64,000 bases of DNA, taken from positions 140,455 through 204,454 of the IMG/VR virus record IMGVR_UViG_3300044646_001937; one strand, 5' to 3'. The translations under genes were made by a program, and so were the position numbers. The notes beneath the pieces are model-generated. The model made no database searches. It was not told where the DNA came from and was given only the letters and a program-made list of their open reading frames with translations. Positions 1 to 64,000 of the stretch are shown here, piece by piece; the stretch's first letter is position 1; each line of letters opens with the position of its first letter.

Positions 1-1
1 A

Positions 2-697
2 CAGATATCTGAGACAGACAACTTTTCAGATATTTTGAGAGAGAAGACAAATCTAGGAGATGTCTTTTTCACAGTAGATGATTTTAAATTGAAACAGTCT
101 GCTGGAGGCTTCTACTACTATCGCATACAGCTAACAACTGGTGACGGTAAGAAATATAGCTCACAGCCGATAATGTTTGGTTATAGTATTCAAGAGCAGA
201 GAAAGTATGCGATGGCCGCAGACGGTATTCGTAAAGAAATCCTATTGTGTAGATATGCAGGCACACAGGCTTGGCTATTACGCAGAAAGACATACAGCGC
301 AGCTACCACAGTAACATCCAAGAACATAGACCCTGTGTCAGGAGTACCCATAACAGATACACAGCATGAAGATTATGGTGTAGGTATAGATGGAGGATAT
401 TTTGATCCTGTGCCCTGCATGTACCATATAGAATCTAGCAGCCAAGATAAACAGCTATCCCCTGACGGTATAGGTGTAAAAGAAACATACGCCTTTAACG
501 TCAGAGCTCCGGGCTATCCTTTGTTTGAGATAAGAGATGTGTTGTGTGATATTAACGGAGGGCTTAGATATAGCATACAAGCCAGAAACTCTAAAAACTT
601 CCCAGGAACGAGTATCACATTGTTTCAAAAAGCCACACTCATGCAGATCCCAAGTACAGACACAATCTACTCAATTCCAATACCTGTAACCGTATAG
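2..697 (+). CDS. 5'-truncated virion protein, probably neck/head-tail joining protein
   Basis: Frame is open from position 2, so the true start is left of the window. It lies two genes upstream of the sheath, the usual neck position. Function is inferred from position only. Confidence 0.45.
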   Translation, partial: QISETDNFSDILREKTNLGDVFFTVDDFKLKQSAGGFYYYRIQLTTGDGKKYSSQPIMFGYSIQEQRKYAMAADGIRKEILLCRYAGTQAWLLRRKTYSAATTVTSKNIDPVSGVPITDTQHEDYGVGIDGGYFDPVPCMYHIESSSQDKQLSPDGIGVKETYAFNVRAPGYPLFEIRDVLCDINGGLRYSIQARNSKNFPGTSITLFQKATLMQIPSTDTIYSIPIPVTV

Positions 698-698
698 T

Positions 699-1397
699 AT
701 GAATACAGATAACACACAAGATTGTACAAATGATATAGGTTACGTAACAGCATACGACAGGGAAGTTTACGCTAAAGATGAACGCGTAATGGTACTGACC
801 CCATGGACAGTGCAAAACATTTGCTACGAAGTAATTAAAAACTATATGATTGAAAACCCTCCCCAAGATGAAGGGTATAAATTTGCTCAAAAATATAGTC
901 CTGATGATCTAGAGTCAGGAATATCTCTAGAGATAGCATATCATTATAAAGATGCTGTAGTTCAAAAACGCCCTGGCATATACGTATCCAGAGGCGAAAC
1001 CAATTTTGTATTTCCAACAATAAATCAGCTCATAGGTATAAACACAGCAGAATCAGAAAAGCAAAGATTTGCGATGCTTCAGATGCCTATAAATATTGCT
1101 GTAGTAGCTACAAACGTAGGTTTTGCAGAACAGTTGGCAGAGTATGTATTTAAAATTTTCCTAAGATATCAGGAGGTTATTAAACAGGACTTTTGCATTC
1201 GTCAATTTAAGCTGGCATCGCTAGGCGCTCCTCAGTTATACTTGGAAAGTAAAGATCATATCTTTGTAAACGTTACGCTTTTAGCTACATTTGATATGGG
1301 CGCATTGATTAAAGGAGATGATCTCAAGATTAAAACAATGTCTTATGCGATTTTTACAAGCTGTGTAGATCAACCACTATCAACTAATCTTTTGTAG
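699..1397 (+). CDS. Probable tail terminator / tail completion protein
   Basis: 232 aa directly before the sheath. The alpha/beta pattern (YxDxxxQKRPGIYVSRG, beta-rich C-terminal half) resembles phage tail-completion proteins; synteny. Confidence 0.45.
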   Translation: MNTDNTQDCTNDIGYVTAYDREVYAKDERVMVLTPWTVQNICYEVIKNYMIENPPQDEGYKFAQKYSPDDLESGISLEIAYHYKDAVVQKRPGIYVSRGETNFVFPTINQLIGINTAESEKQRFAMLQMPINIAVVATNVGFAEQLAEYVFKIFLRYQEVIKQDFCIRQFKLASLGAPQLYLESKDHIFVNVTLLATFDMGALIKGDDLKIKTMSYAIFTSCVDQPLSTNLL

Positions 1398-1489
1398 TAA
1401 ATTGTTTCAAAAATTATTGCATTACCCCTCAGTTTCAACTAAACTTAAACTAGTATAAATAAACATATACCGGAGAAATAACTAAACAT

Positions 1490-4315
1490 ATGTACATCAC
1501 ACCTAGAGTATTAATTCAGCAAGAATTCCTGCAGCTACCTGTCTACAGTGAATTTCCATTACCTGCTTTCATCATCGGTCCTAACTATTCGCTGCTACGC
1601 TACAGCGAACCCAATGAAAAGAACCACACCGCAGCAACTACTAAAGACGGCGTGTTACTGGCTACCGAAAACAATTATATTGCTGATGCAGATACTAGCT
1701 ATGATTTTCCTAATGTTCCTGCAGGCGGAAACATAGACCCTACATACACGAAAGTGTATGCTGAGTCTGTTGAAGCGCAATATTTCCCACTACTGTCTTT
1801 AGGTAGTGATTCGGGAGACGCCAATGTTGAGTTAGTACCCAGCGTTTCTGGCGGATACTACAGGAACAAGGTCAGGTTCACTAATCTTGTTATGAAGACC
1901 GCAAATAACTACGTCCGTAGCGAATTACTCTCAAATAGAGACGTTGCGGTGGGTGATGTTATCGAAATTTCCGATCTTGATAATCCTGGAGACACAGCAT
2001 CTGTCGTACGTGCAAAGATCAAAGCTATTGAACCTGAAACGTACATTATTAATGAAGATCTTGCCTCTTATGTCGAAGACATTTACAACAACGAATCTAA
2101 TACAGCTAACCAGAGCCAAGACTATGGGCTTTCTGGATCTGCCACTGGCGTTACAGTAGACGTGAACGAAGACTTTGCATATATCGGATATGCAGGGAGA
2201 AAGATTGTTACAGATACCTACACAGTCACAGTAACTGTAGGCGGAAGTCTTACTGCAGCAAGGTTCTCGATTTCTTCAGATAATGGGGCATTTAAAACAA
2301 AGACCAATGTAGCATTATCTGCAGGCGTTCTCACGCTAGACGACGCTTCAGGCAATAATGTTAAACTTGAGTTTTCACTCGCAGAAGGAGTGACATTCAC
2401 AGCCGCCACAGTGTGGACTTTGAACGTTGAAGCTGCAGTTACACAAGTCACTCCTACCGTTACAGGCACATACTCCGGAGAAGCAGACATAGTCTACACC
2501 CTCACGGTGGAGCGTGGTGGCGCATTCTATGATGGAACTAACTCTACAACCTGCGCTAGGATTTTGGTTAAATCTTCTATCGTAGACACCGCCTCGTTAA
2601 CTTTACCCAGGAAGGCTACACCTGTATTCCAATTGGGAGGCCTAGGCTTGTCGGCAGTGTTTTCTGCAGGTAGTGTTGGTGTCGGTACGGATTATGAAGG
2701 TCTTGTGGCAGGCGATGTGTACTATGTATCAGTTGTTGCAGCTAAGCACGGCGCAGTCACTATTGTGGAATTTGCTGAAACGTTACCTGATTCTTTATTT
2801 GACGCAGCAAATAAAACAGCCTCATTATTCTTGACTCAAAACTCAATACAATTGAATGAAGTTAAGAACACACTAACAGACACCAGAAACTGGACACAGG
2901 ACGAAGCTTACGTGACAGTAAACTCAGGCGCAACCACATCAGTCAGCTCTATTATCGTTGCAGGATCTCCTGCAGAATTACCTATCAAGAAAGCAAAATT
3001 GTTCATTGAATATAGAGCCTTGTTGCAAAACAATATTGTGGCAATTGACTCTGTGCGTAGTCAAGCAGATGTCCTTGCCAAACTTGGCACAATTCACCCT
3101 GACAACCCTCTTGCTCAGGGTGTAAATGACGCTGTCTTAAACGCAGCCAATCAGCTAGTGTACTTCATTGGTGTAGCTACAGATGATCTGGCTGGCTACC
3201 TAAACGCAATCAAAATCTCTGAAAAGAGCGACAAGGTTTACGGGTTTGTGCCACTTACCTTCGATCGCACAATTCAGGACGCTGTGGTTGCACACGTCAA
3301 CGCATACAGCACTAGAGAAGTTGGACGCTGGAGAGTTGCATGGCTTTCCGTACAGGACAATAAAGAGCGCATGATCTATGATAGCGCCGAATACACCGCC
3401 ACAGTTACCAACGACTTGCTCGGCAGAACAAGATTACTGACAATCGAAAATGCCAAGTTTATTGAGGATGGGGTACGCGCAAACGACTCAATCCGCATTA
3501 ATTTTAGCGCTACATCGGACGGCAAGTTAACCTATGATGAGTATATTGTTGACAGTGTACAGACCAATACTACACTGTTGTTGACCCATTCATTACCATA
3601 TGCAATTACACCGAGCGGTGGAGCAAAAGTTCAGGTTGTAAGAAACTACACCAAGAGTGAGCGTGCCTACAACCTAGCTAAGATAGGTGGAGACTATAAC
3701 AATAGACGCGTTCGTTGCGTATTCCCTGATACCTTTAAGTATAAGGGCGTTACGAAGCAAGGCTATTTCGCCGCTGCAGGCTTGGCAGGTCTCAGGTCTG
3801 GTGTTGTTCCTCACCAGGGCTTAACCAACTCCGAATATCTCGGAGCAGACGACCTTAGCAAGGTTGTTATTGATTTCTCTCAGGATGAGCTGAATGTTAT
3901 GGCTGAGCAGGGTATCTGGATCATTACACAGGAAGTTATTGGCTCAACTCCATATGTGAGGCATCAATTGACCACTGATGAGCGCAGCTTGAACACGTCG
4001 GAAGACTCTATCACTACGAACGTAGATAGTATTAGCTACGCTCTCAAGAAAGTCTTGTCACCGTTTATCGGTAGGTTCAATATTAATCCTGATAACGTGG
4101 CTGTTATTAGAGCTGCCGTCGTGGCAGAACTTACATTTAGGTCATCCAACACATACACTGCCCGCGCAGGAAACCAGTTGGTGTCATTCACTCCAGCAAC
4201 CGACATCATCAAGCTTGAAGCAAATCCAACATTCAAGGACATGATTGATATTGAAGTGCGCTTGAATGTGCCTTACCCAATCAACTACATTAACCTGAAA
4301 TTGATTGTTGGCTAA
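1490..4315 (+). CDS. Contractile tail sheath protein
   Basis: 941 aa with a typical sheath C-terminus (AAAGLAGLRSGVVPHQGLTN...FSQDELNVMAEQGIWIITQ...VRHQLTTD...DSISY...IDIEVRLNVPYPINYINLKLIV). The beta-rich middle is consistent with inserted outer domains. Confidence 0.88.
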   Translation: MYITPRVLIQQEFLQLPVYSEFPLPAFIIGPNYSLLRYSEPNEKNHTAATTKDGVLLATENNYIADADTSYDFPNVPAGGNIDPTYTKVYAESVEAQYFPLLSLGSDSGDANVELVPSVSGGYYRNKVRFTNLVMKTANNYVRSELLSNRDVAVGDVIEISDLDNPGDTASVVRAKIKAIEPETYIINEDLASYVEDIYNNESNTANQSQDYGLSGSATGVTVDVNEDFAYIGYAGRKIVTDTYTVTVTVGGSLTAARFSISSDNGAFKTKTNVALSAGVLTLDDASGNNVKLEFSLAEGVTFTAATVWTLNVEAAVTQVTPTVTGTYSGEADIVYTLTVERGGAFYDGTNSTTCARILVKSSIVDTASLTLPRKATPVFQLGGLGLSAVFSAGSVGVGTDYEGLVAGDVYYVSVVAAKHGAVTIVEFAETLPDSLFDAANKTASLFLTQNSIQLNEVKNTLTDTRNWTQDEAYVTVNSGATTSVSSIIVAGSPAELPIKKAKLFIEYRALLQNNIVAIDSVRSQADVLAKLGTIHPDNPLAQGVNDAVLNAANQLVYFIGVATDDLAGYLNAIKISEKSDKVYGFVPLTFDRTIQDAVVAHVNAYSTREVGRWRVAWLSVQDNKERMIYDSAEYTATVTNDLLGRTRLLTIENAKFIEDGVRANDSIRINFSATSDGKLTYDEYIVDSVQTNTTLLLTHSLPYAITPSGGAKVQVVRNYTKSERAYNLAKIGGDYNNRRVRCVFPDTFKYKGVTKQGYFAAAGLAGLRSGVVPHQGLTNSEYLGADDLSKVVIDFSQDELNVMAEQGIWIITQEVIGSTPYVRHQLTTDERSLNTSEDSITTNVDSISYALKKVLSPFIGRFNINPDNVAVIRAAVVAELTFRSSNTYTARAGNQLVSFTPATDIIKLEANPTFKDMIDIEVRLNVPYPINYINLKLIVG

Positions 4316-4321
4316 CCTATC

Positions 4322-4561
4322 ATGACTTCGTTTGAAGTAGGATTCATTAAATACGCTGAAGAATGTGGGTTATCCAATGAAAGGATAGCCCACATTCTTA
4401 AAAGAGCCGCAGATTATCCTGAAGTATCCAGCTTATTCAAACAACTTCCAGAAGCAGAAGAAGAATCTCCAGAGCATCTCGACGATATGAATAATCTTAT
4501 GCAGCAGGATTTAATCGACAGACAAATGCTTGAAGACGCACAAAAACTGAAAATGCAATGA
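4322..4561 (+). CDS. Hypothetical protein (79 aa, acidic C-terminal half)
   Basis: ATG 6 nt after the sheath stop; ATGA overlap with the next ORF. Confidence 0.65.
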   Translation: MTSFEVGFIKYAEECGLSNERIAHILKRAADYPEVSSLFKQLPEAEEESPEHLDDMNNLMQQDLIDRQMLEDAQKLKMQ

Positions 4562-4761
4562 AAGTTGTAGTAACAGGAGATTTTAGAGAACCTACATTAT
4601 TAAATACAGATAAAGCTACAGGTGTACTAATATATTCTGATGACGGTAGACCTAACGTAATATTCAGGATGATTGGTAACGGTAAAGGATGGATCAGATA
4701 CACTAAAGGAGAAGATGCAAATTTTGATGAAATTGCACAATCTCTAGGCCTCATAAAATAA
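4558..4761 (+). CDS. Hypothetical protein (67 aa)
   Basis: ATGA-coupled to the upstream ORF; globular-looking composition. Confidence 0.6.
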   Translation: MKVVVTGDFREPTLLNTDKATGVLIYSDDGRPNVIFRMIGNGKGWIRYTKGEDANFDEIAQSLGLIK

Positions 4762-4773
4762 GACAATCAACGC

Positions 4774-4802
4774 TTGCGATAACTCTACAAATTAGCTATA
4801 AT
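4774..4802 (+). promoter_or_regulatory. Sigma-70-type promoter for the tail tube gene
   Basis: TTGCGA (4774-4779), 17-nt spacer, TATAAT (4797-4802), in the intergenic gap 29 nt before the ATG at 4832. Confidence 0.65.
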
Positions 4803-4831
4803 AATAACAGAAACAATTAACTTAAAAATAT

Positions 4832-5254
4832 ATGGCAGACTTATTTCAATTTGAAACACCAGCAGCAAGAGCTCCATTAACAGCCGACAAGGCCACCATC
4901 CAGTGGGGTGGAGTTATTGCAGGCGCGATTCAGGTAAGCATCACCTATGCACAGCAGATTAACCGTCGCCGCACAATTGGCAACAAGTCCGCAGCAATCT
5001 GGGGATCCCAGCCCAGCGGACAGGTTAACATCCAAAGACTTCTAACCTCCGACGCTGGAGCACTCACCAGCGCCCCAGGCTGGAGCGGCTGTAACCCAGG
5101 CACAGTAACCCTGTCACTTGGCGGATGCGCTGGCGGAGGCCCAACCTACACAGCTACCAGTGCAGTTGTTTCTCAATTCTCAGTGTCCGCTGAAGCAGAA
5201 AGCCTCACAGTCATGGACAATGTGGTGATCGAGTTCATGCAGTTGTCTGCTTAA
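4832..5254 (+). CDS. Tail tube protein
   Basis: 140 aa, beta-rich, after the sheath, with its own promoter and a 3' hairpin. Strong C-ending codon bias suggests a highly expressed gene. Size fits Hcp/tube-fold proteins. Confidence 0.7.
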   Translation: MADLFQFETPAARAPLTADKATIQWGGVIAGAIQVSITYAQQINRRRTIGNKSAAIWGSQPSGQVNIQRLLTSDAGALTSAPGWSGCNPGTVTLSLGGCAGGGPTYTATSAVVSQFSVSAEAESLTVMDNVVIEFMQLSA

Positions 5255-5275
5255 TTATATTAAACTGCTTGCTTA

Positions 5276-5314
5276 TTTGAGCCTCTGTCTTATATATTAA
5301 GGCAGAGGCTCAAA
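5276..5314 (+). terminator. Stem-loop after the tube gene (terminator or mRNA-stabilising hairpin)
   Basis: TTTGAGCCTCTGTCTTA-tatat-TAAGGCAGAGGCTCAAA: 17-bp stem with one G-U pair. The U-tract is weak. Confidence 0.65.
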
Positions 5315-5348
5315 CTATTTATGCTGTGAGCTATAAAATAAAACACAC

Positions 5349-7844
5349 ATGAGTATCAGGCAAAACCCATTACCTTCAGATCATCCAAATTTTAATACTC
5401 CGTCTAAAGTATTTGTAGGTGAAATCATTACATCATGCTCAGGCTCGCACGCCATCACAGTAGCAAGATCTAAGCACGGCGGAGCAAAATCAGCCGACGG
5501 CGGATACATGATGCAGGGAACATTGGCCACGTCAGTAATGGCTTCTATATTTGGATTTAGAGAGTCAGCACCTCCACAACCAGGAACACAGGTTGTATGC
5601 TTAGAAGAGTCTGCAAGTCATTGCTATATTTTAGGTATGCTACCCAAGCAAAACCCCAACCTGGACAATATGCCCAATAGGGCCGCTCTTGGGGCAGGTA
5701 ACGCCCTAGAAGACAGCGCCAATAGGAAGGGACATGAAAAATATACACCAAGGATATATGACAACAGAAGACCTACAGACGCGGTAGATGGTGAGCATGT
5801 TGTCAGTAATGAGTTTGGGGTTTTGCTTGGGCTGTATCAGCAGTTAGCTAATCTGAAAGCATCAGAGCTAGCGCAAGTGCAGTGCTTCCTTTTGGATGAT
5901 CTTGTGCGTGTGATCAGTCATAATTTTCAACACTATACAGCTCTTGGCGAATATAATATATATCATGACGGTAAAGCATTAATGGCCGAATTTGGAGCCA
6001 CACACAAGACCTCAGAAGCATATGGAAAACCCGCTGTAAACTCAGACTCCTCTTCTGCAACATTCACGAAAACAGGAACGCATACTGCAGATGATGAAAA
6101 TGACTTTTATAAAATCTCAGGAGATGAGCGAATAAAAGCAATTGAGCGCTTTAAATGGTTTCTTGGTACTGTGGGAGATTTTTTGCATGTATTCATGGTT
6201 AGACCTGATCCGCAAGAATCAAGAGTTTTAGATCCGACTAAAAAACCAAACAAACCAGACACAGGGTTATGTGATTTGCATATAGGTACTGACGGAGGAC
6301 TGCATTTACGTAGTGTAAAAGAAGTATTTATTGAAAAAACTAATTGGATTAGGGTACCGCTGAGAGTGGCTGCTCCGGATGATGAAGCTGGAGACGACGC
6401 AGCTAAAATAAAGTATAAAGAGAAAGAGCTTTTTAAGTTTGATAATGAAATTATTGCAACACATAACCCTATTAGGTACGCGTTACAGATAAGGGACTAT
6501 GTAGCTTATGTAAACGAGAAGCTTAATTATGAGAATTTTAAAAAACATGAAAAAGATTTTTATGTAAACGATGAATTAAGCAAAGAAGAAGCACTTAATA
6601 GGATAGGTAAAGTAGATCAAGAAACTTCTCTTAAGCTGAGCGATTATAAACTTAGAACTGCTGGAATATATCTAATGCCAAATGGAGGCATAACAATTAG
6701 AGATGCATGGAATTCAGCAATAATTATGGAGGGTGGTAACGTTTATATACAGCCAGCAAAAGATCTTATAACTCAACCTTTAAGAAGTATGGTTGTAAAG
6801 GCAGGCAAAAACATAAACATGTCTTGCCGCAAACATATAGATCTCTCCTCAAGCGATGAAGGAATGAGAATCAAGACACACAAGTCTCAATATCTATATA
6901 GTCATGAAGGAGGCGTTATTCTTGAAGCAAATGCTGAAAAAGACGTAGCCTATGCGCCTATACCCTCAAAAGGCGCCTTACAGCAAGTTGGAGGAATCGT
7001 ACTTAAATCTAGTTTGGGTATATACAACTATGCTGAAAAAAACATAGTGAACTTTGCTAAAGGAAAAATGCTGCTCCAGTCCTTAGACAATATGGATATC
7101 ACTGCAGGTTTTGAGGATGATAAAGCCAACAAAACCGCTAATAAGCCCATCAAACCCAAAAAAAATAACTCTAAGGAATCTTTAGCTACAGACAAAAAAG
7201 ATGAATCTTCAACTACAAACAAAAAAGCCGCAACTCGAAAAAAACAAGCAAGCATCACAGTATATAGCCAGAACAATATGACAGTTCTGGCGGACAAGTC
7301 TATGCTCCTACACTCAAAGGAATTAGCCACCATGGTATCAGACAAGCAAATGATATTGGCCGGCGCAGCCGCAACACTGCTTGGAGAGAAAGGCGATTCA
7401 ATTTCTACTGAAGGCGTTATAGAAACTGAAAAGATGGTAAAAGATATATTTAAAAAACCAAGAGAGATTAAAAAAGAATTACTCAAACAAACAGTATTTG
7501 AAAAAGCCACTAATTTTGAAGCACTAGAGTTTAAGTTTCTTAACTCTAAAGAATACGGTAGTGACATAGACAAAGAAAAAGACCCGTTTCCTATTACATT
7601 AGCGCAGCAGGATAATTTGTTGACAAACTTATATAAACTAGAAGAATGGAAAGAGGAAAAGATTAACGAGTCATATCCGTATCCTGGTAAAGATTTGTTT
7701 GAAAAGTTTTATTATATTACTCAAAAACCTAACAATTTACAGAAGCATCCCATTGATAAAGATTCACATAGTAAAGCAGACCCGCAGAATATTCCCGCAA
7801 CTATAACCCTGACATCACTAAGCAAATACAAAGTATTAAAATAA
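5349..7844 (+). CDS. Baseplate hub/central spike protein (gp5/VgrG-like)
   Basis: 831 aa. The N-terminal OB-fold-like part (PQPGTQVVC...YILG) is followed by repetitive short beta-strand segments (GGITIRDAWNSAIIMEGGNVYIQPAKDL...) typical of gp5/VgrG beta-helices. Confidence 0.65.
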   Translation: MSIRQNPLPSDHPNFNTPSKVFVGEIITSCSGSHAITVARSKHGGAKSADGGYMMQGTLATSVMASIFGFRESAPPQPGTQVVCLEESASHCYILGMLPKQNPNLDNMPNRAALGAGNALEDSANRKGHEKYTPRIYDNRRPTDAVDGEHVVSNEFGVLLGLYQQLANLKASELAQVQCFLLDDLVRVISHNFQHYTALGEYNIYHDGKALMAEFGATHKTSEAYGKPAVNSDSSSATFTKTGTHTADDENDFYKISGDERIKAIERFKWFLGTVGDFLHVFMVRPDPQESRVLDPTKKPNKPDTGLCDLHIGTDGGLHLRSVKEVFIEKTNWIRVPLRVAAPDDEAGDDAAKIKYKEKELFKFDNEIIATHNPIRYALQIRDYVAYVNEKLNYENFKKHEKDFYVNDELSKEEALNRIGKVDQETSLKLSDYKLRTAGIYLMPNGGITIRDAWNSAIIMEGGNVYIQPAKDLITQPLRSMVVKAGKNINMSCRKHIDLSSSDEGMRIKTHKSQYLYSHEGGVILEANAEKDVAYAPIPSKGALQQVGGIVLKSSLGIYNYAEKNIVNFAKGKMLLQSLDNMDITAGFEDDKANKTANKPIKPKKNNSKESLATDKKDESSTTNKKAATRKKQASITVYSQNNMTVLADKSMLLHSKELATMVSDKQMILAGAAATLLGEKGDSISTEGVIETEKMVKDIFKKPREIKKELLKQTVFEKATNFEALEFKFLNSKEYGSDIDKEKDPFPITLAQQDNLLTNLYKLEEWKEEKINESYPYPGKDLFEKFYYITQKPNNLQKHPIDKDSHSKADPQNIPATITLTSLSKYKVLK

Positions 7845-7849
7845 ATTAT

Positions 7850-8365
7850 ATGGAACCTCCACAACCCTTCAACACGTCAATTGAAATGAATAACGAAAAG
7901 CCTAAAAATTTGGAAATTACAGATAAAGAAAAAGAGCGGTTTTTCAAAAGTATTCTAGCCGATAAGCCCCACGAAGAAACTGTAACTTTGTTTGACAATA
8001 AATTAAGTGTAACCTTCAGATCGCTTACCGTCCAAGAAAACACTGACGTCGTTAATCAAATTATTAGAGATAAGGAAAACGGCATCGCTGTAGACAACGA
8101 TACATATTACATAACCATATCAGTATATCGTTTGGCACTATCCATGGTATCTGTAGACGGCAACACCTTTAGTTCAATAGTTAAGGAAGGGTTTTCGCCA
8201 TCGTTTGAAAAAGATACGTATGTACTAGCTAGGTCTAGACCAATTCTTGCCTGGGGTACTCCAAAACTATCGGTGTTTCTTGATGCGTTTCAAACATTTG
8301 AAAACAAAGCAATCAAGCTAGCCAGCGAGGTTCAAAACGCAAATTTTTGGAAAGCCAGCACGTAA
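7850..8365 (+). CDS. Tail assembly chaperone (gpG-like; short product)
   Basis: 171 aa upstream of the tape measure; VTFRSLTVQENTDV motif like myovirus chaperones; slippery site at its 3' end. Confidence 0.75.
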   Translation: MEPPQPFNTSIEMNNEKPKNLEITDKEKERFFKSILADKPHEETVTLFDNKLSVTFRSLTVQENTDVVNQIIRDKENGIAVDNDTYYITISVYRLALSMVSVDGNTFSSIVKEGFSPSFEKDTYVLARSRPILAWGTPKLSVFLDAFQTFENKAIKLASEVQNANFWKAST

Positions 8366-8400
8366 AATTGCTAACTTCAGGCTATTTACGTGGCTGGCTT
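8341..8400 (+). other. Programmed -1 ribosomal frameshift signal (slippery heptamer + stem-loop)
   Basis: A AAT TTT (8341-8347) in the 0 frame matches X XXY YYZ. A 15-bp stem (8352-8366 with 8385-8400, one bulged G) follows, and the -1 frame continues into ORF 8347-8697. Confidence 0.85.
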
Positions 8401-8697
8401 AATTTTGACTACATGCTTCCTTCGTCAAGACTGAGGGAAGAAATCATCCTAGCGCATCTACAGGATGAGTATATCTATGAACTGTTGAAGAGTAGGCTTT
8501 TCATAGAGACAGTATTGAGGGCTACCTTGGACCAGCGTACATCCTCAACGCTTGATCCTATATTTGAAGTATCTAGGCAGTTGATTGGATTAAAATTGCC
8601 TTCAGCTCTTCCAAAAGATACAATAAAAGAAGAAAAGTTATCAAAAAATGACCTTAAAGAATGGAAAGAGTTTCTAGATAAAGTAAACAAGAAGTAG
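8347..8697 (+). CDS. C-terminal extension of the tail assembly chaperone (gpT-like; makes a ~282-aa G-T fusion)
   Basis: -1 frame relative to 7850-8365, only a TTG start with no RBS, and it ends 3 nt before the tape measure ATG. Confidence 0.75.
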   Translation: MESQHVKLLTSGYLRGWLNFDYMLPSSRLREEIILAHLQDEYIYELLKSRLFIETVLRATLDQRTSSTLDPIFEVSRQLIGLKLPSALPKDTIKEEKLSKNDLKEWKEFLDKVNKK

Positions 8698-8700
8698 TAT

Positions 8701-11700
8701 ATGGCTGACCCAGGCAATTTTGACCCTTATGAGATGTACTCAAATTTTTCCCATATGGGGAGAAATTTTGGCAATCCATTGCTTAATTCTCTAGCCATGA
8801 TGGCGTTTGGGCATAATTATATGCCAGACACAGAGGAGAGTGGTCAGGACATGCATGAGGCTTTATTGCAGAGAGAAAGATCTGCAAATTTCATGCAGCT
8901 GCAGAGATCATCCTTTGCAAACAATGCACTTTTCCAGAAAATGGGTATATCTGGAAATATGGCAACAAGTGTCATGGCTGGTGTTATGTCATCACCAGAT
9001 AGCGCAGCATCTAAAATGATGTCAGGCGTTTTGGGCGGAAATCCCATGGCCGCATCTGCAAAAATATACTCAGGACTCACAGGCGCAAACGTGATGGGGG
9101 CCTTTGGCAGGACAGGGAACATCACAGCTGAAGAAACCGAAAGCGTGATGCAGTCTCTAGCCAAAAACTTCTACACCTCTCAAAACTATGAAGGACCTGA
9201 AGGCGTAAAAGAAGACATTAAAAAGAAAAGCAGACAATATATTACTGATCTAGCTGAACGAAAAGGAGGCTCTGGGCTTATTGAGTTAAAGGAAAAGGCT
9301 GGTATAGATTTAACTGACGGGAAAGGAGGTCTGGCCAAAGATTATAAAGAAAAAATTGCGAAGTTCGATATCACTGAAGGAGATGATGAGCGGGCTGTAA
9401 GACACTCTGCAAGTGATTTAAGAACTAAAAGCAACACACTTTCAGATAAAATAAGCAAGGCAACTAAAGAGGGTGATGAGAAGCTAAAAAAGAAACTTGA
9501 AGAATCTATAGAAAAAGATCTCAAGGATAACTTTAAAATGGCTAAGGATGAAATTGATAAGCAGTACAAAAAGAATGGAAAGCTGGATTTATCAAAACTA
9601 GAAAAAGATGCAAAAGATTCTTTTTCGCAAACATCCCCGCTTGAAGGTATGCGTAAAGAGGCGGAAGCGGCCAAAACAGCTGGATCTAGAATTACTGGAT
9701 TTGATTTTGCGAAATCTAGAGGGTTTAAACTAGAAGACATTACCTCAGGTTTTACAAAAGCCGCAGAACTCAGAATGCTTGGAGATAGTAGAAGCATGAC
9801 TCCGACCCAGGCAATGGACAAGTTTTCCAAAAACGCAGGAGGGGCAATGGATGCAGCTAGAGGTATATTTGGAAACAGGTCAGGCGGAGAATTAATGGAA
9901 AAGATTTCGCAATTTGCAGGATCAAATGTGGATTTAAGCACAAAAGGAGGCAGCGCCGAGATTGAGGGACTATTACGAAAAACAAATGCTACAGCTAGGG
10001 TAGCCGGAGTCAGTATAAAAACAATGTTGGCTATCATTGATTCTGCAAAACAATTGGCCGCAAATAATCCAGCACTGCAACATATGAGCAGCTCAGCAGC
10101 TGTAGAAACGTCACTACAGGCAGTCAAGGGTGCTGCTCAGATGGGTAAGATGATGACTGGTACGGAATTCAGGCAGGCAGGAGGAACACAGGGGCTATCC
10201 TCACAAGCAATCCAAGAGTCGCAAGCTTTTTCACAGTCTGAGTTAGGACAGAGTACATACGCCTTATTAGCGGCATCAAAAGGTACAGATGCTGAAGACT
10301 TCGTTAAGGACCTGGTTAAGAATGGTAAACTCACTGCCCAATATTTAAATAATGGAGGTATTGCTGAGATCGCCAAGAAAATGGGTAAATCGGAAATGGA
10401 AGTTATAAATCTTTCGCAGAACAGGCTGCTGTCAGAGTCGGGCATGAAAGATGACGACAATACTAAAATTGTTTCTGAAGGCGCAGGAAAGACAGGCGTA
10501 GAATCTATGTTTGACTATCTGGCTAAATATGGAAAAGGATACTCCAAAGAAGATTTAGAAAAAAAATATAAAGAAGAGTATTTGGCTAAAGGTAAATCTG
10601 TGAGTGATTTTAAAAGAGAAGTGTTGATGCCTAAGCTTGGAAGAACTAAACAAGGTATGGAGCTGGCGCGTACATACGATTTCAGTATCACCAAACACAT
10701 GCTCGAGTCTGCTATGACTCCTGAGGAAAAAGCAGCAATGGACAAAGAAATCAAGCAGGAGACAGCTAAATCTGCGGAAGTAGCCAAACAGAATGCAGGT
10801 AGAAATGCTCCAATGCTTACGCAAATTATGCAGGGTATAGCTGCTGGAGATAAAAAATTTGATAAGTATGATATAGATGCAGCCAGGGAAGAAATGTCGA
10901 AAATTTTTGCAACAGGAGGCAAAAAGCGAGACGATGTGACTGCCGCAGCAATGCTTAAAGCTGAAGACGCTGGCGAGGTATTAGTGAAGGAGATTTCAAG
11001 CGACCAAAGAATGCCTATGAAGAGATCCGCCCAGCTACTGAGTATAGTGATGGCAGGCAAAAAGCGTGAACTTGAAAGTCAGGGAGACACCGAAGAGGCC
11101 GCAAAGCTGGACACTAATATTACAGAACAAGATATTTCAGAGCTTAGAAAACAAGGATCTGCAGGTAAGTATAATAACAACAACCAAGCCATGAGTGCTC
11201 TTGAGCGCCTTGAAGCTAAACCTGACAACGAATTAACTCAACCTGAGCGTGAAGAAAAAACAAAACTGCAGAGATTGCGTAAAACAGGGATATTGCAAAA
11301 CGCCGAAGCTTATGAACATCTAAAAAAGGGCGACACCTCTGCAGCCATTAGGTCTGTTGGTCAAGCGGCTGTAGAAGATAATCAAAAAGCAAAAGCCAAA
11401 GACGATCTTGTTCCTAAAAATCAATCACCTCAATTACAGGCTTCTATGAAAGAAGCTGCAGAGGCTGGTAAAAAAATAATAGATCAGACCACCAAAAAGG
11501 GAGGCATTCTAAGTTTTGAGGAAGAAAAAATAGCTGAAGATGTTAATAAAGTAACTGAAGCGAACAGAAAGTCACTGATTGAGGCTGGTAGAGTAGATGA
11601 AGCCAGAGGACTTGGTAAAGTAACCAACCAGGAGCTGGAAGACCTAACTAAACGCGGCAAAGATGTTCTGGGCGGCATGACTGCTGTGGAGGCGGAAAAT

Positions 11701-12312
11701 GAGTTAGAAAAACTAGAGCACGACGACGCAAAAGGTAAGTTGGACGAAGCATCTAAAGAAAAATTAAAATTGCTGAGAACAACCAGAAAGATGGGAGGTT
11801 TCTCAAGTCAAAAGGCCTTTGAGGGAATGACTTCAGGCAAACGTGAGCAGGTGGCGATGGGTAGCCTAGAGGCATCAAAAGCTATTCAAAACAAAGTTGC
11901 TTTTGATAGTCAAAAAGCAAACATAGACGAAAAGCTATCAAAAGATTTAGATAAGTACGAACAAAGCAAAGGCATCAGCGCCGAAGGAAAGGCAGCAATA
12001 GCTGAAGCTCGACAGGCCTATACTGTAAATGGCAAGATTGACTTTGACAAGATGCGCAAAGATCAGGCTTCTGGAGAAGGGATTTTTAAAGGAAATCAAA
12101 AGAAATTTGAAGCTCTTGGAGGGTTGCTCCAAGGATCATCAAAACAAATTGAAGAAGCCAAAGCGCAAACCATCGCTAAAAACGAGCAGACTGGAGCTGA
12201 CCCCATGAAACAGGCTCTGGACGCTTTAAAAGAAATGATAGGTTTGCTAAAAAGCGGCGGAGGTATAGGTGACAAATTAAGCGATTTAGCAAAAGCAATA
12301 GCACACATATAA
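8701..12312 (+). CDS. Tape measure protein
   Basis: 1203 aa, alpha-helical, rich in A/K/E/G/M, directly after the chaperone pair. Confidence 0.8.
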   Translation: MADPGNFDPYEMYSNFSHMGRNFGNPLLNSLAMMAFGHNYMPDTEESGQDMHEALLQRERSANFMQLQRSSFANNALFQKMGISGNMATSVMAGVMSSPDSAASKMMSGVLGGNPMAASAKIYSGLTGANVMGAFGRTGNITAEETESVMQSLAKNFYTSQNYEGPEGVKEDIKKKSRQYITDLAERKGGSGLIELKEKAGIDLTDGKGGLAKDYKEKIAKFDITEGDDERAVRHSASDLRTKSNTLSDKISKATKEGDEKLKKKLEESIEKDLKDNFKMAKDEIDKQYKKNGKLDLSKLEKDAKDSFSQTSPLEGMRKEAEAAKTAGSRITGFDFAKSRGFKLEDITSGFTKAAELRMLGDSRSMTPTQAMDKFSKNAGGAMDAARGIFGNRSGGELMEKISQFAGSNVDLSTKGGSAEIEGLLRKTNATARVAGVSIKTMLAIIDSAKQLAANNPALQHMSSSAAVETSLQAVKGAAQMGKMMTGTEFRQAGGTQGLSSQAIQESQAFSQSELGQSTYALLAASKGTDAEDFVKDLVKNGKLTAQYLNNGGIAEIAKKMGKSEMEVINLSQNRLLSESGMKDDDNTKIVSEGAGKTGVESMFDYLAKYGKGYSKEDLEKKYKEEYLAKGKSVSDFKREVLMPKLGRTKQGMELARTYDFSITKHMLESAMTPEEKAAMDKEIKQETAKSAEVAKQNAGRNAPMLTQIMQGIAAGDKKFDKYDIDAAREEMSKIFATGGKKRDDVTAAAMLKAEDAGEVLVKEISSDQRMPMKRSAQLLSIVMAGKKRELESQGDTEEAAKLDTNITEQDISELRKQGSAGKYNNNNQAMSALERLEAKPDNELTQPEREEKTKLQRLRKTGILQNAEAYEHLKKGDTSAAIRSVGQAAVEDNQKAKAKDDLVPKNQSPQLQASMKEAAEAGKKIIDQTTKKGGILSFEEEKIAEDVNKVTEANRKSLIEAGRVDEARGLGKVTNQELEDLTKRGKDVLGGMTAVEAENELEKLEHDDAKGKLDEASKEKLKLLRTTRKMGGFSSQKAFEGMTSGKREQVAMGSLEASKAIQNKVAFDSQKANIDEKLSKDLDKYEQSKGISAEGKAAIAEARQAYTVNGKIDFDKMRKDQASGEGIFKGNQKKFEALGGLLQGSSKQIEEAKAQTIAKNEQTGADPMKQALDALKEMIGLLKSGGGIGDKLSDLAKAIAHI

Positions 12313-12319
12313 TAAGCAT

Positions 12320-12757
12320 ATGCCAGCATCACTAGTAACTTTAGGAGGAGGAGATCTATTTAAAAGCGGAGGAGGAGCCGACTCGCTTGTAAACATACCA
12401 ATGGTTAATAGCGTCATAGGACCTGGCGGACTAGCTGTGTATGACAGCGTTAGCGCGCAAGTGGCAGAAACTCTTCAGTTTTTTATTACGTTTGACGACG
12501 TAATTAAGTTCATCCATTTTGGAAAAGGTCTTGGTAATGTCACAGCTCAAGGTACTTTATTTTGTGATTGCAGCGGAGATCTACCAGGAGCCGGCCAAAT
12601 AGCCGGAGCCATCAAAGGGCTTAGAGGCTCAAAGCAACAGTTATCAGTAGGAAAACTGCAATGTACTGGAGTAATGACAAGCGCATCAATTACTGTAACA
12701 GGTGGAGATGACACCATGGGAATATTTAACTTTCAATTTGCTATAGTGAACTATTAA
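12320..12757 (+). CDS. Tube-fold baseplate protein (tube initiator-like)
   Basis: 145 aa, beta-rich, directly after the tape measure; size and pattern resemble the tube protein. Inference. Confidence 0.45.
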   Translation: MPASLVTLGGGDLFKSGGGADSLVNIPMVNSVIGPGGLAVYDSVSAQVAETLQFFITFDDVIKFIHFGKGLGNVTAQGTLFCDCSGDLPGAGQIAGAIKGLRGSKQQLSVGKLQCTGVMTSASITVTGGDDTMGIFNFQFAIVNY

Positions 12758-12759
12758 TT

Positions 12760-13722
12760 ATGTTTAATCATTTCGCAACACTGCTTAGCAACATTGATTT
12801 ACTGCAACTAGAACCTACAGCAAATAGGTTTTTACTAGCCGCAGGAAAAGACAAGCTACTAGATGTAACTAATAACAGTGTTCTTAAACTGACAGATACT
12901 TATACAACTTTAAAAATAGATAGAATATATTCAGATCTATTAAACAGAAATTATCACAGGATCGAACTGCCTACACAGCTAGAGGGGGTTTATAATCTTC
13001 TTTTTCCTGAAGGCAGTTCTGCATATCATAAGCAGTTTCTATTGTACTGCTATTTACGTGTAATTTCAGGAACAGATAAAGCGGAGCATGTTAAAAACTA
13101 TGACAATAGGATAACTTATAGTCTAAACGAAGTGTCGGAGTATTTTAAATTTAATAAACTCACAAGAACACTTTATAGTGATAGAGGTTTTGAGTTGCTT
13201 GTCTCAGGCAGCCTAAAGCCGCAGAATACTTTAACAAATTCATCCTCAGTGTTTATCATAAGCCAAGAGAAAGATACCTCTAACGTTTATGTCTATAACG
13301 CCACACAAAGAGAATATTACAAAGCAGGAAAAGCCTCCACAAACAATCCGCAGGGCATGTCAACCGCTTTAGAGTTCAGCTCACTAGGTCAAACTACATC
13401 TAAACCTATAGGTCTAGGAGATACAGGACTAACCATAACTCTCACAGGAGATTTTAATAACCTTACTACAGGATTCACAAAGTCCAGTAATAAGCGCTGG
13501 TCATTCATCGCAGAAGCTCCTTTTGTATTCAGTCTTTCTGAAAAAATGAATGACTTGAACTTAAAATATCGTTATATTGAGAGTATGTTTGAATACAATA
13601 GAAATGCCTGTAATTTAACGTATGAGAATATGTGGAACCAGCACTTCAATGATGCATATAAACTTACAGGATTACTTTTAGCCTATGTTGAAAGGGTGCA
13701 TTTGTTATGGCAGGAGATGTAA
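12760..13722 (+). CDS. Hypothetical baseplate-region protein
   Basis: 320-aa ORF tightly coupled within the tail operon. Confidence 0.7.
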   Translation: MFNHFATLLSNIDLLQLEPTANRFLLAAGKDKLLDVTNNSVLKLTDTYTTLKIDRIYSDLLNRNYHRIELPTQLEGVYNLLFPEGSSAYHKQFLLYCYLRVISGTDKAEHVKNYDNRITYSLNEVSEYFKFNKLTRTLYSDRGFELLVSGSLKPQNTLTNSSSVFIISQEKDTSNVYVYNATQREYYKAGKASTNNPQGMSTALEFSSLGQTTSKPIGLGDTGLTITLTGDFNNLTTGFTKSSNKRWSFIAEAPFVFSLSEKMNDLNLKYRYIESMFEYNRNACNLTYENMWNQHFNDAYKLTGLLLAYVERVHLLWQEM

Positions 13723-15290
13723 AAATAAGTACAAGTATAGGTACAGCGATAGGAGCAACAATTGTGTATCCTATGGGAGGAATACCCTACGCCGCTGTCG
13801 ACATTATACCGTCAGGAGGGATTAAAATATCTCAAGGAGGACTACCTGATATAGATTCTCAAAAACGCCAGGAGGCATCTGTGTCAGTGTCAGTGAAGTC
13901 AAATGGAGGCAGGGGAGGTAGTTTAAATTTTAAAGGAGTGATCGACGGCATGAGTGTAAACAATATGGTCGGGCAGAGCTCGTACCAAGCAATTATTAAA
14001 AACGCCGGCGTATGTCTACTTGAAGCCACAACACTAATGCCTGGTCTCATTCCCTCAGGTATTAATGTTTACAAAATGCCCAACTTTGGGGCCACTCATA
14101 ACTCACAAGGAGGAGACGACGACAATTTGGAACATTTTGTAGATATGCAGGATGTAGATCTGAAAAAATCTCCAATAGAGGTTTACACAGAAATTCTTAA
14201 AAAAATATTACAAATGCAAGTCGATGGCTCGTGGGAGAAAAAAGTAGGGCTTGAAGAGATGGTTTCAGGAGGACAGCCTTTTGAAAAAATATTCAATGGT
14301 TCAGCCTACAAAAAAACAGCAACGAACGCATTAAAGTATATATCTACCGTAGATTTAAGCGCAGTTACCTCAGGCGCAGCATCCAAGGTAGGCATGAGCG
14401 ATGACGCACTGGTGACTAGTTTGATGAGAATTTTTAAACTAGGCCCCCAGGTAGTGCTTGAGAATTATCTAAACTTCTTAAGATTGTTAGGGTGTACAGT
14501 AATATTCAGTAACAGTAAAATGTATGTTGTACCGGAAAACTCTACACTTAAACAAGGAGGAAAAGGAATAAACAGCGCTACTCCTAATGACTATAATGCT
14601 TATTCATATAACGATAATGGTTATAGAGATATAGGTAGCTGTATAGTACTGACAGATGGAAGTATGGGAGGATTCAACTTAGCTAGCAAGGGGTTTGATT
14701 CAGGCACAATAGGCTGCTTTGAAGACGCGAAAGTATCTAAAGCCGGAGGAACCCTCATAGTTTCAGCAAACCCATTCATGGCCGCATCAGCAAACGCGCC
14801 GGCAGCATCAGACAGTAAAAAAATAGCTCAAAAGATGGACAATCCAGGAGATCCGTTACTAAAATCTCCAGCTACCGCAGCCGAGCAGGGTAAGGCTCAA
14901 TCAGGCGCAGCCGCACTAGCCAGCGGAATGAAAAATAGATTTAAGAAAGTCGGATCAGTGCTAGACAATTATGCACAGTCTGTACTATATCAGGCCAGAT
15001 ATGGAGACAGAACAGGCTCTGTGACTATGGAGTTTAATCCGAATTGGGTACCAGGAACAGGCGGCTCTATATTTATTAAGCAAACAAATACGTATATACA
15101 TTTTAATGTAACCACTGTAACGCACATGATTAGTACTGCAGCGCCAACCACCGGAACAGCCATAACAACAGTGAGCTTCAACTGTGGAAGAGTAGGTCAA
15201 AGTCCTGCAGGACTGGATAGCTATAAATATTTTGGATACGACAGCGGTAAGGAAAAAGGTATTCAAGGGTCATATATAGGAGATTCTTAA
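13707..15290 (+). CDS. Probable baseplate hub protein (gp27/gpD-like)
   Basis: 527 aa. The C-terminal YQARYGDRTGSVTMEFNPNWVPG...FNVTTVTHMI...TTVSF pattern is typical of hub proteins; synteny. Confidence 0.55.
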   Translation: MAGDVKISTSIGTAIGATIVYPMGGIPYAAVDIIPSGGIKISQGGLPDIDSQKRQEASVSVSVKSNGGRGGSLNFKGVIDGMSVNNMVGQSSYQAIIKNAGVCLLEATTLMPGLIPSGINVYKMPNFGATHNSQGGDDDNLEHFVDMQDVDLKKSPIEVYTEILKKILQMQVDGSWEKKVGLEEMVSGGQPFEKIFNGSAYKKTATNALKYISTVDLSAVTSGAASKVGMSDDALVTSLMRIFKLGPQVVLENYLNFLRLLGCTVIFSNSKMYVVPENSTLKQGGKGINSATPNDYNAYSYNDNGYRDIGSCIVLTDGSMGGFNLASKGFDSGTIGCFEDAKVSKAGGTLIVSANPFMAASANAPAASDSKKIAQKMDNPGDPLLKSPATAAEQGKAQSGAAALASGMKNRFKKVGSVLDNYAQSVLYQARYGDRTGSVTMEFNPNWVPGTGGSIFIKQTNTYIHFNVTTVTHMISTAAPTTGTAITTVSFNCGRVGQSPAGLDSYKYFGYDSGKEKGIQGSYIGDS

Positions 15291-15292
15291 TT

Positions 15293-15925
15293 ATGAATGA
15301 CGTAGAACAGATGATTAAGGACAACAAGAAGTTGATTGAACTGGAAGTGAGTAGATATGCTACTAACCTACCGAAGATAACTGTACAGCTAGAAGCCTAT
15401 AAGCTAGCCAGAGAGGCAGCCAAAACATATAGCCCCGCCTCTGGATTTAAATTTAGCACGCATCTAGTGAACAGTCTTAAAAAACTATCAAGACTTTCCA
15501 CGCAATATGGTAACGTAGTGAGAATTCCTGAGAATACTCAGTTTGGTATAAATAAACTGCAGAAACTTGAAAAGGATCTGGAGCACACTCTAGGTAGAGC
15601 ACCAACCACAGATGAGCTAAGCCATCACTCAGGAATGTCCATGAACGCTATAGTTAATACGCTAGGCAGCAAAAAGATAAGCTCAGGTATATCCTCTCTT
15701 TTTGAAAGCCCTACACTGTTTGACAGTAACAATGACGAATGGGTGCATTTCGTATATCACGATCTGAGCGACAAAGATAAATTAATTTTTGAACATAAGA
15801 CAGGATTTGGTGGAAAGCCTGTGATGGACAATTCGTCACTGGCCAAGAAATTAAATTTGTCTACCAGTACTTTAAGTAATAGAATTAAGATGATAAATAA
15901 TACATTAGCGAAAGGATGGAAATAA
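15293..15925 (+). CDS. Sigma-70 family RNA polymerase sigma factor
   Basis: Region 2 (AAKTYSPASGFKFSTHL...VVRIP), region 3 (LGRAPTTDELS) and region 4 HTH (LSDKDKLIF...SLAKKLNLSTSTLSNR) are all present in 210 aa. Confidence 0.82.
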   Translation: MNDVEQMIKDNKKLIELEVSRYATNLPKITVQLEAYKLAREAAKTYSPASGFKFSTHLVNSLKKLSRLSTQYGNVVRIPENTQFGINKLQKLEKDLEHTLGRAPTTDELSHHSGMSMNAIVNTLGSKKISSGISSLFESPTLFDSNNDEWVHFVYHDLSDKDKLIFEHKTGFGGKPVMDNSSLAKKLNLSTSTLSNRIKMINNTLAKGWK

Positions 15926-16342
15926 ATGGCAGTTTTCTCAAAACTTAAAAGACTTGTAGAGAAGTTCGATACTTGGATGCAAAAAATCCCCACAGCCCGT
16001 TTGGGTAATGATGTGGAGGGCAGAGCTTGGTTTGCTAAGAGTATAGAATATACAAACCCTTTTAAGCTTCAAAACCTGCGAAATATTACAGACAGGGAAG
16101 ATCTAAATAGTGATTATTCTGCTAAATATGACGTAAAAGACCCTAAAGGCAGAAAAGGCATAAGTGGTATTAAAGTTGAAATCTCTGCGCTGTACAGTTT
16201 TCAAAAATGTTTTGTGCAGAGGTATAAAGGTAGAATGCACTACTACAGGGATGACCTCTCACAAAAGGGAGCTAGAAATATGGGTACAGTAAACCAGTCT
16301 CTAGGTATACTTGAAGAGTTTAAAAATAACCTTAAAAATTAA
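15926..16342 (+). CDS. Hypothetical protein
   Basis: 138 aa; ATG immediately follows the sigma stop. Confidence 0.65.
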   Translation: MAVFSKLKRLVEKFDTWMQKIPTARLGNDVEGRAWFAKSIEYTNPFKLQNLRNITDREDLNSDYSAKYDVKDPKGRKGISGIKVEISALYSFQKCFVQRYKGRMHYYRDDLSQKGARNMGTVNQSLGILEEFKNNLKN

Positions 16343-16344
16343 CC

Positions 16345-16824
16345 ATGCCGATCAGCTCTATCACCTCAAATTACATAGACAGAAAAAAAGACATTAGTAT
16401 ATTTCAATATCCTAATGCTCTAGCTATTGGAGAGCAGACAGTGGCACCTAAGTTTGGTAAAATTTCCAGATACTGTACTGGAGTACAAAAGCTGATCCAA
16501 AATTATGCTGTGATGCTTCTCACCAATATAGGTTCTCAACCAAATTACCCCACCTTTGGCACAAATTTAATGGGCAAACTTAATGCAGGAATTTCACCTG
16601 TAGACAAACTTGCAGCATCTCAGCTTTTTGAATTAGCTAGTTATGAGACAGTATCAGCGTTAAAAAGCTACCAGCATTATCGCACAGACATTCCAGACGA
16701 TGAGCTCATTGTTGACGCCACATTGACTGATATAGCTCTCCAGGGAGGCTTTGCAGCTTTCGAAGTAACAATAACAACCCAAGCCGGTGATGCGGTTGAG
16801 TTCGTAGTCCCATTACCTAAATAA
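16345..16824 (+). CDS. Baseplate wedge protein, gp25/gpW-like
   Basis: GVQKLIQ...LLTNIGSQPNYPTFGTNL motif; 159 aa directly before the baseplate J-like gene. Confidence 0.72.
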   Translation: MPISSITSNYIDRKKDISIFQYPNALAIGEQTVAPKFGKISRYCTGVQKLIQNYAVMLLTNIGSQPNYPTFGTNLMGKLNAGISPVDKLAASQLFELASYETVSALKSYQHYRTDIPDDELIVDATLTDIALQGGFAAFEVTITTQAGDAVEFVVPLPK

Positions 16825-16829
16825 ATATT

Positions 16830-18452
16830 ATGGCCGAAAACATAGAAGCAACAGTAGAGCGCCTCACAGCCTTCATAGAGCAGAACTACGCCGACGTAGA
16901 AGCAGGACCAGGGTCAGTCATCAGCGAGCTACTAATAAAGTTGGCTGCTACATTACACAATGAGCAGTACAATCTTATTACACAACTAGAACAGGGAAAT
17001 ACATTTTTAAAAGTAGCCGAATCGACTGAAGACACATATTCCCCGATAATTGACCAGCTGGCGTCAAACTATAACACAGCCAGAAACGCAGGTATTAAGG
17101 TCAAAGGCAGAATCAAGGTAACTATTGACGATGATAATGAATACAATTTTACAGCACGTCAGATCCAGTTTATTCAACCCAGCTTAAACCTTAGATATTT
17201 CCTGACAACAGATGCTCGTGTAAGATTATCTCCATCTCCAACACTAGCTGAAACGCAGTTGTATCGCGATAACGGTCTTTACTATTTTATATTAGATGTA
17301 GAGGCAGAGTATGCAGGCGAGCAGTATCAGGCGTCTTCAGGAACTTTGTTTACTGTCGGAGAAAACAATTTTATCGATGGTTTTGTAAAAGCAGAAGCTT
17401 ATGGTAATTTCTCATCAGGTTTGTCACCAGAAACAGATAAAGAGTTGGTAGCTAAAATAAAATATAATTTAGGTAACACCAGGTTTGATTCGCCTGCAGG
17501 TATAGCAAACAGGTTCAGCAGGGAATTTCCAGGCTTTCAATATCTCTCTGTATGTGGCGCAAACGATATAGAGATGACTAGGTCTAAACAAAACGCGCTA
17601 GGCATATCAACATTCGGTAAGGCTGACGTGTATGTAAGGTCAAGCATTGGGCCGCAAGTAATGCACCTTAAGAAGCAGGCCACAAAAACTGCAGAAAACA
17701 CATGGACTATTGATATGTTGAATCATGAAGTTCCAGGCTTTTACAATATTGTTAGTATTATTCCTGATGTGGTAGACATGTCACTGGGTGGAACATTGCT
17801 ACAGAAAACGCCTATAGCCTACAGTTACGCATACTATCCTGAAAAAAGAAATAACGAGTTGTATAGTGTCATAGATGCAAGGTTTACAAAATATCAAACA
17901 GCAACCGTCACACTTGATTATGCCGACCCTGGTAATGCAGAAATAGGAAGCAATGCTTATTTCTTACTGCAGGTTAACTATCAACCTAATATTGCGGAAA
18001 TGCAAGACCTGCTATTGTCTGACACTGAAAGATTAGCTTGCGCAGACTATCTTGTAAAAGCAGTGATTCCATGTATGGTTTCACTGAATATTCAGCTACT
18101 TAAGAAAAGACCAACAGACACGTTTGAGTCACTGAATATTCAGCAGCTTAAAAAAGATATTTTCTTATATATTAACACAATTCCATTTGGAGAAGAATTG
18201 CATGCATCTAGAATAGTAGATATATGTCATAATTACGACATCAGACGAGTAGATCTACCGATAAGCATGAAGGGTGTCATCCTATGTCCAGACGGAACCA
18301 GCCTACCTATTTCAGGCAATGACGCGCTAACCATCCCAAATAATCTGGCTAAGGGGGTAACTCCAAAAACAACAGCTTATTTCATAGACTATTACAGAAC
18401 AGAAAACGGGCAGATCAACCCTATTGATAACATAGGCTTAAATATTGTTTAA
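16830..18452 (+). CDS. Baseplate J-like wedge protein (gp6-like)
   Basis: N-terminal GPGSVISELLIK, ARNAGIKVKGRIKV and SGLSPETDKELVAKI...GKADVYV motifs match baseplate J family patterns. Confidence 0.8.
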   Translation: MAENIEATVERLTAFIEQNYADVEAGPGSVISELLIKLAATLHNEQYNLITQLEQGNTFLKVAESTEDTYSPIIDQLASNYNTARNAGIKVKGRIKVTIDDDNEYNFTARQIQFIQPSLNLRYFLTTDARVRLSPSPTLAETQLYRDNGLYYFILDVEAEYAGEQYQASSGTLFTVGENNFIDGFVKAEAYGNFSSGLSPETDKELVAKIKYNLGNTRFDSPAGIANRFSREFPGFQYLSVCGANDIEMTRSKQNALGISTFGKADVYVRSSIGPQVMHLKKQATKTAENTWTIDMLNHEVPGFYNIVSIIPDVVDMSLGGTLLQKTPIAYSYAYYPEKRNNELYSVIDARFTKYQTATVTLDYADPGNAEIGSNAYFLLQVNYQPNIAEMQDLLLSDTERLACADYLVKAVIPCMVSLNIQLLKKRPTDTFESLNIQQLKKDIFLYINTIPFGEELHASRIVDICHNYDIRRVDLPISMKGVILCPDGTSLPISGNDALTIPNNLAKGVTPKTTAYFIDYYRTENGQINPIDNIGLNIV

Positions 18453-18453
18453 A

Positions 18454-20268
18454 ATGGATATTAAATTTTTATCTGAAGCGTATCCATCCAATGACCTCAC
18501 TGACGGACAATATTTATACAGGTCTTTAGGTTCTTTTTGGACACACATATTTCAGGATAAAAAGGCACTGCAAGGCTACACACTAGGCCAAGCGGAAGAA
18601 TTAACGCAGTCATATTTAAAGCTGGCTGAAATAATTAATACATACAGCGTCAAAAATATTCCATTGTACGCCAAAGAAAAATGGAAACCGCTGCTCATTA
18701 AAAAATCAGCAGCCAACAAAGCTTCTTTTAAGTTTGAAAATACTGGAGCAGTGTTTGGGGTACAACCGCAAGATGACCCATACTACGCTAATAGACTGTT
18801 TAGGTTCGGTTTTCCGAAAGAAACAGGAGATTCTGTTTACGGTTATGAGGTAGGTAACAATATTAAAGACTTTGGACTGCTGGCTAACAGAGTAATAGCG
18901 CCGTCTTTAGTTTTATTACCTGGAGTCGACTTTACGTTAAGTAATGGTGTATTGTACTTTAACAAAGATATATTTAATTCAGATTATCTACCTAAATCAA
19001 AAATACTTGGAGAGTTTGGCAGCGTGGTACAATTCAAAGACGCATCAGGCGAGCTAGTTGATGATGAATTAATTATCCTATGGATGCACGATGCTAGTAT
19101 AGATGTAGACTATCTATACAAAAACTTTGGGATACTTTTTGACTTTAGATTGAGTACATCTCAAAACTACAAAGATATACTTAAATCTTTTATGCAGCTT
19201 GCGGTAGACGGACCTTCAATCGAAGCAATCACACTAGCACTCTCCGCGTTCTGCGGGCTACCAACAGTTATAGAGCCTACTGAAACAGTTGAGGATATTT
19301 TTACAAACTCCAACCATACCCACAGGATTGTAGTCACAGACAAGCAGGTATACAGATTGCCCATAGATCAAGAACTAGCGAGAAATGTACAAGTAGGTAA
19401 AAAGATATACTTAGGACAATGCATTGGAGCTGGGCTTGAAGTCATAGATGCAGTCATAACACCTGACTGGTGGATAAATAGTATCAAAACAAAGAAGTTA
19501 GGTTTACCGGCCCACTTGTTTGCAGCTAATGTAAAACATCAACTGTTTTTTGAATCTGACGTTACCTTGATTACAAAAACAAATGGCGATATATATTTTC
19601 CTGTAACTGGAAACCCCAGGGACGTGCAGGCTTTTCAGGCATATATTAACGAACCAGCAAACAAAACAATTATTTCCGAAAAGCTGGGGTTGCTCGATGA
19701 CAACTCCACAGGATTATACAGCTCTCCTTTGGATTTTGTATTTTCAAATTTTTTAAAAAACAATACGCTTTTAATTAAGCTGTCGTTTCATTCCGACAAA
19801 CAACTAAAATTGTTTTTTGATCTGCTGCCTACTATCAAGGATTATTTACCTGCGCATGTGTGCCTGCTTACATATGTCACCTTAACATTACAGAGCGAAA
19901 TATTAGGAGGGCTTAATAATGCTCTAAGTATTTCTGATTACCCTAATGAATATTTCAGTATGGATGGTTCGGATCCTTTCACAGGCAGTCGTCCAGGCAG
20001 CGTGGAAGAATCTGTATACTATAAAGATTATGCAAATAGGTTATTCTGTATATCTGTAGGACCATATAGGGACGGAAAGCCTTTACATGATGAAGATAAC
20101 CTGGATACTATTATGATTGATAATGGTACCACAAAGAACACCAGCTTTTCAGGCATAAAATCAGGACTTTTAAGAACAGAAATACCTGAAATTGTGATAC
20201 CTCCAGGCGATGCGGCTAGAGGGCCATCTACCAGAGAGGTGCAAACTATCTTATTAATCGACTTTTAA
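18454..20268 (+). CDS. Baseplate wedge protein (gp7/gpI-like)
   Basis: Follows the J-like gene; GPSIEAITLALSAFCG and IKDYLPAHV motifs. ATG 18454 is preferred over TTG 18445. Confidence 0.55.
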   Translation: MDIKFLSEAYPSNDLTDGQYLYRSLGSFWTHIFQDKKALQGYTLGQAEELTQSYLKLAEIINTYSVKNIPLYAKEKWKPLLIKKSAANKASFKFENTGAVFGVQPQDDPYYANRLFRFGFPKETGDSVYGYEVGNNIKDFGLLANRVIAPSLVLLPGVDFTLSNGVLYFNKDIFNSDYLPKSKILGEFGSVVQFKDASGELVDDELIILWMHDASIDVDYLYKNFGILFDFRLSTSQNYKDILKSFMQLAVDGPSIEAITLALSAFCGLPTVIEPTETVEDIFTNSNHTHRIVVTDKQVYRLPIDQELARNVQVGKKIYLGQCIGAGLEVIDAVITPDWWINSIKTKKLGLPAHLFAANVKHQLFFESDVTLITKTNGDIYFPVTGNPRDVQAFQAYINEPANKTIISEKLGLLDDNSTGLYSSPLDFVFSNFLKNNTLLIKLSFHSDKQLKLFFDLLPTIKDYLPAHVCLLTYVTLTLQSEILGGLNNALSISDYPNEYFSMDGSDPFTGSRPGSVEESVYYKDYANRLFCISVGPYRDGKPLHDEDNLDTIMIDNGTTKNTSFSGIKSGLLRTEIPEIVIPPGDAARGPSTREVQTILLIDF

Positions 20269-20293
20269 AATAAAACCAATATAATAATAATCT

Positions 20294-20860
20294 ATGCTAA
20301 CAACAGAAACATTAACTGCCAACAAAGCACTTGCAGGGTTTGTTAAGATTTGGAGATCTTGCAAAGCTACAGGCAACGTGGATTTGCTTGTAGATAAACA
20401 GAACATGATATTGAAGGGTGGTGCAAGGCTTGTGGCTCAAGCACTTGGAGGAAAACCAGAGGCCAAGATATGGGGCATGTATATCGGGTACAATAATCTT
20501 GAATCGTTTAATCCCCCAGCAATTACAGTTGATTACGCAAATCCTTTTGCAGAGTTTAACGAAGTTAACGGTTTTGGTTATCTCAGAGAGCCACTAACAT
20601 TCACGCCATCGTACATGTCCTCTGAAGGCTACACAGACAACACAGTGTTGTTTTCCACAATGATCACATCCGCCACTAACGCCGGCGGCGCAGAGTTTAA
20701 TACGGATAGTAGAATTTACGAAGTTGCACTTGTGGCTGCAGGAGATCCTGATGACAGTACGGAAGATACAGTATTTTCTAGAACTAATTTTACTCCCGTA
20801 AAATATGATTCAAGCTACAACTTCACAATAACATGGGGAGTTAGAATTTTATTACCCTAA
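20294..20860 (+). CDS. Baseplate/tail-fibre attachment-type structural protein
   Basis: 188 aa; NMILKGGARLVAQAL...IYEVAL...VFSRTNF...TITW resembles tail-collar/fibre-attachment domains. Inference. Confidence 0.45.
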   Translation: MLTTETLTANKALAGFVKIWRSCKATGNVDLLVDKQNMILKGGARLVAQALGGKPEAKIWGMYIGYNNLESFNPPAITVDYANPFAEFNEVNGFGYLREPLTFTPSYMSSEGYTDNTVLFSTMITSATNAGGAEFNTDSRIYEVALVAAGDPDDSTEDTVFSRTNFTPVKYDSSYNFTITWGVRILLP

Positions 20861-20863
20861 TAT

Positions 20864-22897
20864 ATGAGCGTAACTCCCTGGCTACCTACAGTTAGAAGAA
20901 TTAAAGACGGAGAGACGGTAGAGCAAACAACCGTAAATCTACCTATAGACCAACTTACTCAAAGAGATCAGCATCTTTATGAGAAGTTTGAAGAAATGGC
21001 GGGCAAGTCTGTACTGATCACTTTTGGACAGCCTATACATCCTAATGAAACATTGCAGGTAGGCGAGCTAAGTCTGGTATATTACAAAAGCGACGCATCT
21101 GGGGCTGGTGTAGCAAAAGGAACCACAGGGTTCTCATCAGCCTTTTCTTCGATGTTCACTCCAAACAATTCAAACTATACGTTTGGGTTGGTGAAGACTG
21201 TCTACCCATCAAACAATACAGTAGATCTTTACACTGAAGGCTTCTGCGATCTTCCGGTGGATTTAGATCATGCAATTTACGGACTAATTCAAAAAGATTC
21301 CGCAGGTGTCGTTGAAGAGTTTAGTGTAGGTCCATACTACTTGTCCACAAAAACTCCAGGCAAAATAACTAAAGACCCCTCTGGTATACCTGTGTACGTT
21401 GGCTACGCTGTCAGTAAAAGACACTTTTTACTGCATACCAATGTTGATGAATTTTCACAATTTTTTATAAATTATAGATATCATTTACTAGATAGAGTGG
21501 CTGGAGTACCAGCACTCTCAAATGCCACTTGGACTATAGCGTCCTCTGATATCACAAAACTAGGTTGGATATCAGCTGCAGCGGCAGTAAGTTCAGGAGT
21601 AGTTGCACCAGAAGGAGCAGTATTCTATTACAATATACCAGCTCCTTCAGTTATTGTCACAGACACGTACATCACTGACACAGAAAAAGAGGAAGCCTCA
21701 CAACTAACTAAATATCTTCCTCCCATACCTGCCAATTTCATACAGCTCTACGTCAACGGCACCCTAGCCAGATACAATGACATTTATGATACTGCTGGAG
21801 ATTTTTCAGTAAATGAGTATGGTTTATGGTGGCATAAAAATACCGCTGGTTTGCAACCCTGGTCCGCAGCCTACCCACAAACAGCCCCCACAGGTAGCCC
21901 ATCGAACTGGAGTACATTAAAAGCTACCACTATAAGCAGCTCTAGAAAAAATATCTTTATAAGCTTTTCTAAATTTAACCCCGCCCTCAGAACACAGCTT
22001 GTAAGTTCGCTAAGACCTTTTAATACCCTAGGTACAGATTACTCATCTAATTTTATAAAATTTTACAGCGTTGATGATTTAGGGGCAGAGTCGCGTACAG
22101 GAGATTTAATTGTATCTATAGATCCTAAAACGAACTATGTAGGATATAAAACATCGTTTACATCTTCTGACATAAATACGCTTACCGATAATTTTTCATA
22201 TCCTGCAGTAAGATCTTCATCGTTTTCAGCCAATAGGGCAGTTGCGGCCATAAAATACGTCAAAGAGGAAGGGTTGTTTAAAGCGGCCCTGACTCCAGTT
22301 GTATCGAAGTTAGTGGGCAGCGGGGGAATTAATGTCACTGAAGAAGAAAATACTGGCGTATGGACTGTAGATTACCTATCTCAAGGACAGACAGGACAGG
22401 TAGATTCCATAGAACCAATCAACGCCAGACTGGAGTTCATGGACCTTACATCTTACATCAAGTTACCAGTTCCTGGCGCCACACCGTTTGGCTTGATAGG
22501 TAAAATTGTACTACCCAAAGGCACTTCAAACGATAAAGACCTGAGAATTATTTTTCATCTGTTTGGAGATACAACATCCCTTGATACCTCGGTTGCTTTT
22601 ACTTTTGAATACTCTAGTGTGACCGCAAGCAATAGCGCAGCTAGCTCAGACTACACTACCGTAAATGCATTGAAGTATACAGCCCCTGAAAATCCGGCAG
22701 TGTTCGATTTAGCTGAAGGCCAGTATGTAGCGTACACATCCATAAGATTATCGAATGATAATTTTGTGATACCTAAAGCACACATCAGAGAAGACTCTGT
22801 AATTAATTTTAAAATACTCAGATTTACTACAGACACCGAAACCAGCTATTCCGGTAATGTAGGCATCTTGGGTATTTATTGGGAAACTTTAACATAG
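20864..22897 (+). CDS. Probable tail fibre / baseplate-attached protein
   Basis: 677 aa. The N-terminus IKDGETV...NLPIDQLTQRDQHLYE resembles the baseplate-anchoring helix of myovirus fibres. Confidence 0.5.
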   Translation: MSVTPWLPTVRRIKDGETVEQTTVNLPIDQLTQRDQHLYEKFEEMAGKSVLITFGQPIHPNETLQVGELSLVYYKSDASGAGVAKGTTGFSSAFSSMFTPNNSNYTFGLVKTVYPSNNTVDLYTEGFCDLPVDLDHAIYGLIQKDSAGVVEEFSVGPYYLSTKTPGKITKDPSGIPVYVGYAVSKRHFLLHTNVDEFSQFFINYRYHLLDRVAGVPALSNATWTIASSDITKLGWISAAAAVSSGVVAPEGAVFYYNIPAPSVIVTDTYITDTEKEEASQLTKYLPPIPANFIQLYVNGTLARYNDIYDTAGDFSVNEYGLWWHKNTAGLQPWSAAYPQTAPTGSPSNWSTLKATTISSSRKNIFISFSKFNPALRTQLVSSLRPFNTLGTDYSSNFIKFYSVDDLGAESRTGDLIVSIDPKTNYVGYKTSFTSSDINTLTDNFSYPAVRSSSFSANRAVAAIKYVKEEGLFKAALTPVVSKLVGSGGINVTEEENTGVWTVDYLSQGQTGQVDSIEPINARLEFMDLTSYIKLPVPGATPFGLIGKIVLPKGTSNDKDLRIIFHLFGDTTSLDTSVAFTFEYSSVTASNSAASSDYTTVNALKYTAPENPAVFDLAEGQYVAYTSIRLSNDNFVIPKAHIREDSVINFKILRFTTDTETSYSGNVGILGIYWETLT

Positions 22898-22906
22898 TAT
22901 TAGATT

Positions 22907-23785
22907 ATGCCATGGGTAGATAGTTTAGACTGGTTATCATTAAACGCGTTAAGAAAATACCCAATAAGGGAAGGTCTTAGCGCGTCTAGTGATGACGGTC
23001 TATTTTCTATACCAGACACATTGATTGTAGATTTTTCACTTTGTGCATCGTCAGATGTGGCAAAAAGATTCTATATATCCAACATATTCAATAAACTTAC
23101 AGCCATAGTAATCACCATATCAGATGATGAAGATGTTGTTGTAGGTACGTTTGAAGCAACCGCACAAGAAGAAGATCTTACATATTATTTAAACGCTACA
23201 GCCGCCTATGCTAGAGCCAACGGAAAACTCACTATAGGCTCTTTTAAAGATTTGCAATATCAGCCATCAGGTAGCTTCACCTTTTCCATAACGGCTACAG
23301 AATTTGAACCAAGAACAATTATTCCAGGACTAAAAGGCATTGATCGTATCAGTTTTACAGATAACATAAACGGCGAACAATCACTAACAGGTAGTGTGCT
23401 GCTTACATCCAGAAATAACTTAATTTTTTCATACGCCGACAATAGAGTGTATATGGATGCTGGTGGAGATATAGGGTTAAATAAGCCATGTGCCACAGGA
23501 AATTGTGTTAAGAGTATAAACGGTGTAAAACCTGATCCTTTAACAGGAGATGTCGGACTTATAGGTATAGACTGCTTGAGTATATTTAGCGATAAAGCAC
23601 ATACTTTAAAGATAGAAGACCTTTGCTGTGTGCCCTGTGCGGGCTGTAATGATCTGGAAGAATTGACTGCCAGGACGATTGAATTAGAGAATAAACTTTT
23701 AGATTTAAGAGATCTCTACAATCAAGCAAACGCCCAATTACAGACTTATTTAAATACTATAAACTCCAATTGCGCATGTCCTTAG
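22907..23785 (+). CDS. Structural protein, paralogue family member 1 (Cys-rich, coiled-coil C-terminus)
   Basis: N-terminal LDWLSLNALRKYP and later SINGVKPDPLTG motifs shared with four other ORFs; ends CCVPCAGC, heptad-like helix, CACP. Confidence 0.7.
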   Translation: MPWVDSLDWLSLNALRKYPIREGLSASSDDGLFSIPDTLIVDFSLCASSDVAKRFYISNIFNKLTAIVITISDDEDVVVGTFEATAQEEDLTYYLNATAAYARANGKLTIGSFKDLQYQPSGSFTFSITATEFEPRTIIPGLKGIDRISFTDNINGEQSLTGSVLLTSRNNLIFSYADNRVYMDAGGDIGLNKPCATGNCVKSINGVKPDPLTGDVGLIGIDCLSIFSDKAHTLKIEDLCCVPCAGCNDLEELTARTIELENKLLDLRDLYNQANAQLQTYLNTINSNCACP

Positions 23786-23809
23786 TTGCTGTTAAAATAA
23801 CAAAATATT

Positions 23810-26800
23810 ATGGCAGCGCTGGAGTACCTAACGCAGAATAGTCTAACATCACATCCTTTTAAAAATTCTTATGGGCTTGAAGAGGGGACAGGTGCTGTCG
23901 ACGGTTGGTTTTACGACATTCTATTTGTTTCGTATGACGACTCTATTCGTAGAGTATACCTCCAAAAAATAGAAAAAAAGGAAAACGGCAGTTTAGAGAT
24001 AGGGATCAATAACGCTGAAACGCTAGCTAGGCTGCCTGAGGGTCTAATAACTATAGCCGCTGAAGATGTTGTAGATCATTATGCCAATAAAATAAAAAGT
24101 TTTGTAGGCGTAGCCAAATCAAAGTTTGCTATTAAGTTTGTGATTGGTCCAACTTTGGCGGCTAAAGAAGCTTTTTCAGAAAATTACCTACCTGCAGTAA
24201 CCGAACTTTCAAGCGATGTAACAGTATTAAACACTGTCAGGGTGAATTCTATTACATTTGAGGCTTATGACGGACCAATTTTAAACACTGTAAAGCTATA
24301 TACTGGAGAAGAAATAGCCCTAGTCGAGCCCAGATATAATTCAACATTTACACTAACAGACACAAGCTCCGGCGAGTTGAGTGTCTCCGCAGGTAGCGGC
24401 GCTGGACTGTATGACAATTGTCCAACCCCAGGAAGTATAACCGATGTTCATACTTTAAATGAAATACCACCAAACTCAGAAGGAACTTTATTTCTACATG
24501 CCACAGAGTGTCATTCATTAAATTTATTAACAACTAATGACGAACTTATATATGGTGATCAATTAGACACCTACAGATCATTTACTTCACCTGGTAATAC
24601 AGAACCGTTCAATGCAGTTAATCCAGAACACACTATAACTTTAGAGAATTTTTGCAGCGTTAAGTGTCCCCATGAAAACGTAAAAGCTTTAGCGTATTAT
24701 ATTAATCGTATAACTGACGGAGCTTCTGGACTAGCTGACATAGCGGTTAGAAATACAGAAACTAGAGGTATAGGTAGTGCTGAAGGAACAGAATTTCATG
24801 TAGATAATGCAGATTTCTGTGATGCTGCTGCGAACATATTCTTAAAATGCCCTGTAGATAGTGAAGCATTCATTCCATGCAATCAGGGTTTTATTAAATA
24901 TTTGCACGAAGGACGCACATTGCAGGTGTCCTACGATAACGCCACAATTACAAATTACACAATTGTTTCTGTGATTAATGAGAATACTGTATTACTAGAC
25001 GGCGCTCCGTCTGGAATAATGGGCAAAATCCCATTTAGGGTAATTGATAGTGGTGTTATAAGTAATATCAATTGCGCTAGCAGTCTTTATAACAAACAAA
25101 ATGACGATAAATTAAAACCATACTTTAAAGTAAGATACAGTACCAGTGAAGCATTCAATTCGGATTTTGAGTATGTCACATACGCAGCAATATCTGTAGG
25201 TGTATTTAATCCAGGTCCAGAACCTGTGCGACTCAATATAGCCTTTAATCCAAATGGACTAGGACAACAAGGCAGTTTTAAAATAAGAAAAACAGATTCA
25301 ATCTACGTTTCCAGCGAAAGTGTAGTTGACTTAGATTGTAAAGAGCACGCATTTGTAGAAGCAGTCTACTATATCAAGTGCGGAGAACCTGCCAGCAATT
25401 TTAGTATATTGGTAACAAACATTACAGCCAACCCAGATGAGATATTAGGAGATGGAGCATATTACCTACCTCCGTTAGTTGGTGTGAGTTGTCCAGGAGA
25501 CATAGCCGGAGCAATAAACACCGTGCAAATTGTAAAGCAAGACACGGACACATTTAGCCAAATCATTGGCGTTGATCCGTTAGTTCAAGATGTTAAAATT
25601 TATGGAACACTTCCTGATTGGTTGACTATAACATTTCAGCCAGCACAATCAGGACAGCCCAGCTCTTCACTAGTGCTTACAGGTACAAAAATATCTACAA
25701 ATAATTATAATACGGAATATAATTTGTATGCAAGATACACAGGCATTGCAATACCTGTGGTATCGCAGCTAGTTATTCAGTATGTGGCTCCGCCCATATT
25801 TATATATCCTACAGAGAAGTATTTTACTCAGGAAAAACCTCTAGTTATTGACCCGCTCATAATTTATACCGAAGAAAATCCACTAACGCAGCTTACTGTG
25901 AAAAACATGGATAAGCCGCTTAGCTGGAACGGTGACAATTTTAGTTCTTATGGAGTTGACGTAATTGCTGAACGCGAGCTACCTCAGGGACTAACGCTAG
26001 ACACGGTTACAGGAAAAATAACAGGAAGGTTGTTAGAGGGGGTAACGGACGAAGGATACTGGAAAATAGCTTTAACAGCTACAAATCCTGCAGGTATAGT
26101 TTCTCAAAATCTTTATCTGGGGGTATCCAAAAGAGCCATCCCTGTAATTTCTTTTTTACAGCAGTTACCTACAGTCATAGATAACTACACCCAATATACG
26201 ATTGAGGAGCCTTTGTGTTCGTTTAAAGCCACAAATGATCCTATCCTTCTATATCAGACGACAGATAAATTACCGTCAGGACTTAGACTGGACACCACCA
26301 AAGGCGTTATATATGGCAAGATTACTGAAACAGCAGCAGGAACCAAAACAATCAATGTTTACGCTAGGAATTTTTATGGAAAATCCATACTTCCGCTAGA
26401 AGTAACGATCTCATATACCATATATAAACAACCAGAAATTCAAGCGCCTACACAGTTTGCAAGATTTAATGGTGAGGACGGCTCCACACTAGAAGAGCCA
26501 CTATGTACAATAGTTGCAACACAAGCCTATGGAGGGCTTAATAATTTTGATCCGCTACTTACAGACGCCACACGCAATCATTACACAGCCACAAATCTAC
26601 CTCCTGGTTTTTCAGTAGATCTTTATACCGGTAAAGTCTATGGAATCCTAGATACTTCTGAAGGTTTTTCAAGAGCCTATGCGGTAACATTAAAAGCCTC
26701 TAATCTAGTTAATACCGCAACTGTACAAATTTACATTACATTTCCAAATGTAAAATTGCCTGTAATTACAAATTTGGCGAGTGGTAGTTTGTTTAAAGTT

Positions 26801-29800
26801 ACTAGGAACCTAGAGTATTCCGTAGAAGCTGGCCCACTGGCGTCAATATATGCGATCTATTTAGACCCTATAATTATCGCCACAGGTTTACCTGCAGGAT
26901 TAACCTGCCTACCTACCGGAGAAGTAGTAGGTATGGTAGACTCTTTGCTACCCGCCGGAGATTATACCGTTTCATTTAGGGCACAAAATAGATATGGAGT
27001 ATCCACCCCAGCTATTGTATGTATCGTACGAGTGGGGATTGAGCTACTTAGCCCACTACCTAACTCAATGTTAAACTTATCTGTGAATGCACAGATTACA
27101 CCAATACAAATTACAACAAGCCAGGGTGTGCCAGTAACACTTACAGTCAGGAATTTACCGGCAGGGCTAACATTTAATAATTCACAAATATACGGCACAC
27201 CGGTTACAGTCGGCAGATCTAAAATATACATAACCGCGTCGGCTGGAGTCTTCGGTATAATAAAAGCCGTCATAAACGTATCCGTGTCAATTCCCACATA
27301 TAGTCTTTCAGGTGCAGTTGTGGGTGTCGACTTAGCAGCGGCAACAAATGTTTTTTTAACCATAACCAGTGTAGAAACTGGCGCTATATACACAATAAAA
27401 ACTACAAGCACGGGCACATACCAACTTAATGGGCTGTATGCAGGGATATACAACGTATCCGCCCGTAAGGATCGATTTGAAATAGAGCCAATCACAAGAA
27501 CAATTACAATTGTAAATACGGATGTTGCATTGCAGAGTTTTTTAATTACAGGACCATACAGACTTATAGTCGGTACAGTAACCAACGCAATTAATAAAAG
27601 CGGTGTAGAGAACGTGGCGATAATTACATTTAATAGGACTGTGTACACAGATACAGCAGGCAGGTTTTTTATAAATTTATTACAGAACGAAGAAATCACA
27701 ATTACTGCGGATGCTGTTTCTTATGTGTTTAATCCAAAAACAATAGATATACCGATTAGTAATGAAGACTCAGGAGGTTATTCGTTTAAAGCCACTCCCT
27801 CGCACAATATTTCAGGAACTATAGTTTCTAAAAACATTGAAGTTCCTGCAAATATTGGAGTTCTGATAGACAATCAGAACACTGGAGAAAAATATTACGA
27901 TATAGCACCTGCAGGCAGCATTTCAGTGCAGGCACTTGACGGAAAATACAAAATATATCCTAACCCTGAAGCATCAGATTATTATAATAGTATATGGCAA
28001 TTTAAGCCAAAGTATATACCTGTAGAGGTGAATGGTCTGTCGATTCAACTAGCGAAATCGTTTAACATATTTTCAGGTAAAACAATATCAGGAAGAGTTA
28101 TTGCTCCGATATATGAAACAGAAATTGGTCTACCTATTCCTGTTGCTGGTGTGGCGATTACTGCCGCAAATATTACTCTAGATCAGACAAGGTTTATTTG
28201 GCTGAAGTTGGATGCAAACAATCCACCGACTATAAAGCTAGATCTAAAAACAATTAGAGCTGCCGCAGCATCCACTGAAAACATTCCTGTGACGGTTGAT
28301 TTTACAACAGGATTTTTTAATCTAAGAGGTACAACAGCAGGACAGCTTTCAATGGATGGATACACTGCGTCAGTAGAAGAAATAATTCTTCTGAAAGATC
28401 AATTTTATCCTGAGTTAAACGGAATATATACAATTGTAAACCCAGGCTCTGCAACAGAGACGTTCCATCTCGTCAGAAGTACTGAAGCAAACTACAATGA
28501 ATCTTTAAAAGTTGGTGCAGCAATATATGTAATTGGAGGCATCACAAACAGCGCTGCTACATATTATTTAACTACTGAAGATCAAGTTACAGCAATTTCA
28601 GATATAGATGGAAATTTCACACTGACAAACGTCTACCCAGACACTTACAACCTATACGCTCATAAAGAAGGTGTTGGTATATTAAGTATTCCTCAAGTCA
28701 ACGTATCCACGAATAATGCAACCAATCTAGTAATCGTGCCTAATACATATCAAATCACTGGCACGATACAGTATAGAGCGAATTATTTAAGCACGACGAA
28801 GACTCCGCTGACAGATGTTCGCATCAGTCTTTATAGAGCAAAAGATTTATTCTTACTTAAAAAAAGCGAGAAATCAAAAGCAGACGGCTCATGGATATTT
28901 AGATCTGTACCTGACGGAGACTATATATTGAAAGCTGAATTTAGAGGAATGACACCTACAGTAGTTGAACAAAAAATTACTGTAGATGATGGCGATGTTA
29001 ATCTGGTTGCCATGGAAGTGTATATAGCTGTTTTTACAGCACCATCCGCACCTATAGTAAATAACATACAGGGTGGTTATAGGTCACTAAAGGTGACAGT
29101 GAGCGAAAACCCAGAAGACATAGGTACAGAAATCCGCTATTACGAATATTCGCTAGACTCAGGCACAACATGGGCAACTGCAGTGAAAACTTCAGACAGC
29201 GAGATATTGATCCCCGATCTCCCTCCAGCAGAAAAAACTATCTTTAAATTAAGAGCCAGAAACTTATGGTCGTATGGACCTGAGGTTGAGCTGCAGGGTG
29301 TTGCATTTGACCGCCCTGGCGCACCTACAATTACAAGTATAGCGCGCAAAAATAAAGAGCTGTTGGTAAATTTTTCACCACCACTATTTTCAGGCGGGCT
29401 ATACATAGACAACTATGCATATTCCACAGACGGAGGTATCACTTTTTTACCTATTACTCCAGCAAACATAACTGGCTCATTTAGTATACTTAAAAGATCA
29501 AATAATGGGTTGGATTTGGTGAATGGTGAAAAATATCAAATAGTCCTTCACGCGCTAGCTGGAGAAGCTGCAGGTTTAGACTCAGAGCCGGAAATAACAT
29601 TCCCTGTAGGTACTCCTGGACCGTCGAGACTTCTGAGTGTTGTCGGCGGAAGATTGAATGAGCTAGATATAAGCTTTGAACCTCCAGAAATAACCAATGG
29701 TGCACCTGTGGCAGATTATGCATATTCTTTAAATGGAGGTCCATTTACACCATTAGGTACAGTTAACAGTCCCGCAACAATAACAAATTTACTCAACGGT

Positions 29801-30523
29801 ACAATCTATAGCGTGAGAGTCGCCGCAATCAATTCTGAAGGCGTCGGTGATGCCTCTAATTCAATTCAGGCAAGAGTTGGTGTAACTGCTGACGCTCCAA
29901 CTATATTTAAGGCAGAGCACGCAGGAGGAGGCAAACTAAGAATTTACATACAGCCTGGCGCTAATGGATTTTCACCAATAACAGGCTACGTTTATTACAT
30001 TGATTCCCCTGAAGGGGGCACAGAAAACAGCAACACAGCCACACCATTAGGCGGCCTTACACCTGACAACACTGCAATAGTGTATAGTAAACTTGATGGG
30101 CAGGGCGGAACAATTGGGACTATGTTTGAAGAGTCAAGATTGTACACAATCAGCATAGCTGCCGTTAATGAGTTTGGAACTAGTACAGCTTCTGAAAAAA
30201 TATCTTTTTTTGTAGTATATACAGCACCTCGCGCGCTAATAGTTAATTCGTATATAGAAGAGCATGATAGAGTCATATTCAACTTATCTTTTGAAAACAA
30301 TGACACAGGAGGCGCTGGAGGATATGTTACAATAACCAGTATAATTAGAGACTCTGATGGAAATATAATTACGGATACGTATGGAAATCCCTTGGATAAT
30401 CTTCAAACATACTATAATGTTTTCACTCGTTCAGAGTATACCTATACTGTAGCTGGGTTGACTGCAGGGGTTACGTATGATATCACAATTTTAACATCAA
30501 ATGCTGCAGGCACAGGAGCTTAG
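23810..30523 (+). CDS. Giant Ig/FN3-repeat virion protein (2237 aa)
   Basis: Paralogue domain at the N-terminus, then ~6 putative-Ig repeats (LPxGLxxDxxTGxIxG, ~25.5-27.3 kb). About 5 carboxypeptidase-regulatory-like sandwiches (xISGxV...TDxxGxF) and ~5 FN3 repeats (PxAP...YxYSxDxG...VxAxN) follow. Confidence 0.8.
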   Translation: MAALEYLTQNSLTSHPFKNSYGLEEGTGAVDGWFYDILFVSYDDSIRRVYLQKIEKKENGSLEIGINNAETLARLPEGLITIAAEDVVDHYANKIKSFVGVAKSKFAIKFVIGPTLAAKEAFSENYLPAVTELSSDVTVLNTVRVNSITFEAYDGPILNTVKLYTGEEIALVEPRYNSTFTLTDTSSGELSVSAGSGAGLYDNCPTPGSITDVHTLNEIPPNSEGTLFLHATECHSLNLLTTNDELIYGDQLDTYRSFTSPGNTEPFNAVNPEHTITLENFCSVKCPHENVKALAYYINRITDGASGLADIAVRNTETRGIGSAEGTEFHVDNADFCDAAANIFLKCPVDSEAFIPCNQGFIKYLHEGRTLQVSYDNATITNYTIVSVINENTVLLDGAPSGIMGKIPFRVIDSGVISNINCASSLYNKQNDDKLKPYFKVRYSTSEAFNSDFEYVTYAAISVGVFNPGPEPVRLNIAFNPNGLGQQGSFKIRKTDSIYVSSESVVDLDCKEHAFVEAVYYIKCGEPASNFSILVTNITANPDEILGDGAYYLPPLVGVSCPGDIAGAINTVQIVKQDTDTFSQIIGVDPLVQDVKIYGTLPDWLTITFQPAQSGQPSSSLVLTGTKISTNNYNTEYNLYARYTGIAIPVVSQLVIQYVAPPIFIYPTEKYFTQEKPLVIDPLIIYTEENPLTQLTVKNMDKPLSWNGDNFSSYGVDVIAERELPQGLTLDTVTGKITGRLLEGVTDEGYWKIALTATNPAGIVSQNLYLGVSKRAIPVISFLQQLPTVIDNYTQYTIEEPLCSFKATNDPILLYQTTDKLPSGLRLDTTKGVIYGKITETAAGTKTINVYARNFYGKSILPLEVTISYTIYKQPEIQAPTQFARFNGEDGSTLEEPLCTIVATQAYGGLNNFDPLLTDATRNHYTATNLPPGFSVDLYTGKVYGILDTSEGFSRAYAVTLKASNLVNTATVQIYITFPNVKLPVITNLASGSLFKVTRNLEYSVEAGPLASIYAIYLDPIIIATGLPAGLTCLPTGEVVGMVDSLLPAGDYTVSFRAQNRYGVSTPAIVCIVRVGIELLSPLPNSMLNLSVNAQITPIQITTSQGVPVTLTVRNLPAGLTFNNSQIYGTPVTVGRSKIYITASAGVFGIIKAVINVSVSIPTYSLSGAVVGVDLAAATNVFLTITSVETGAIYTIKTTSTGTYQLNGLYAGIYNVSARKDRFEIEPITRTITIVNTDVALQSFLITGPYRLIVGTVTNAINKSGVENVAIITFNRTVYTDTAGRFFINLLQNEEITITADAVSYVFNPKTIDIPISNEDSGGYSFKATPSHNISGTIVSKNIEVPANIGVLIDNQNTGEKYYDIAPAGSISVQALDGKYKIYPNPEASDYYNSIWQFKPKYIPVEVNGLSIQLAKSFNIFSGKTISGRVIAPIYETEIGLPIPVAGVAITAANITLDQTRFIWLKLDANNPPTIKLDLKTIRAAAASTENIPVTVDFTTGFFNLRGTTAGQLSMDGYTASVEEIILLKDQFYPELNGIYTIVNPGSATETFHLVRSTEANYNESLKVGAAIYVIGGITNSAATYYLTTEDQVTAISDIDGNFTLTNVYPDTYNLYAHKEGVGILSIPQVNVSTNNATNLVIVPNTYQITGTIQYRANYLSTTKTPLTDVRISLYRAKDLFLLKKSEKSKADGSWIFRSVPDGDYILKAEFRGMTPTVVEQKITVDDGDVNLVAMEVYIAVFTAPSAPIVNNIQGGYRSLKVTVSENPEDIGTEIRYYEYSLDSGTTWATAVKTSDSEILIPDLPPAEKTIFKLRARNLWSYGPEVELQGVAFDRPGAPTITSIARKNKELLVNFSPPLFSGGLYIDNYAYSTDGGITFLPITPANITGSFSILKRSNNGLDLVNGEKYQIVLHALAGEAAGLDSEPEITFPVGTPGPSRLLSVVGGRLNELDISFEPPEITNGAPVADYAYSLNGGPFTPLGTVNSPATITNLLNGTIYSVRVAAINSEGVGDASNSIQARVGVTADAPTIFKAEHAGGGKLRIYIQPGANGFSPITGYVYYIDSPEGGTENSNTATPLGGLTPDNTAIVYSKLDGQGGTIGTMFEESRLYTISIAAVNEFGTSTASEKISFFVVYTAPRALIVNSYIEEHDRVIFNLSFENNDTGGAGGYVTITSIIRDSDGNIITDTYGNPLDNLQTYYNVFTRSEYTYTVAGLTAGVTYDITILTSNAAGTGA

Positions 30524-30547
30524 TAGTAAATTAATATTTAAAGCCGT

Positions 30548-33500
30548 ATGATAATCAAAGTTACTCCAAAATTTACAGCTCCCAAGGGATTGTTTGTAAC
30601 GCATCAATACGGTAACAGCCAATACCCATTAAACATATATAATTACCCAGACAGTGGCAGCGCTGGGCTATTAATTTATGTAAAAGTTGCAACCACGGGC
30701 GGACAACCAGTAACAGGATATACGCTTGAAGCATCAGCCTTAGGGATACCTACTATAAATAGAGACATCACTTGGATCACCCCTGAAGAGGCGGAGCAGT
30801 CATCTATCGGTGAGTATCTTTTAAAAATTACAAATCTCACACCCGAAAAACAATACACATTAAAAATAGCCTTAAAAAATAGTGTAGGTGCAAGTGAAAT
30901 TGTAACAATACCTGGAAGTTCATTAACAATTCCGAAAGTTCGCCCTACCATACCCAGTGCGGAATTTTATAATTACCAACCTACTGACGCTCGCGTACAA
31001 TTAAAGGTAACAATAAGCCCTCAAGAATCCTTTGAAAACCTTATAGTTTTTGGATATTTAAGATACGATGGAGAGCCTCCGTCTGATGAAACTCTTTTAA
31101 ATGACCTGCGTAACACTCGCACAGACATGGCAGGAGCCGGCGAAATTTACACAAGATTCCCACTTGAGTCAGTGCAAAGTTACTCATACAATCAAATATC
31201 TGGAATATGTGATCAAAATTTTGGTTCGCCTTATGATCTATATAATCTTTGTATGAGATGCTTATGGGGAGCTCCCTACAATTTCTCAGGCTTTGTGCGA
31301 AGGACTGTTCCCCTATACCCGCTAATAACCACTCCTGGGGATAAATATTTCTGGATACCTAGCGGGGAAAATACCTATGAGGGAGGTATAACAAAAAACA
31401 CCACTACGATTGTTTATCCGTTACTGCTACGCAGCGAAGGCGCGTATTATTATGGAGAAAATCTTACCTCCACCCCGCAAGCCTATGCAGAATCGGCTGG
31501 GCTTTCTAATGTATTTAATATATTCTCATATTTTACAGGAATTCCTGACCGCATAGATAGTGTACTTGAGCATGGCTGGGAGTATACTTCTAATGGCTGG
31601 CGATATGTACTGTCCTTTTACCCTCCGGCAGATGGCGGATTAAGCATAACAGAATATGGTTATTATTTTGACCGAACTGCCTACGACAATAATGCATATG
31701 CTCCTCCGTATATTCCAAACATAGATTCGGACGATCTGACGTATGTTAATACTTTTGAGCAACGCTATGACTCTGATTGGATGTCATACATAGCCCTGAT
31801 TATAGATCCCCCTAGATTCTATCCATCAGGCTCTCAAGACTTAATTTCTTATCGTATAAGGGTAACAATAGCTGCAAAAAATGCTAACGGAGCAGCACCT
31901 GTAGCTCCCGCGACAGAGATAGTCAGAAATACTGGAGGGTATTTCTATAATTATTACCTTGGTAATTTTAATATATTAGCCATAGGTATTGTTGACCACT
32001 CTGTCACTCTAGAAACAATAGGTGGTCAGCAATATCAAAACATTCAAATCCTTGAGTATCCTTATTTGAAAGTTTACTACGAAATCGATAGAAACAATCC
32101 GGATTACGTAGCCAGAATGAATCATATACTAGCCGACCCTAACTATGGCGGCTTGTTTAGCCCACGCTATAAAACATCAGCTTTTAATGGTTGGTTGATG
32201 TTTGATAGCGTGGATGAAGATTCTTTTGGTTTTTTTGCGACTAGTAATTTTTTATACGAGCTTGCGCCTCAAACTACGTATGATTACACCATGAAACTTG
32301 ATACGCAGGATTATGTGTACTCTCCTGAAACAAATTTCACATTTACCACAGGAGCTATTGTCCAAGTTGTAAGCCTTGTAGCCAAATCACACTACAGCGG
32401 AAATGTTGTGTTAGCATATACCGGCGAAACTTACGCATTACTGTCCAGGCAAATTAATTGGTATTATAAAGAGTTTGGAAGTGAAATTATTAACATAGGC
32501 GGAGCAATATACAAAACATTTGATAAAGTATTTATGGTCAATTCTCCTGCTCTTATAGCAGGAAAATCCTATTACTTTTATATTAAAGTGACTAATATTT
32601 TTGGACAGTCGGAATATTCCCCTGCGTCTAACCTAGTCTCAATCACACTACTAACAACACCAGCACTAGCCCCAAGGGTGACAGTAATTCCTTCAGACTC
32701 GATGATTACAGTTTATGTGGACAAATTGTCTAATGCTTTAGCTGGAGGTTTGCCTGTGACAAACTACCAGATGATGTTTTCACCCACCGACGACCCAGAT
32801 TACCAGTTTACGAGCTTTAACCCACCGAGATCACAATCATCATTATATCCAGCATTTTATTACCCTCCAGGGTCATTTGGAAACCCTTTAGCGGTAATTG
32901 ATGGACTGGCCAATGGTCGTGAATATATGATATCGGTGAGCGCAATTAACGATAAAGGAGTAGGTCAACAATCACCTATTGTGAAAGCTACTCCACTAGG
33001 TGTACCTAATTTTCCTAGAGTATTAGCTACCGTAGGAGACAGAAGTGTTACGGTCGCTTTTATCCCCCCTTTGGATACCGGAGGGTCACCCATACTAAAA
33101 TACCAGTATTCTACAGATGCTGGGCAAACCTGGTTAGACGCTTTTGTAGCAGGAACCACGAATTACGATTTAACTAGTCCTATAGTTATAACCAAACATA
33201 GCGTAAATAACCAATCTCTCAACAACGGACAGTTATACCAAGTTAGATTGCGCGCAGTTAACGCACAAGGACCAGGAGATGCCTCCATAACAATACAAGC
33301 CACTCCTGTGGGCCCACCTTCGCCGCCCGTTATAGATGAAATCGTTTCATCTGATAAACAATTAGTTGTCAAGTTTACCCCTCCTATAGCTCAAAATGCT
33401 GACACACCTGTACTGGGTTATAAATACTCTCTAGATGACGACTATGAGAATTTTAATAAAGACACATATATCACAGTTGTGCCAACAAACAACCAGTTCA

Positions 33501-35869
33501 CAATATCTGGAGCAACTATCCCAGTTGGACTAGCTCCAAATATAAATTTACGCAACAACAGTACATATACTATAAGATTAAAAGCATACAACGTTTTAGG
33601 TGATGGAGAGCCGTATGTTGCAACAGGAACTCCTATGCCATTACCTCCAGCATTAGAAATAACCCGTATAGTTCCTAGAAGTAAAAAACTAGACGTGTAT
33701 TTTGTTCGTAATTATGTGATTGGAGGACCTGAAGTAGGTAATATTGATAGAATATGGTATACTTTGAACGGAGGAGAAAAGCTTACAGAAACAACTTTAG
33801 ATTTGGTAAGCCCGTTAACCATTACCGGCGGAGATCCAAGCTCGACTGGACTGCTTACAAATAATGTTCCATACACTATAAGACTTTATGGTAAGAACAC
33901 TGCAGGTTTTGGAGCAGCATATAATGCAGTAACAGGAATACCTACAGCCACATTACCAACAGCTCCCACCATCACAAGCCTGGTAAGCAACAATCAATCA
34001 GGGCAGCTTGTAGTGTCATTTAATCCCCCCACAGACATTGGAGGGACAAGCATTATCGACTACGAGTACATAGCCTACACCAGCGGGCAAGAGACATCCG
34101 CCATTGCAGTCTCATCTAATAAAACCAGTAGTCCTATAGTTATAAACAAGCTAACTAACGGTGAAGTGTACTTTGTCAAAGTGCGTGCTGTTAACGCTGT
34201 TGGTGCCGGTCCGTTTTCTAATTATTTATATAGAAGACCGCTCACTTCTCCTTTGTTTGAGATAACCAGAATAGACCCTGTGGCTACTGATCTGGTATCG
34301 CCACAGCTTCAAGTAACATATGATGTACTAGAAGATGGAGGTTATGGGTTATATAGTAACCCTGAAGGACCCTTCACTATACAGTACAAAGTAAGCAAAT
34401 TTGCAAATTTTAGCGGAGCCGCGTGGCAGTCGTATAGAACAACTGGAAACTTATTCAAGTATGTTACAAATCCATTTTATATAGATGTGCCATTGGAGTA
34501 CGACACTGAGTATTACGTTAAAATAAAAGCAGATCTAGACGTCAATCAGACAGAAAATGCAGGTAATTTTATAGAATCAGAGCCTTTTGCTGTCACACCC
34601 CAAAAAACAATACCACCGTCAGCGCCAATAATCACGCAAATGCTTGCCCCAGAGAGAGGCACTGTACATATTTATTTTACACCAGGGCCAGCCAACGGAA
34701 CAACCGGCACGCTGATTGGCTATAAATGGGTAGATATGAAAGCAGGCGGTACTACACATTTATTTTCCACAGCCTCAACGTCCCCCCTAGTAATATCCGG
34801 ATTAGCTGATGCATATTACGTTAATTTAAAACTAGTTGCGTACAATGAATACGGAGATAGCGCACCCTCCAACGAGGGTGCGGTGGTTACACCTGGCCTA
34901 CCTTTTGCACCTACAATATTAAACTCAAAATTTACACAAGAAACAGGGGTACTTTTGGTAAATTTTATACCACCATACTATGTTATTCCAGAAAACCATA
35001 GACCTGTAATAAACTACGCGTACACTGTTACTCAAGAAGGCCTTCCATATCCAAATGCAACCGTACTAGCCACACCCACAACAACATCACCTCTGTCGAT
35101 TAGTGTTAGCGGAATTGTTGGAGACGGTAGTAGATATCTAGTCAGATTGGCCGCAATAAACGAAATAGGTGTTGGCGCATTTTCTGCTGTTAACATATTT
35201 ACGCCACCACTGGGGCCTGAACCACCTGAAATACTGGGATTTGTACCAGGACTTAACTCAATAACTGTTAACTACAAAGCACCAGAAAAAAGCGGTTCAG
35301 GTAATCTGATAGGGTATACGTGTAAATACTCAAATAACGCTGAACCATTTACGTTCAGCTCTACTGGCGAGGCTACTGGAAGTTTTACAATACCAAATTT
35401 AACTGTTAATACGTATTATGTACTTATATTGAGGGCAGTGAATGCCTTAAATGTTGCAGGATTACCGTCAAAAGCAGCTACAGCACATACAGCAATTGCA
35501 CCAAGCATACAGCAGGTAGGATACGACACACAGACATCCGACATATTCTTAATACCTACAGGGTCCACCGGAGCCACCGGAGCATCTACACCCGTTGACG
35601 GCAGTTTCTTGTTTATCTCATCTCGTCTATATAGATACGGCTCGTACGCCTATTCCGACCAGCTTAAATACGTAAATGGTAAAGCATACAGGCCGTACAC
35701 AGGATGGTATGACACTACCAGCGATCAGATAATACAAGGTGCTCCCGGCAAATATTATACTGACGGTGTAGCAGATACAAATTCTCAAGATTTATTAAAC
35801 GCTAAACCGCTTACAGGTGCAGGGTGGGTCGATTCTTCAACATTGGTCATTGGAGCTACAGGAGGCTAG
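30548..35869 (+). CDS. Giant FN3-repeat virion protein (1773 aa)
   Basis: At least 9 tandem FN3 domains from ~32.67 kb (PxxP-I...V.FxPP...GGxPI..YxYS...Y.VRLRAVN..G.G), plus divergent N-terminal ones. Confidence 0.8.
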   Translation: MIIKVTPKFTAPKGLFVTHQYGNSQYPLNIYNYPDSGSAGLLIYVKVATTGGQPVTGYTLEASALGIPTINRDITWITPEEAEQSSIGEYLLKITNLTPEKQYTLKIALKNSVGASEIVTIPGSSLTIPKVRPTIPSAEFYNYQPTDARVQLKVTISPQESFENLIVFGYLRYDGEPPSDETLLNDLRNTRTDMAGAGEIYTRFPLESVQSYSYNQISGICDQNFGSPYDLYNLCMRCLWGAPYNFSGFVRRTVPLYPLITTPGDKYFWIPSGENTYEGGITKNTTTIVYPLLLRSEGAYYYGENLTSTPQAYAESAGLSNVFNIFSYFTGIPDRIDSVLEHGWEYTSNGWRYVLSFYPPADGGLSITEYGYYFDRTAYDNNAYAPPYIPNIDSDDLTYVNTFEQRYDSDWMSYIALIIDPPRFYPSGSQDLISYRIRVTIAAKNANGAAPVAPATEIVRNTGGYFYNYYLGNFNILAIGIVDHSVTLETIGGQQYQNIQILEYPYLKVYYEIDRNNPDYVARMNHILADPNYGGLFSPRYKTSAFNGWLMFDSVDEDSFGFFATSNFLYELAPQTTYDYTMKLDTQDYVYSPETNFTFTTGAIVQVVSLVAKSHYSGNVVLAYTGETYALLSRQINWYYKEFGSEIINIGGAIYKTFDKVFMVNSPALIAGKSYYFYIKVTNIFGQSEYSPASNLVSITLLTTPALAPRVTVIPSDSMITVYVDKLSNALAGGLPVTNYQMMFSPTDDPDYQFTSFNPPRSQSSLYPAFYYPPGSFGNPLAVIDGLANGREYMISVSAINDKGVGQQSPIVKATPLGVPNFPRVLATVGDRSVTVAFIPPLDTGGSPILKYQYSTDAGQTWLDAFVAGTTNYDLTSPIVITKHSVNNQSLNNGQLYQVRLRAVNAQGPGDASITIQATPVGPPSPPVIDEIVSSDKQLVVKFTPPIAQNADTPVLGYKYSLDDDYENFNKDTYITVVPTNNQFTISGATIPVGLAPNINLRNNSTYTIRLKAYNVLGDGEPYVATGTPMPLPPALEITRIVPRSKKLDVYFVRNYVIGGPEVGNIDRIWYTLNGGEKLTETTLDLVSPLTITGGDPSSTGLLTNNVPYTIRLYGKNTAGFGAAYNAVTGIPTATLPTAPTITSLVSNNQSGQLVVSFNPPTDIGGTSIIDYEYIAYTSGQETSAIAVSSNKTSSPIVINKLTNGEVYFVKVRAVNAVGAGPFSNYLYRRPLTSPLFEITRIDPVATDLVSPQLQVTYDVLEDGGYGLYSNPEGPFTIQYKVSKFANFSGAAWQSYRTTGNLFKYVTNPFYIDVPLEYDTEYYVKIKADLDVNQTENAGNFIESEPFAVTPQKTIPPSAPIITQMLAPERGTVHIYFTPGPANGTTGTLIGYKWVDMKAGGTTHLFSTASTSPLVISGLADAYYVNLKLVAYNEYGDSAPSNEGAVVTPGLPFAPTILNSKFTQETGVLLVNFIPPYYVIPENHRPVINYAYTVTQEGLPYPNATVLATPTTTSPLSISVSGIVGDGSRYLVRLAAINEIGVGAFSAVNIFTPPLGPEPPEILGFVPGLNSITVNYKAPEKSGSGNLIGYTCKYSNNAEPFTFSSTGEATGSFTIPNLTVNTYYVLILRAVNALNVAGLPSKAATAHTAIAPSIQQVGYDTQTSDIFLIPTGSTGATGASTPVDGSFLFISSRLYRYGSYAYSDQLKYVNGKAYRPYTGWYDTTSDQIIQGAPGKYYTDGVADTNSQDLLNAKPLTGAGWVDSSTLVIGATGG

Positions 35870-35937
35870 TGTTACTTATCTGGTTAAATGATTGCAAGAA
35901 GAGGAGCTATGGCTTATTATCTGTATGATATAGCTGT

Positions 35938-38900
35938 ATGGAAAAAACATCATTAATTGAATATAAGCTTAAATCTTATCTTGGCGGGGTATTAGCAAAA
36001 TTAAAGTATGTGAATTCGCCTTTAACTCCCTTAACTAAGGTAGAATATTCTTTTGATGGTGTTACATGGACCGAACTAAGCTCTCAAGCTTTTTCTAATA
36101 CTATTATAGCTCAAGATCCGGTTACTCCATATATTTATACTATTGAAAGAATTTTTGTACCTCTGGCTGAATATAGAGACTATTTAATCTCATTCAGATT
36201 GACAAATACTGTAGCTACTGGAGCACAATCTATTCCTGGAATAGGGCGTAGAGGAGGACCACCTGAAGCTCTTGTGGTAAAACCCACGTTGACACGCTTA
36301 CCATACATGAATCGGTACACCAACGTAGCTTTCAGCGTTTTTTCAACTCTGTCGAGCACCGTGGTAGGAAAAATGATTGTGACATTTGAATATGACCCAA
36401 TGCTTGATGGTGGTAGCGGATCAACGCCCATAACGGATGTACTCATCTCTCTAGATAGTCGGCAAACATGGCTGCAACCGGACACACTTGAAGTGTTCAA
36501 AACAACCAAACAAAGCAACGTTGTTGAAACCTATGTTGCTGGTGATACAAATAGGACGTTTTCAGGTATTGGTACTTTTGTAAGAGTTTCTTACACTTTA
36601 CCTCAAGGTGGAGATTTTACGTATCTGCAAGACTCTCCAATATATTACAAAACTATTAATTTCGCAGGAGAATCTCCGGCAATTAAAATAGTGACAAAAT
36701 TACCTCTAGTAATTGTAACATCCCCAAACAACCCGGACTATCCTATACTAAATAAAATTGAATCTTCCGATTGGTATTTTGGCAGCAACCAAGAAGTCCG
36801 CAGAGACCTGCAGGTGTATTTGGAATTACCAGAATCTACAGGTTTTGGAGAGCCGTACCAATTGCAATCCACGCAATTACTAGATTTAGCTGAGCTTACC
36901 CCTGTAAGCGTTACACCGCCAGAAGGGCAGCAGGCTTTAAAAAACATAGACCTTACAGTGACTACAGTGGGCGACACATTCAGAAGGGGTGAGCGCTTAA
37001 AAATATACAGTCAGGCAAACCCATCTAAAATATGGTTTATAGCTCAAGTAACAAGTAATTCCAGAGTAAATCCTGTTTTATCTTTAGATATTTTAGAAAA
37101 ATACGCTGTGACACCTTATAGCATAAGTGTAAATAGCTTCGCTAATGGGGCCGATGAATTCCATAAAAATACCCCTTTGTGGAATATACATAATCACCCT
37201 ATAAACTACCCGCTTTTAGATTTGTATGTTGGTGATCAGTTAAGAGATGACGATGTTTTTGTTAGTGGTAGAACTTTATCTTTTTTTAGAAAAGATATAA
37301 GTTTTAACGATATATACTTCTATGCAACAATCATAAGCAAAGATATAAATATTGGAAAATTAACCATTAAAATAACATCTAAAAGCGATTGCTTGCAGAA
37401 CAATTGTCACAACAATCAATCTTTCTTAACTTCATGGGAAATAACACCGATTATGACTTCTGCGGATACTTTCCCAACAGAAGCAAATGACTGGGTAATT
37501 GAGCCGTTATACCCTGTATTAGAGGCAAGATACAACTTAGCTGAAGCAAGCAATCCGAATTCTATAATTGAAAAAGGTACAGCAGGATTAACCATAATTA
37601 AAGACGACAACAACATTCCAACTTTGGGATATTTTACAATACGAGGCATTTCTGATATTGAAACGTATGCATTAAATATGACCTATGGTCCTGCGGGCGC
37701 TGAATTTTTGTCGCGATTATCCCCAACGTCAACAATTCAATGCAGCCTCTTAAGTATAGCTCAGAAAGTTACTTTTTTACCGATACGTACATACACTGAA
37801 GCCGTATACACTAACGAGTTTGTATCTTGGTGGTACTTATCAAAGCTTACACCGCTAGTGTCACAAACTGAAATAAAATTTAAATTACCTTTAGCTCCAA
37901 ACGACAATTCCACTATAGCTGTAGCGTATAGAAAAATAGTTCGAACTGAAATTGAAAATATCGAAGGAATAACTACCCCAAGTAGCTTGTATGAAGGGCG
38001 TGTAGTAGGTGAGTTGAATTTTGTTGCTTTACAGTCCACACCAACAACTGACGCACTTAGAGAGATTACATTTCCTATAGATGAGGCTACACATTTAAAC
38101 AATGAAGGCCGCCGCGTTGAGATAAGTTACGAGATAAGCTTTTTAAAAATTATTAGAAATTTAACCTCAAATAACGAGGAGCTTCTAACTGAACTAAATA
38201 AATTAAAAGATAAAATTCCAGGAGATATTGTAAAAACTACAATTAGTATTCCTGGAGCGCAGCCAATAGATTTTGTGCTAGGAAGAGAACTGCTGAACCC
38301 CACCGCAATAGGATTAACATTAGTCTACAATGATCAGCTTCCAGGCTACGAATATCTGGATTTTAAAGACACTCAAGCGCAAGATATTACATTAAAGCAG
38401 ACAGATTTTTACCGCAGTACGATCGAATACTCCACCAACCAAGGCGGGAGCTGGAGACATGTACTAAAACCTGGAATTCCTGCATATGATGAAAAATTTT
38501 CTCAAGTAAATACCACGTATTATCAAAACATCGGGGCTGACATTATTACTTTTACAGAAGAAAATTACAATGTATACCCAGCCGGGACTCTTCTATCTGG
38601 AGAAACAATTCAGGACTATACCTATGTCGTAGAAGCGCTGGATGCGTTTAGTGTTAGGATAAGCAAACCGCAAAAAGCATCAGCATTTAGTCCAGCAGTT
38701 AAAAGTTCCGTGCTCGCAAAGTATACAGGCACATCTACTACATACACTAGATTTCAAAAAGGTACTGCAATCATGTATGTAGATAAGTATCTAGACTACA
38801 CGACAGACCTGCCAGTCAAGATAGCAAACACCACATTGACCGGCGCGGCCAATATAATAGCGCAAAGACCATACATGCTCGGAAATGTAAAAAATTACAA

Positions 38901-41900
38901 TCAATCTACAGGCAGGCTTGAAATTGTTATTACAAGTATCACAACTTCACCAGTTTCTGGTGCACTTGATAATTTGAGTAGTTGGGAAATAACGCACGCG
39001 TTAAGGAAAAAAACATATATAGATAAATTTATTAGTATCCTATACGGTTACACTAATAATTATTTTAGCTCAGCGAGCAACACAAAAAGACCCACAATTT
39101 ATGTTGGCAATCTTGCCGAAGCTCAGGCATACAGTATATGGTTACGTACCAGTAATACACTTTATGGTAAAGGTCCCATAATTAAGCTAAGCGGAACCAC
39201 AACAGCCTTACCCAGTAGCCCGCCCACAGTTGATGTAAAGCTGACAATAGCAGGATTTGATATAGATATTAGTCCAGGATTTGCGGAAAAAGCATGGATA
39301 CAAGCGCCACAGGCAGCTATTCAAGGTTATGAATATGCAATAATAAGCGGAAACGTATGGTATGACGTTGATGTAACTCCAACATGGAACACATTAAACA
39401 ATGGTGTAATTACGGGGTTGACTCAAAATGCCGAATACATGCTCAGTTTTAGATCTGTTTCGGCTAATGGAGCGGGTCCAGCTACAGTGCCTAAAGTGTA
39501 TAAAACAGCCTCTTTGCCTCTTAAAATAACCAGTCTGACAGGATTCATGCCTTTGATCGGTATTACCGAAATAGTTCTTCCTTCAGAAATAGTTTTATCG
39601 GCAATCCCCTACACTATTGAATATGAATTGGAGCAAGGGTATTACGATAAATTAGGTAGATATATAGATGACCCTACTTTAGCTGGTAAAACCGGCATTT
39701 TAGCAGATAACTCGCTATTGAATCTGTACACAGATTTAACTGCAACAGCAATATTCAATGAAACGCAAATTAACAGTATCCGCACGTATTTTGTAAAACT
39801 TAGATGTGTTAATGAGGTGGGACAAGGACCTTGGTCCGATACATTCATATTATCAGTACTTTCACCAGAAATTAGACCTGTTAAAGTAAAGTGGTCTCCG
39901 GGTCCTTCATGCATACTTATTGATGAGATAGGTTTGATGGATACTGAGCTAAAGTTGAACTTAACTAGAGGTACAAGACCCGCAGAAATAAAGACACTTA
40001 ATTCTGCGGTAAGATGGCAATACGCAAAAGTAGTAACCGTCGCCCCCAGAATACTTACAGACAACCGCATATATTACACAGGTAACGAGCAAAAATATAC
40101 TGATGCAGGGCAAGAAGAGCCCGTCATTCATTTAAAAAATGCCCTAGCGGCAGTTGAGTGGCAGAATATCGTATCAAACACAATACCCATGGAAGACGAG
40201 CAAAGCGTTATACTACTCTTCAGAGCAGCTAACGCAGCCGGAGGTATCGAGATGACTGATGTGTTAGGCTATGACGGCGCTTATAGTAGATTTACTTACA
40301 ATCCCATAGAACCGTACGGATTTGCGTCAAAGTATTTTCAAGACGGTCCAGAGTTTGATACCTACCATAGAACTAAAAGCATTTATCAGTACGACACTGA
40401 TCGCCCCAACCGTTGCTATGGAGCTTTATTTAAAAAAACCAGCTTCTCAGCAAACTGCCCATTACCACGACTTGCCTATAACAAGTATGGTAGATATATC
40501 AAATATCAAGAAGAGTTATTTTCACCTTTCTTTAACCTTGAAGAAAGGACAATTAAGACGCAACCATTTTTGGATTTTGAATTATCTTACGTTAAAAACT
40601 ATGAGCAACTCGGAGGAATTAACGATACAGTATACACCTCTCCCATGCTTACCTGTACAGAATTACCTTGCGAGCTAGGTGTAAGCTCATCTGTGCAGGT
40701 TAGTGCAGCAACTGAAGACATTTTGGCCCCCAATGATTTTGTTATTATCACCGACTCATTAACTGGAGGGGTTGCTCACCGTTACGCATTAGCTTACGTT
40801 AAAAGCGTTGATGAAATTGACGAATCCAACAAAACTAAAAGCGGATATAAAATTTTCTGGCTCAATGAAGAGACGACTGCAGCAGCATTAGGTAGTGGGT
40901 TTATGTCACCATGGCCTGAAGGCTTACCCACATCAGTGTATAACGTTGTGGATAGCTCTTCATTCCGCCTACACACATTAAGTGAACTTCAGCCAAAATT
41001 TGCAAAAGATCCATGGACCATAACTTCAGGGTATCTCCCTGTATCTAACACACCAGGGATAATTGCCGCATTTAAAACTACATCTAATTTATTTTCAGGA
41101 GCATTACCTTTTCGTGATGCTGACGGTAAAGACTTTTGGAGCGTAACATTAAACATGAGTATGACCAATTATTTTGAAAATACTTATGTAGGTATAAAAG
41201 TTTACAAATATAATAATAACCCAAACCAATATGCAACAAACACTTTAACTTTACTTGGAGAATCTAGGTTTTTCAGATCAGAAGAACCTGATATTAATGT
41301 TTTCGCGCAATACAACGCAGTGTTTTTTATACCTGAAGAAGGTATTATTTTTGACATATATGACGAGATCTATCTTGAAATATTTGCATGCATTAAGCCA
41401 AACACACTTACACATCCCCCCGGTACATTAAGCACGCAACATACAGTTACAATTAAATTTGATAGCAGTTCTTATTTAAGTACAACGATACCTAAAGATT
41501 TTAAATACAGAGATCAAATGGTAACGTTCGACGTTTTAAGGATTGGTCGACTAATACCGTCTAATAGAGCATTTTATACACCTTCAGCAGGTGCCCGCTC
41601 ATACATAAATAAGTACGCTGCGAGTGTAGGTTTTCTTATACAAGGAAACGTTAACTGGGCGTCTCTTCGACAAAGTCTTGAGCAGATGCTGCCTGTATAT
41701 AGACCATATGATTTATTTCCAGCACAGTCACCCATAGCAATCGAGCAAGGCCTTGTCGGCGATTCTTGGTCTCAAGGAAATTCCTATGAGCTAGTGACTC
41801 TTGTACCTAGTAGGTATTACACTGACCCTTTAACTCCATCGATAGTTAATGGTTCAGTTTTTAAGGTAAATGGAAATACTCCGGCAGAGTACTCGTTATT

Positions 41901-44900
41901 CTCTGACGGGAAATTAACTAGTGTCCCTGCATTAAAAATAATTACACCAATATCTACAGCTATAAGTGACAAGTATAGTGTATCGGAATGGTTGCACGGC
42001 TATCTAGAAAACAACACATTCAAAGGAGCATCTACGCGTACTGAAAAAGTTTATCGCGCTACGTACGTAGACCAATTTAATAATGTTACGGAAGAAGGCT
42101 ATGATGGTATCCCTACATATAAATACGCTAAAGACGATGTAGTTATACATTATATTGATGTTTACGATACGCAAAATCAGCATTCAAGAGAATCAGTACT
42201 TTATAAGTCTAAAGTAGACAACAACGACAATCCTATATATGACACAGACTATTGGGAGCCTATAACATTACCAGGAGTCAGTAAAGTGGACGGTCAACAT
42301 CCTATACTGCCTGTCCCAGTGATTACCTACTCAATACAACCACCTGACCCACCTATAGTCGTAGACATTATTGAAGAGCATAACCGCATAGGTTTTGTAA
42401 TTAAGCCCCCATATTTTAAAAAATATAAAAATAATTCAACCCAAATAGATGACTTTTTGAGTGCGAATTATTATGACGGAGGAATGGCAAAAGACAGTCC
42501 ACTGGTATTTAGAGCCAATAAATCAATAGGTCTCACAAATCACAAATCACCAGAAGCTCAAGGAATAAGCCTTGAATCAATGCTGCCCACCCTGCGCTTT
42601 AAGTACCCCGCAGCAGGTATAAGCACTGTACAATTTAATAGAAATAATTCAAGTACTTTATTTGCATTTGATAAATACATTGTAGCTGGAGATAACTTAT
42701 ATATAAATGCACCTGGCCAACTTCCAGCTTTATCTAAAGGCTATACTATAAAAAGTATTAGTACGTTGCAGAACGGTTTGTGTGTAATTGAATATTATGA
42801 TGATTTTGCCACGGCGGATAAAAGCTCTTTTGAATTTAACTTTATATTTGGTGGAGGTCATAGCGTATATGTGACTCACAATCCTATAAATGACCACGTA
42901 TTGGTGCCAGACACTACAAAATCAAGATATGAGACAAACACATATTGGTTAAATAACTGTCTTGAAGACGAAGAGTACCTCATAACTATAAGACTAGATA
43001 ATGGCTGGAAACCTAAATTGCAAAAAATAGAAAACACCTACACTAAGGTATATAGAGTTAGAACAAAGAAAATAACGCCACCAGCGCCAGCAATTGATAG
43101 TATTCAATATGACGGTAGTGTATTTAAATTAAATTTTACTTACGGCAGCAGTCCTGTACCCTTGTATTACAATTGGCAAGAGTTGTCCGCTAACGATTAT
43201 ACAGAACTGTCGACCACTGTAAGACAATTACCATTCTACTACGGTATTTCGTTTGCAACCGTAAACGAAACAGTTCTCGCAGGAGGGGAGGCAACCATCA
43301 CAAGGACTAGGTACCGCACAGGATCCTTGGCCCCCATATACAAAGATTATGCAACAAATTACTGGCAGCAGTTGCTGGATATGCGTCAGGACATTACATT
43401 TTCTGCATATAGATGGCCTACAGACGCAGAATTACAGGATATTGAAAGTCAATATAGTCCTGCCGTCTGGCCTACAGGTAAAGAAAGTTATTTGAATGAT
43501 CGAGCTGATAAATGGTTTAGTAGATACAAAATACCTATAGATGCCTACGCGAATAAATCTACGCCAGGCAGCGTGACTGATGTAAAATACTACACCCCAA
43601 ATGCGTCATATCCTTATGATGAACAAGGGGTAATGGCGTTATCTACACAAACAGACATTTACTCAAGCAATCCTATGCTCTTGTCTCCTGTAGGTATTAA
43701 AAACGATCCTAGAGGGCGAGCGTATTTAACAGCATACCGAAGATACTGGGATGATGAGAATTATAAAATTCCCTCTGACGCAATTAGCTCGCTATCTAGT
43801 AATACTGATACATTTGGAGAAAGACCCACACATATACCCATATATTCTCCAACAGGTAAGACATTGCGTGACGATAATAAAGTTTGCGGTTTATTGTACA
43901 CTTCTGACGAGTATTTTAACAAACATCCCTATTATCAAGATTATGCCGATTCAATATACCTCTCAATATATAGGGCACCGTTTAGACGAAAAGCTGCCAA
44001 CAATGCCGTAAATAACATACATGCAGATATAGATTCATCTGGGTATAGCTACAGTCATATTAACTTTCCTGTACGCGCAACACTCGGAAGCTCAAAATAT
44101 ACTAACAATCAACAGATTACTTTAAACTCAAATGGTTTTTATAGTGTACCCTCGATTTCCTCGATCCCCAACTCAGATACTACATACTACAGCTCTTCCT
44201 ATGTAGACACATATTTTGGTATACCTGCTGCGATTAATTATTTTTTAACTACAAACATTGAAGATTACATTCCGTTATATAGAGAAACAGCCGTGGTTAG
44301 ATCAAATTTAAGTGAGGACCTACTGGAGTCTCAACGTGTACTAGCTGTAGTTAAATATGATAACTCTCCTTACACAGAAATTATATCCACAGCTTTTCCT
44401 GGGCTAGCCTTCAATAGACGTAAAGATTACGAAGCTTCAGAAATAGATGTACCCATCACAGATAATTTAAATTTATTTTCAGAAATAGCTGCAAACTACT
44501 ACACGGATTGGTTTGCAAATGACCTCTATGTACCACCCAAGAAAAAATATTCAAACTTTGAAACCTTTTCTGCTATAGAGCAAGAGGAGTTTCACGCTGT
44601 GTCAGATTTTGCGGTACTTAAATCTTATAATAGAAATATTCCCACATATGCAGTTTATGTCTGCCAGTCCCAGAATATTTGCTGTGTGATGTCTTCAGGC
44701 AATTTAAACGGTATAAGTAAGAACGAAAACGACAATCCGTCAGATACCTTTTCGTCGCTGCTGCCTTTTGAGCATAGACCTTATATCAGTAATCAGACAC
44801 CCTTTGTTGAGTGGGGATTTAGGCGTAACTACTTTCAAACTCTTGACTATGGCTATAGTAAAAGCTTTCTTGACTACGACAGGTACGTTTGGCCCGTTCT

Positions 44901-46788
44901 ATCTGAAGGAAATATCAAAGATCCCAATAGGACAGGAGCTGCTCCAACATACCCAGCGTCACACATGTCACCCATCGAATTGTCAGGGGCATACGACGCA
45001 TCATGGTCCGCCAGAAACACCATACAGCTAAACAAGAATATTTCAGGAGATATGGTTGGGGAAAACATTAAAAATTTAAAAATGTCTCAACCTACCCATG
45101 TAGCAATTGACGGGCAAGGTAACATATATATTTCTGATACTGGAAATAAAAAGATTAAATTACTCACCAGATCAGAAACAATTAAAGACCCCAACCTGCA
45201 CGAGAGTGATATTAAAAATTTAATTAATTATACTTCGGCAAGAACGATAAGTACTTTAGATGAGTTTCCTGGACAGCTTGAAGTTAGTGACGACGGAAAC
45301 ACCATCACCTTCCTAGCTGGCGGAAAACTATACCGCAGAATCAAGGGTGTAAATTATTTAATTACAGGTGAAAATTTAAATACCACCAATAAAACACCTG
45401 CAAAAAATTATCAATGGCCTGTGTACAGTGCCGCATGGGGTAGGTCTCTACCGGAAGACTACGGTAAAGAATTTATATCTAGCTTTATTCAGACAACTAA
45501 TGGAAGTACAATATTCTTCAGTAACGGTAGAGGCAAGGTTGTAAAAATTAATTGCATGACTAATTTAGACAAAATTGCTTATGTAGAATACTCTTTTGAC
45601 AACATAACATTTACGAAATATTCCGAAACCACAGGCATCCCAGTACCTAATGTGCAGTTAGGTACAGCTATACCTATGTATTTTAGGACTGTGTCTACGG
45701 ATAATGTACGAAGCACTACAGTACAATTAACTACAGATCCGTATTTAAAGGCAAACGAAAGTGTAGCCGTATCCTCAGTGACAGCGGCCCTGCAATTTAA
45801 AGCAACCGATTATTTTACGCATAAAGACGGGACTACACAACGCAGGGCAAGATATCTAGTTACACCACCATCAATAGTTACATCACTTTCCGAAGGGGAA
45901 AATTTTCCTAAAAATATAATAACGCTCGTGCAATCAACTAGAGTTACATCTGTAAATAATAGCGCATTTGTTATCGCCGAAGCTAAACAAAGATTAAACT
46001 ATGTACAAAAAATAATGCGGCTAAAATCTACTACAGCAGCAGATCTAGTTAAACTTAAAAAAGAAGAAGAGTTGGCTCTTAAATTAATTGCAAGCCCTTC
46101 ACTGGATGTAAGAACCTCCGATGCATGGAGATTCAGAAATGTTTCTTCTGCCCCTATATCTGGAATTTCTAAATATGATTTCCTCGAAATGGATGTAACG
46201 ATTAAATTTACGGCAAGCAGGAATACCGGTATCACCTCAATAAACCCAACGCCAATACCCTACACCGATTACATCGTAATCATCAAAAATATTACAAAGA
46301 ATAGGGTTTTTGAAATAACAGGCGACGCAACTAAATATAAATATATTAAATCAAAAGAAATAGATCCTGCGTCCGGGGTTATAACATACGTTGTCAGATT
46401 CTACAACGACACCTACGTTACCGAGAGTAATCCAAGATTTAAACATTGGAGAACACGCCCGATATTCACAGATTCAGAGCCTCCAGCGTACGAGTACCAT
46501 AGAGTGCCTAGACAATTAAAAAAATTCGGCAATTACACCAGTCCAATAAATCTAGGCCAATCTTACATTAGACCGGCAGACGCAGCGCTTGATAGAGGTT
46601 GGTATTCTAATGAGTATGTGGAGTTTTCAGGTCCTGATTTTTCTAAAGGAGACACTTTAGAAATATATATTGTTCCGGACAAAACAAAATACTCTAAGCG
46701 AGCAAGTTACACACCATATACTATAACTATGAGTGACGCAACTAACCTGCAGCTTACTGGAGCTAAAGGACAATCAGTGGTTTACTAG
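35938..46788 (+). CDS. Giant (3616 aa) beta-rich virion protein with scattered FN3-like and NHL-like elements
   Basis: Uninterrupted 10.85-kb ORF, Y/T/S/P/N-rich. FN3-like signatures (FRSVSANGAG, LRCVNEVGQG, PPDPP, PPAPAI) and an NHL-like PTHVAIDGQGNIYISDTGN. Confidence 0.8.
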   Translation: MEKTSLIEYKLKSYLGGVLAKLKYVNSPLTPLTKVEYSFDGVTWTELSSQAFSNTIIAQDPVTPYIYTIERIFVPLAEYRDYLISFRLTNTVATGAQSIPGIGRRGGPPEALVVKPTLTRLPYMNRYTNVAFSVFSTLSSTVVGKMIVTFEYDPMLDGGSGSTPITDVLISLDSRQTWLQPDTLEVFKTTKQSNVVETYVAGDTNRTFSGIGTFVRVSYTLPQGGDFTYLQDSPIYYKTINFAGESPAIKIVTKLPLVIVTSPNNPDYPILNKIESSDWYFGSNQEVRRDLQVYLELPESTGFGEPYQLQSTQLLDLAELTPVSVTPPEGQQALKNIDLTVTTVGDTFRRGERLKIYSQANPSKIWFIAQVTSNSRVNPVLSLDILEKYAVTPYSISVNSFANGADEFHKNTPLWNIHNHPINYPLLDLYVGDQLRDDDVFVSGRTLSFFRKDISFNDIYFYATIISKDINIGKLTIKITSKSDCLQNNCHNNQSFLTSWEITPIMTSADTFPTEANDWVIEPLYPVLEARYNLAEASNPNSIIEKGTAGLTIIKDDNNIPTLGYFTIRGISDIETYALNMTYGPAGAEFLSRLSPTSTIQCSLLSIAQKVTFLPIRTYTEAVYTNEFVSWWYLSKLTPLVSQTEIKFKLPLAPNDNSTIAVAYRKIVRTEIENIEGITTPSSLYEGRVVGELNFVALQSTPTTDALREITFPIDEATHLNNEGRRVEISYEISFLKIIRNLTSNNEELLTELNKLKDKIPGDIVKTTISIPGAQPIDFVLGRELLNPTAIGLTLVYNDQLPGYEYLDFKDTQAQDITLKQTDFYRSTIEYSTNQGGSWRHVLKPGIPAYDEKFSQVNTTYYQNIGADIITFTEENYNVYPAGTLLSGETIQDYTYVVEALDAFSVRISKPQKASAFSPAVKSSVLAKYTGTSTTYTRFQKGTAIMYVDKYLDYTTDLPVKIANTTLTGAANIIAQRPYMLGNVKNYNQSTGRLEIVITSITTSPVSGALDNLSSWEITHALRKKTYIDKFISILYGYTNNYFSSASNTKRPTIYVGNLAEAQAYSIWLRTSNTLYGKGPIIKLSGTTTALPSSPPTVDVKLTIAGFDIDISPGFAEKAWIQAPQAAIQGYEYAIISGNVWYDVDVTPTWNTLNNGVITGLTQNAEYMLSFRSVSANGAGPATVPKVYKTASLPLKITSLTGFMPLIGITEIVLPSEIVLSAIPYTIEYELEQGYYDKLGRYIDDPTLAGKTGILADNSLLNLYTDLTATAIFNETQINSIRTYFVKLRCVNEVGQGPWSDTFILSVLSPEIRPVKVKWSPGPSCILIDEIGLMDTELKLNLTRGTRPAEIKTLNSAVRWQYAKVVTVAPRILTDNRIYYTGNEQKYTDAGQEEPVIHLKNALAAVEWQNIVSNTIPMEDEQSVILLFRAANAAGGIEMTDVLGYDGAYSRFTYNPIEPYGFASKYFQDGPEFDTYHRTKSIYQYDTDRPNRCYGALFKKTSFSANCPLPRLAYNKYGRYIKYQEELFSPFFNLEERTIKTQPFLDFELSYVKNYEQLGGINDTVYTSPMLTCTELPCELGVSSSVQVSAATEDILAPNDFVIITDSLTGGVAHRYALAYVKSVDEIDESNKTKSGYKIFWLNEETTAAALGSGFMSPWPEGLPTSVYNVVDSSSFRLHTLSELQPKFAKDPWTITSGYLPVSNTPGIIAAFKTTSNLFSGALPFRDADGKDFWSVTLNMSMTNYFENTYVGIKVYKYNNNPNQYATNTLTLLGESRFFRSEEPDINVFAQYNAVFFIPEEGIIFDIYDEIYLEIFACIKPNTLTHPPGTLSTQHTVTIKFDSSSYLSTTIPKDFKYRDQMVTFDVLRIGRLIPSNRAFYTPSAGARSYINKYAASVGFLIQGNVNWASLRQSLEQMLPVYRPYDLFPAQSPIAIEQGLVGDSWSQGNSYELVTLVPSRYYTDPLTPSIVNGSVFKVNGNTPAEYSLFSDGKLTSVPALKIITPISTAISDKYSVSEWLHGYLENNTFKGASTRTEKVYRATYVDQFNNVTEEGYDGIPTYKYAKDDVVIHYIDVYDTQNQHSRESVLYKSKVDNNDNPIYDTDYWEPITLPGVSKVDGQHPILPVPVITYSIQPPDPPIVVDIIEEHNRIGFVIKPPYFKKYKNNSTQIDDFLSANYYDGGMAKDSPLVFRANKSIGLTNHKSPEAQGISLESMLPTLRFKYPAAGISTVQFNRNNSSTLFAFDKYIVAGDNLYINAPGQLPALSKGYTIKSISTLQNGLCVIEYYDDFATADKSSFEFNFIFGGGHSVYVTHNPINDHVLVPDTTKSRYETNTYWLNNCLEDEEYLITIRLDNGWKPKLQKIENTYTKVYRVRTKKITPPAPAIDSIQYDGSVFKLNFTYGSSPVPLYYNWQELSANDYTELSTTVRQLPFYYGISFATVNETVLAGGEATITRTRYRTGSLAPIYKDYATNYWQQLLDMRQDITFSAYRWPTDAELQDIESQYSPAVWPTGKESYLNDRADKWFSRYKIPIDAYANKSTPGSVTDVKYYTPNASYPYDEQGVMALSTQTDIYSSNPMLLSPVGIKNDPRGRAYLTAYRRYWDDENYKIPSDAISSLSSNTDTFGERPTHIPIYSPTGKTLRDDNKVCGLLYTSDEYFNKHPYYQDYADSIYLSIYRAPFRRKAANNAVNNIHADIDSSGYSYSHINFPVRATLGSSKYTNNQQITLNSNGFYSVPSISSIPNSDTTYYSSSYVDTYFGIPAAINYFLTTNIEDYIPLYRETAVVRSNLSEDLLESQRVLAVVKYDNSPYTEIISTAFPGLAFNRRKDYEASEIDVPITDNLNLFSEIAANYYTDWFANDLYVPPKKKYSNFETFSAIEQEEFHAVSDFAVLKSYNRNIPTYAVYVCQSQNICCVMSSGNLNGISKNENDNPSDTFSSLLPFEHRPYISNQTPFVEWGFRRNYFQTLDYGYSKSFLDYDRYVWPVLSEGNIKDPNRTGAAPTYPASHMSPIELSGAYDASWSARNTIQLNKNISGDMVGENIKNLKMSQPTHVAIDGQGNIYISDTGNKKIKLLTRSETIKDPNLHESDIKNLINYTSARTISTLDEFPGQLEVSDDGNTITFLAGGKLYRRIKGVNYLITGENLNTTNKTPAKNYQWPVYSAAWGRSLPEDYGKEFISSFIQTTNGSTIFFSNGRGKVVKINCMTNLDKIAYVEYSFDNITFTKYSETTGIPVPNVQLGTAIPMYFRTVSTDNVRSTTVQLTTDPYLKANESVAVSSVTAALQFKATDYFTHKDGTTQRRARYLVTPPSIVTSLSEGENFPKNIITLVQSTRVTSVNNSAFVIAEAKQRLNYVQKIMRLKSTTAADLVKLKKEEELALKLIASPSLDVRTSDAWRFRNVSSAPISGISKYDFLEMDVTIKFTASRNTGITSINPTPIPYTDYIVIIKNITKNRVFEITGDATKYKYIKSKEIDPASGVITYVVRFYNDTYVTESNPRFKHWRTRPIFTDSEPPAYEYHRVPRQLKKFGNYTSPINLGQSYIRPADAALDRGWYSNEYVEFSGPDFSKGDTLEIYIVPDKTKYSKRASYTPYTITMSDATNLQLTGAKGQSVVY

Positions 46789-46838
46789 TATTATTTATTC
46801 ATGTTTTAATTTAGAGTATTGCTGATATAATTTAATCT

Positions 46839-48152
46839 ATGTCGATAGTCGCCTTAACTCACAACAATAAAAACCAGTACAGGAAGTATCCATTCAAACA
46901 AGGAGCTTCACTTAAAACTGTACAAGGGCGCACATTATCGGATGCAGTAATTGTCAACATATCTCTCACAAGCACTTACGGAAGACACAGGGTTTATGTA
47001 AAACAAGTTTTTTACAAAGACAGCACCATGACTGTAACAATAGCTTCAGTCTTTGATGATACTGTGTTAGGGGCATTTTACGGGGACGTTACAGAAGATT
47101 TTACAACATTATCGCTAATACCCTTTGTAAGGTTTGTCAGCGGGAATATCACACTAGGATCATTAAACGCACTAGATTCAATTACTGCGATATTGAATTT
47201 TACAGCAGCCAATAGTGAATTGGAAGAATCTACGATATTTTGCTATAAGGTACCAGGAGTAACCAGTATAAATGACTCAAAGAAAAACCAGGTTAGAGGT
47301 AATGTTAATTTCGGTAATTTGACAAATCTAGATAAAGCAACTTCAACTGGTAGCGTGCTGTTTACTGTGGTAAACACCACAAGTATTCAAAACACTTCAG
47401 ATAGGTCTTCTTATTTTGGAAACTGTGCCACGCCAATAATAAAAACAATTAACGGCGTCTACCCTATGAGCGCTGTAGAAAACACCCCTACAGACAACGA
47501 TGGCAATCTGTATCTTGTAGGAGTGAAGCCTGTAGTTTTTTATGGTACTCCAGGGCAGGACGACACGATGACTCCAGGTAACCTGAAAATTGATGCTGAA
47601 AATATGACAATCAGTACACTGTGTACTGAAAAGTATAAAGCAATCCCACCAGTGAACGTGTCTGGTTTTACAACAGCAGAAAGTAAAAATCTTTATTTCA
47701 ATAAACCGGATTTGTTAAAAAACTCTCAAGCCGCCATATATCCTTACACAATACCTGCAAGAGTATCCTCTAATGTGTTCGATGTTAAATTACCAGAATA
47801 CTACTATTGGCCTCAATATGTAAAACCAGAGTACTATAACGAATGGCAATTATTGGTACCTTCTACACCAACAATCACATCAGTTGTACCAACCAGCTAC
47901 GGTGCTGCAGTATATTTCACTCCTCCTAAAAATCCTAGCGTCTCAGGCATTACATTCTACAGCTATAGCATAGACAATGGCACAGATTGGAGGACGCTTA
48001 CAAATGTAACAAACCCATTCAATATATCTAATCTATTGCAGCCGGAGACAGACTATTATTTAATACTTAAAGCCCATAACTCTCTGCTATCTGCGGGCGG
48101 AGGAGAACCATCAGCACCGTTTAAATTTACGACACTACCATACTCAAATTAG
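46839..48152 (+). CDS. Paralogue family member 3 with C-terminal FN3 domain
   Basis: NNKNQYRKYPF and TINGVYP motifs; C-terminal PSTPTITSV...YSYSIDNGTDW...YYLILKAHN. Confidence 0.75.
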   Translation: MSIVALTHNNKNQYRKYPFKQGASLKTVQGRTLSDAVIVNISLTSTYGRHRVYVKQVFYKDSTMTVTIASVFDDTVLGAFYGDVTEDFTTLSLIPFVRFVSGNITLGSLNALDSITAILNFTAANSELEESTIFCYKVPGVTSINDSKKNQVRGNVNFGNLTNLDKATSTGSVLFTVVNTTSIQNTSDRSSYFGNCATPIIKTINGVYPMSAVENTPTDNDGNLYLVGVKPVVFYGTPGQDDTMTPGNLKIDAENMTISTLCTEKYKAIPPVNVSGFTTAESKNLYFNKPDLLKNSQAAIYPYTIPARVSSNVFDVKLPEYYYWPQYVKPEYYNEWQLLVPSTPTITSVVPTSYGAAVYFTPPKNPSVSGITFYSYSIDNGTDWRTLTNVTNPFNISNLLQPETDYYLILKAHNSLLSAGGGEPSAPFKFTTLPYSN

Positions 48153-48159
48153 ATTATTT

Positions 48160-48873
48160 ATGGCTAAATATAATATATTAAATTGGCAAAATGAAAACAG
48201 TCTATCTAATTTTCCGTTAGTTTCTTATATAGAATTTCGCGACTTTTTGGTAGATGCAAGTTTTGTACAATTCGATAATTTTATACCAATTTTAAATACT
48301 ATTGCTGTGGACGAAACTAACGTCACGCTCACCATAACTTTTGATTATGGCGTGAATAGCGGTATAGTACTATCAAAGCAAACATTTCTTCAAAATCCAA
48401 ACAGTGCATATATACGGTTGTATACCCCCACAAATGACAGATATCTTGGAGTAATTTCATTTGGCCCAGGTACATTAGATTTATTCAAAACTCACATAGG
48501 GCGCATATTAACATTAGATATGCAGTTCTCCCCAGACGCTGTGAGAAGCATCCCGCTGCAGGATGCGGTATATACATTTGACGGAATTTACGGCGATCTG
48601 GTACTTGGTAGAGGCGCTACGGACGACTCGATATTCTACAATATATCAACAGCAAAAAATACTATTGTTTTTAATGCTGTGAAATATCATGAAATAACAC
48701 CCTCTAATCAAAAACAAGGTTTGCGTAAAATTAACCTCGTACCTCCATTGGAGAATAATATCAATCTGTCTTCTAACGAGGTGATTAGGGTGACACCTGA
48801 CAGCTCAAATTCTTTACGAATATCGCTAGTGTCAGGATCACCAAGTAACGCATTTCAGATTTCTAAAGTATAA
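48160..48873 (+). CDS. Paralogue family member 4
   Basis: LNWQNENSLSNFP and KINLVPP motifs; 237 aa. Confidence 0.7.
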   Translation: MAKYNILNWQNENSLSNFPLVSYIEFRDFLVDASFVQFDNFIPILNTIAVDETNVTLTITFDYGVNSGIVLSKQTFLQNPNSAYIRLYTPTNDRYLGVISFGPGTLDLFKTHIGRILTLDMQFSPDAVRSIPLQDAVYTFDGIYGDLVLGRGATDDSIFYNISTAKNTIVFNAVKYHEITPSNQKQGLRKINLVPPLENNINLSSNEVIRVTPDSSNSLRISLVSGSPSNAFQISKV

Positions 48874-48876
48874 TTT

Positions 48877-49776
48877 ATGGAACAGGTAATTGATTGGTTA
48901 AATGAAAATGAAAATAGAGCCTACCCGCTACTTGATAACTACCCTAAAATTGGTCAAGTAGAAGGCTCGGATGTAGACATACCTGAAAACTTATTACTAG
49001 ACCTTCAGCTAATAACATCGCTAAGCCTATCTGCAACCTCAAATGTACTTTTAAAAAATATCAGCTATTCATTAACTGACAACAATTCTACTGTAACCTT
49101 TGGTACAGCCGAAAACACGATCACCGAGTTCATAATAACTGATTTTAACCAACAAACATATCCATTATATGTAAGGAATACAGATGGCTGCCTTGCTGTG
49201 TTTGGTCCAGGACTGTATACATTAAGCTTGGTGGCACCTCCAGACGCTAGTATAGTAACAAATATCCCAATAGAACCCAGCCTATGTACACAGTTTAACG
49301 ACGCTTGGTTAGGAGTAAACAAATTAAGTACATCTCCAGAAAAGGTTACAAATTTAGGCTCTTTAAATGTAACTCTCCCTCTGCAAAAAATATTGGAAAA
49401 TTCGATACACGAGCTTACTGGGGATATAACATTTGCAGAGGGTTATAACTTCTACGTAAGTATTTTTGAAAATCTAATTGACCTGGGTGTTGGTCGAGAT
49501 TATGGTTTAAAAGTGAGCTGCGATACATTTTTCCTAGATGAAGTCTACCTTGATTGTGACGAAATTGTGTCATATATAAACGGTGTGCCTCCTGACGAAA
49601 ATGGTAACTTTAAGCTTGAAGCAGGAACAAATATCTCAATTACTCCAGGTATAAATATATCTGAGACTTTTGTGGATAATTTTCTTGAAGACGCTAACGC
49701 TCATTCCCTATTCGTAGGCATGAACTTCTCAGCGGAAGATATTTGCGCTCCATTAAAATTAAGACCAAGCCGATAG
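48877..49776 (+). CDS. Paralogue family member 5
   Basis: IDWLNENENRAYP and YINGVPPDENGN motifs; 299 aa. Confidence 0.7.
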   Translation: MEQVIDWLNENENRAYPLLDNYPKIGQVEGSDVDIPENLLLDLQLITSLSLSATSNVLLKNISYSLTDNNSTVTFGTAENTITEFIITDFNQQTYPLYVRNTDGCLAVFGPGLYTLSLVAPPDASIVTNIPIEPSLCTQFNDAWLGVNKLSTSPEKVTNLGSLNVTLPLQKILENSIHELTGDITFAEGYNFYVSIFENLIDLGVGRDYGLKVSCDTFFLDEVYLDCDEIVSYINGVPPDENGNFKLEAGTNISITPGINISETFVDNFLEDANAHSLFVGMNFSAEDICAPLKLRPSR

Positions 49777-49780
49777 TAAT

Positions 49781-50107
49781 ATGCAAAACACAAACAATAA
49801 AAGACTAGTGCTAACAAGCGTTAATCAGGTAATTACATTGTTTAAATCGAATCCACAGCTTGCAGAGCAGATGCCCAGGTTTAAGCAGATCACAGAGATG
49901 CCGTTAAGCACAACCCCCAAAAAGTCCTGCAATTGCGGAGCCAAGCAAAATTTCGTCACACCTGACGCAAATAAGCAAACAGCAGAGAATATTCTCTCAT
50001 CAATGGTTACATCAGATTTTTTAAAGATTAAAAGTATTTTAGAGCTCAATCAATTGTGCTATTATAAGAGAGGTGACAAAGGCGCACTTGATCTTATCTG
50101 TGTATGA
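49781..50107 (+). CDS. Hypothetical protein with CxC motif
   Basis: 108 aa, KKSCNCG; coupled to the next ORF. Confidence 0.6.
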   Translation: MQNTNNKRLVLTSVNQVITLFKSNPQLAEQMPRFKQITEMPLSTTPKKSCNCGAKQNFVTPDANKQTAENILSSMVTSDFLKIKSILELNQLCYYKRGDKGALDLICV

Positions 50108-50799
50108 CAAACAACATCCATAATATTCCTCAGTTTTTTACAGTAGACGCAAAAGGTGACGCCCAGGCTGCGTACAGTGAACTTTTTGATGGTTATGAAG
50201 TCACTAAAGAGTCAAGAATCACACCTAGGGTAAATAATAGCCATGAAAAGACTCCAGCTGTCCGAGCAATAGGAGTTCCAGGGATTCCTTTTGAAAGAGG
50301 AGAACCTAACCCAGATGTTTTCTATCAAGGTGAGGATATAGTGTATGATCTGTATCTTTATTTTGACGGCGCACCTGTGTCTGTAGCTGACTATGATATT
50401 ATGGTAATGGTAAAGGCCAGCCCAAGAGCTTTTACGGTAGTATGGGAAGGTAAGCTAGATTCAGGTATATACCCTATTCAAAATGCTCCAGGTTTATTTG
50501 AAGTTTGGATACCCTCAAGCGCAACAGAGCAATTGCGTGCAGGTACATATCACATCGAGGTACAGTTGGTAGAATCTTTAGCTAGAGGCAAAGGTAGACA
50601 TGATAGAAAACATGTATTACTCCAACACGTATTCAATATTGACTATAGTACATTCTCCACAAAACCTGAAACAAGGTCAGCACTGGGCGAAAAACTTACC
50701 AGAGAGGGAGTAGAGGCTACCTGGCCTAACAGCCCTGATACTGTAGGTAAGTTTATAGGTGGAGAAGGGCAGAGCAGTGGCATGCCATCCAAAATGTAA
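50104..50799 (+). CDS. Ig-like (BppU-N-type) structural protein
   Basis: GEDIVYDLYL...GLFEVWIPSSATEQLRAGTYHIEVQL resembles baseplate-upper-protein Ig-like domains. Confidence 0.45.
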   Translation: MTNNIHNIPQFFTVDAKGDAQAAYSELFDGYEVTKESRITPRVNNSHEKTPAVRAIGVPGIPFERGEPNPDVFYQGEDIVYDLYLYFDGAPVSVADYDIMVMVKASPRAFTVVWEGKLDSGIYPIQNAPGLFEVWIPSSATEQLRAGTYHIEVQLVESLARGKGRHDRKHVLLQHVFNIDYSTFSTKPETRSALGEKLTREGVEATWPNSPDTVGKFIGGEGQSSGMPSKM

Positions 50800-50831
50800 A
50801 TAGCCTTTAGTTTATGGTATAATATATTGCA

Positions 50832-51044
50832 ATGGTGCTAATTAGCTATCACCAGCGTAATATAACCATGAATATACATACACTAAGAAACCTCATACCG
50901 TCACTGGATGAGTTATCCATAAAGGATATAGACGCGCTACATGAAGCGTTGGTAGAGTACGTAGCTTCAAAAGAGGCCACGATCAAACGCATCAGGCTTG
51001 TTCAGCATGATGGCAGAAAAGATCTTCACCCTGTTACAAAATGA
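50832..51044 (+). CDS. Small hypothetical protein
   Basis: 70 aa (or 57 aa from ATG 50871); TGgTATAAT just upstream; overlaps the next start. Confidence 0.5.
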   Translation: MVLISYHQRNITMNIHTLRNLIPSLDELSIKDIDALHEALVEYVASKEATIKRIRLVQHDGRKDLHPVTK

Positions 51045-51325
51045 ACTATACCAAAGCTTCCTACATAATAGGACTTATTACTGTCGGTATAGTTTTTTAC
51101 ACCTTGGGTTATACCCATGGGGTAAAGAAAGCCGAGCAGGGCTGGAGACTTAGGCTTATTGCCGCAGACTTTGCGGAATACAATAAGCGCACCGGGGACT
51201 GGGAACTTCGCTCTATGGATGACGTCGTGACAAGCGGCCTCATCCTAGGGAAAGGAAAACTTCCATCACCCCCAGCAGCAGATCCCAAGATAGAACCATC
51301 ACTATTGATCCGCAATCGGAAATAG
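51041..51325 (+). CDS. Small membrane-anchored hypothetical protein
   Basis: 94 aa with an N-terminal hydrophobic helix (YIIGLITVGIVFYTLGY). Confidence 0.6.
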   Translation: MNYTKASYIIGLITVGIVFYTLGYTHGVKKAEQGWRLRLIAADFAEYNKRTGDWELRSMDDVVTSGLILGKGKLPSPPAADPKIEPSLLIRNRK

Positions 51326-51334
51326 TGGTATAAT
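51305..51334 (+). promoter_or_regulatory. Sigma-70-type promoter for tmRNA (extended -10)
   Basis: TTGATC (51305-51310), 18-nt spacer, TGgTATAAT (51326-51334), 24 nt before the mature 5' end. Confidence 0.65.
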
Positions 51335-51358
51335 ATCTTGAGATCATTTTAGTTTTTA

Positions 51359-51757
51359 GGGGGTGAACCGGTTTCGACTGTGTATGAGCCCCTGCAGCAG
51401 CATGTAGAGGAAGCCTGGTTGGCCTCTTAAAAAATCTAGGTAAAATAAACGCAAAGTCTGAATTTGACTTCGCCCCTTCGGTAGCAGAAGCGGATGCATT
51501 CCTCAAGGCCGCCGGCTTTGTGGATGCTGAGCTCCTCGCTGCATAAGGTACAGACTGGATGCTATTAAAAGTCTGTAAATGTTAGTAGCTGGTGCTTGAA
51601 GAAAAGAATTGCCGCTCAAGCAGAACAAATAACAATTCAAGAGAATGCGTACAGTTTGTCTTCCGACGATACGCATTCTTACAAAAGGAAGGCTAAGCAT
51701 GTAGACGCTGTAGGATAAGTATACAGGACAGGGGTTCGACTCCCCTCACCTCCACCA
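51359..51757 (+). ncRNA. ssrA: tmRNA (transfer-messenger RNA), 399 nt
   Basis: 5' GGGGGTGAACCGGTTTCGAC and 3' GGACAGGGGTTCGACTCCCCTCACCTCCACCA with encoded CCA. 7-bp acceptor stem with G3-U70. Pseudoknot 1 is AGAGG/CCTCT + CCTGG/CTAGG, helix 2 is CCTGCAGC/GCTGTAGG. Tag ORF 51451-51546 ends LLAA-TAA. Confidence 0.95.
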
Positions 51758-51784
51758 CTTTGGTGTTGGTCTGTGTTATGGTTG

Positions 51785-51821
51785 CCTCCCTCACTGTGCT
51801 GCGGCATGGTGGGGGAGGTTT
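51785..51821. terminator. GC-rich hairpin between tmRNA and the convergent - strand ORF
   Basis: CCTCCCTCACTGTGC-tgcg-GCATGGTGGGGGAGG: 15 bp with three G-U pairs, followed by TTT. Confidence 0.65.
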
Positions 51822-51840
51822 AACACAATAGATCATTTCT

Positions 51841-53118
51841 TTACCTATCAGCAACTATCTTAATATTGTGACACGTAAGCTGGATCATTGTGATCAGCTG
51901 TCTCACATATTTTTCATTGATGAAGGGAATACCTAGCCCAAGACTCAAAAACATCTTTCTGACTCCTTTGGTAAATAGATGGCATGACATAAAGTATTTG
52001 TCCTCCATCTCAAAAGGAACAGCATGCTCCTCAAAATAGATCATTCCGCACCATATGAATTCGTCTTCACTTTTTTTGCGGATCTCGTTAATATCCAGAG
52101 TAAAGTTGGTAAGCTGTTCTTCTTCATTCTTTTTGATCAAGAAGTAGGCCTTGTCTCGTTTGACATAGGTTTTTCCCTGTACGTTAAACTGCTGCTCCCT
52201 GGATTTCATCCAGGAGGGCAGCAATACTTGACCACTTCTTTTTTCTAGCTCTTGGACTTGATGGTATTTAAGCATGGGTACATGATTACGCAGGTCATCC
52301 GTACCCTGCTTACCTATCATAAGATCTGTGATATCATCACTAAACTTAGAATTAGCTGCCTCGCTCCATATCTTGATAAGCTGCTCTGTACCTACCATGT
52401 CAGATATTTTTACAGGGCTAGTATTCCAATAGTCGTTCTTATAGTTCCATGTATTCCCTTGCTTAACTTTAAGCTCATTCATATCCCTGACAATCTCTAC
52501 TCCAGTTTTACCATACCAGCCGTACTCGCCATTTATAAAGATAGTCTCACGCTGGTTGAGGTCTGTAAGTCTAGCCATCTCTAGCGAGCATATATGCTTT
52601 GGAGACGCAAAGGTGGGAATCACCACAGTTTTCTTATACTTATACTTTTTATCAAGATCAAGTTGCGGGAAATTACTAAGTACTTTCTCGGTTAGATAGC
52701 CAAACTTATTATTAATTAGTTCAGGCATACCTATATCCTCAAGCATATTCTTAAAGTACACAACCTTGTCATGCTGTCTAGCCCTGGCTGTTTGAGCTTC
52801 CTGCACACTCATTACCCAGGCAGACTGATAAAGCATTATTCTAGTTTGATTCTTATATAGGGTTTTTTCCGCATATTCGCTGTATGGTAGCTTGAAGTCA
52901 AAGCAGTCTGAGAAATCTCTGCAAATGATTCCATACAACCTAGACCATTCGGATACGGGGAAAAAATCAAATATGTTACCCACAAAATCACTAACTTTCG
53001 ACTTGGCGTACCAGCCAAACAGAGGTAATCTTACAAATTCATACTCTGAAGTATTAGCCCCAAGCTTAGAAACTACGCTGGGTAGGTTTATTTTAGAATT
53101 GAAACTATTTAACAACAT
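51841..53118 (-). CDS. Hypothetical protein, possibly a degenerate DnaG/primase-like DNA-binding protein
   Basis: Long ORF; ATG 53118 is chosen because the longer start overlaps the divergent gene. The layout resembles a primase (N-terminal INLPSVVSKLG..., VVIPTF...), but there are no Zn-finger Cys and no clear TOPRIM acidic motif. Confidence 0.6.
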   Translation of the reverse strand: MLLNSFNSKINLPSVVSKLGANTSEYEFVRLPLFGWYAKSKVSDFVGNIFDFFPVSEWSRLYGIICRDFSDCFDFKLPYSEYAEKTLYKNQTRIMLYQSAWVMSVQEAQTARARQHDKVVYFKNMLEDIGMPELINNKFGYLTEKVLSNFPQLDLDKKYKYKKTVVIPTFASPKHICSLEMARLTDLNQRETIFINGEYGWYGKTGVEIVRDMNELKVKQGNTWNYKNDYWNTSPVKISDMVGTEQLIKIWSEAANSKFSDDITDLMIGKQGTDDLRNHVPMLKYHQVQELEKRSGQVLLPSWMKSREQQFNVQGKTYVKRDKAYFLIKKNEEEQLTNFTLDINEIRKKSEDEFIWCGMIYFEEHAVPFEMEDKYFMSCHLFTKGVRKMFLSLGLGIPFINEKYVRQLITMIQLTCHNIKIVADR

Positions 53119-53136
53119 TGTATAATGGAATGAATT

Positions 53137-54198
53137 ATGAGTTACAAAATTGCATTTGACCAACAATCAGATTTTTCAGGCAAAGAATTGTTCAATCTCT
53201 CTAGAGGAGTTGATTTGCCTGAGTATGTTAAAACAGCCGAAGTTGAAGATGCATACGAGCTTTCAGCCCTACCTAAAACCGCCTTTGCGGATCCTGACAG
53301 GGGCATATATCCTGTCAATACTGCAGCTAGGGTGTATGTGTCTAACATGTATTTCATGGATAAAAAAGCTTCTATTAAGAAGTTATACGGGGACGACTAC
53401 ACTAGTCAACTGGAAAATAATATTAAGCAAGCCGCAGAAATCTTTGGAATCTCTGAGGATTTGGTAGATTTTGAAAAGTCCAAAAATATCAAGGAAGCTT
53501 CAGACTATAGTGAAAGACATATGGTCGACTTCAATGTTCCTGGAATGACCGAACCAGTTCAACTGTACCCCATCAAGACAGCCAGCGACCTATCAGATTC
53601 CGCTCAGCATTTTGCAAACAATATCAAAAACTTCCCATTTGATGTACGCATCAAGAGCGCTGAAAATTTTGTAGAGGCAGCTAAAGAACTAGCTGTGGAT
53701 GAACTTCCTGATATTGTTATGAAATACGCAGGATTATATTACCCAGAGATCGAGCATATGGCAGAGGAGCTCTGGCGCAGAAGCACAAAGCTAGCCAACG
53801 AAGATCACAAGGCTATCTATAGTGCAATGGCTGACGATATTGAGAACATCACAAACATCTCAGACGTAATGAAGATTGCCGAGACATGCTTCCATGTAGA
53901 GAATATGGAAGGATTGTACGACAAGACAAAGGTGGCTGAACTGCTAGGAGATCCTGTGGATAGGTTCTTTACAGCACCAATTCAGAAAATTGCGCAAGAC
54001 CTGAGCTTTGTGGAAGTGCATGGAGACAAGTACAAGCTAGCCGATCTTACAAAGATCAGCAAGGATAAGTACGAAGAAGCATTTGGAGACTGCGGGATTG
54101 ATCCTGCAGACCCTGTAAAGATTGCAGATATTCTCCCCACCATGCCCAGAAGCGATGTAAAGCTTCTTGAGGAAATCACAGGGTTGAGGCCTATCTAA
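53137..54198 (+). CDS. Acidic, probably head-associated protein with duplicated YP(I/V)xTA motif
   Basis: 353 aa; LPKTAFADPDRGIYPVNTAARV and QLYPIKTASDL. It has its own promoter (TTGAAA 53099-53104 / TATAAT 53121-53126) and terminator. The head role is inference. Confidence 0.65.
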   Translation: MSYKIAFDQQSDFSGKELFNLSRGVDLPEYVKTAEVEDAYELSALPKTAFADPDRGIYPVNTAARVYVSNMYFMDKKASIKKLYGDDYTSQLENNIKQAAEIFGISEDLVDFEKSKNIKEASDYSERHMVDFNVPGMTEPVQLYPIKTASDLSDSAQHFANNIKNFPFDVRIKSAENFVEAAKELAVDELPDIVMKYAGLYYPEIEHMAEELWRRSTKLANEDHKAIYSAMADDIENITNISDVMKIAETCFHVENMEGLYDKTKVAELLGDPVDRFFTAPIQKIAQDLSFVEVHGDKYKLADLTKISKDKYEEAFGDCGIDPADPVKIADILPTMPRSDVKLLEEITGLRPI

Positions 54199-54233
54199 TT
54201 AACAAACTTAAACAAACTAAAATTAAATAACAG

Positions 54234-54265
54234 CCCGCCAAGCTACAACTTGGCGGGTTTCTTTT
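54234..54265 (+). terminator. Rho-independent terminator
   Basis: CCCGCCAAG-ctacaa-CTTGGCGGG followed by TTTCTTTT. Confidence 0.85.
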
Positions 54266-54829
54266 ATGTCAACATATACAGAAGAAGACGTACATGTAGA
54301 GTGGGTGCCTGGAGGCAAACACCATAAGAAAAGGAAAAGCCTACCGTTACTTAATTCTCCGGAAGAGTTTTTTAATAACGCACTAAGAGGAAATAAAGCT
54401 ATAATTGTTAAAGCTTTCAATATAAGGAAAAGTAAATCTAGTATATCTCGATATACTATAAATCTAATTGTAGGCTATAGGCAGGATTTTGAGTTTAAGG
54501 ACCCCAAAATATTCATAAACCATTGGAGGTTGTGGCCATATGCTACTCCTCCGGAAGAGACTATGATTGCTTCTAGGTACCTGCCGGCACCATTCAGCAA
54601 TATTCACGCAATTCTACCTTGCAGTAAATTTAGCCATAACGAATCGCCTGTATCAAAGTACCTTAGAGCACCTAGAGTAAGTTTATTTCCCAGATATGGT
54701 GAGGAGTACATATATAATCTTGACGCTAGTATTAACTCAGATGATCTTGCTTCTTGGATGACTATAGTTAATCTGGCTGTTCAGAAAGTTCACAAACAGT
54801 TTGTGGATGAGAACGGTGAGATTGTATAA
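54266..54829 (+). CDS. Hypothetical protein
   Basis: 187-aa ORF with protein-like composition. Confidence 0.65.
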   Translation: MSTYTEEDVHVEWVPGGKHHKKRKSLPLLNSPEEFFNNALRGNKAIIVKAFNIRKSKSSISRYTINLIVGYRQDFEFKDPKIFINHWRLWPYATPPEETMIASRYLPAPFSNIHAILPCSKFSHNESPVSKYLRAPRVSLFPRYGEEYIYNLDASINSDDLASWMTIVNLAVQKVHKQFVDENGEIV

Positions 54830-54836
54830 TGCCTAT

Positions 54837-55385
54837 ATGAAGAGTAAAAAACAAATATTGAAAGATGAGAAAGCTCCTGTTCTTGTACTTATAGCCCTGA
54901 TCGCTAAAGAATATGGCGAAGAGTGTTACCACTGGGAGCCTCTTGTTTTAAAAGCAGAATTACAGGAAGATTTTGAAGTAGAGTTGTCGGACCTGCAATC
55001 AGATAAAATACAGGCAGGTATTACAATCCTGACTACAGATCAGTACGAAACAAACGTACCTGTTTTTGAAACTCTCAACTATCTGCTAAACAATCAGCCT
55101 GACGATCTGGAAGATTTTAATCCACTAGAACCTGAAGAGCTGATTTGCGGACTGACTGAAGCATATTTGATTAGAGGTGAAAAATTAGACTTTTCTCCTG
55201 AAGTTAGAGTTTATGCTGGCCTGGTCTTCCATGAATATGGTATGCATAAGCCTCCTACATTGTTTCCAGAAGCAATCATGAAAGAGCGTGAAGGAAACGA
55301 TGACTCAAAGAACGAGGCTCTGCAGGAGCTGTTTGATGAAAAAATTAAACTTATTAAGAAATACCTAGACAATGCACAGCTATAA
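54837..55385 (+). CDS. Hypothetical acidic helical protein
   Basis: ATG 54837 lies 6 nt after TATAAT (54825-54830) and avoids overlap with the upstream ORF; ~182 aa. Confidence 0.7.
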   Translation: MKSKKQILKDEKAPVLVLIALIAKEYGEECYHWEPLVLKAELQEDFEVELSDLQSDKIQAGITILTTDQYETNVPVFETLNYLLNNQPDDLEDFNPLEPEELICGLTEAYLIRGEKLDFSPEVRVYAGLVFHEYGMHKPPTLFPEAIMKEREGNDDSKNEALQELFDEKIKLIKKYLDNAQL

Positions 55386-56484
55386 TACACTTCTTGCAAA
55401 TATTTATGAAAAGCCTAACGCTAAAAGGCTAGAGCATCTGTATAACATACTTTTTGAAACCATACCCACTACAGTAACCTTTTCTGATAACTTTGAGATA
55501 GATTCTCTGAAAGCCCTCGAAGAGCACTTTGACATCTTTACAAGTGATATAACGGTGGTAGGGTCTAGGCTTGTAGAAGAAAACGTGTGGGTAGGTAAGA
55601 AGGGTACTTATAGAGATATACTGCTACATTCTTCGTATAGATCCCCTGACGGAGATCATCCTATGCTGGGTGCAGTATACGGCAACAGTGTTAAAAAAGA
55701 AGATATCGACAGTATGCACGTAAGCGTTAGAGCTGCGTGCAAAGACAGAGAAGAGGCCAAACGGTTATGCGATCTTTTGTTGCCGTTTAAACTGCAACTT
55801 AAGAATAAGATCTACATGCTTACAGCTAGTTATGGAGAGCTCAGTTTGTCTCCGCTACCCACAATGGACGTTAATAGCAATTTAGCTCTAAACTATGGTT
55901 CAGAGTTTGAAGCTTTCCATGAAAAGATTATGGATAGCCTTAAAACAAAGACATCTGGACTGTATCTGTTCAGTGGGCCTCCAGGCACAGGCAAGTCATC
56001 CTACATCAAATATCTCACAACATGCGATATTGGACGTAAGATAGTATACATCCCAGGAGGCATGATTGAGCAGCTAGTCTCTCCCGAAATGGTTCCATTG
56101 CTAGTCGAGAACAAGAATATTATTCTAGTTATCGAGGACGCTGAAAAAGCTCTAATTTCTAGAGAGGTATCAGCAAACACAGATATGGTGCAGACTGTAC
56201 TCAACCTTACGTCAGGCTTCCTTGGAGATGCTGCCAATGTATCCATCATTGCCACATTCAATACATCTAAAGATAACATTGATTCGGCACTATTGCGTAA
56301 AGGTAGGTTAAAGCTCAGCTATGAGTTTGATAAGCTTTCGCTAGATGACACTATTAAACTGGCGGAATCTCTTGGATTAAATACCTCCGGAATTACCGAA
56401 GGCATGACTCTTGCAGATATTTATCACATGGAAGAGCAACCAGGATATGAGAAGCCTGAAGAAAAGCGCGTAGGGTTCTTCTAA
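55372..56484 (+). CDS. AAA+ ATPase (single domain, BCS1-like architecture)
   Basis: Walker A GPPGTGKS, Walker B ILVIEDAE, sensor-1 IIATFN, arginine finger ALLRKGRL. Confidence 0.9.
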   Translation: MHSYNTLLANIYEKPNAKRLEHLYNILFETIPTTVTFSDNFEIDSLKALEEHFDIFTSDITVVGSRLVEENVWVGKKGTYRDILLHSSYRSPDGDHPMLGAVYGNSVKKEDIDSMHVSVRAACKDREEAKRLCDLLLPFKLQLKNKIYMLTASYGELSLSPLPTMDVNSNLALNYGSEFEAFHEKIMDSLKTKTSGLYLFSGPPGTGKSSYIKYLTTCDIGRKIVYIPGGMIEQLVSPEMVPLLVENKNIILVIEDAEKALISREVSANTDMVQTVLNLTSGFLGDAANVSIIATFNTSKDNIDSALLRKGRLKLSYEFDKLSLDDTIKLAESLGLNTSGITEGMTLADIYHMEEQPGYEKPEEKRVGFF

Positions 56485-58202
56485 CCCTCTATTGCATCTG
56501 GTCCAGCTGAAGAGCTTGGGCCAATAAGACCTGCGTCACCTACAGCCATATAGGCGGCGCAAACAGCAAACACCAGACTGTGCAGCGCATCGTCTGGTTG
56601 CTTTGGGTGGTGATCATATATCAGCTCCTGTCCAAATAGTCCATCTCTGACCTCAATGAATACATTCAATATATCCTGCATATATTCTGAAACGTCGTTC
56701 CATTGAGGAAAAACTATTTTGCCTGCCTTAAGCTGTCTGATTACAAGAGATATTACATCAGACCTATGCAAGACCCATCTATTTTGACGCCAGTCATAAG
56801 CACCAGCGTCAAAGTACTGGATAACCTTGCTGCGTCTATAGGCAGCCATTTGCGAGCGTTGAGGGCTCGTCAGCTCACAAAGCTTAATACCCCTAAAAGG
56901 GTCAGGACCACTGTCCGCGACACAGAAAGCGTTAACAGCATTAGCTCTCCTGGCAATGTCTTTAATGTGCGCCTCATGGTCGTGTCCCCTGTATATCTTA
57001 GAAAAGAATACTTCGTACACTCCATCGCCACGCATTGCCCCAAGCGTAGCTACAGTTCTAGACTGCGCCATACTCACACCCCAGTCTACACCCATAGTAT
57101 ATAGCTTATACTTGGTTTTATTCTTACTCAAAATACTGAGTTTAGTTTCATCGTTATTTTCAAACTGAGGCCCTAGAGTACATAGCTTTACAAGCTCCTC
57201 TTGCGTAATAGGTTTTGAACCTATATCGTAAGTAAGCCCAAAAGTCTCGTTCATTACAGTTTTAAGTTCATATTTACCACTATGAACTTTCTCATAAATT
57301 TCTTTCCACTCTTTAGGGTCTTCGTTGAAATGCGGAAGAATAGGCTGTGCTAGATGATAGCCGGTAATCAGATAGTCTGATGGGTTCATGCTTACCCATT
57401 CACCTATCCTGCAATCTATTCTTTTAGAGCACTTGGAGCAGCTAAGCCCATGAGGCTGCACCATCTTAAGAGGGTCGTTACCTTCTGTAAGCGAATTCCA
57501 ATGGTTGCAAGCCTCACACTTCATCATCCACTCCAGCTGATTGGAAGTCTTCCATATTCTATGTATGGTATTAGTACTATCCAGCGGAGTGCCTGCAAAA
57601 ATTTCTCGCTTATAAGGACTCATTGCCATTGTTTCCTGAATAATCGGGATTTGATCATACTGGATATCCTGAACCTCGTCGTACACCACACAGTCTACGG
57701 CAGGTCCACGAGTTCTGGTTGCATCATCCTTAACATACCTAAACAAAACACTACTATGCGTATCGTCTAATATCTTTTCAAAAACATCATTTTTAAACCA
57801 TCCTTTGACTAATAATTCTTTGATTTTAGGACTCTCAAATCTTGGGGGCAGATAGTTACTAGAGAAATATTTGGTAGTCAGCTCCTGAGGACCAACATAC
57901 ATCATTTTAAAATAATTCCACCGGATTAGGTTAAGACATATAAAATTAGATAATAAGGTAGACTTTAGCGTTTTACGACTACACTTTAAGATTAGTTTTT
58001 GAGGCATATTGTCATAGATATGCTTCAGCATCGGGAAATCCTCCAGCTTCTGGAGTCTTCCCTCATTGTCGTAGAGGTAATTCTCTACAAAGTGAGAGGG
58101 AGGTAGTACCGAAAAAATTAACTGGCGGGCAAGAAATGTGGACTTCGCATTGTTTTTGCGAAGTAATTTCTCAATAGTGTCTTTAACTAAATGGGTCGTC
58201 AT
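56481..58202 (-). CDS. terL: Terminase large subunit (GpA-like, with Zn-binding insert)
   Basis: ATPase motifs KCSRKTLKST, RGPAVDCVVYDEVQD and AGTP; CEAC...CSKC Zn ribbon; nuclease MGVDWG, ADSG and PDDALHS. ATG 58202 is preferred over TTG 58223. Confidence 0.88.
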   Translation of the reverse strand: MTTHLVKDTIEKLLRKNNAKSTFLARQLIFSVLPPSHFVENYLYDNEGRLQKLEDFPMLKHIYDNMPQKLILKCSRKTLKSTLLSNFICLNLIRWNYFKMMYVGPQELTTKYFSSNYLPPRFESPKIKELLVKGWFKNDVFEKILDDTHSSVLFRYVKDDATRTRGPAVDCVVYDEVQDIQYDQIPIIQETMAMSPYKREIFAGTPLDSTNTIHRIWKTSNQLEWMMKCEACNHWNSLTEGNDPLKMVQPHGLSCSKCSKRIDCRIGEWVSMNPSDYLITGYHLAQPILPHFNEDPKEWKEIYEKVHSGKYELKTVMNETFGLTYDIGSKPITQEELVKLCTLGPQFENNDETKLSILSKNKTKYKLYTMGVDWGVSMAQSRTVATLGAMRGDGVYEVFFSKIYRGHDHEAHIKDIARRANAVNAFCVADSGPDPFRGIKLCELTSPQRSQMAAYRRSKVIQYFDAGAYDWRQNRWVLHRSDVISLVIRQLKAGKIVFPQWNDVSEYMQDILNVFIEVRDGLFGQELIYDHHPKQPDDALHSLVFAVCAAYMAVGDAGLIGPSSSAGPDAIEG

Positions 58203-58383
58203 AACCAAAAAACCAAACAGCAACAGAATAAAAAAAGAATAGAAAATACATCCGTTGATCTATATAACTTTTTTGATACCTCCTTTGCCACTATGATAAG
58301 TATCTTCAGTGGCAAGCCTCCTGGCAATAAAAAACATTATAGGGTCTACAAAAAATAATAACTATGCTATAATAGTTGTTATT

Positions 58384-58542
58384 ATGAGTAGAACTATCAG
58401 GAAATATCAAATAAAAGATAGGCGTAATCGTTATAAAACTAACGAGAAACTAGACCTTAAGGGTAGATATTATACGGATGTAGCCAAATCCCATGATAGA
58501 AAAATCAAAAAGAAGGGGCTACAAGAAGAAGACGAAGATTGA
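58384..58542 (+). CDS. Small, highly basic protein with acidic tail (52 aa)
   Basis: MSRTIRKYQIKDRRNRYK...EEDED; TGcTATAAT (58365-58373) 10 nt before the ATG. Confidence 0.5.
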   Translation: MSRTIRKYQIKDRRNRYKTNEKLDLKGRYYTDVAKSHDRKIKKKGLQEEDED

Positions 58543-58993
58543 TGTTGCGTCTGAACCTGTAGCCCGTAAACGGGGAAGGCCCAAAGGGGCCAAGAACAAA
58601 CCTAAGCAGCCTATAGCTCATACTGAGCCTGTAGCTGTTGAGGTTCGTAAGAGAGGCAGACCAAAGGGAGCCAAGAATAAGCCTAAGGCTATTGCTCCTG
58701 CTATGGTGATAAAGGTTAAAGCTAAACCTGCACCTGAGGAGATTAGGGTAAATAAGAAAGTTGAGCAGGTGGATGAGCATCCACTTTTTGCTGCAGTCAA
58801 ATGGCTGGAGAAGCATATGCATCCTTCCCAGTCGGCATATTACGCCAAACGAGCCGCTAGAGCGGGCGCAACGTTGCATAACGCAATGCTTGCCGACATC
58901 CTTGGATTCTTCAACGTCCAGGAAACAAACATACTTAAACAAGTAAAAAAGAATAACTTCATAGCAACATTCGCAGACAATGAACTTCATTAA
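58493..58993 (+). CDS. AT-hook DNA-binding protein
   Basis: Two identical RKRGRPKGAKNKPK motifs (58565-58606, 58646-58687) and a helical C-terminal domain. Confidence 0.72.
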   Translation: MIEKSKRRGYKKKTKIDVASEPVARKRGRPKGAKNKPKQPIAHTEPVAVEVRKRGRPKGAKNKPKAIAPAMVIKVKAKPAPEEIRVNKKVEQVDEHPLFAAVKWLEKHMHPSQSAYYAKRAARAGATLHNAMLADILGFFNVQETNILKQVKKNNFIATFADNELH

Positions 58994-60581
58994 CAAACTA
59001 GCAAAATATAGGGAAGCATCGTATCCGGCGGTATTCGTACTTACTCACGAGGAGTCCAGACTTTGTGGTGAGATTATGCATATACCTCCAGCAGATGAGA
59101 AAAGCCCTGAAGTTACAGTGCATGAGTGGGATGCTCAAAAGGGTCTTGTATATAAAAAGGGACCTAATAAAATAAAACACCCCGGCGATACTGTGGAAAG
59201 CACTACAGCGCTGGAATATATACAGAGTTTTAACGCAGCAGATAATATTTTTATACTGAAAGATTTTACTCCATTTCTGGATAGGCCATTAAACGTCCGT
59301 CTTTTAAGAAACAGCTGGAATATCCTTAAAGCTAATCGAAATATGATCGTTTTCAGTGGTCATAAATTTGCTGTGCCTGGAGAGCTTCAAAAAGAGATAC
59401 AGCTACTAGATTATACACTGCCTGATAACAAGGCTATCTCAGAGCGTCTCACATATATCTTGGATTCTGTGAATAAAGCCCGAAATGAATTGGATAAGCC
59501 GCCGCTTGATGTAGATAAAGATATCTTTGAGTCTGCTGTGGAGGCAGCCAAAGGTATGACCTATATGGAGGTCGAGAACGCCTATTCTATGGGCTGGCAG
59601 TCAGTCAAAAAGATTAACGATAAATTCGTAGATGTTGTGTTTCATGAAAAGATTGCGCAGCTTAAGAAAAATGGGCTGCTTACATACATGGAACCTAACA
59701 TCGACTTCAGTAACGTTGGCGGTTTGCATGGATTAAAAACGTGGCTAAATACACGCAAGGACGCTTATTCCGAGGAAGCTCGCCAATACAAGCTACCTCT
59801 TCCAAAGGGTATGCTTCTGGCCAGTGTTCCAGGTACTGGCAAGTCATTGATATGTAAAGCAGTTGCAAAAGAGTTTAAGTGTCCTCTGTTTGCACTAGAC
59901 CTGTCCAAGGTGTTTGACTCGCTTGTAGGTAACAGCGAGAAAAACATGGGTGAGGTAATCAAGACGATTAACGCTGTAGGTAAATGTGTAATCCTGATCG
60001 ACGAGATCGAGAAAAGCTTTAGTAACAGCGCAGTCAGCGGTTCTGGAGATAGTGGTGTCAGTAGCCGCATCTTTGGCACTTTCCTTACATGGCTAAACGA
60101 CCGTGATAACCCAGCGTTCATTGTGGCCACAACAAATAATCACACACTGCTTCCGGCTGCACTTATTCGTAAGGGCCGTTTCGATCAACTGTTCTGGCTA
60201 GATTTGCCTACAGCAGACGAGAGGAAGGAGATCTTTAATGTGGTTATTGCAAAGTATGGGCGAGATCCTAAGAACTTTGCTATCAAAACACTGGTTGCTG
60301 GCGCTGATAATTTCACAGGTGCTGAGATAGAGGAGGTATTCAAAGATGCATTATATAAAGCGTATCACGCTAAAGAAGAAGTGGCAGATACTCATGTTTT
60401 AGAGGTACTATCGGAATTTATTCCTTTCGCAGTATCCCACGAGCATGACCTGAAGACTATGCGAAAGCAGGCTCAGGGTAAACTTGTAATGGTTACAACT
60501 AAAGGTGATCCTGTAGCTGACGTACAGAAAAACATGCGCAAGTTAAGCATTGCAATTGGCGGCGAAGAAACTGAAGACTAA
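58980..60581 (+). CDS. Ycf46-like AAA+ ATPase
   Basis: 533 aa. The degenerate N-terminal AAA-like domain (YPAVFVLTHEESR...FILKDF) precedes DVGG-like NVGGLHGLKTWL, Walker A SVPGTGKS, Walker B LIDEIEK and RKGRFD. Confidence 0.85.
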   Translation: MNFINKLAKYREASYPAVFVLTHEESRLCGEIMHIPPADEKSPEVTVHEWDAQKGLVYKKGPNKIKHPGDTVESTTALEYIQSFNAADNIFILKDFTPFLDRPLNVRLLRNSWNILKANRNMIVFSGHKFAVPGELQKEIQLLDYTLPDNKAISERLTYILDSVNKARNELDKPPLDVDKDIFESAVEAAKGMTYMEVENAYSMGWQSVKKINDKFVDVVFHEKIAQLKKNGLLTYMEPNIDFSNVGGLHGLKTWLNTRKDAYSEEARQYKLPLPKGMLLASVPGTGKSLICKAVAKEFKCPLFALDLSKVFDSLVGNSEKNMGEVIKTINAVGKCVILIDEIEKSFSNSAVSGSGDSGVSSRIFGTFLTWLNDRDNPAFIVATTNNHTLLPAALIRKGRFDQLFWLDLPTADERKEIFNVVIAKYGRDPKNFAIKTLVAGADNFTGAEIEEVFKDALYKAYHAKEEVADTHVLEVLSEFIPFAVSHEHDLKTMRKQAQGKLVMVTTKGDPVADVQKNMRKLSIAIGGEETED

Positions 60582-60599
60582 CAACTAACTACTAAACAT

Positions 60600-61604
60600 A
60601 TGACAAGCGAATACAAAATTACTGAAACACTGCAGAAGTACTATGACAAGGTTTTCCAAGACGGAAAGCTAGTAAACATCCACATTGGCATGTGGGGCAT
60701 GAGTCATAACCTTGAAGAGCAAGATATTAAAATAGATTCAAAACTGCCTGAGCTTGTTAAGCTGGGCAAAAAGATGCTGATCAAGCTTCCTGTATACAAC
60801 AAGTTCAAAAACTTCGAGCAAAAGATCCGCAAGTACTTATATGTAAATTCCTTTGACTTCCCATTGGTGAGTCAAGCGCACTTTGTCCCAAAGGCAAAGT
60901 ATATCGAAGTGTATACCAAACTGAATGAACTGCGTACGGAATACATGAAGATGGTAGACGAGTTCATTGAAAAGTATGAGGATTACAAGAAAGAGGCTAT
61001 TGAGTTTTACCAGGAAAACCAAGCAACCGTAAGCATATCTGACCTAGAAAAACTCTATCCGTCAGAGGCAGCATTGCGTAAAAAGTTCTACTTTGAAATT
61101 GTATCGTTTGAGATTGCTCTTCCTGCAGAGTTTACAGAGTTGAACTTACAGAATGAGATCAACCGAGAGCTCCTTGACAATGATGCCAAGAAGCAAGCAT
61201 TGCAAAATTACAAGCAGCAGTATGATAAGCAGATTACCACGCACATGGCTAAGATTGGTGACTTTGTAAGTGATGTCACTAATACCTTGCGTAGTAAGAT
61301 TGTAGAGCATTGCTCTGTAGCTTTAACCAAGATTCAGGAGAAAAAAGTTGTGTCAGAATCAAACATCAGAACGCTGCTGAAGCATATCCAGGAGTTCAGG
61401 GATATGAATTTTGTCGACGATAAGACAATCGAGGCAGAGCTCAACAAGGTTGAAGGTCTCTTGACTGGTGGTAAAGACTTGGCGACAGACAAGGACGCTA
61501 TCAGTCTTTTGCAGCAGCATTTGACAGGTGTAGTTAAAGAAGCAGAAAACCTCACAGACGTAGCAAACGTGTCTGGCGAATACTTCAGAAAATTAAGCGT
61601 ATAA
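60600..61604 (+). CDS. DUF3150-like helical protein
   Basis: 334 aa; LGKKML...HFVPKAKYIEVYTKLNELRTEY...FIEKY pattern, and position after a Ycf46-like ATPase. Confidence 0.55.
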   Translation: MTSEYKITETLQKYYDKVFQDGKLVNIHIGMWGMSHNLEEQDIKIDSKLPELVKLGKKMLIKLPVYNKFKNFEQKIRKYLYVNSFDFPLVSQAHFVPKAKYIEVYTKLNELRTEYMKMVDEFIEKYEDYKKEAIEFYQENQATVSISDLEKLYPSEAALRKKFYFEIVSFEIALPAEFTELNLQNEINRELLDNDAKKQALQNYKQQYDKQITTHMAKIGDFVSDVTNTLRSKIVEHCSVALTKIQEKKVVSESNIRTLLKHIQEFRDMNFVDDKTIEAELNKVEGLLTGGKDLATDKDAISLLQQHLTGVVKEAENLTDVANVSGEYFRKLSV

Positions 61605-61605
61605 T

Positions 61606-61905
61606 ATGCCCTGGGATAACGACGACAATAATCTAACCGACCCTCCAAACTACGACATGTTGACTATCAGATTTAGGGGAGACAACCATGACGTAGTCTT
61701 ACCCTATTGCGAGGTAGCAAACGGCGACATCACTGAGATTGAGGATAACTTGATCAAGGTGGCAGTAAACGATAAGAAGAAAAATGTGCTGAAGCTGCCA
61801 TTTGCAGATTTCGTAAAGCTGATAGAGGAGACATTTGATATTAAAGATATCGTAAAACTAATGGTTCAAAAAGCAGGCAGTTACGACAACGTCACAGTAT
61901 TATGA
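61606..61905 (+). CDS. Hypothetical acidic protein (99 aa)
   Basis: 1-nt gap upstream; ATGA overlap downstream. Confidence 0.65.
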   Translation: MPWDNDDNNLTDPPNYDMLTIRFRGDNHDVVLPYCEVANGDITEIEDNLIKVAVNDKKKNVLKLPFADFVKLIEETFDIKDIVKLMVQKAGSYDNVTVL

Positions 61906-62291
61906 GTCACAGTGTAAACATCAAAACACAGTTCAAGAACATCACCACTCTGCTAGAGCAGTTTAAAAACAAGGGGTGGACGTTAAAAAACGATACCAAA
62001 TGCAACACATATCCCTCAGATCCTCGTAGAGATGAGATTCATAAATATGTAGCCAAAAACCCACATCCTAATGGTTATGATGTGGGTATTGGTATAGACG
62101 CAGATGGAAGCGCATATTTTGTGTGTGACTTCTTTGACAGGTCTATAGAAAGGCAGCTAGGAGAAAACCTGAAAGATATAAAACAAGGATATAGCCTGAC
62201 TGAGCTGAAAAAAGCCTTTCGCAGAGAAGACATGCGTTGTAAGGTTAGCGAACTAGCTACAGGTGAACTTGTAGTTGTTGCAGAAGCATAA
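61902..62291 (+). CDS. DUF1257 (Ycf35-like) protein
   Basis: MSHSVNIKTQFKNITTLLEQFKNKGW...DVGIG...YFVCDFF...KQGYS closely follows the DUF1257 pattern. Confidence 0.75.
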   Translation: MSHSVNIKTQFKNITTLLEQFKNKGWTLKNDTKCNTYPSDPRRDEIHKYVAKNPHPNGYDVGIGIDADGSAYFVCDFFDRSIERQLGENLKDIKQGYSLTELKKAFRREDMRCKVSELATGELVVVAEA

Positions 62292-62293
62292 TT

Positions 62294-62584
62294 ATGGAAA
62301 TTATTACAGACGAATCGTTTGACGCCATCAAAGTAAAACTGGCGCGTTCTTTGCGTGAAGAGTTGCTTAAAGATGCGCTAACCCCTAATGGTGAAAAACA
62401 TGTAGATGTTGATGTCAGAATACCTCATGAGCTGTTTATGAGAGATCCTGACAAGCCAGGTACTGTACAGGCAGCTGCCACATACACTGTAAAAATGCCT
62501 GATGAGAAAAAGCATACAGTGTATCTACAGTTCAGATATGACAAGAATGGAAACTTGGTAAAGAACTCGATCACATATGTCTAA
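62294..62584 (+). CDS. Hypothetical protein (96 aa)
   Basis: Tightly coupled ORF within the operon. Confidence 0.65.
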   Translation: MEIITDESFDAIKVKLARSLREELLKDALTPNGEKHVDVDVRIPHELFMRDPDKPGTVQAAATYTVKMPDEKKHTVYLQFRYDKNGNLVKNSITYV

Positions 62585-62777
62585 AAAAATGGTATTCAAG
62601 ATCAACAAAGACGGAAACGTGGTTGTTGATACTGTGCAAGGTTACGGTAGCGCTTGTATGGAGGCTACCAAGTTTATTGAAAGAGCGCTAGGTAAGGCCG
62701 ATGAGTCTACCAGAAAGACTACGGAAGAATATGAAAAGCCTGCCAAGCTAGATAATACGGAAAACATACAGCACTGA
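62577..62777 (+). CDS. DUF2997 family protein
   Basis: KINKDGNVVVDTVQGYGSACMEATKFIERALG matches the DUF2997 pattern (I..DG.V...V.G..G..C...T..IE..LG). Confidence 0.78.
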   Translation: MSKKMVFKINKDGNVVVDTVQGYGSACMEATKFIERALGKADESTRKTTEEYEKPAKLDNTENIQH

Positions 62778-63031
62778 TGACAGTGATCTATATAGACAAG
62801 AATGGAGACATCCAAGGACTGGCGGATGACTTCATTGACAGGCTTGATCTAGGAACAAAACAAGTAGCCAGGGTATCTGACATTGAATGGAATCACAGCA
62901 CCAATCTGTGGGAAGCTAAAGATTCTGTGACAGGCGAAATTATCGCCAGCAACAGTGTCAGGGGTAACGTAATCAATGCTGAGCGAGCTCATCTCAATAA
63001 GAAGATAGAGCATACATTTGCTCAGCGATAG
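62777..63031 (+). CDS. Small conserved-looking partner protein (84 aa)
   Basis: TGATG-coupled; IYIDKNGDIQGL...LGTKQVARVSDIEW...R...I.AE pattern, recalled from DUF2997/DUF1257 neighbourhoods. Confidence 0.65.
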   Translation: MTVIYIDKNGDIQGLADDFIDRLDLGTKQVARVSDIEWNHSTNLWEAKDSVTGEIIASNSVRGNVINAERAHLNKKIEHTFAQR

Positions 63032-63036
63032 ACAAT

Positions 63037-63069
63037 TATCACATGAGGGTCCGACCCCCTCATGTGGTA
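63037..63069. terminator. Stem-loop closing the AAA operon
   Basis: TATCACATGAGGG-tccgacc-CCCTCATGTGGTA: 13 bp with one G-U pair; weak U-tract. Confidence 0.6.
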
Positions 63070-63085
63070 TCTATATTATAATTTT

Positions 63086-63445
63086 ATGATGGAAATAATG
63101 CATTGTCAGAACATAGCACATAGAAACGCAGGAAAAATAGCTATCATCGAGCTAAGCAATCGTAATGGTACATTTATTGTACAAACACACAGCGTAAGAA
63201 AGAATCCTATGAAACATCAGAGGAAAAAGCTGTCTAGTAAAATACGCTTGAAGACTGATCATAAAGAGACCGCCATGAGTATGTTTAATGCTATTCTAGG
63301 CGAAAAACAAAAGGCAGGGTTTAAATTCCTGGCTAATGGCGAGAATATAAATATCCCTCATTTTGAGGAGCTGTTTAAACCTAAAGCTAATAAACCTAAA
63401 AAACAAAATATCGAACAACCAACCTATAGGAAACTATCTGTATGA
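63086..63445 (+). CDS. WGR-domain-like protein
   Basis: Beta-strands followed by the helix TAMSMFNAILGEKQKAGFK, like WGR C-terminal helices (EK..KGY). TATAAT at 63077-63082; the start is 63086 or 63089. Confidence 0.5.
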   Translation: MMEIMHCQNIAHRNAGKIAIIELSNRNGTFIVQTHSVRKNPMKHQRKKLSSKIRLKTDHKETAMSMFNAILGEKQKAGFKFLANGENINIPHFEELFKPKANKPKKQNIEQPTYRKLSV

Positions 63446-64000
63446 AATTTATAGCATTCAGCGATCAGCATCTAGAGAGTAAACTCTATAACATCCCTGA
63501 ACTCGAGCAGGACAACCGAGAATTGTTTAAAATGGTTATAGATAAAGCTATAGAGCTTAACGTGGATTACCTCATCAGCGTTGGTGATCTGTTTGACCAC
63601 AACAGGCCTAGCAGCGAAACAATACGCTTCGTAAGCGAAGAATTATCCAGACTCAGCGCAGATGTAACGCCTCTGGCAATAGCTGGAGATCACAGCAAGC
63701 CTATCAACGGAGCAACCTGGGAGAGCGTATGCGGATTCCACAGTGTTAATAATTTTGATAGCTTTGTGGGAGTAGACTATAGTGATAATCCTGCCGACGT
63801 AATAGCGCTAATCAATCATGAGCTGAACAAGCGAGCTAAAGACACTGTTAGGTGGATATTTATGCATCAGCAGGTTCCTGAGCTATGGCCGTTCTGTGAA
63901 GACAAGAAAAAGATCAGTATCAAAGATCTGGATCTGTCTAACCAGTGTGGAAGTATTGAGGGAATATTGCTGGGCGACATCCATATCCGCAGAGAGATGC
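63442..64000 (+). CDS. Calcineurin-like metallophosphoesterase, SbcD/Mre11/T4 gp47-type nuclease (3'-truncated)
   Basis: Not in the ORF track because it has no stop in the window. MKFIAFSDQH, VGDLFD, AGDH, FMHQ and LGDIH are the five phosphoesterase motifs; ATGA overlap with the upstream gene. Confidence 0.88.
   Translation, partial: MKFIAFSDQHLESKLYNIPELEQDNRELFKMVIDKAIELNVDYLISVGDLFDHNRPSSETIRFVSEELSRLSADVTPLAIAGDHSKPINGATWESVCGFHSVNNFDSFVGVDYSDNPADVIALINHELNKRAKDTVRWIFMHQQVPELWPFCEDKKKISIKDLDLSNQCGSIEGILLGDIHIRREM

What the first reader, a model, noticed from the sequence alone, without database searches (positions are those of the whole stretch)
58980..63031. Uncharacterised seven-gene AAA+ module: Ycf46-like ATPase, DUF3150, DUF1257, DUF2997 and partners
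Seen: a tightly coupled operon (ATGA, TGATG and short overlaps) closed by a hairpin. It encodes a two-domain ATPase, a 334-aa helical protein, and 99-, 129-, 96-, 66- and 84-aa proteins. Established from memory: ycf46 and ycf35 (DUF1257) co-occur in cyanobacteria and algal plastids, DUF2997 is a frequent neighbour, and no mechanism is known. Inference: a mobile, self-contained remodelling machine (ATPase plus adaptor and substrate subunits) used by the phage early in infection. It may act in host takeover, counter-defence or replication-complex assembly, given the adjacent WGR-like and SbcD-like genes. This is the best candidate here for an undescribed system.
Basis: partly seen in the sequence, partly recalled or inferred. 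Interest (0 to 1): 0.8.

Follow-up and report, generated by a model that had tools for sequence, protein, structure and literature searches.

The report
Phage Ycf46-type AAA+ operon with partners
A lake jumbo phage carries a real, tightly packed operon for an ATP-driven protein-remodelling motor and small partner proteins of unknown function; the same motor-plus-partners core occurs in other phages, plasmids, many bacteria and archaea, and algal plastids, so the phage copies offer a way to work out what it does.

Summary
Seven co-oriented ORFs (533, 334, 99, 129, 96, 66 and 84 aa) sit at 58980-63031 with ATGA/TGATG-type junctions and end at a 13-bp hairpin. Two upstream ORFs, one an AT-hook protein overlapping the ATPase start, probably belong to the same operon.

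The named families hold: a classical AAA+ ATPase with an inactive AAA-like N-domain, DUF3150, DUF2997, and a divergent DUF1257/Ycf35 seen only by profile and fold comparison. The 84-aa protein G is a fifth conserved family with no name.

The core trio of ATPase + DUF1257 + DUF2997 recurs, with shuffled gene order, in unrelated phages, plasmids and cellular genomes. In 80 bacterial and archaeal loci DUF2997 was present in 49, DUF1257 in 41, a small radical-SAM protein in 41 and a helix-hairpin-helix protein in 24. DUF3150 + G is a separate add-on seen on mobile elements; DUF3150 also pairs with MoxR-VWA systems.

No component has a solved-structure relative or a published mechanism. My best reading is a Cdc48-like remodelling machine aimed at DNA-associated protein targets (confidence about 0.35). 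Timing ("early") and counter-defence are unsupported; the module behaves like a core phage gene. It is an uncharacterised variant of a known kind. Interest is moderate to high.

The parts
58345..58373 (+). Promoter-like site (TCTACA-17-TATAAT with an extended -10 TG), just upstream of the first conserved small ORF
   Evidence: This is a consensus match only, and promoter-like sites are not enriched in the region. Weak evidence.
58384..58542 (+). s52: conserved 52-aa basic protein, the likely first gene of the operon (lineage-specific)
   Evidence: Homologues in 37 related loci and none in independent modules. No PHROG hit.
58493..58993 (+). g166: 166-aa protein with two AT-hook-like RGRPKGAKNKPK repeats; its stop overlaps the ATPase start by 14 nt (lineage-specific)
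   Evidence: No Pfam or PHROG hit. The AT-hook reading comes from the RGRP motif seen directly in the sequence.
58980..60581 (+). A: Ycf46-type ATPase of 533 aa, made of a degenerate AAA-like N-domain (about 1-232) and an active classical-clade AAA+ domain (about 262-470) with lid
   Evidence: PF00004 1.7e-27; phrog_8638 5e-115; Cdc48/VAT D2 about 1e-40. Walker A G285/K288, pore-loop G317/E320, Walker B D341/E342, sensor-1 N386 and Arg fingers R397/R400 are invariant in 11 distant homologues. N- versus C-domain hhalign 88%. 33% identity over residues 1-496 to a cyanobacterial plasmid homologue flanked by DUF1257 and DUF2997.
60600..61604 (+). B: DUF3150 protein of 334 aa, with an alpha+beta N-terminal half and long helical hairpins
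   Evidence: PF11348 42.2 bits against a cut-off of 24.9. Model pLDDT 88.9, pTM 0.83. Best fold matches are DUF3150 models (E 4e-13, TM about 0.6). No PDB relative. 1,604 clusters at 50% identity in the exhaustive search.
61606..61905 (+). C: 99-aa protein, lineage-specific, function unknown
   Evidence: No family hit. Found in 33 related loci and in no independent module.
61902..62291 (+). D: divergent DUF1257 / Ycf35-type protein of 129 aa with the N-terminal MSH motif
   Evidence: hhalign 96.9%, E 1.4e-10. Model pLDDT 84. AFDB matches DUF1257 at TM 0.74 and ycf35 at TM 0.65. MSH hallmark. Pfam HMM negative.
62294..62584 (+). E: 96-aa protein, shared with a second jumbo-phage lineage, function unknown
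   Evidence: Found in 26 related loci. The homologue in L151 sits between DUF1257 and DUF2997 (E 3.4e-22).
62577..62777 (+). F: DUF2997 protein of 66 aa: a beta-hairpin plus helix with invariant G13, G24, C27, T31 and L38, followed by a polar C-terminal tail
   Evidence: PF11211 37.6 bits against a cut-off of 24.1. Alignment of 10 distant members. Atlas clusters are 92-96% DUF2997.
62777..63031 (+). G: 84-aa member of a conserved family with no name (invariant G10, R32, W45, E69); a partner of DUF2997 and/or DUF3150 in other modules
   Evidence: Homologues in six independent modules (6e-15 to 8e-3). Alignment. No Pfam family. At least 1,025 clusters, all called 'hypothetical'. Adjacent to DUF3150-like genes in L047, L152 and L153.
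63037..63069 (+). Intrinsic-terminator-like hairpin that closes the operon

Best explanation
The operon encodes an ATP-driven protein-remodelling machine built on an ancient three-protein core. That core is (1) a Ycf46-type ATPase with an inactive AAA-like N-module and a catalytically complete classical-clade AAA+ module, expected to form a hexameric ring that grips and threads polypeptide through its pore loops; (2) a DUF1257/Ycf35-type protein; and (3) a DUF2997 protein. I infer that DUF1257 and DUF2997 are dedicated cofactors of the ring, acting as adaptor/regulator or as a primed substrate. In this phage the core is extended by a sub-module typical of mobile elements, DUF3150 plus the unnamed G family. 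It is further extended by lineage-specific proteins (C, E, the small basic s52 and an AT-hook protein). I infer that these direct the motor to a DNA-associated protein target during the replication, recombination or packaging phase of infection. Shown here: the operon structure, the family memberships, the intact catalytic and pore-loop motifs, and the recurrent gene linkage. Inferred: hexamer formation, physical interactions, the nature of the target and the timing.
For: (1) All catalytic and translocation motifs are intact and invariant across 11 homologues at 26-44% identity. The closest solved relatives are the unfoldases/segregases Cdc48, VAT and AFG2. (2) ATPase + DUF1257 + DUF2997 are linked in Aeromonas, Pseudomonas and Agrobacterium phages; in a Rhizobium phage-plasmid and in Manganitrophus, Thermovibrio, Pseudanabaena and B. 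cereus plasmids; in metagenomic elements with different gene orders; and in 80 cellular loci from many phyla (DUF2997 in 49, DUF1257 in 41). (3) Chaperone context: on a Pseudanabaena plasmid the trio is embedded in a GrpE-Hsp70 operon. (4) DNA context: an AT-hook protein is translationally coupled to the ATPase here; a ComEA-like HHH_3 protein sits directly upstream of the ATPase in 24 of 80 cellular loci; neighbours include SbcCD, DnaB/polymerase, ParB-like nuclease, Ku and RNase H. (5) Core-gene behaviour: the module is present in every sufficiently long related contig next to TerL and in a second jumbo-phage lineage. The ATPase gene is split by HNH and LAGLIDADG homing-endonuclease ORFs in several relatives. 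(6) DUF3150 partners a second AAA+ type (MoxR-DUF3150-VWA in 4 of 4 proteobacterial plasmids), which fits a client- or target-side role rather than a role as part of the motor. (7) Short metatranscriptome contigs at 98-99.6% identity cover g166, the ATPase and the B/C junction.
Against: There is no direct evidence of any interaction, oligomer, substrate or phenotype. Pore-loop 1 in this phage has Leu rather than an aromatic residue before V-G; homologues have Y, W or F. The DNA link is circumstantial, resting on neighbouring genes and short motifs. The frequent radical-SAM partner in cellular versions (41 of 80) is unexplained by a plain unfoldase model and is absent from this phage. The folds of DUF1257, DUF2997 and DUF3150 give no functional hint. 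The RNA evidence may be DNA carry-over. The 80 cellular loci are biased towards relatives of one plasmid ATPase.
Confidence: 0.35

Rival explanations
1. Radical or iron-sulfur-linked system. The trio's ancestral job is tied to a small radical-SAM activase-like enzyme and ferredoxin. For example, the ATPase may present, unfold or recycle a small protein (DUF2997, with its single invariant Cys) that the radical-SAM enzyme modifies or activates. The phage version would then use a host enzyme or have replaced that step with DUF3150/G.
For: A Fer4_12/Radical_SAM protein of about 200 aa lies within a few kb of the ATPase in 41 of 80 cellular loci, and all four of DUF1257, DUF2997, rSAM and HhH occur together in 19. 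It is also present in B. cereus, Treponema and Arthrobacter plasmids and in a distant jumbo phage. The cyanobacterial cluster DUF2997-ycf35-fed7 is published (PMC4284462). DUF2997 has one invariant Cys.
Against: This phage genome has no detectable homologue of the radical-SAM protein. Neither do the other phage or plasmid modules of the DUF3150/G flavour. The 'G-aromatic' motif I considered as a possible glycyl-radical site is not invariant. No chemistry is known.
Confidence: 0.2
2. Counter-defence or host-takeover device. The motor unfolds or extracts host defence or nucleoid proteins early in infection or on plasmid entry.
For: The module is carried by phages and by conjugative or mega-plasmids, sometimes beside RadC-JAB, Fic, methyltransferase and TA genes. 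The fast-evolving lineage-specific members C, E and g166 (25-55% identity where TerL is 73-92%) could be host-facing.
Against: The module is conserved as a syntenic core block in every related phage, and the trio is conserved in chromosomes of free-living bacteria, archaea and plastids. That is atypical for anti-defence genes. No similarity to known anti-defence proteins was found, and no timing data exist.
Confidence: 0.15
3. Defence or superinfection-exclusion system of mobile elements, analogous to the AAA-plus-effector pair IetAS.
For: The ATPase hits PADLOC IetA models (1.5e-24). Some cellular homologues sit near WYL, TnpB, CRISPR-Cas or TA genes.
Against: The IetA and NCBIfam IteA hits cover only the generic AAA domain and are far below cut-off (71.9 against 510 bits). 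There is no IetS-like protease or any recognisable effector or toxin domain. None of the partner proteins hits PADLOC. The module's core status in lytic-looking jumbo phages argues against this.
Confidence: 0.1
4. Virion morphogenesis or packaging accessory: a chaperone for head, tail or terminase assembly.
For: The operon is divergently adjacent to the large terminase gene in two jumbo-phage lineages. It lies close to lysis or tail genes in JP1, Pa BHU-15 and the Rhizobium phage-plasmid.
Against: The same trio occurs on non-phage plasmids, in chromosomes and in plastids that build no virions. In the phages it borders replication and repair genes at least as often as structural ones.
Confidence: 0.1

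Closest known systems
Cyanobacterial/plastid Ycf46 (slr0374) with Ycf35 (DUF1257) and DUF2997
   Same: The same three families are linked. The phage ATPase is 33% identical over residues 1-496 to a cyanobacterial plasmid homologue flanked by DUF1257 and DUF2997. D carries the Ycf35 hallmark MSH N-terminus and the same fold.
   Different: The phage operon adds DUF3150, G, C, E, s52 and an AT-hook protein, and has no ferredoxin. D is too divergent for the Pfam model. The cellular operon is a stress regulon linked to CO2 use (PMC7496141); the phage role is unknown. I did not make a direct comparison with chromosomal Ycf46.
Cdc48/p97/VAT and related classical-clade AAA+ unfoldases with cofactor proteins
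   Same: Best solved-structure matches (about 1e-40). Walker A/B, pore loops, sensor 1 and double Arg finger are all present. It has a tandem AAA-like architecture with one inactive module and small dedicated partner proteins.
   Different: Scores are far below the family cut-offs (CDC48 96.7 against 802 bits). There is no double-psi-barrel N-domain. The N-module lacks a P-loop altogether. The partners are unrelated to UBX or Ufd1-Npl4-type cofactors.
MoxR-VWA systems of conjugative plasmids carrying a DUF3150 gene
   Same: DUF3150 is the shared component: a [MoxR-type ATPase]-[DUF3150]-[VWA] array in Simplicispira, Cupriavidus, Burkholderia and Rhodovastum plasmids.
   Different: That is a different AAA+ clade. 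There is no VWA protein in the phage operon, and no DUF1257 or DUF2997 in those arrays.
Cellular [HhH]-[Ycf46-type AAA]-[DUF1257-like]-[DUF2997]-[radical SAM] loci (apparently undescribed)
   Same: The same core trio, with ATPases that align over their full length.
   Different: The accessories differ: a ComEA-like HHH_3 protein and a Fer4_12 radical-SAM enzyme take the place of DUF3150/G. The DUF1257-like protein there starts with a hydrophobic, TM-like segment rather than MSH.
IetAS anti-phage system
   Same: An AAA ATPase of the same broad clade (PADLOC IetA 1.5e-24).
   Different: Only the generic AAA domain matches. There is no IetS protease partner, and the NCBIfam IteA score is far below cut-off.

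Membership tests
Classical-clade AAA+ ATPase (PF00004) | Walker A GxxGxGK[ST] and Walker B hhhhDE | tested here: met
   G285/K288 and D341/E342 are invariant in 11 homologues. PF00004 96.9 bits against a cut-off of 21.2.
Classical-clade AAA+ ATPase (PF00004) | Second region of homology with sensor-1 Asn and two arginine fingers; pore-loop-1 phi-V-G | tested here: met
   N386, R397, R400 and G317 are invariant. The phi position is L here and Y, W, F, I or K in homologues.
Ycf46 family | Protein of about 500 aa with a specific N-terminal domain plus one active AAA domain, similar over its full length to cyanobacterial members | tested here: inconclusive
   Full-length 33% identity (E 1e-86) to a Pseudanabaena plasmid homologue and 30% to the Manganitrophus one. 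Chromosomal or plastid Ycf46 itself was not available for comparison.
Ycf46 family | Genomic linkage with ycf35 (DUF1257) and DUF2997 | tested here: met
   Both lie in the same operon. The linkage recurs widely.
DUF1257 / Ycf35 (PF06868) | Match to the Pfam model above its gathering score | tested here: not met
   No hit at E <= 0.1 for the protein or at E <= 10 in the whole genome. None of 105 close relatives carries the Pfam label.
DUF1257 / Ycf35 (PF06868) | Profile-profile homology and shared fold with bona fide members | tested here: met
   hhalign 96.9%, E 1.4e-10, 122 columns, and 99.3% against an independent DUF1257 cluster. Foldseek TM 0.74 and 0.65 to DUF1257 and ycf35 models.
DUF1257 / Ycf35 (PF06868) | Invariant N-terminal Met-Ser-His motif | tested here: met
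   D starts MSHSV. M1, S2 and H3 are invariant in 22 sequences. The motif is described as typical of essentially all Ycf35 proteins (PMC13060386).
DUF2997 (PF11211) | Pfam match above cut-off, plus the conserved G...G..C...T...L signature | tested here: met
   37.6 bits against 24.1. Invariant G13, G24, C27, T31 and L38.
DUF3150 (PF11348) | Pfam match above cut-off and shared fold | tested here: met
   42.2 bits against 24.9. Foldseek E 4e-13 to DUF3150 models.
IetAS defence system | IetA-type ATPase above the curated cut-off, together with an IetS protease partner | tested here: not met
   NCBIfam IteA 71.9 bits against a cut-off of 510. No protease or any other PADLOC hit among the partners.
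MoxR-DUF3150-VWA triad | MoxR (AAA_5) ATPase and VWA protein flanking DUF3150 | tested here: not met
   None of the operon proteins hits AAA_5 or VWA. The triad is seen only in proteobacterial plasmids.
HhH / radical-SAM flavour of the trio | Fer4_12 radical-SAM protein and HHH_3 protein next to the ATPase | tested here: not met
   The whole 204-kb phage genome has no hit to my radical-SAM HMM. The HhH cluster is unrelated to DUF3150 (hhalign below 1%).
Cdc48 / FtsH / PAN | Score above the NCBIfam family cut-offs | tested here: not met
   96.7 against 802, 92 against 600 and 86.7 against 500 bits; only the AAA domain aligns.

The most novel reading that the evidence does not exclude
ATPase + DUF1257 + DUF2997 is the core of an undescribed system found across prokaryotes. 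Its cellular form works with a small radical-SAM enzyme, a DNA-binding HhH protein and a membrane-anchored DUF1257. Its mobile-element form has swapped these for DUF3150 + G. Solving the phage or plasmid version would reveal a new AAA+-driven biochemical process and, at the same time, the long-unknown function of the plastid genes ycf46 and ycf35.
Probability: 0.35. Interest if true: 0.85.

Novelty: new variant of a known kind. Interest (0 to 1): 0.62.

Why it matters
Ycf46 and Ycf35 have been conserved 'hypothetical chloroplast frames' for decades, and papers in 2020 and 2026 still called them uncharacterised. This analysis shows that the same three-protein core is carried, as a conserved core block, by jumbo phages and by cultivable Aeromonas, Pseudomonas, Agrobacterium and probably Mycobacterium phages, and by plasmids. 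That opens the problem to simple phage and plasmid genetics. The analysis also defines two accessory sets not found under these names in the searchable literature: HhH + radical SAM, and DUF3150 + the unnamed G family. If the motor targets DNA-bound proteins, it would be a prokaryotic and viral counterpart of Cdc48-type segregases. If it is tied to radical-SAM chemistry, it would be a new kind of AAA+ system.

Tried and rejected
1. PADLOC and NCBIfam gave only generic AAA hits for the ATPase and nothing for the partners.
2. PHROGs assigned unknown-function families only.
3. Nucleotide search of cultured phages found no match.
4. Sequence search of the PDB with DUF1257, DUF3150 and DUF2997 profiles found nothing credible.
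5. Foldseek against the PDB found no match at E <= 0.001 for either model. The wide VIA search gave Z <= 5.8 to KA1/TBP-like domains, below the tool's own noise level of Z 7-8, so I draw no functional inference from it.
6. The Atlas confirmed DUF2997 and found only unnamed clusters for G; it holds no structures for either.
7. Three attempts to seed the cellular-genome scan with DUF3150, DUF2997 or ATPase-loop alignments failed because no stretch was conserved enough. The scan that worked is biased to relatives of a B. cereus plasmid ATPase.
8. The genome search could not be centred on bacterial loci.
9. The HhH protein's N-terminal part is not related to DUF3150 (below 1%).
10. The mid-size proteins that follow the ATPase in JP1, HJ05, Smooch and Pa BHU-15 do not match DUF3150.
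11. DUF2997 and G share only a 15-residue N-terminal hairpin (65%), which is not enough to call homology.
12. I rejected a glycyl-radical reading of DUF2997 because the G-aromatic position varies.
13. The Mycobacterium Corndog-like module shows the ATPase but no detectable DUF1257 or DUF2997 with my HMMs.
14. Literature searches for the DUF names, ycf35/slr037x and AAA + radical SAM + HhH found no mechanistic work.

Full report
**Context.** The window is the last 64 kb of a 204,454-bp IMG/VR virus record rated 100% complete. Its 127-bp 'terminal repeat' is an exact end overlap, typical of a circular assembly. Near-identical DNA occurs in many lake and freshwater metagenomes. The large terminase gene (56484-58223, minus strand; phrog_675, 9.5e-45) lies divergently just upstream of the finding.

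**Observation.** All seven ORFs exist at the stated coordinates and sizes.
- ATGA at C/D
- TGATG at F/G
- an 8-nt overlap at E/F
- gaps of 1, 2 and 18 nt at the other junctions

A 13-bp G+C-rich hairpin with a T-rich tail follows at 63037-63069.

A 166-aa ORF (58493-58993) with two RGRPKGAKNKPK AT-hook-like repeats overlaps the ATPase start codon by 14 nt. Ahead of it lies a 52-aa basic ORF (58384-58542). Both are conserved in 37-38 related contigs.

**Families.**
- *Pfam hits above cut-off*: AAA (1.7e-27), DUF3150 (7.9e-11) and DUF2997 (2.1e-9).
- *ATPase motifs*: Walker A, pore-loop Gly, Walker B, sensor 1 and both Arg fingers are invariant across 11 homologues at 26-44% identity. The best solved relatives are the D2 domains of Cdc48, VAT and AFG2.
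- *ATPase N-domain*: the first 230 or so residues align to the protein's own AAA domain (hhalign 88%, E 2.9e-6, 147 columns) but have no P-loop. The protein is therefore a pseudo-AAA plus AAA tandem.
- *The 129-aa protein (D)*: the Pfam DUF1257 model misses it, and no close relative carries the label. It is nevertheless DUF1257 by three other lines. Profile-profile comparison gives 96.9%, E 1.4e-10. A confident model (pLDDT 84) matches DUF1257 and ycf35 predictions at TM 0.74 and 0.65. It also starts with the MSH motif reported for essentially all Ycf35 proteins (PMC13060386).
- *DUF3150 (B)*: the model is confident (pLDDT 88.9) but matches only other DUF3150 predictions.
- *Solved structures*: none of the DUFs has a solved relative.

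**A fifth family.** An HMM built from relatives of the 84-aa protein G finds homologues in six independent modules, usually right after DUF2997: two metagenomic elements, a Rhizobium phage-plasmid, Pseudomonas and Aeromonas phages, and weakly the Manganitrophus plasmid. The family has invariant G10, R32, W45 and E69. It has no Pfam model and at least 1,025 clusters, all named 'hypothetical'. In some bacteria a G-like gene directly follows a DUF3150-like gene with no ATPase nearby. DUF3150 + G is therefore a sub-module in its own right. Protein E recurs in a second jumbo-phage lineage (L151), which has the ATPase, DUF1257, E, DUF2997 and G but no DUF3150. C, s52 and g166 are lineage-specific.

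**Co-occurrence in mobile elements.**
- *Within the phage family*: the whole block is syntenic in about 40 contigs. That alone could be shared ancestry.
- *Unrelated phages*: the ATPase (about 30% identity) is followed by DUF1257 and DUF2997 in Aeromonas phage HJ05, Pseudomonas phage Pa BHU-15 and Agrobacterium phage JP1.
- *Manganitrophus*: a 199-kb Candidatus Manganitrophus plasmid has AAA, DUF1257, DUF2997, DUF3150 and a G-like gene in a row.
- *Metagenomic elements*: these show DUF3150-AAA-DUF1257-DUF2997 and other permutations.
- *Other plasmids*: Thermovibrio, B. cereus, Arthrobacter, Pseudanabaena and Rhizobium plasmids carry variants.

**Co-occurrence in cellular genomes.** A scan of one genome per species returned more than 596 relatives of the ATPase. 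The best 80 come from Bacillota, Actinomycetota, Melainabacteria, methanogens, Hodarchaeota, Planctomycetota, Myxococcota and others. Scored with my own HMMs and by unsupervised clustering, they gave:
- DUF2997 in 49 loci
- DUF1257-like in 41 loci (including a subtype with a hydrophobic N-terminus)
- a Fer4_12/Radical_SAM protein of about 200 aa in 41 loci
- a ComEA-like HHH_3 protein in 24 loci
- all four partners together in 19 loci
- none of them in 25 loci

. DUF3150 and G were absent from this sample. The sample is biased to one ATPase subfamily.

**DUF3150 elsewhere.** The exhaustive profile search found 1,604 clusters. The sampled close relatives with enough flanking DNA sit next to a Ycf46-type ATPase. 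More distant ones, in four of four proteobacterial plasmids, are sandwiched between a MoxR-type ATPase and a VWA protein. DUF3150 thus partners two different AAA+ systems, which suggests a client- or target-side role.

**Core-gene behaviour.** In several relatives the ATPase gene is interrupted by free-standing HNH or LAGLIDADG homing-endonuclease ORFs at two different sites. This pattern is usual for conserved, important phage genes.

**Expression.** One freshwater metatranscriptome contains three short contigs at 98-99.6% identity. They cover g166, the ATPase 5' end and the B/C junction. The tool warns that DNA carry-over is not excluded.

**Interpretation.** What is shown: a real operon; a catalytically complete classical AAA+ motor with an inactive AAA-like N-module; and a robust, ancient linkage to DUF1257 and DUF2997, with interchangeable accessory sets.

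What is inferred: the motor forms a ring that remodels a protein target; DUF1257 and DUF2997 are its cofactors; and DUF3150/G, the AT-hook protein and the lineage-specific proteins aim it at a DNA-associated target during replication, recombination or packaging. The chaperone context (GrpE-Hsp70) and the DNA-related neighbours support this only indirectly.

The strong radical-SAM and ferredoxin association of the cellular versions is the main unexplained fact and underlies the chief rival. Counter-defence, defence and morphogenesis roles are less likely for the reasons given under each rival.

The literature available here gives no mechanism for any of these proteins.

**Verdict.** The system is an uncharacterised variant of AAA+-plus-cofactor machines, with partners of unknown fold class.

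Noticed in passing
L030:9253-9789, L032:9257-9793 and 10552-11412, L034:6949-7797 (relatives of window 58980-60581): In several related phages the ATPase gene is split into two ORFs by free-standing HNH (179 aa) or LAGLIDADG (283-287 aa) homing-endonuclease genes, at two different sites. One locus carries both. I did not determine whether these are group I introns or true gene splits.
   Followed up: partly
window 55372-56484 (+): A second, unrelated AAA ATPase (370 aa; PF00004 6e-12; phrog_14322) lies just upstream of the terminase gene and is conserved in 33 related contigs.
   Followed up: partly
window 35938-46788 (+): A single giant ORF of 3,616 aa. I did not analyse it.
   Followed up: no
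L065-L144 (cellular genomes): A recurrent and apparently undescribed five-gene locus in many bacterial and archaeal phyla: HHH_3 protein, Ycf46-type AAA, DUF1257-like protein with a hydrophobic TM-like N-terminus, DUF2997, and a Fer4_12/Radical_SAM protein of about 200 aa.
   Followed up: partly
L059, L148, L149, L150 (proteobacterial plasmids): DUF3150-like genes are sandwiched between a MoxR-type ATPase and a VWA protein, next to T4SS, toprim or ParB genes. This is a second conserved context for DUF3150.
   Followed up: partly
L061:1556-7500 (Pseudanabaena galeata plasmid): The trio is embedded in one co-oriented array with GrpE and an Hsp70-family protein, plus a further 355-aa ATP-binding protein.
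   Followed up: no
L152:4884-6252 and L153:682-1886: A DUF3150-like gene is directly followed by a G-family gene, with no Ycf46-type ATPase within 6 kb. In L152 this pair sits beside a type I-C CRISPR-Cas locus.
   Followed up: partly
window 63062-63445 (+): The first ATG of the next ORF (127 aa) lies inside the terminator hairpin, so its true start is probably a downstream ATG. The ORF is conserved in 29 related loci.
   Followed up: no
L049:9373-10515 (-): An IS605-type TnpB (OrfB_IS605) gene is inserted between DUF2997 and the G-family gene of one metagenomic module.
   Followed up: no
L044 (Mycobacterium phage Smooch, Corndogvirus): The ATPase homologue is followed by small ORFs in which my HMMs and Pfam detect neither DUF1257 nor DUF2997. 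Either they are very divergent or this lineage has different partners.
   Followed up: partly
window 63874-64000 and genome start: The 127-bp 'direct terminal repeat' is an exact end overlap of assembler k-mer size. It indicates a circularly closed assembly and not necessarily physical terminal repeats.
   Followed up: partly
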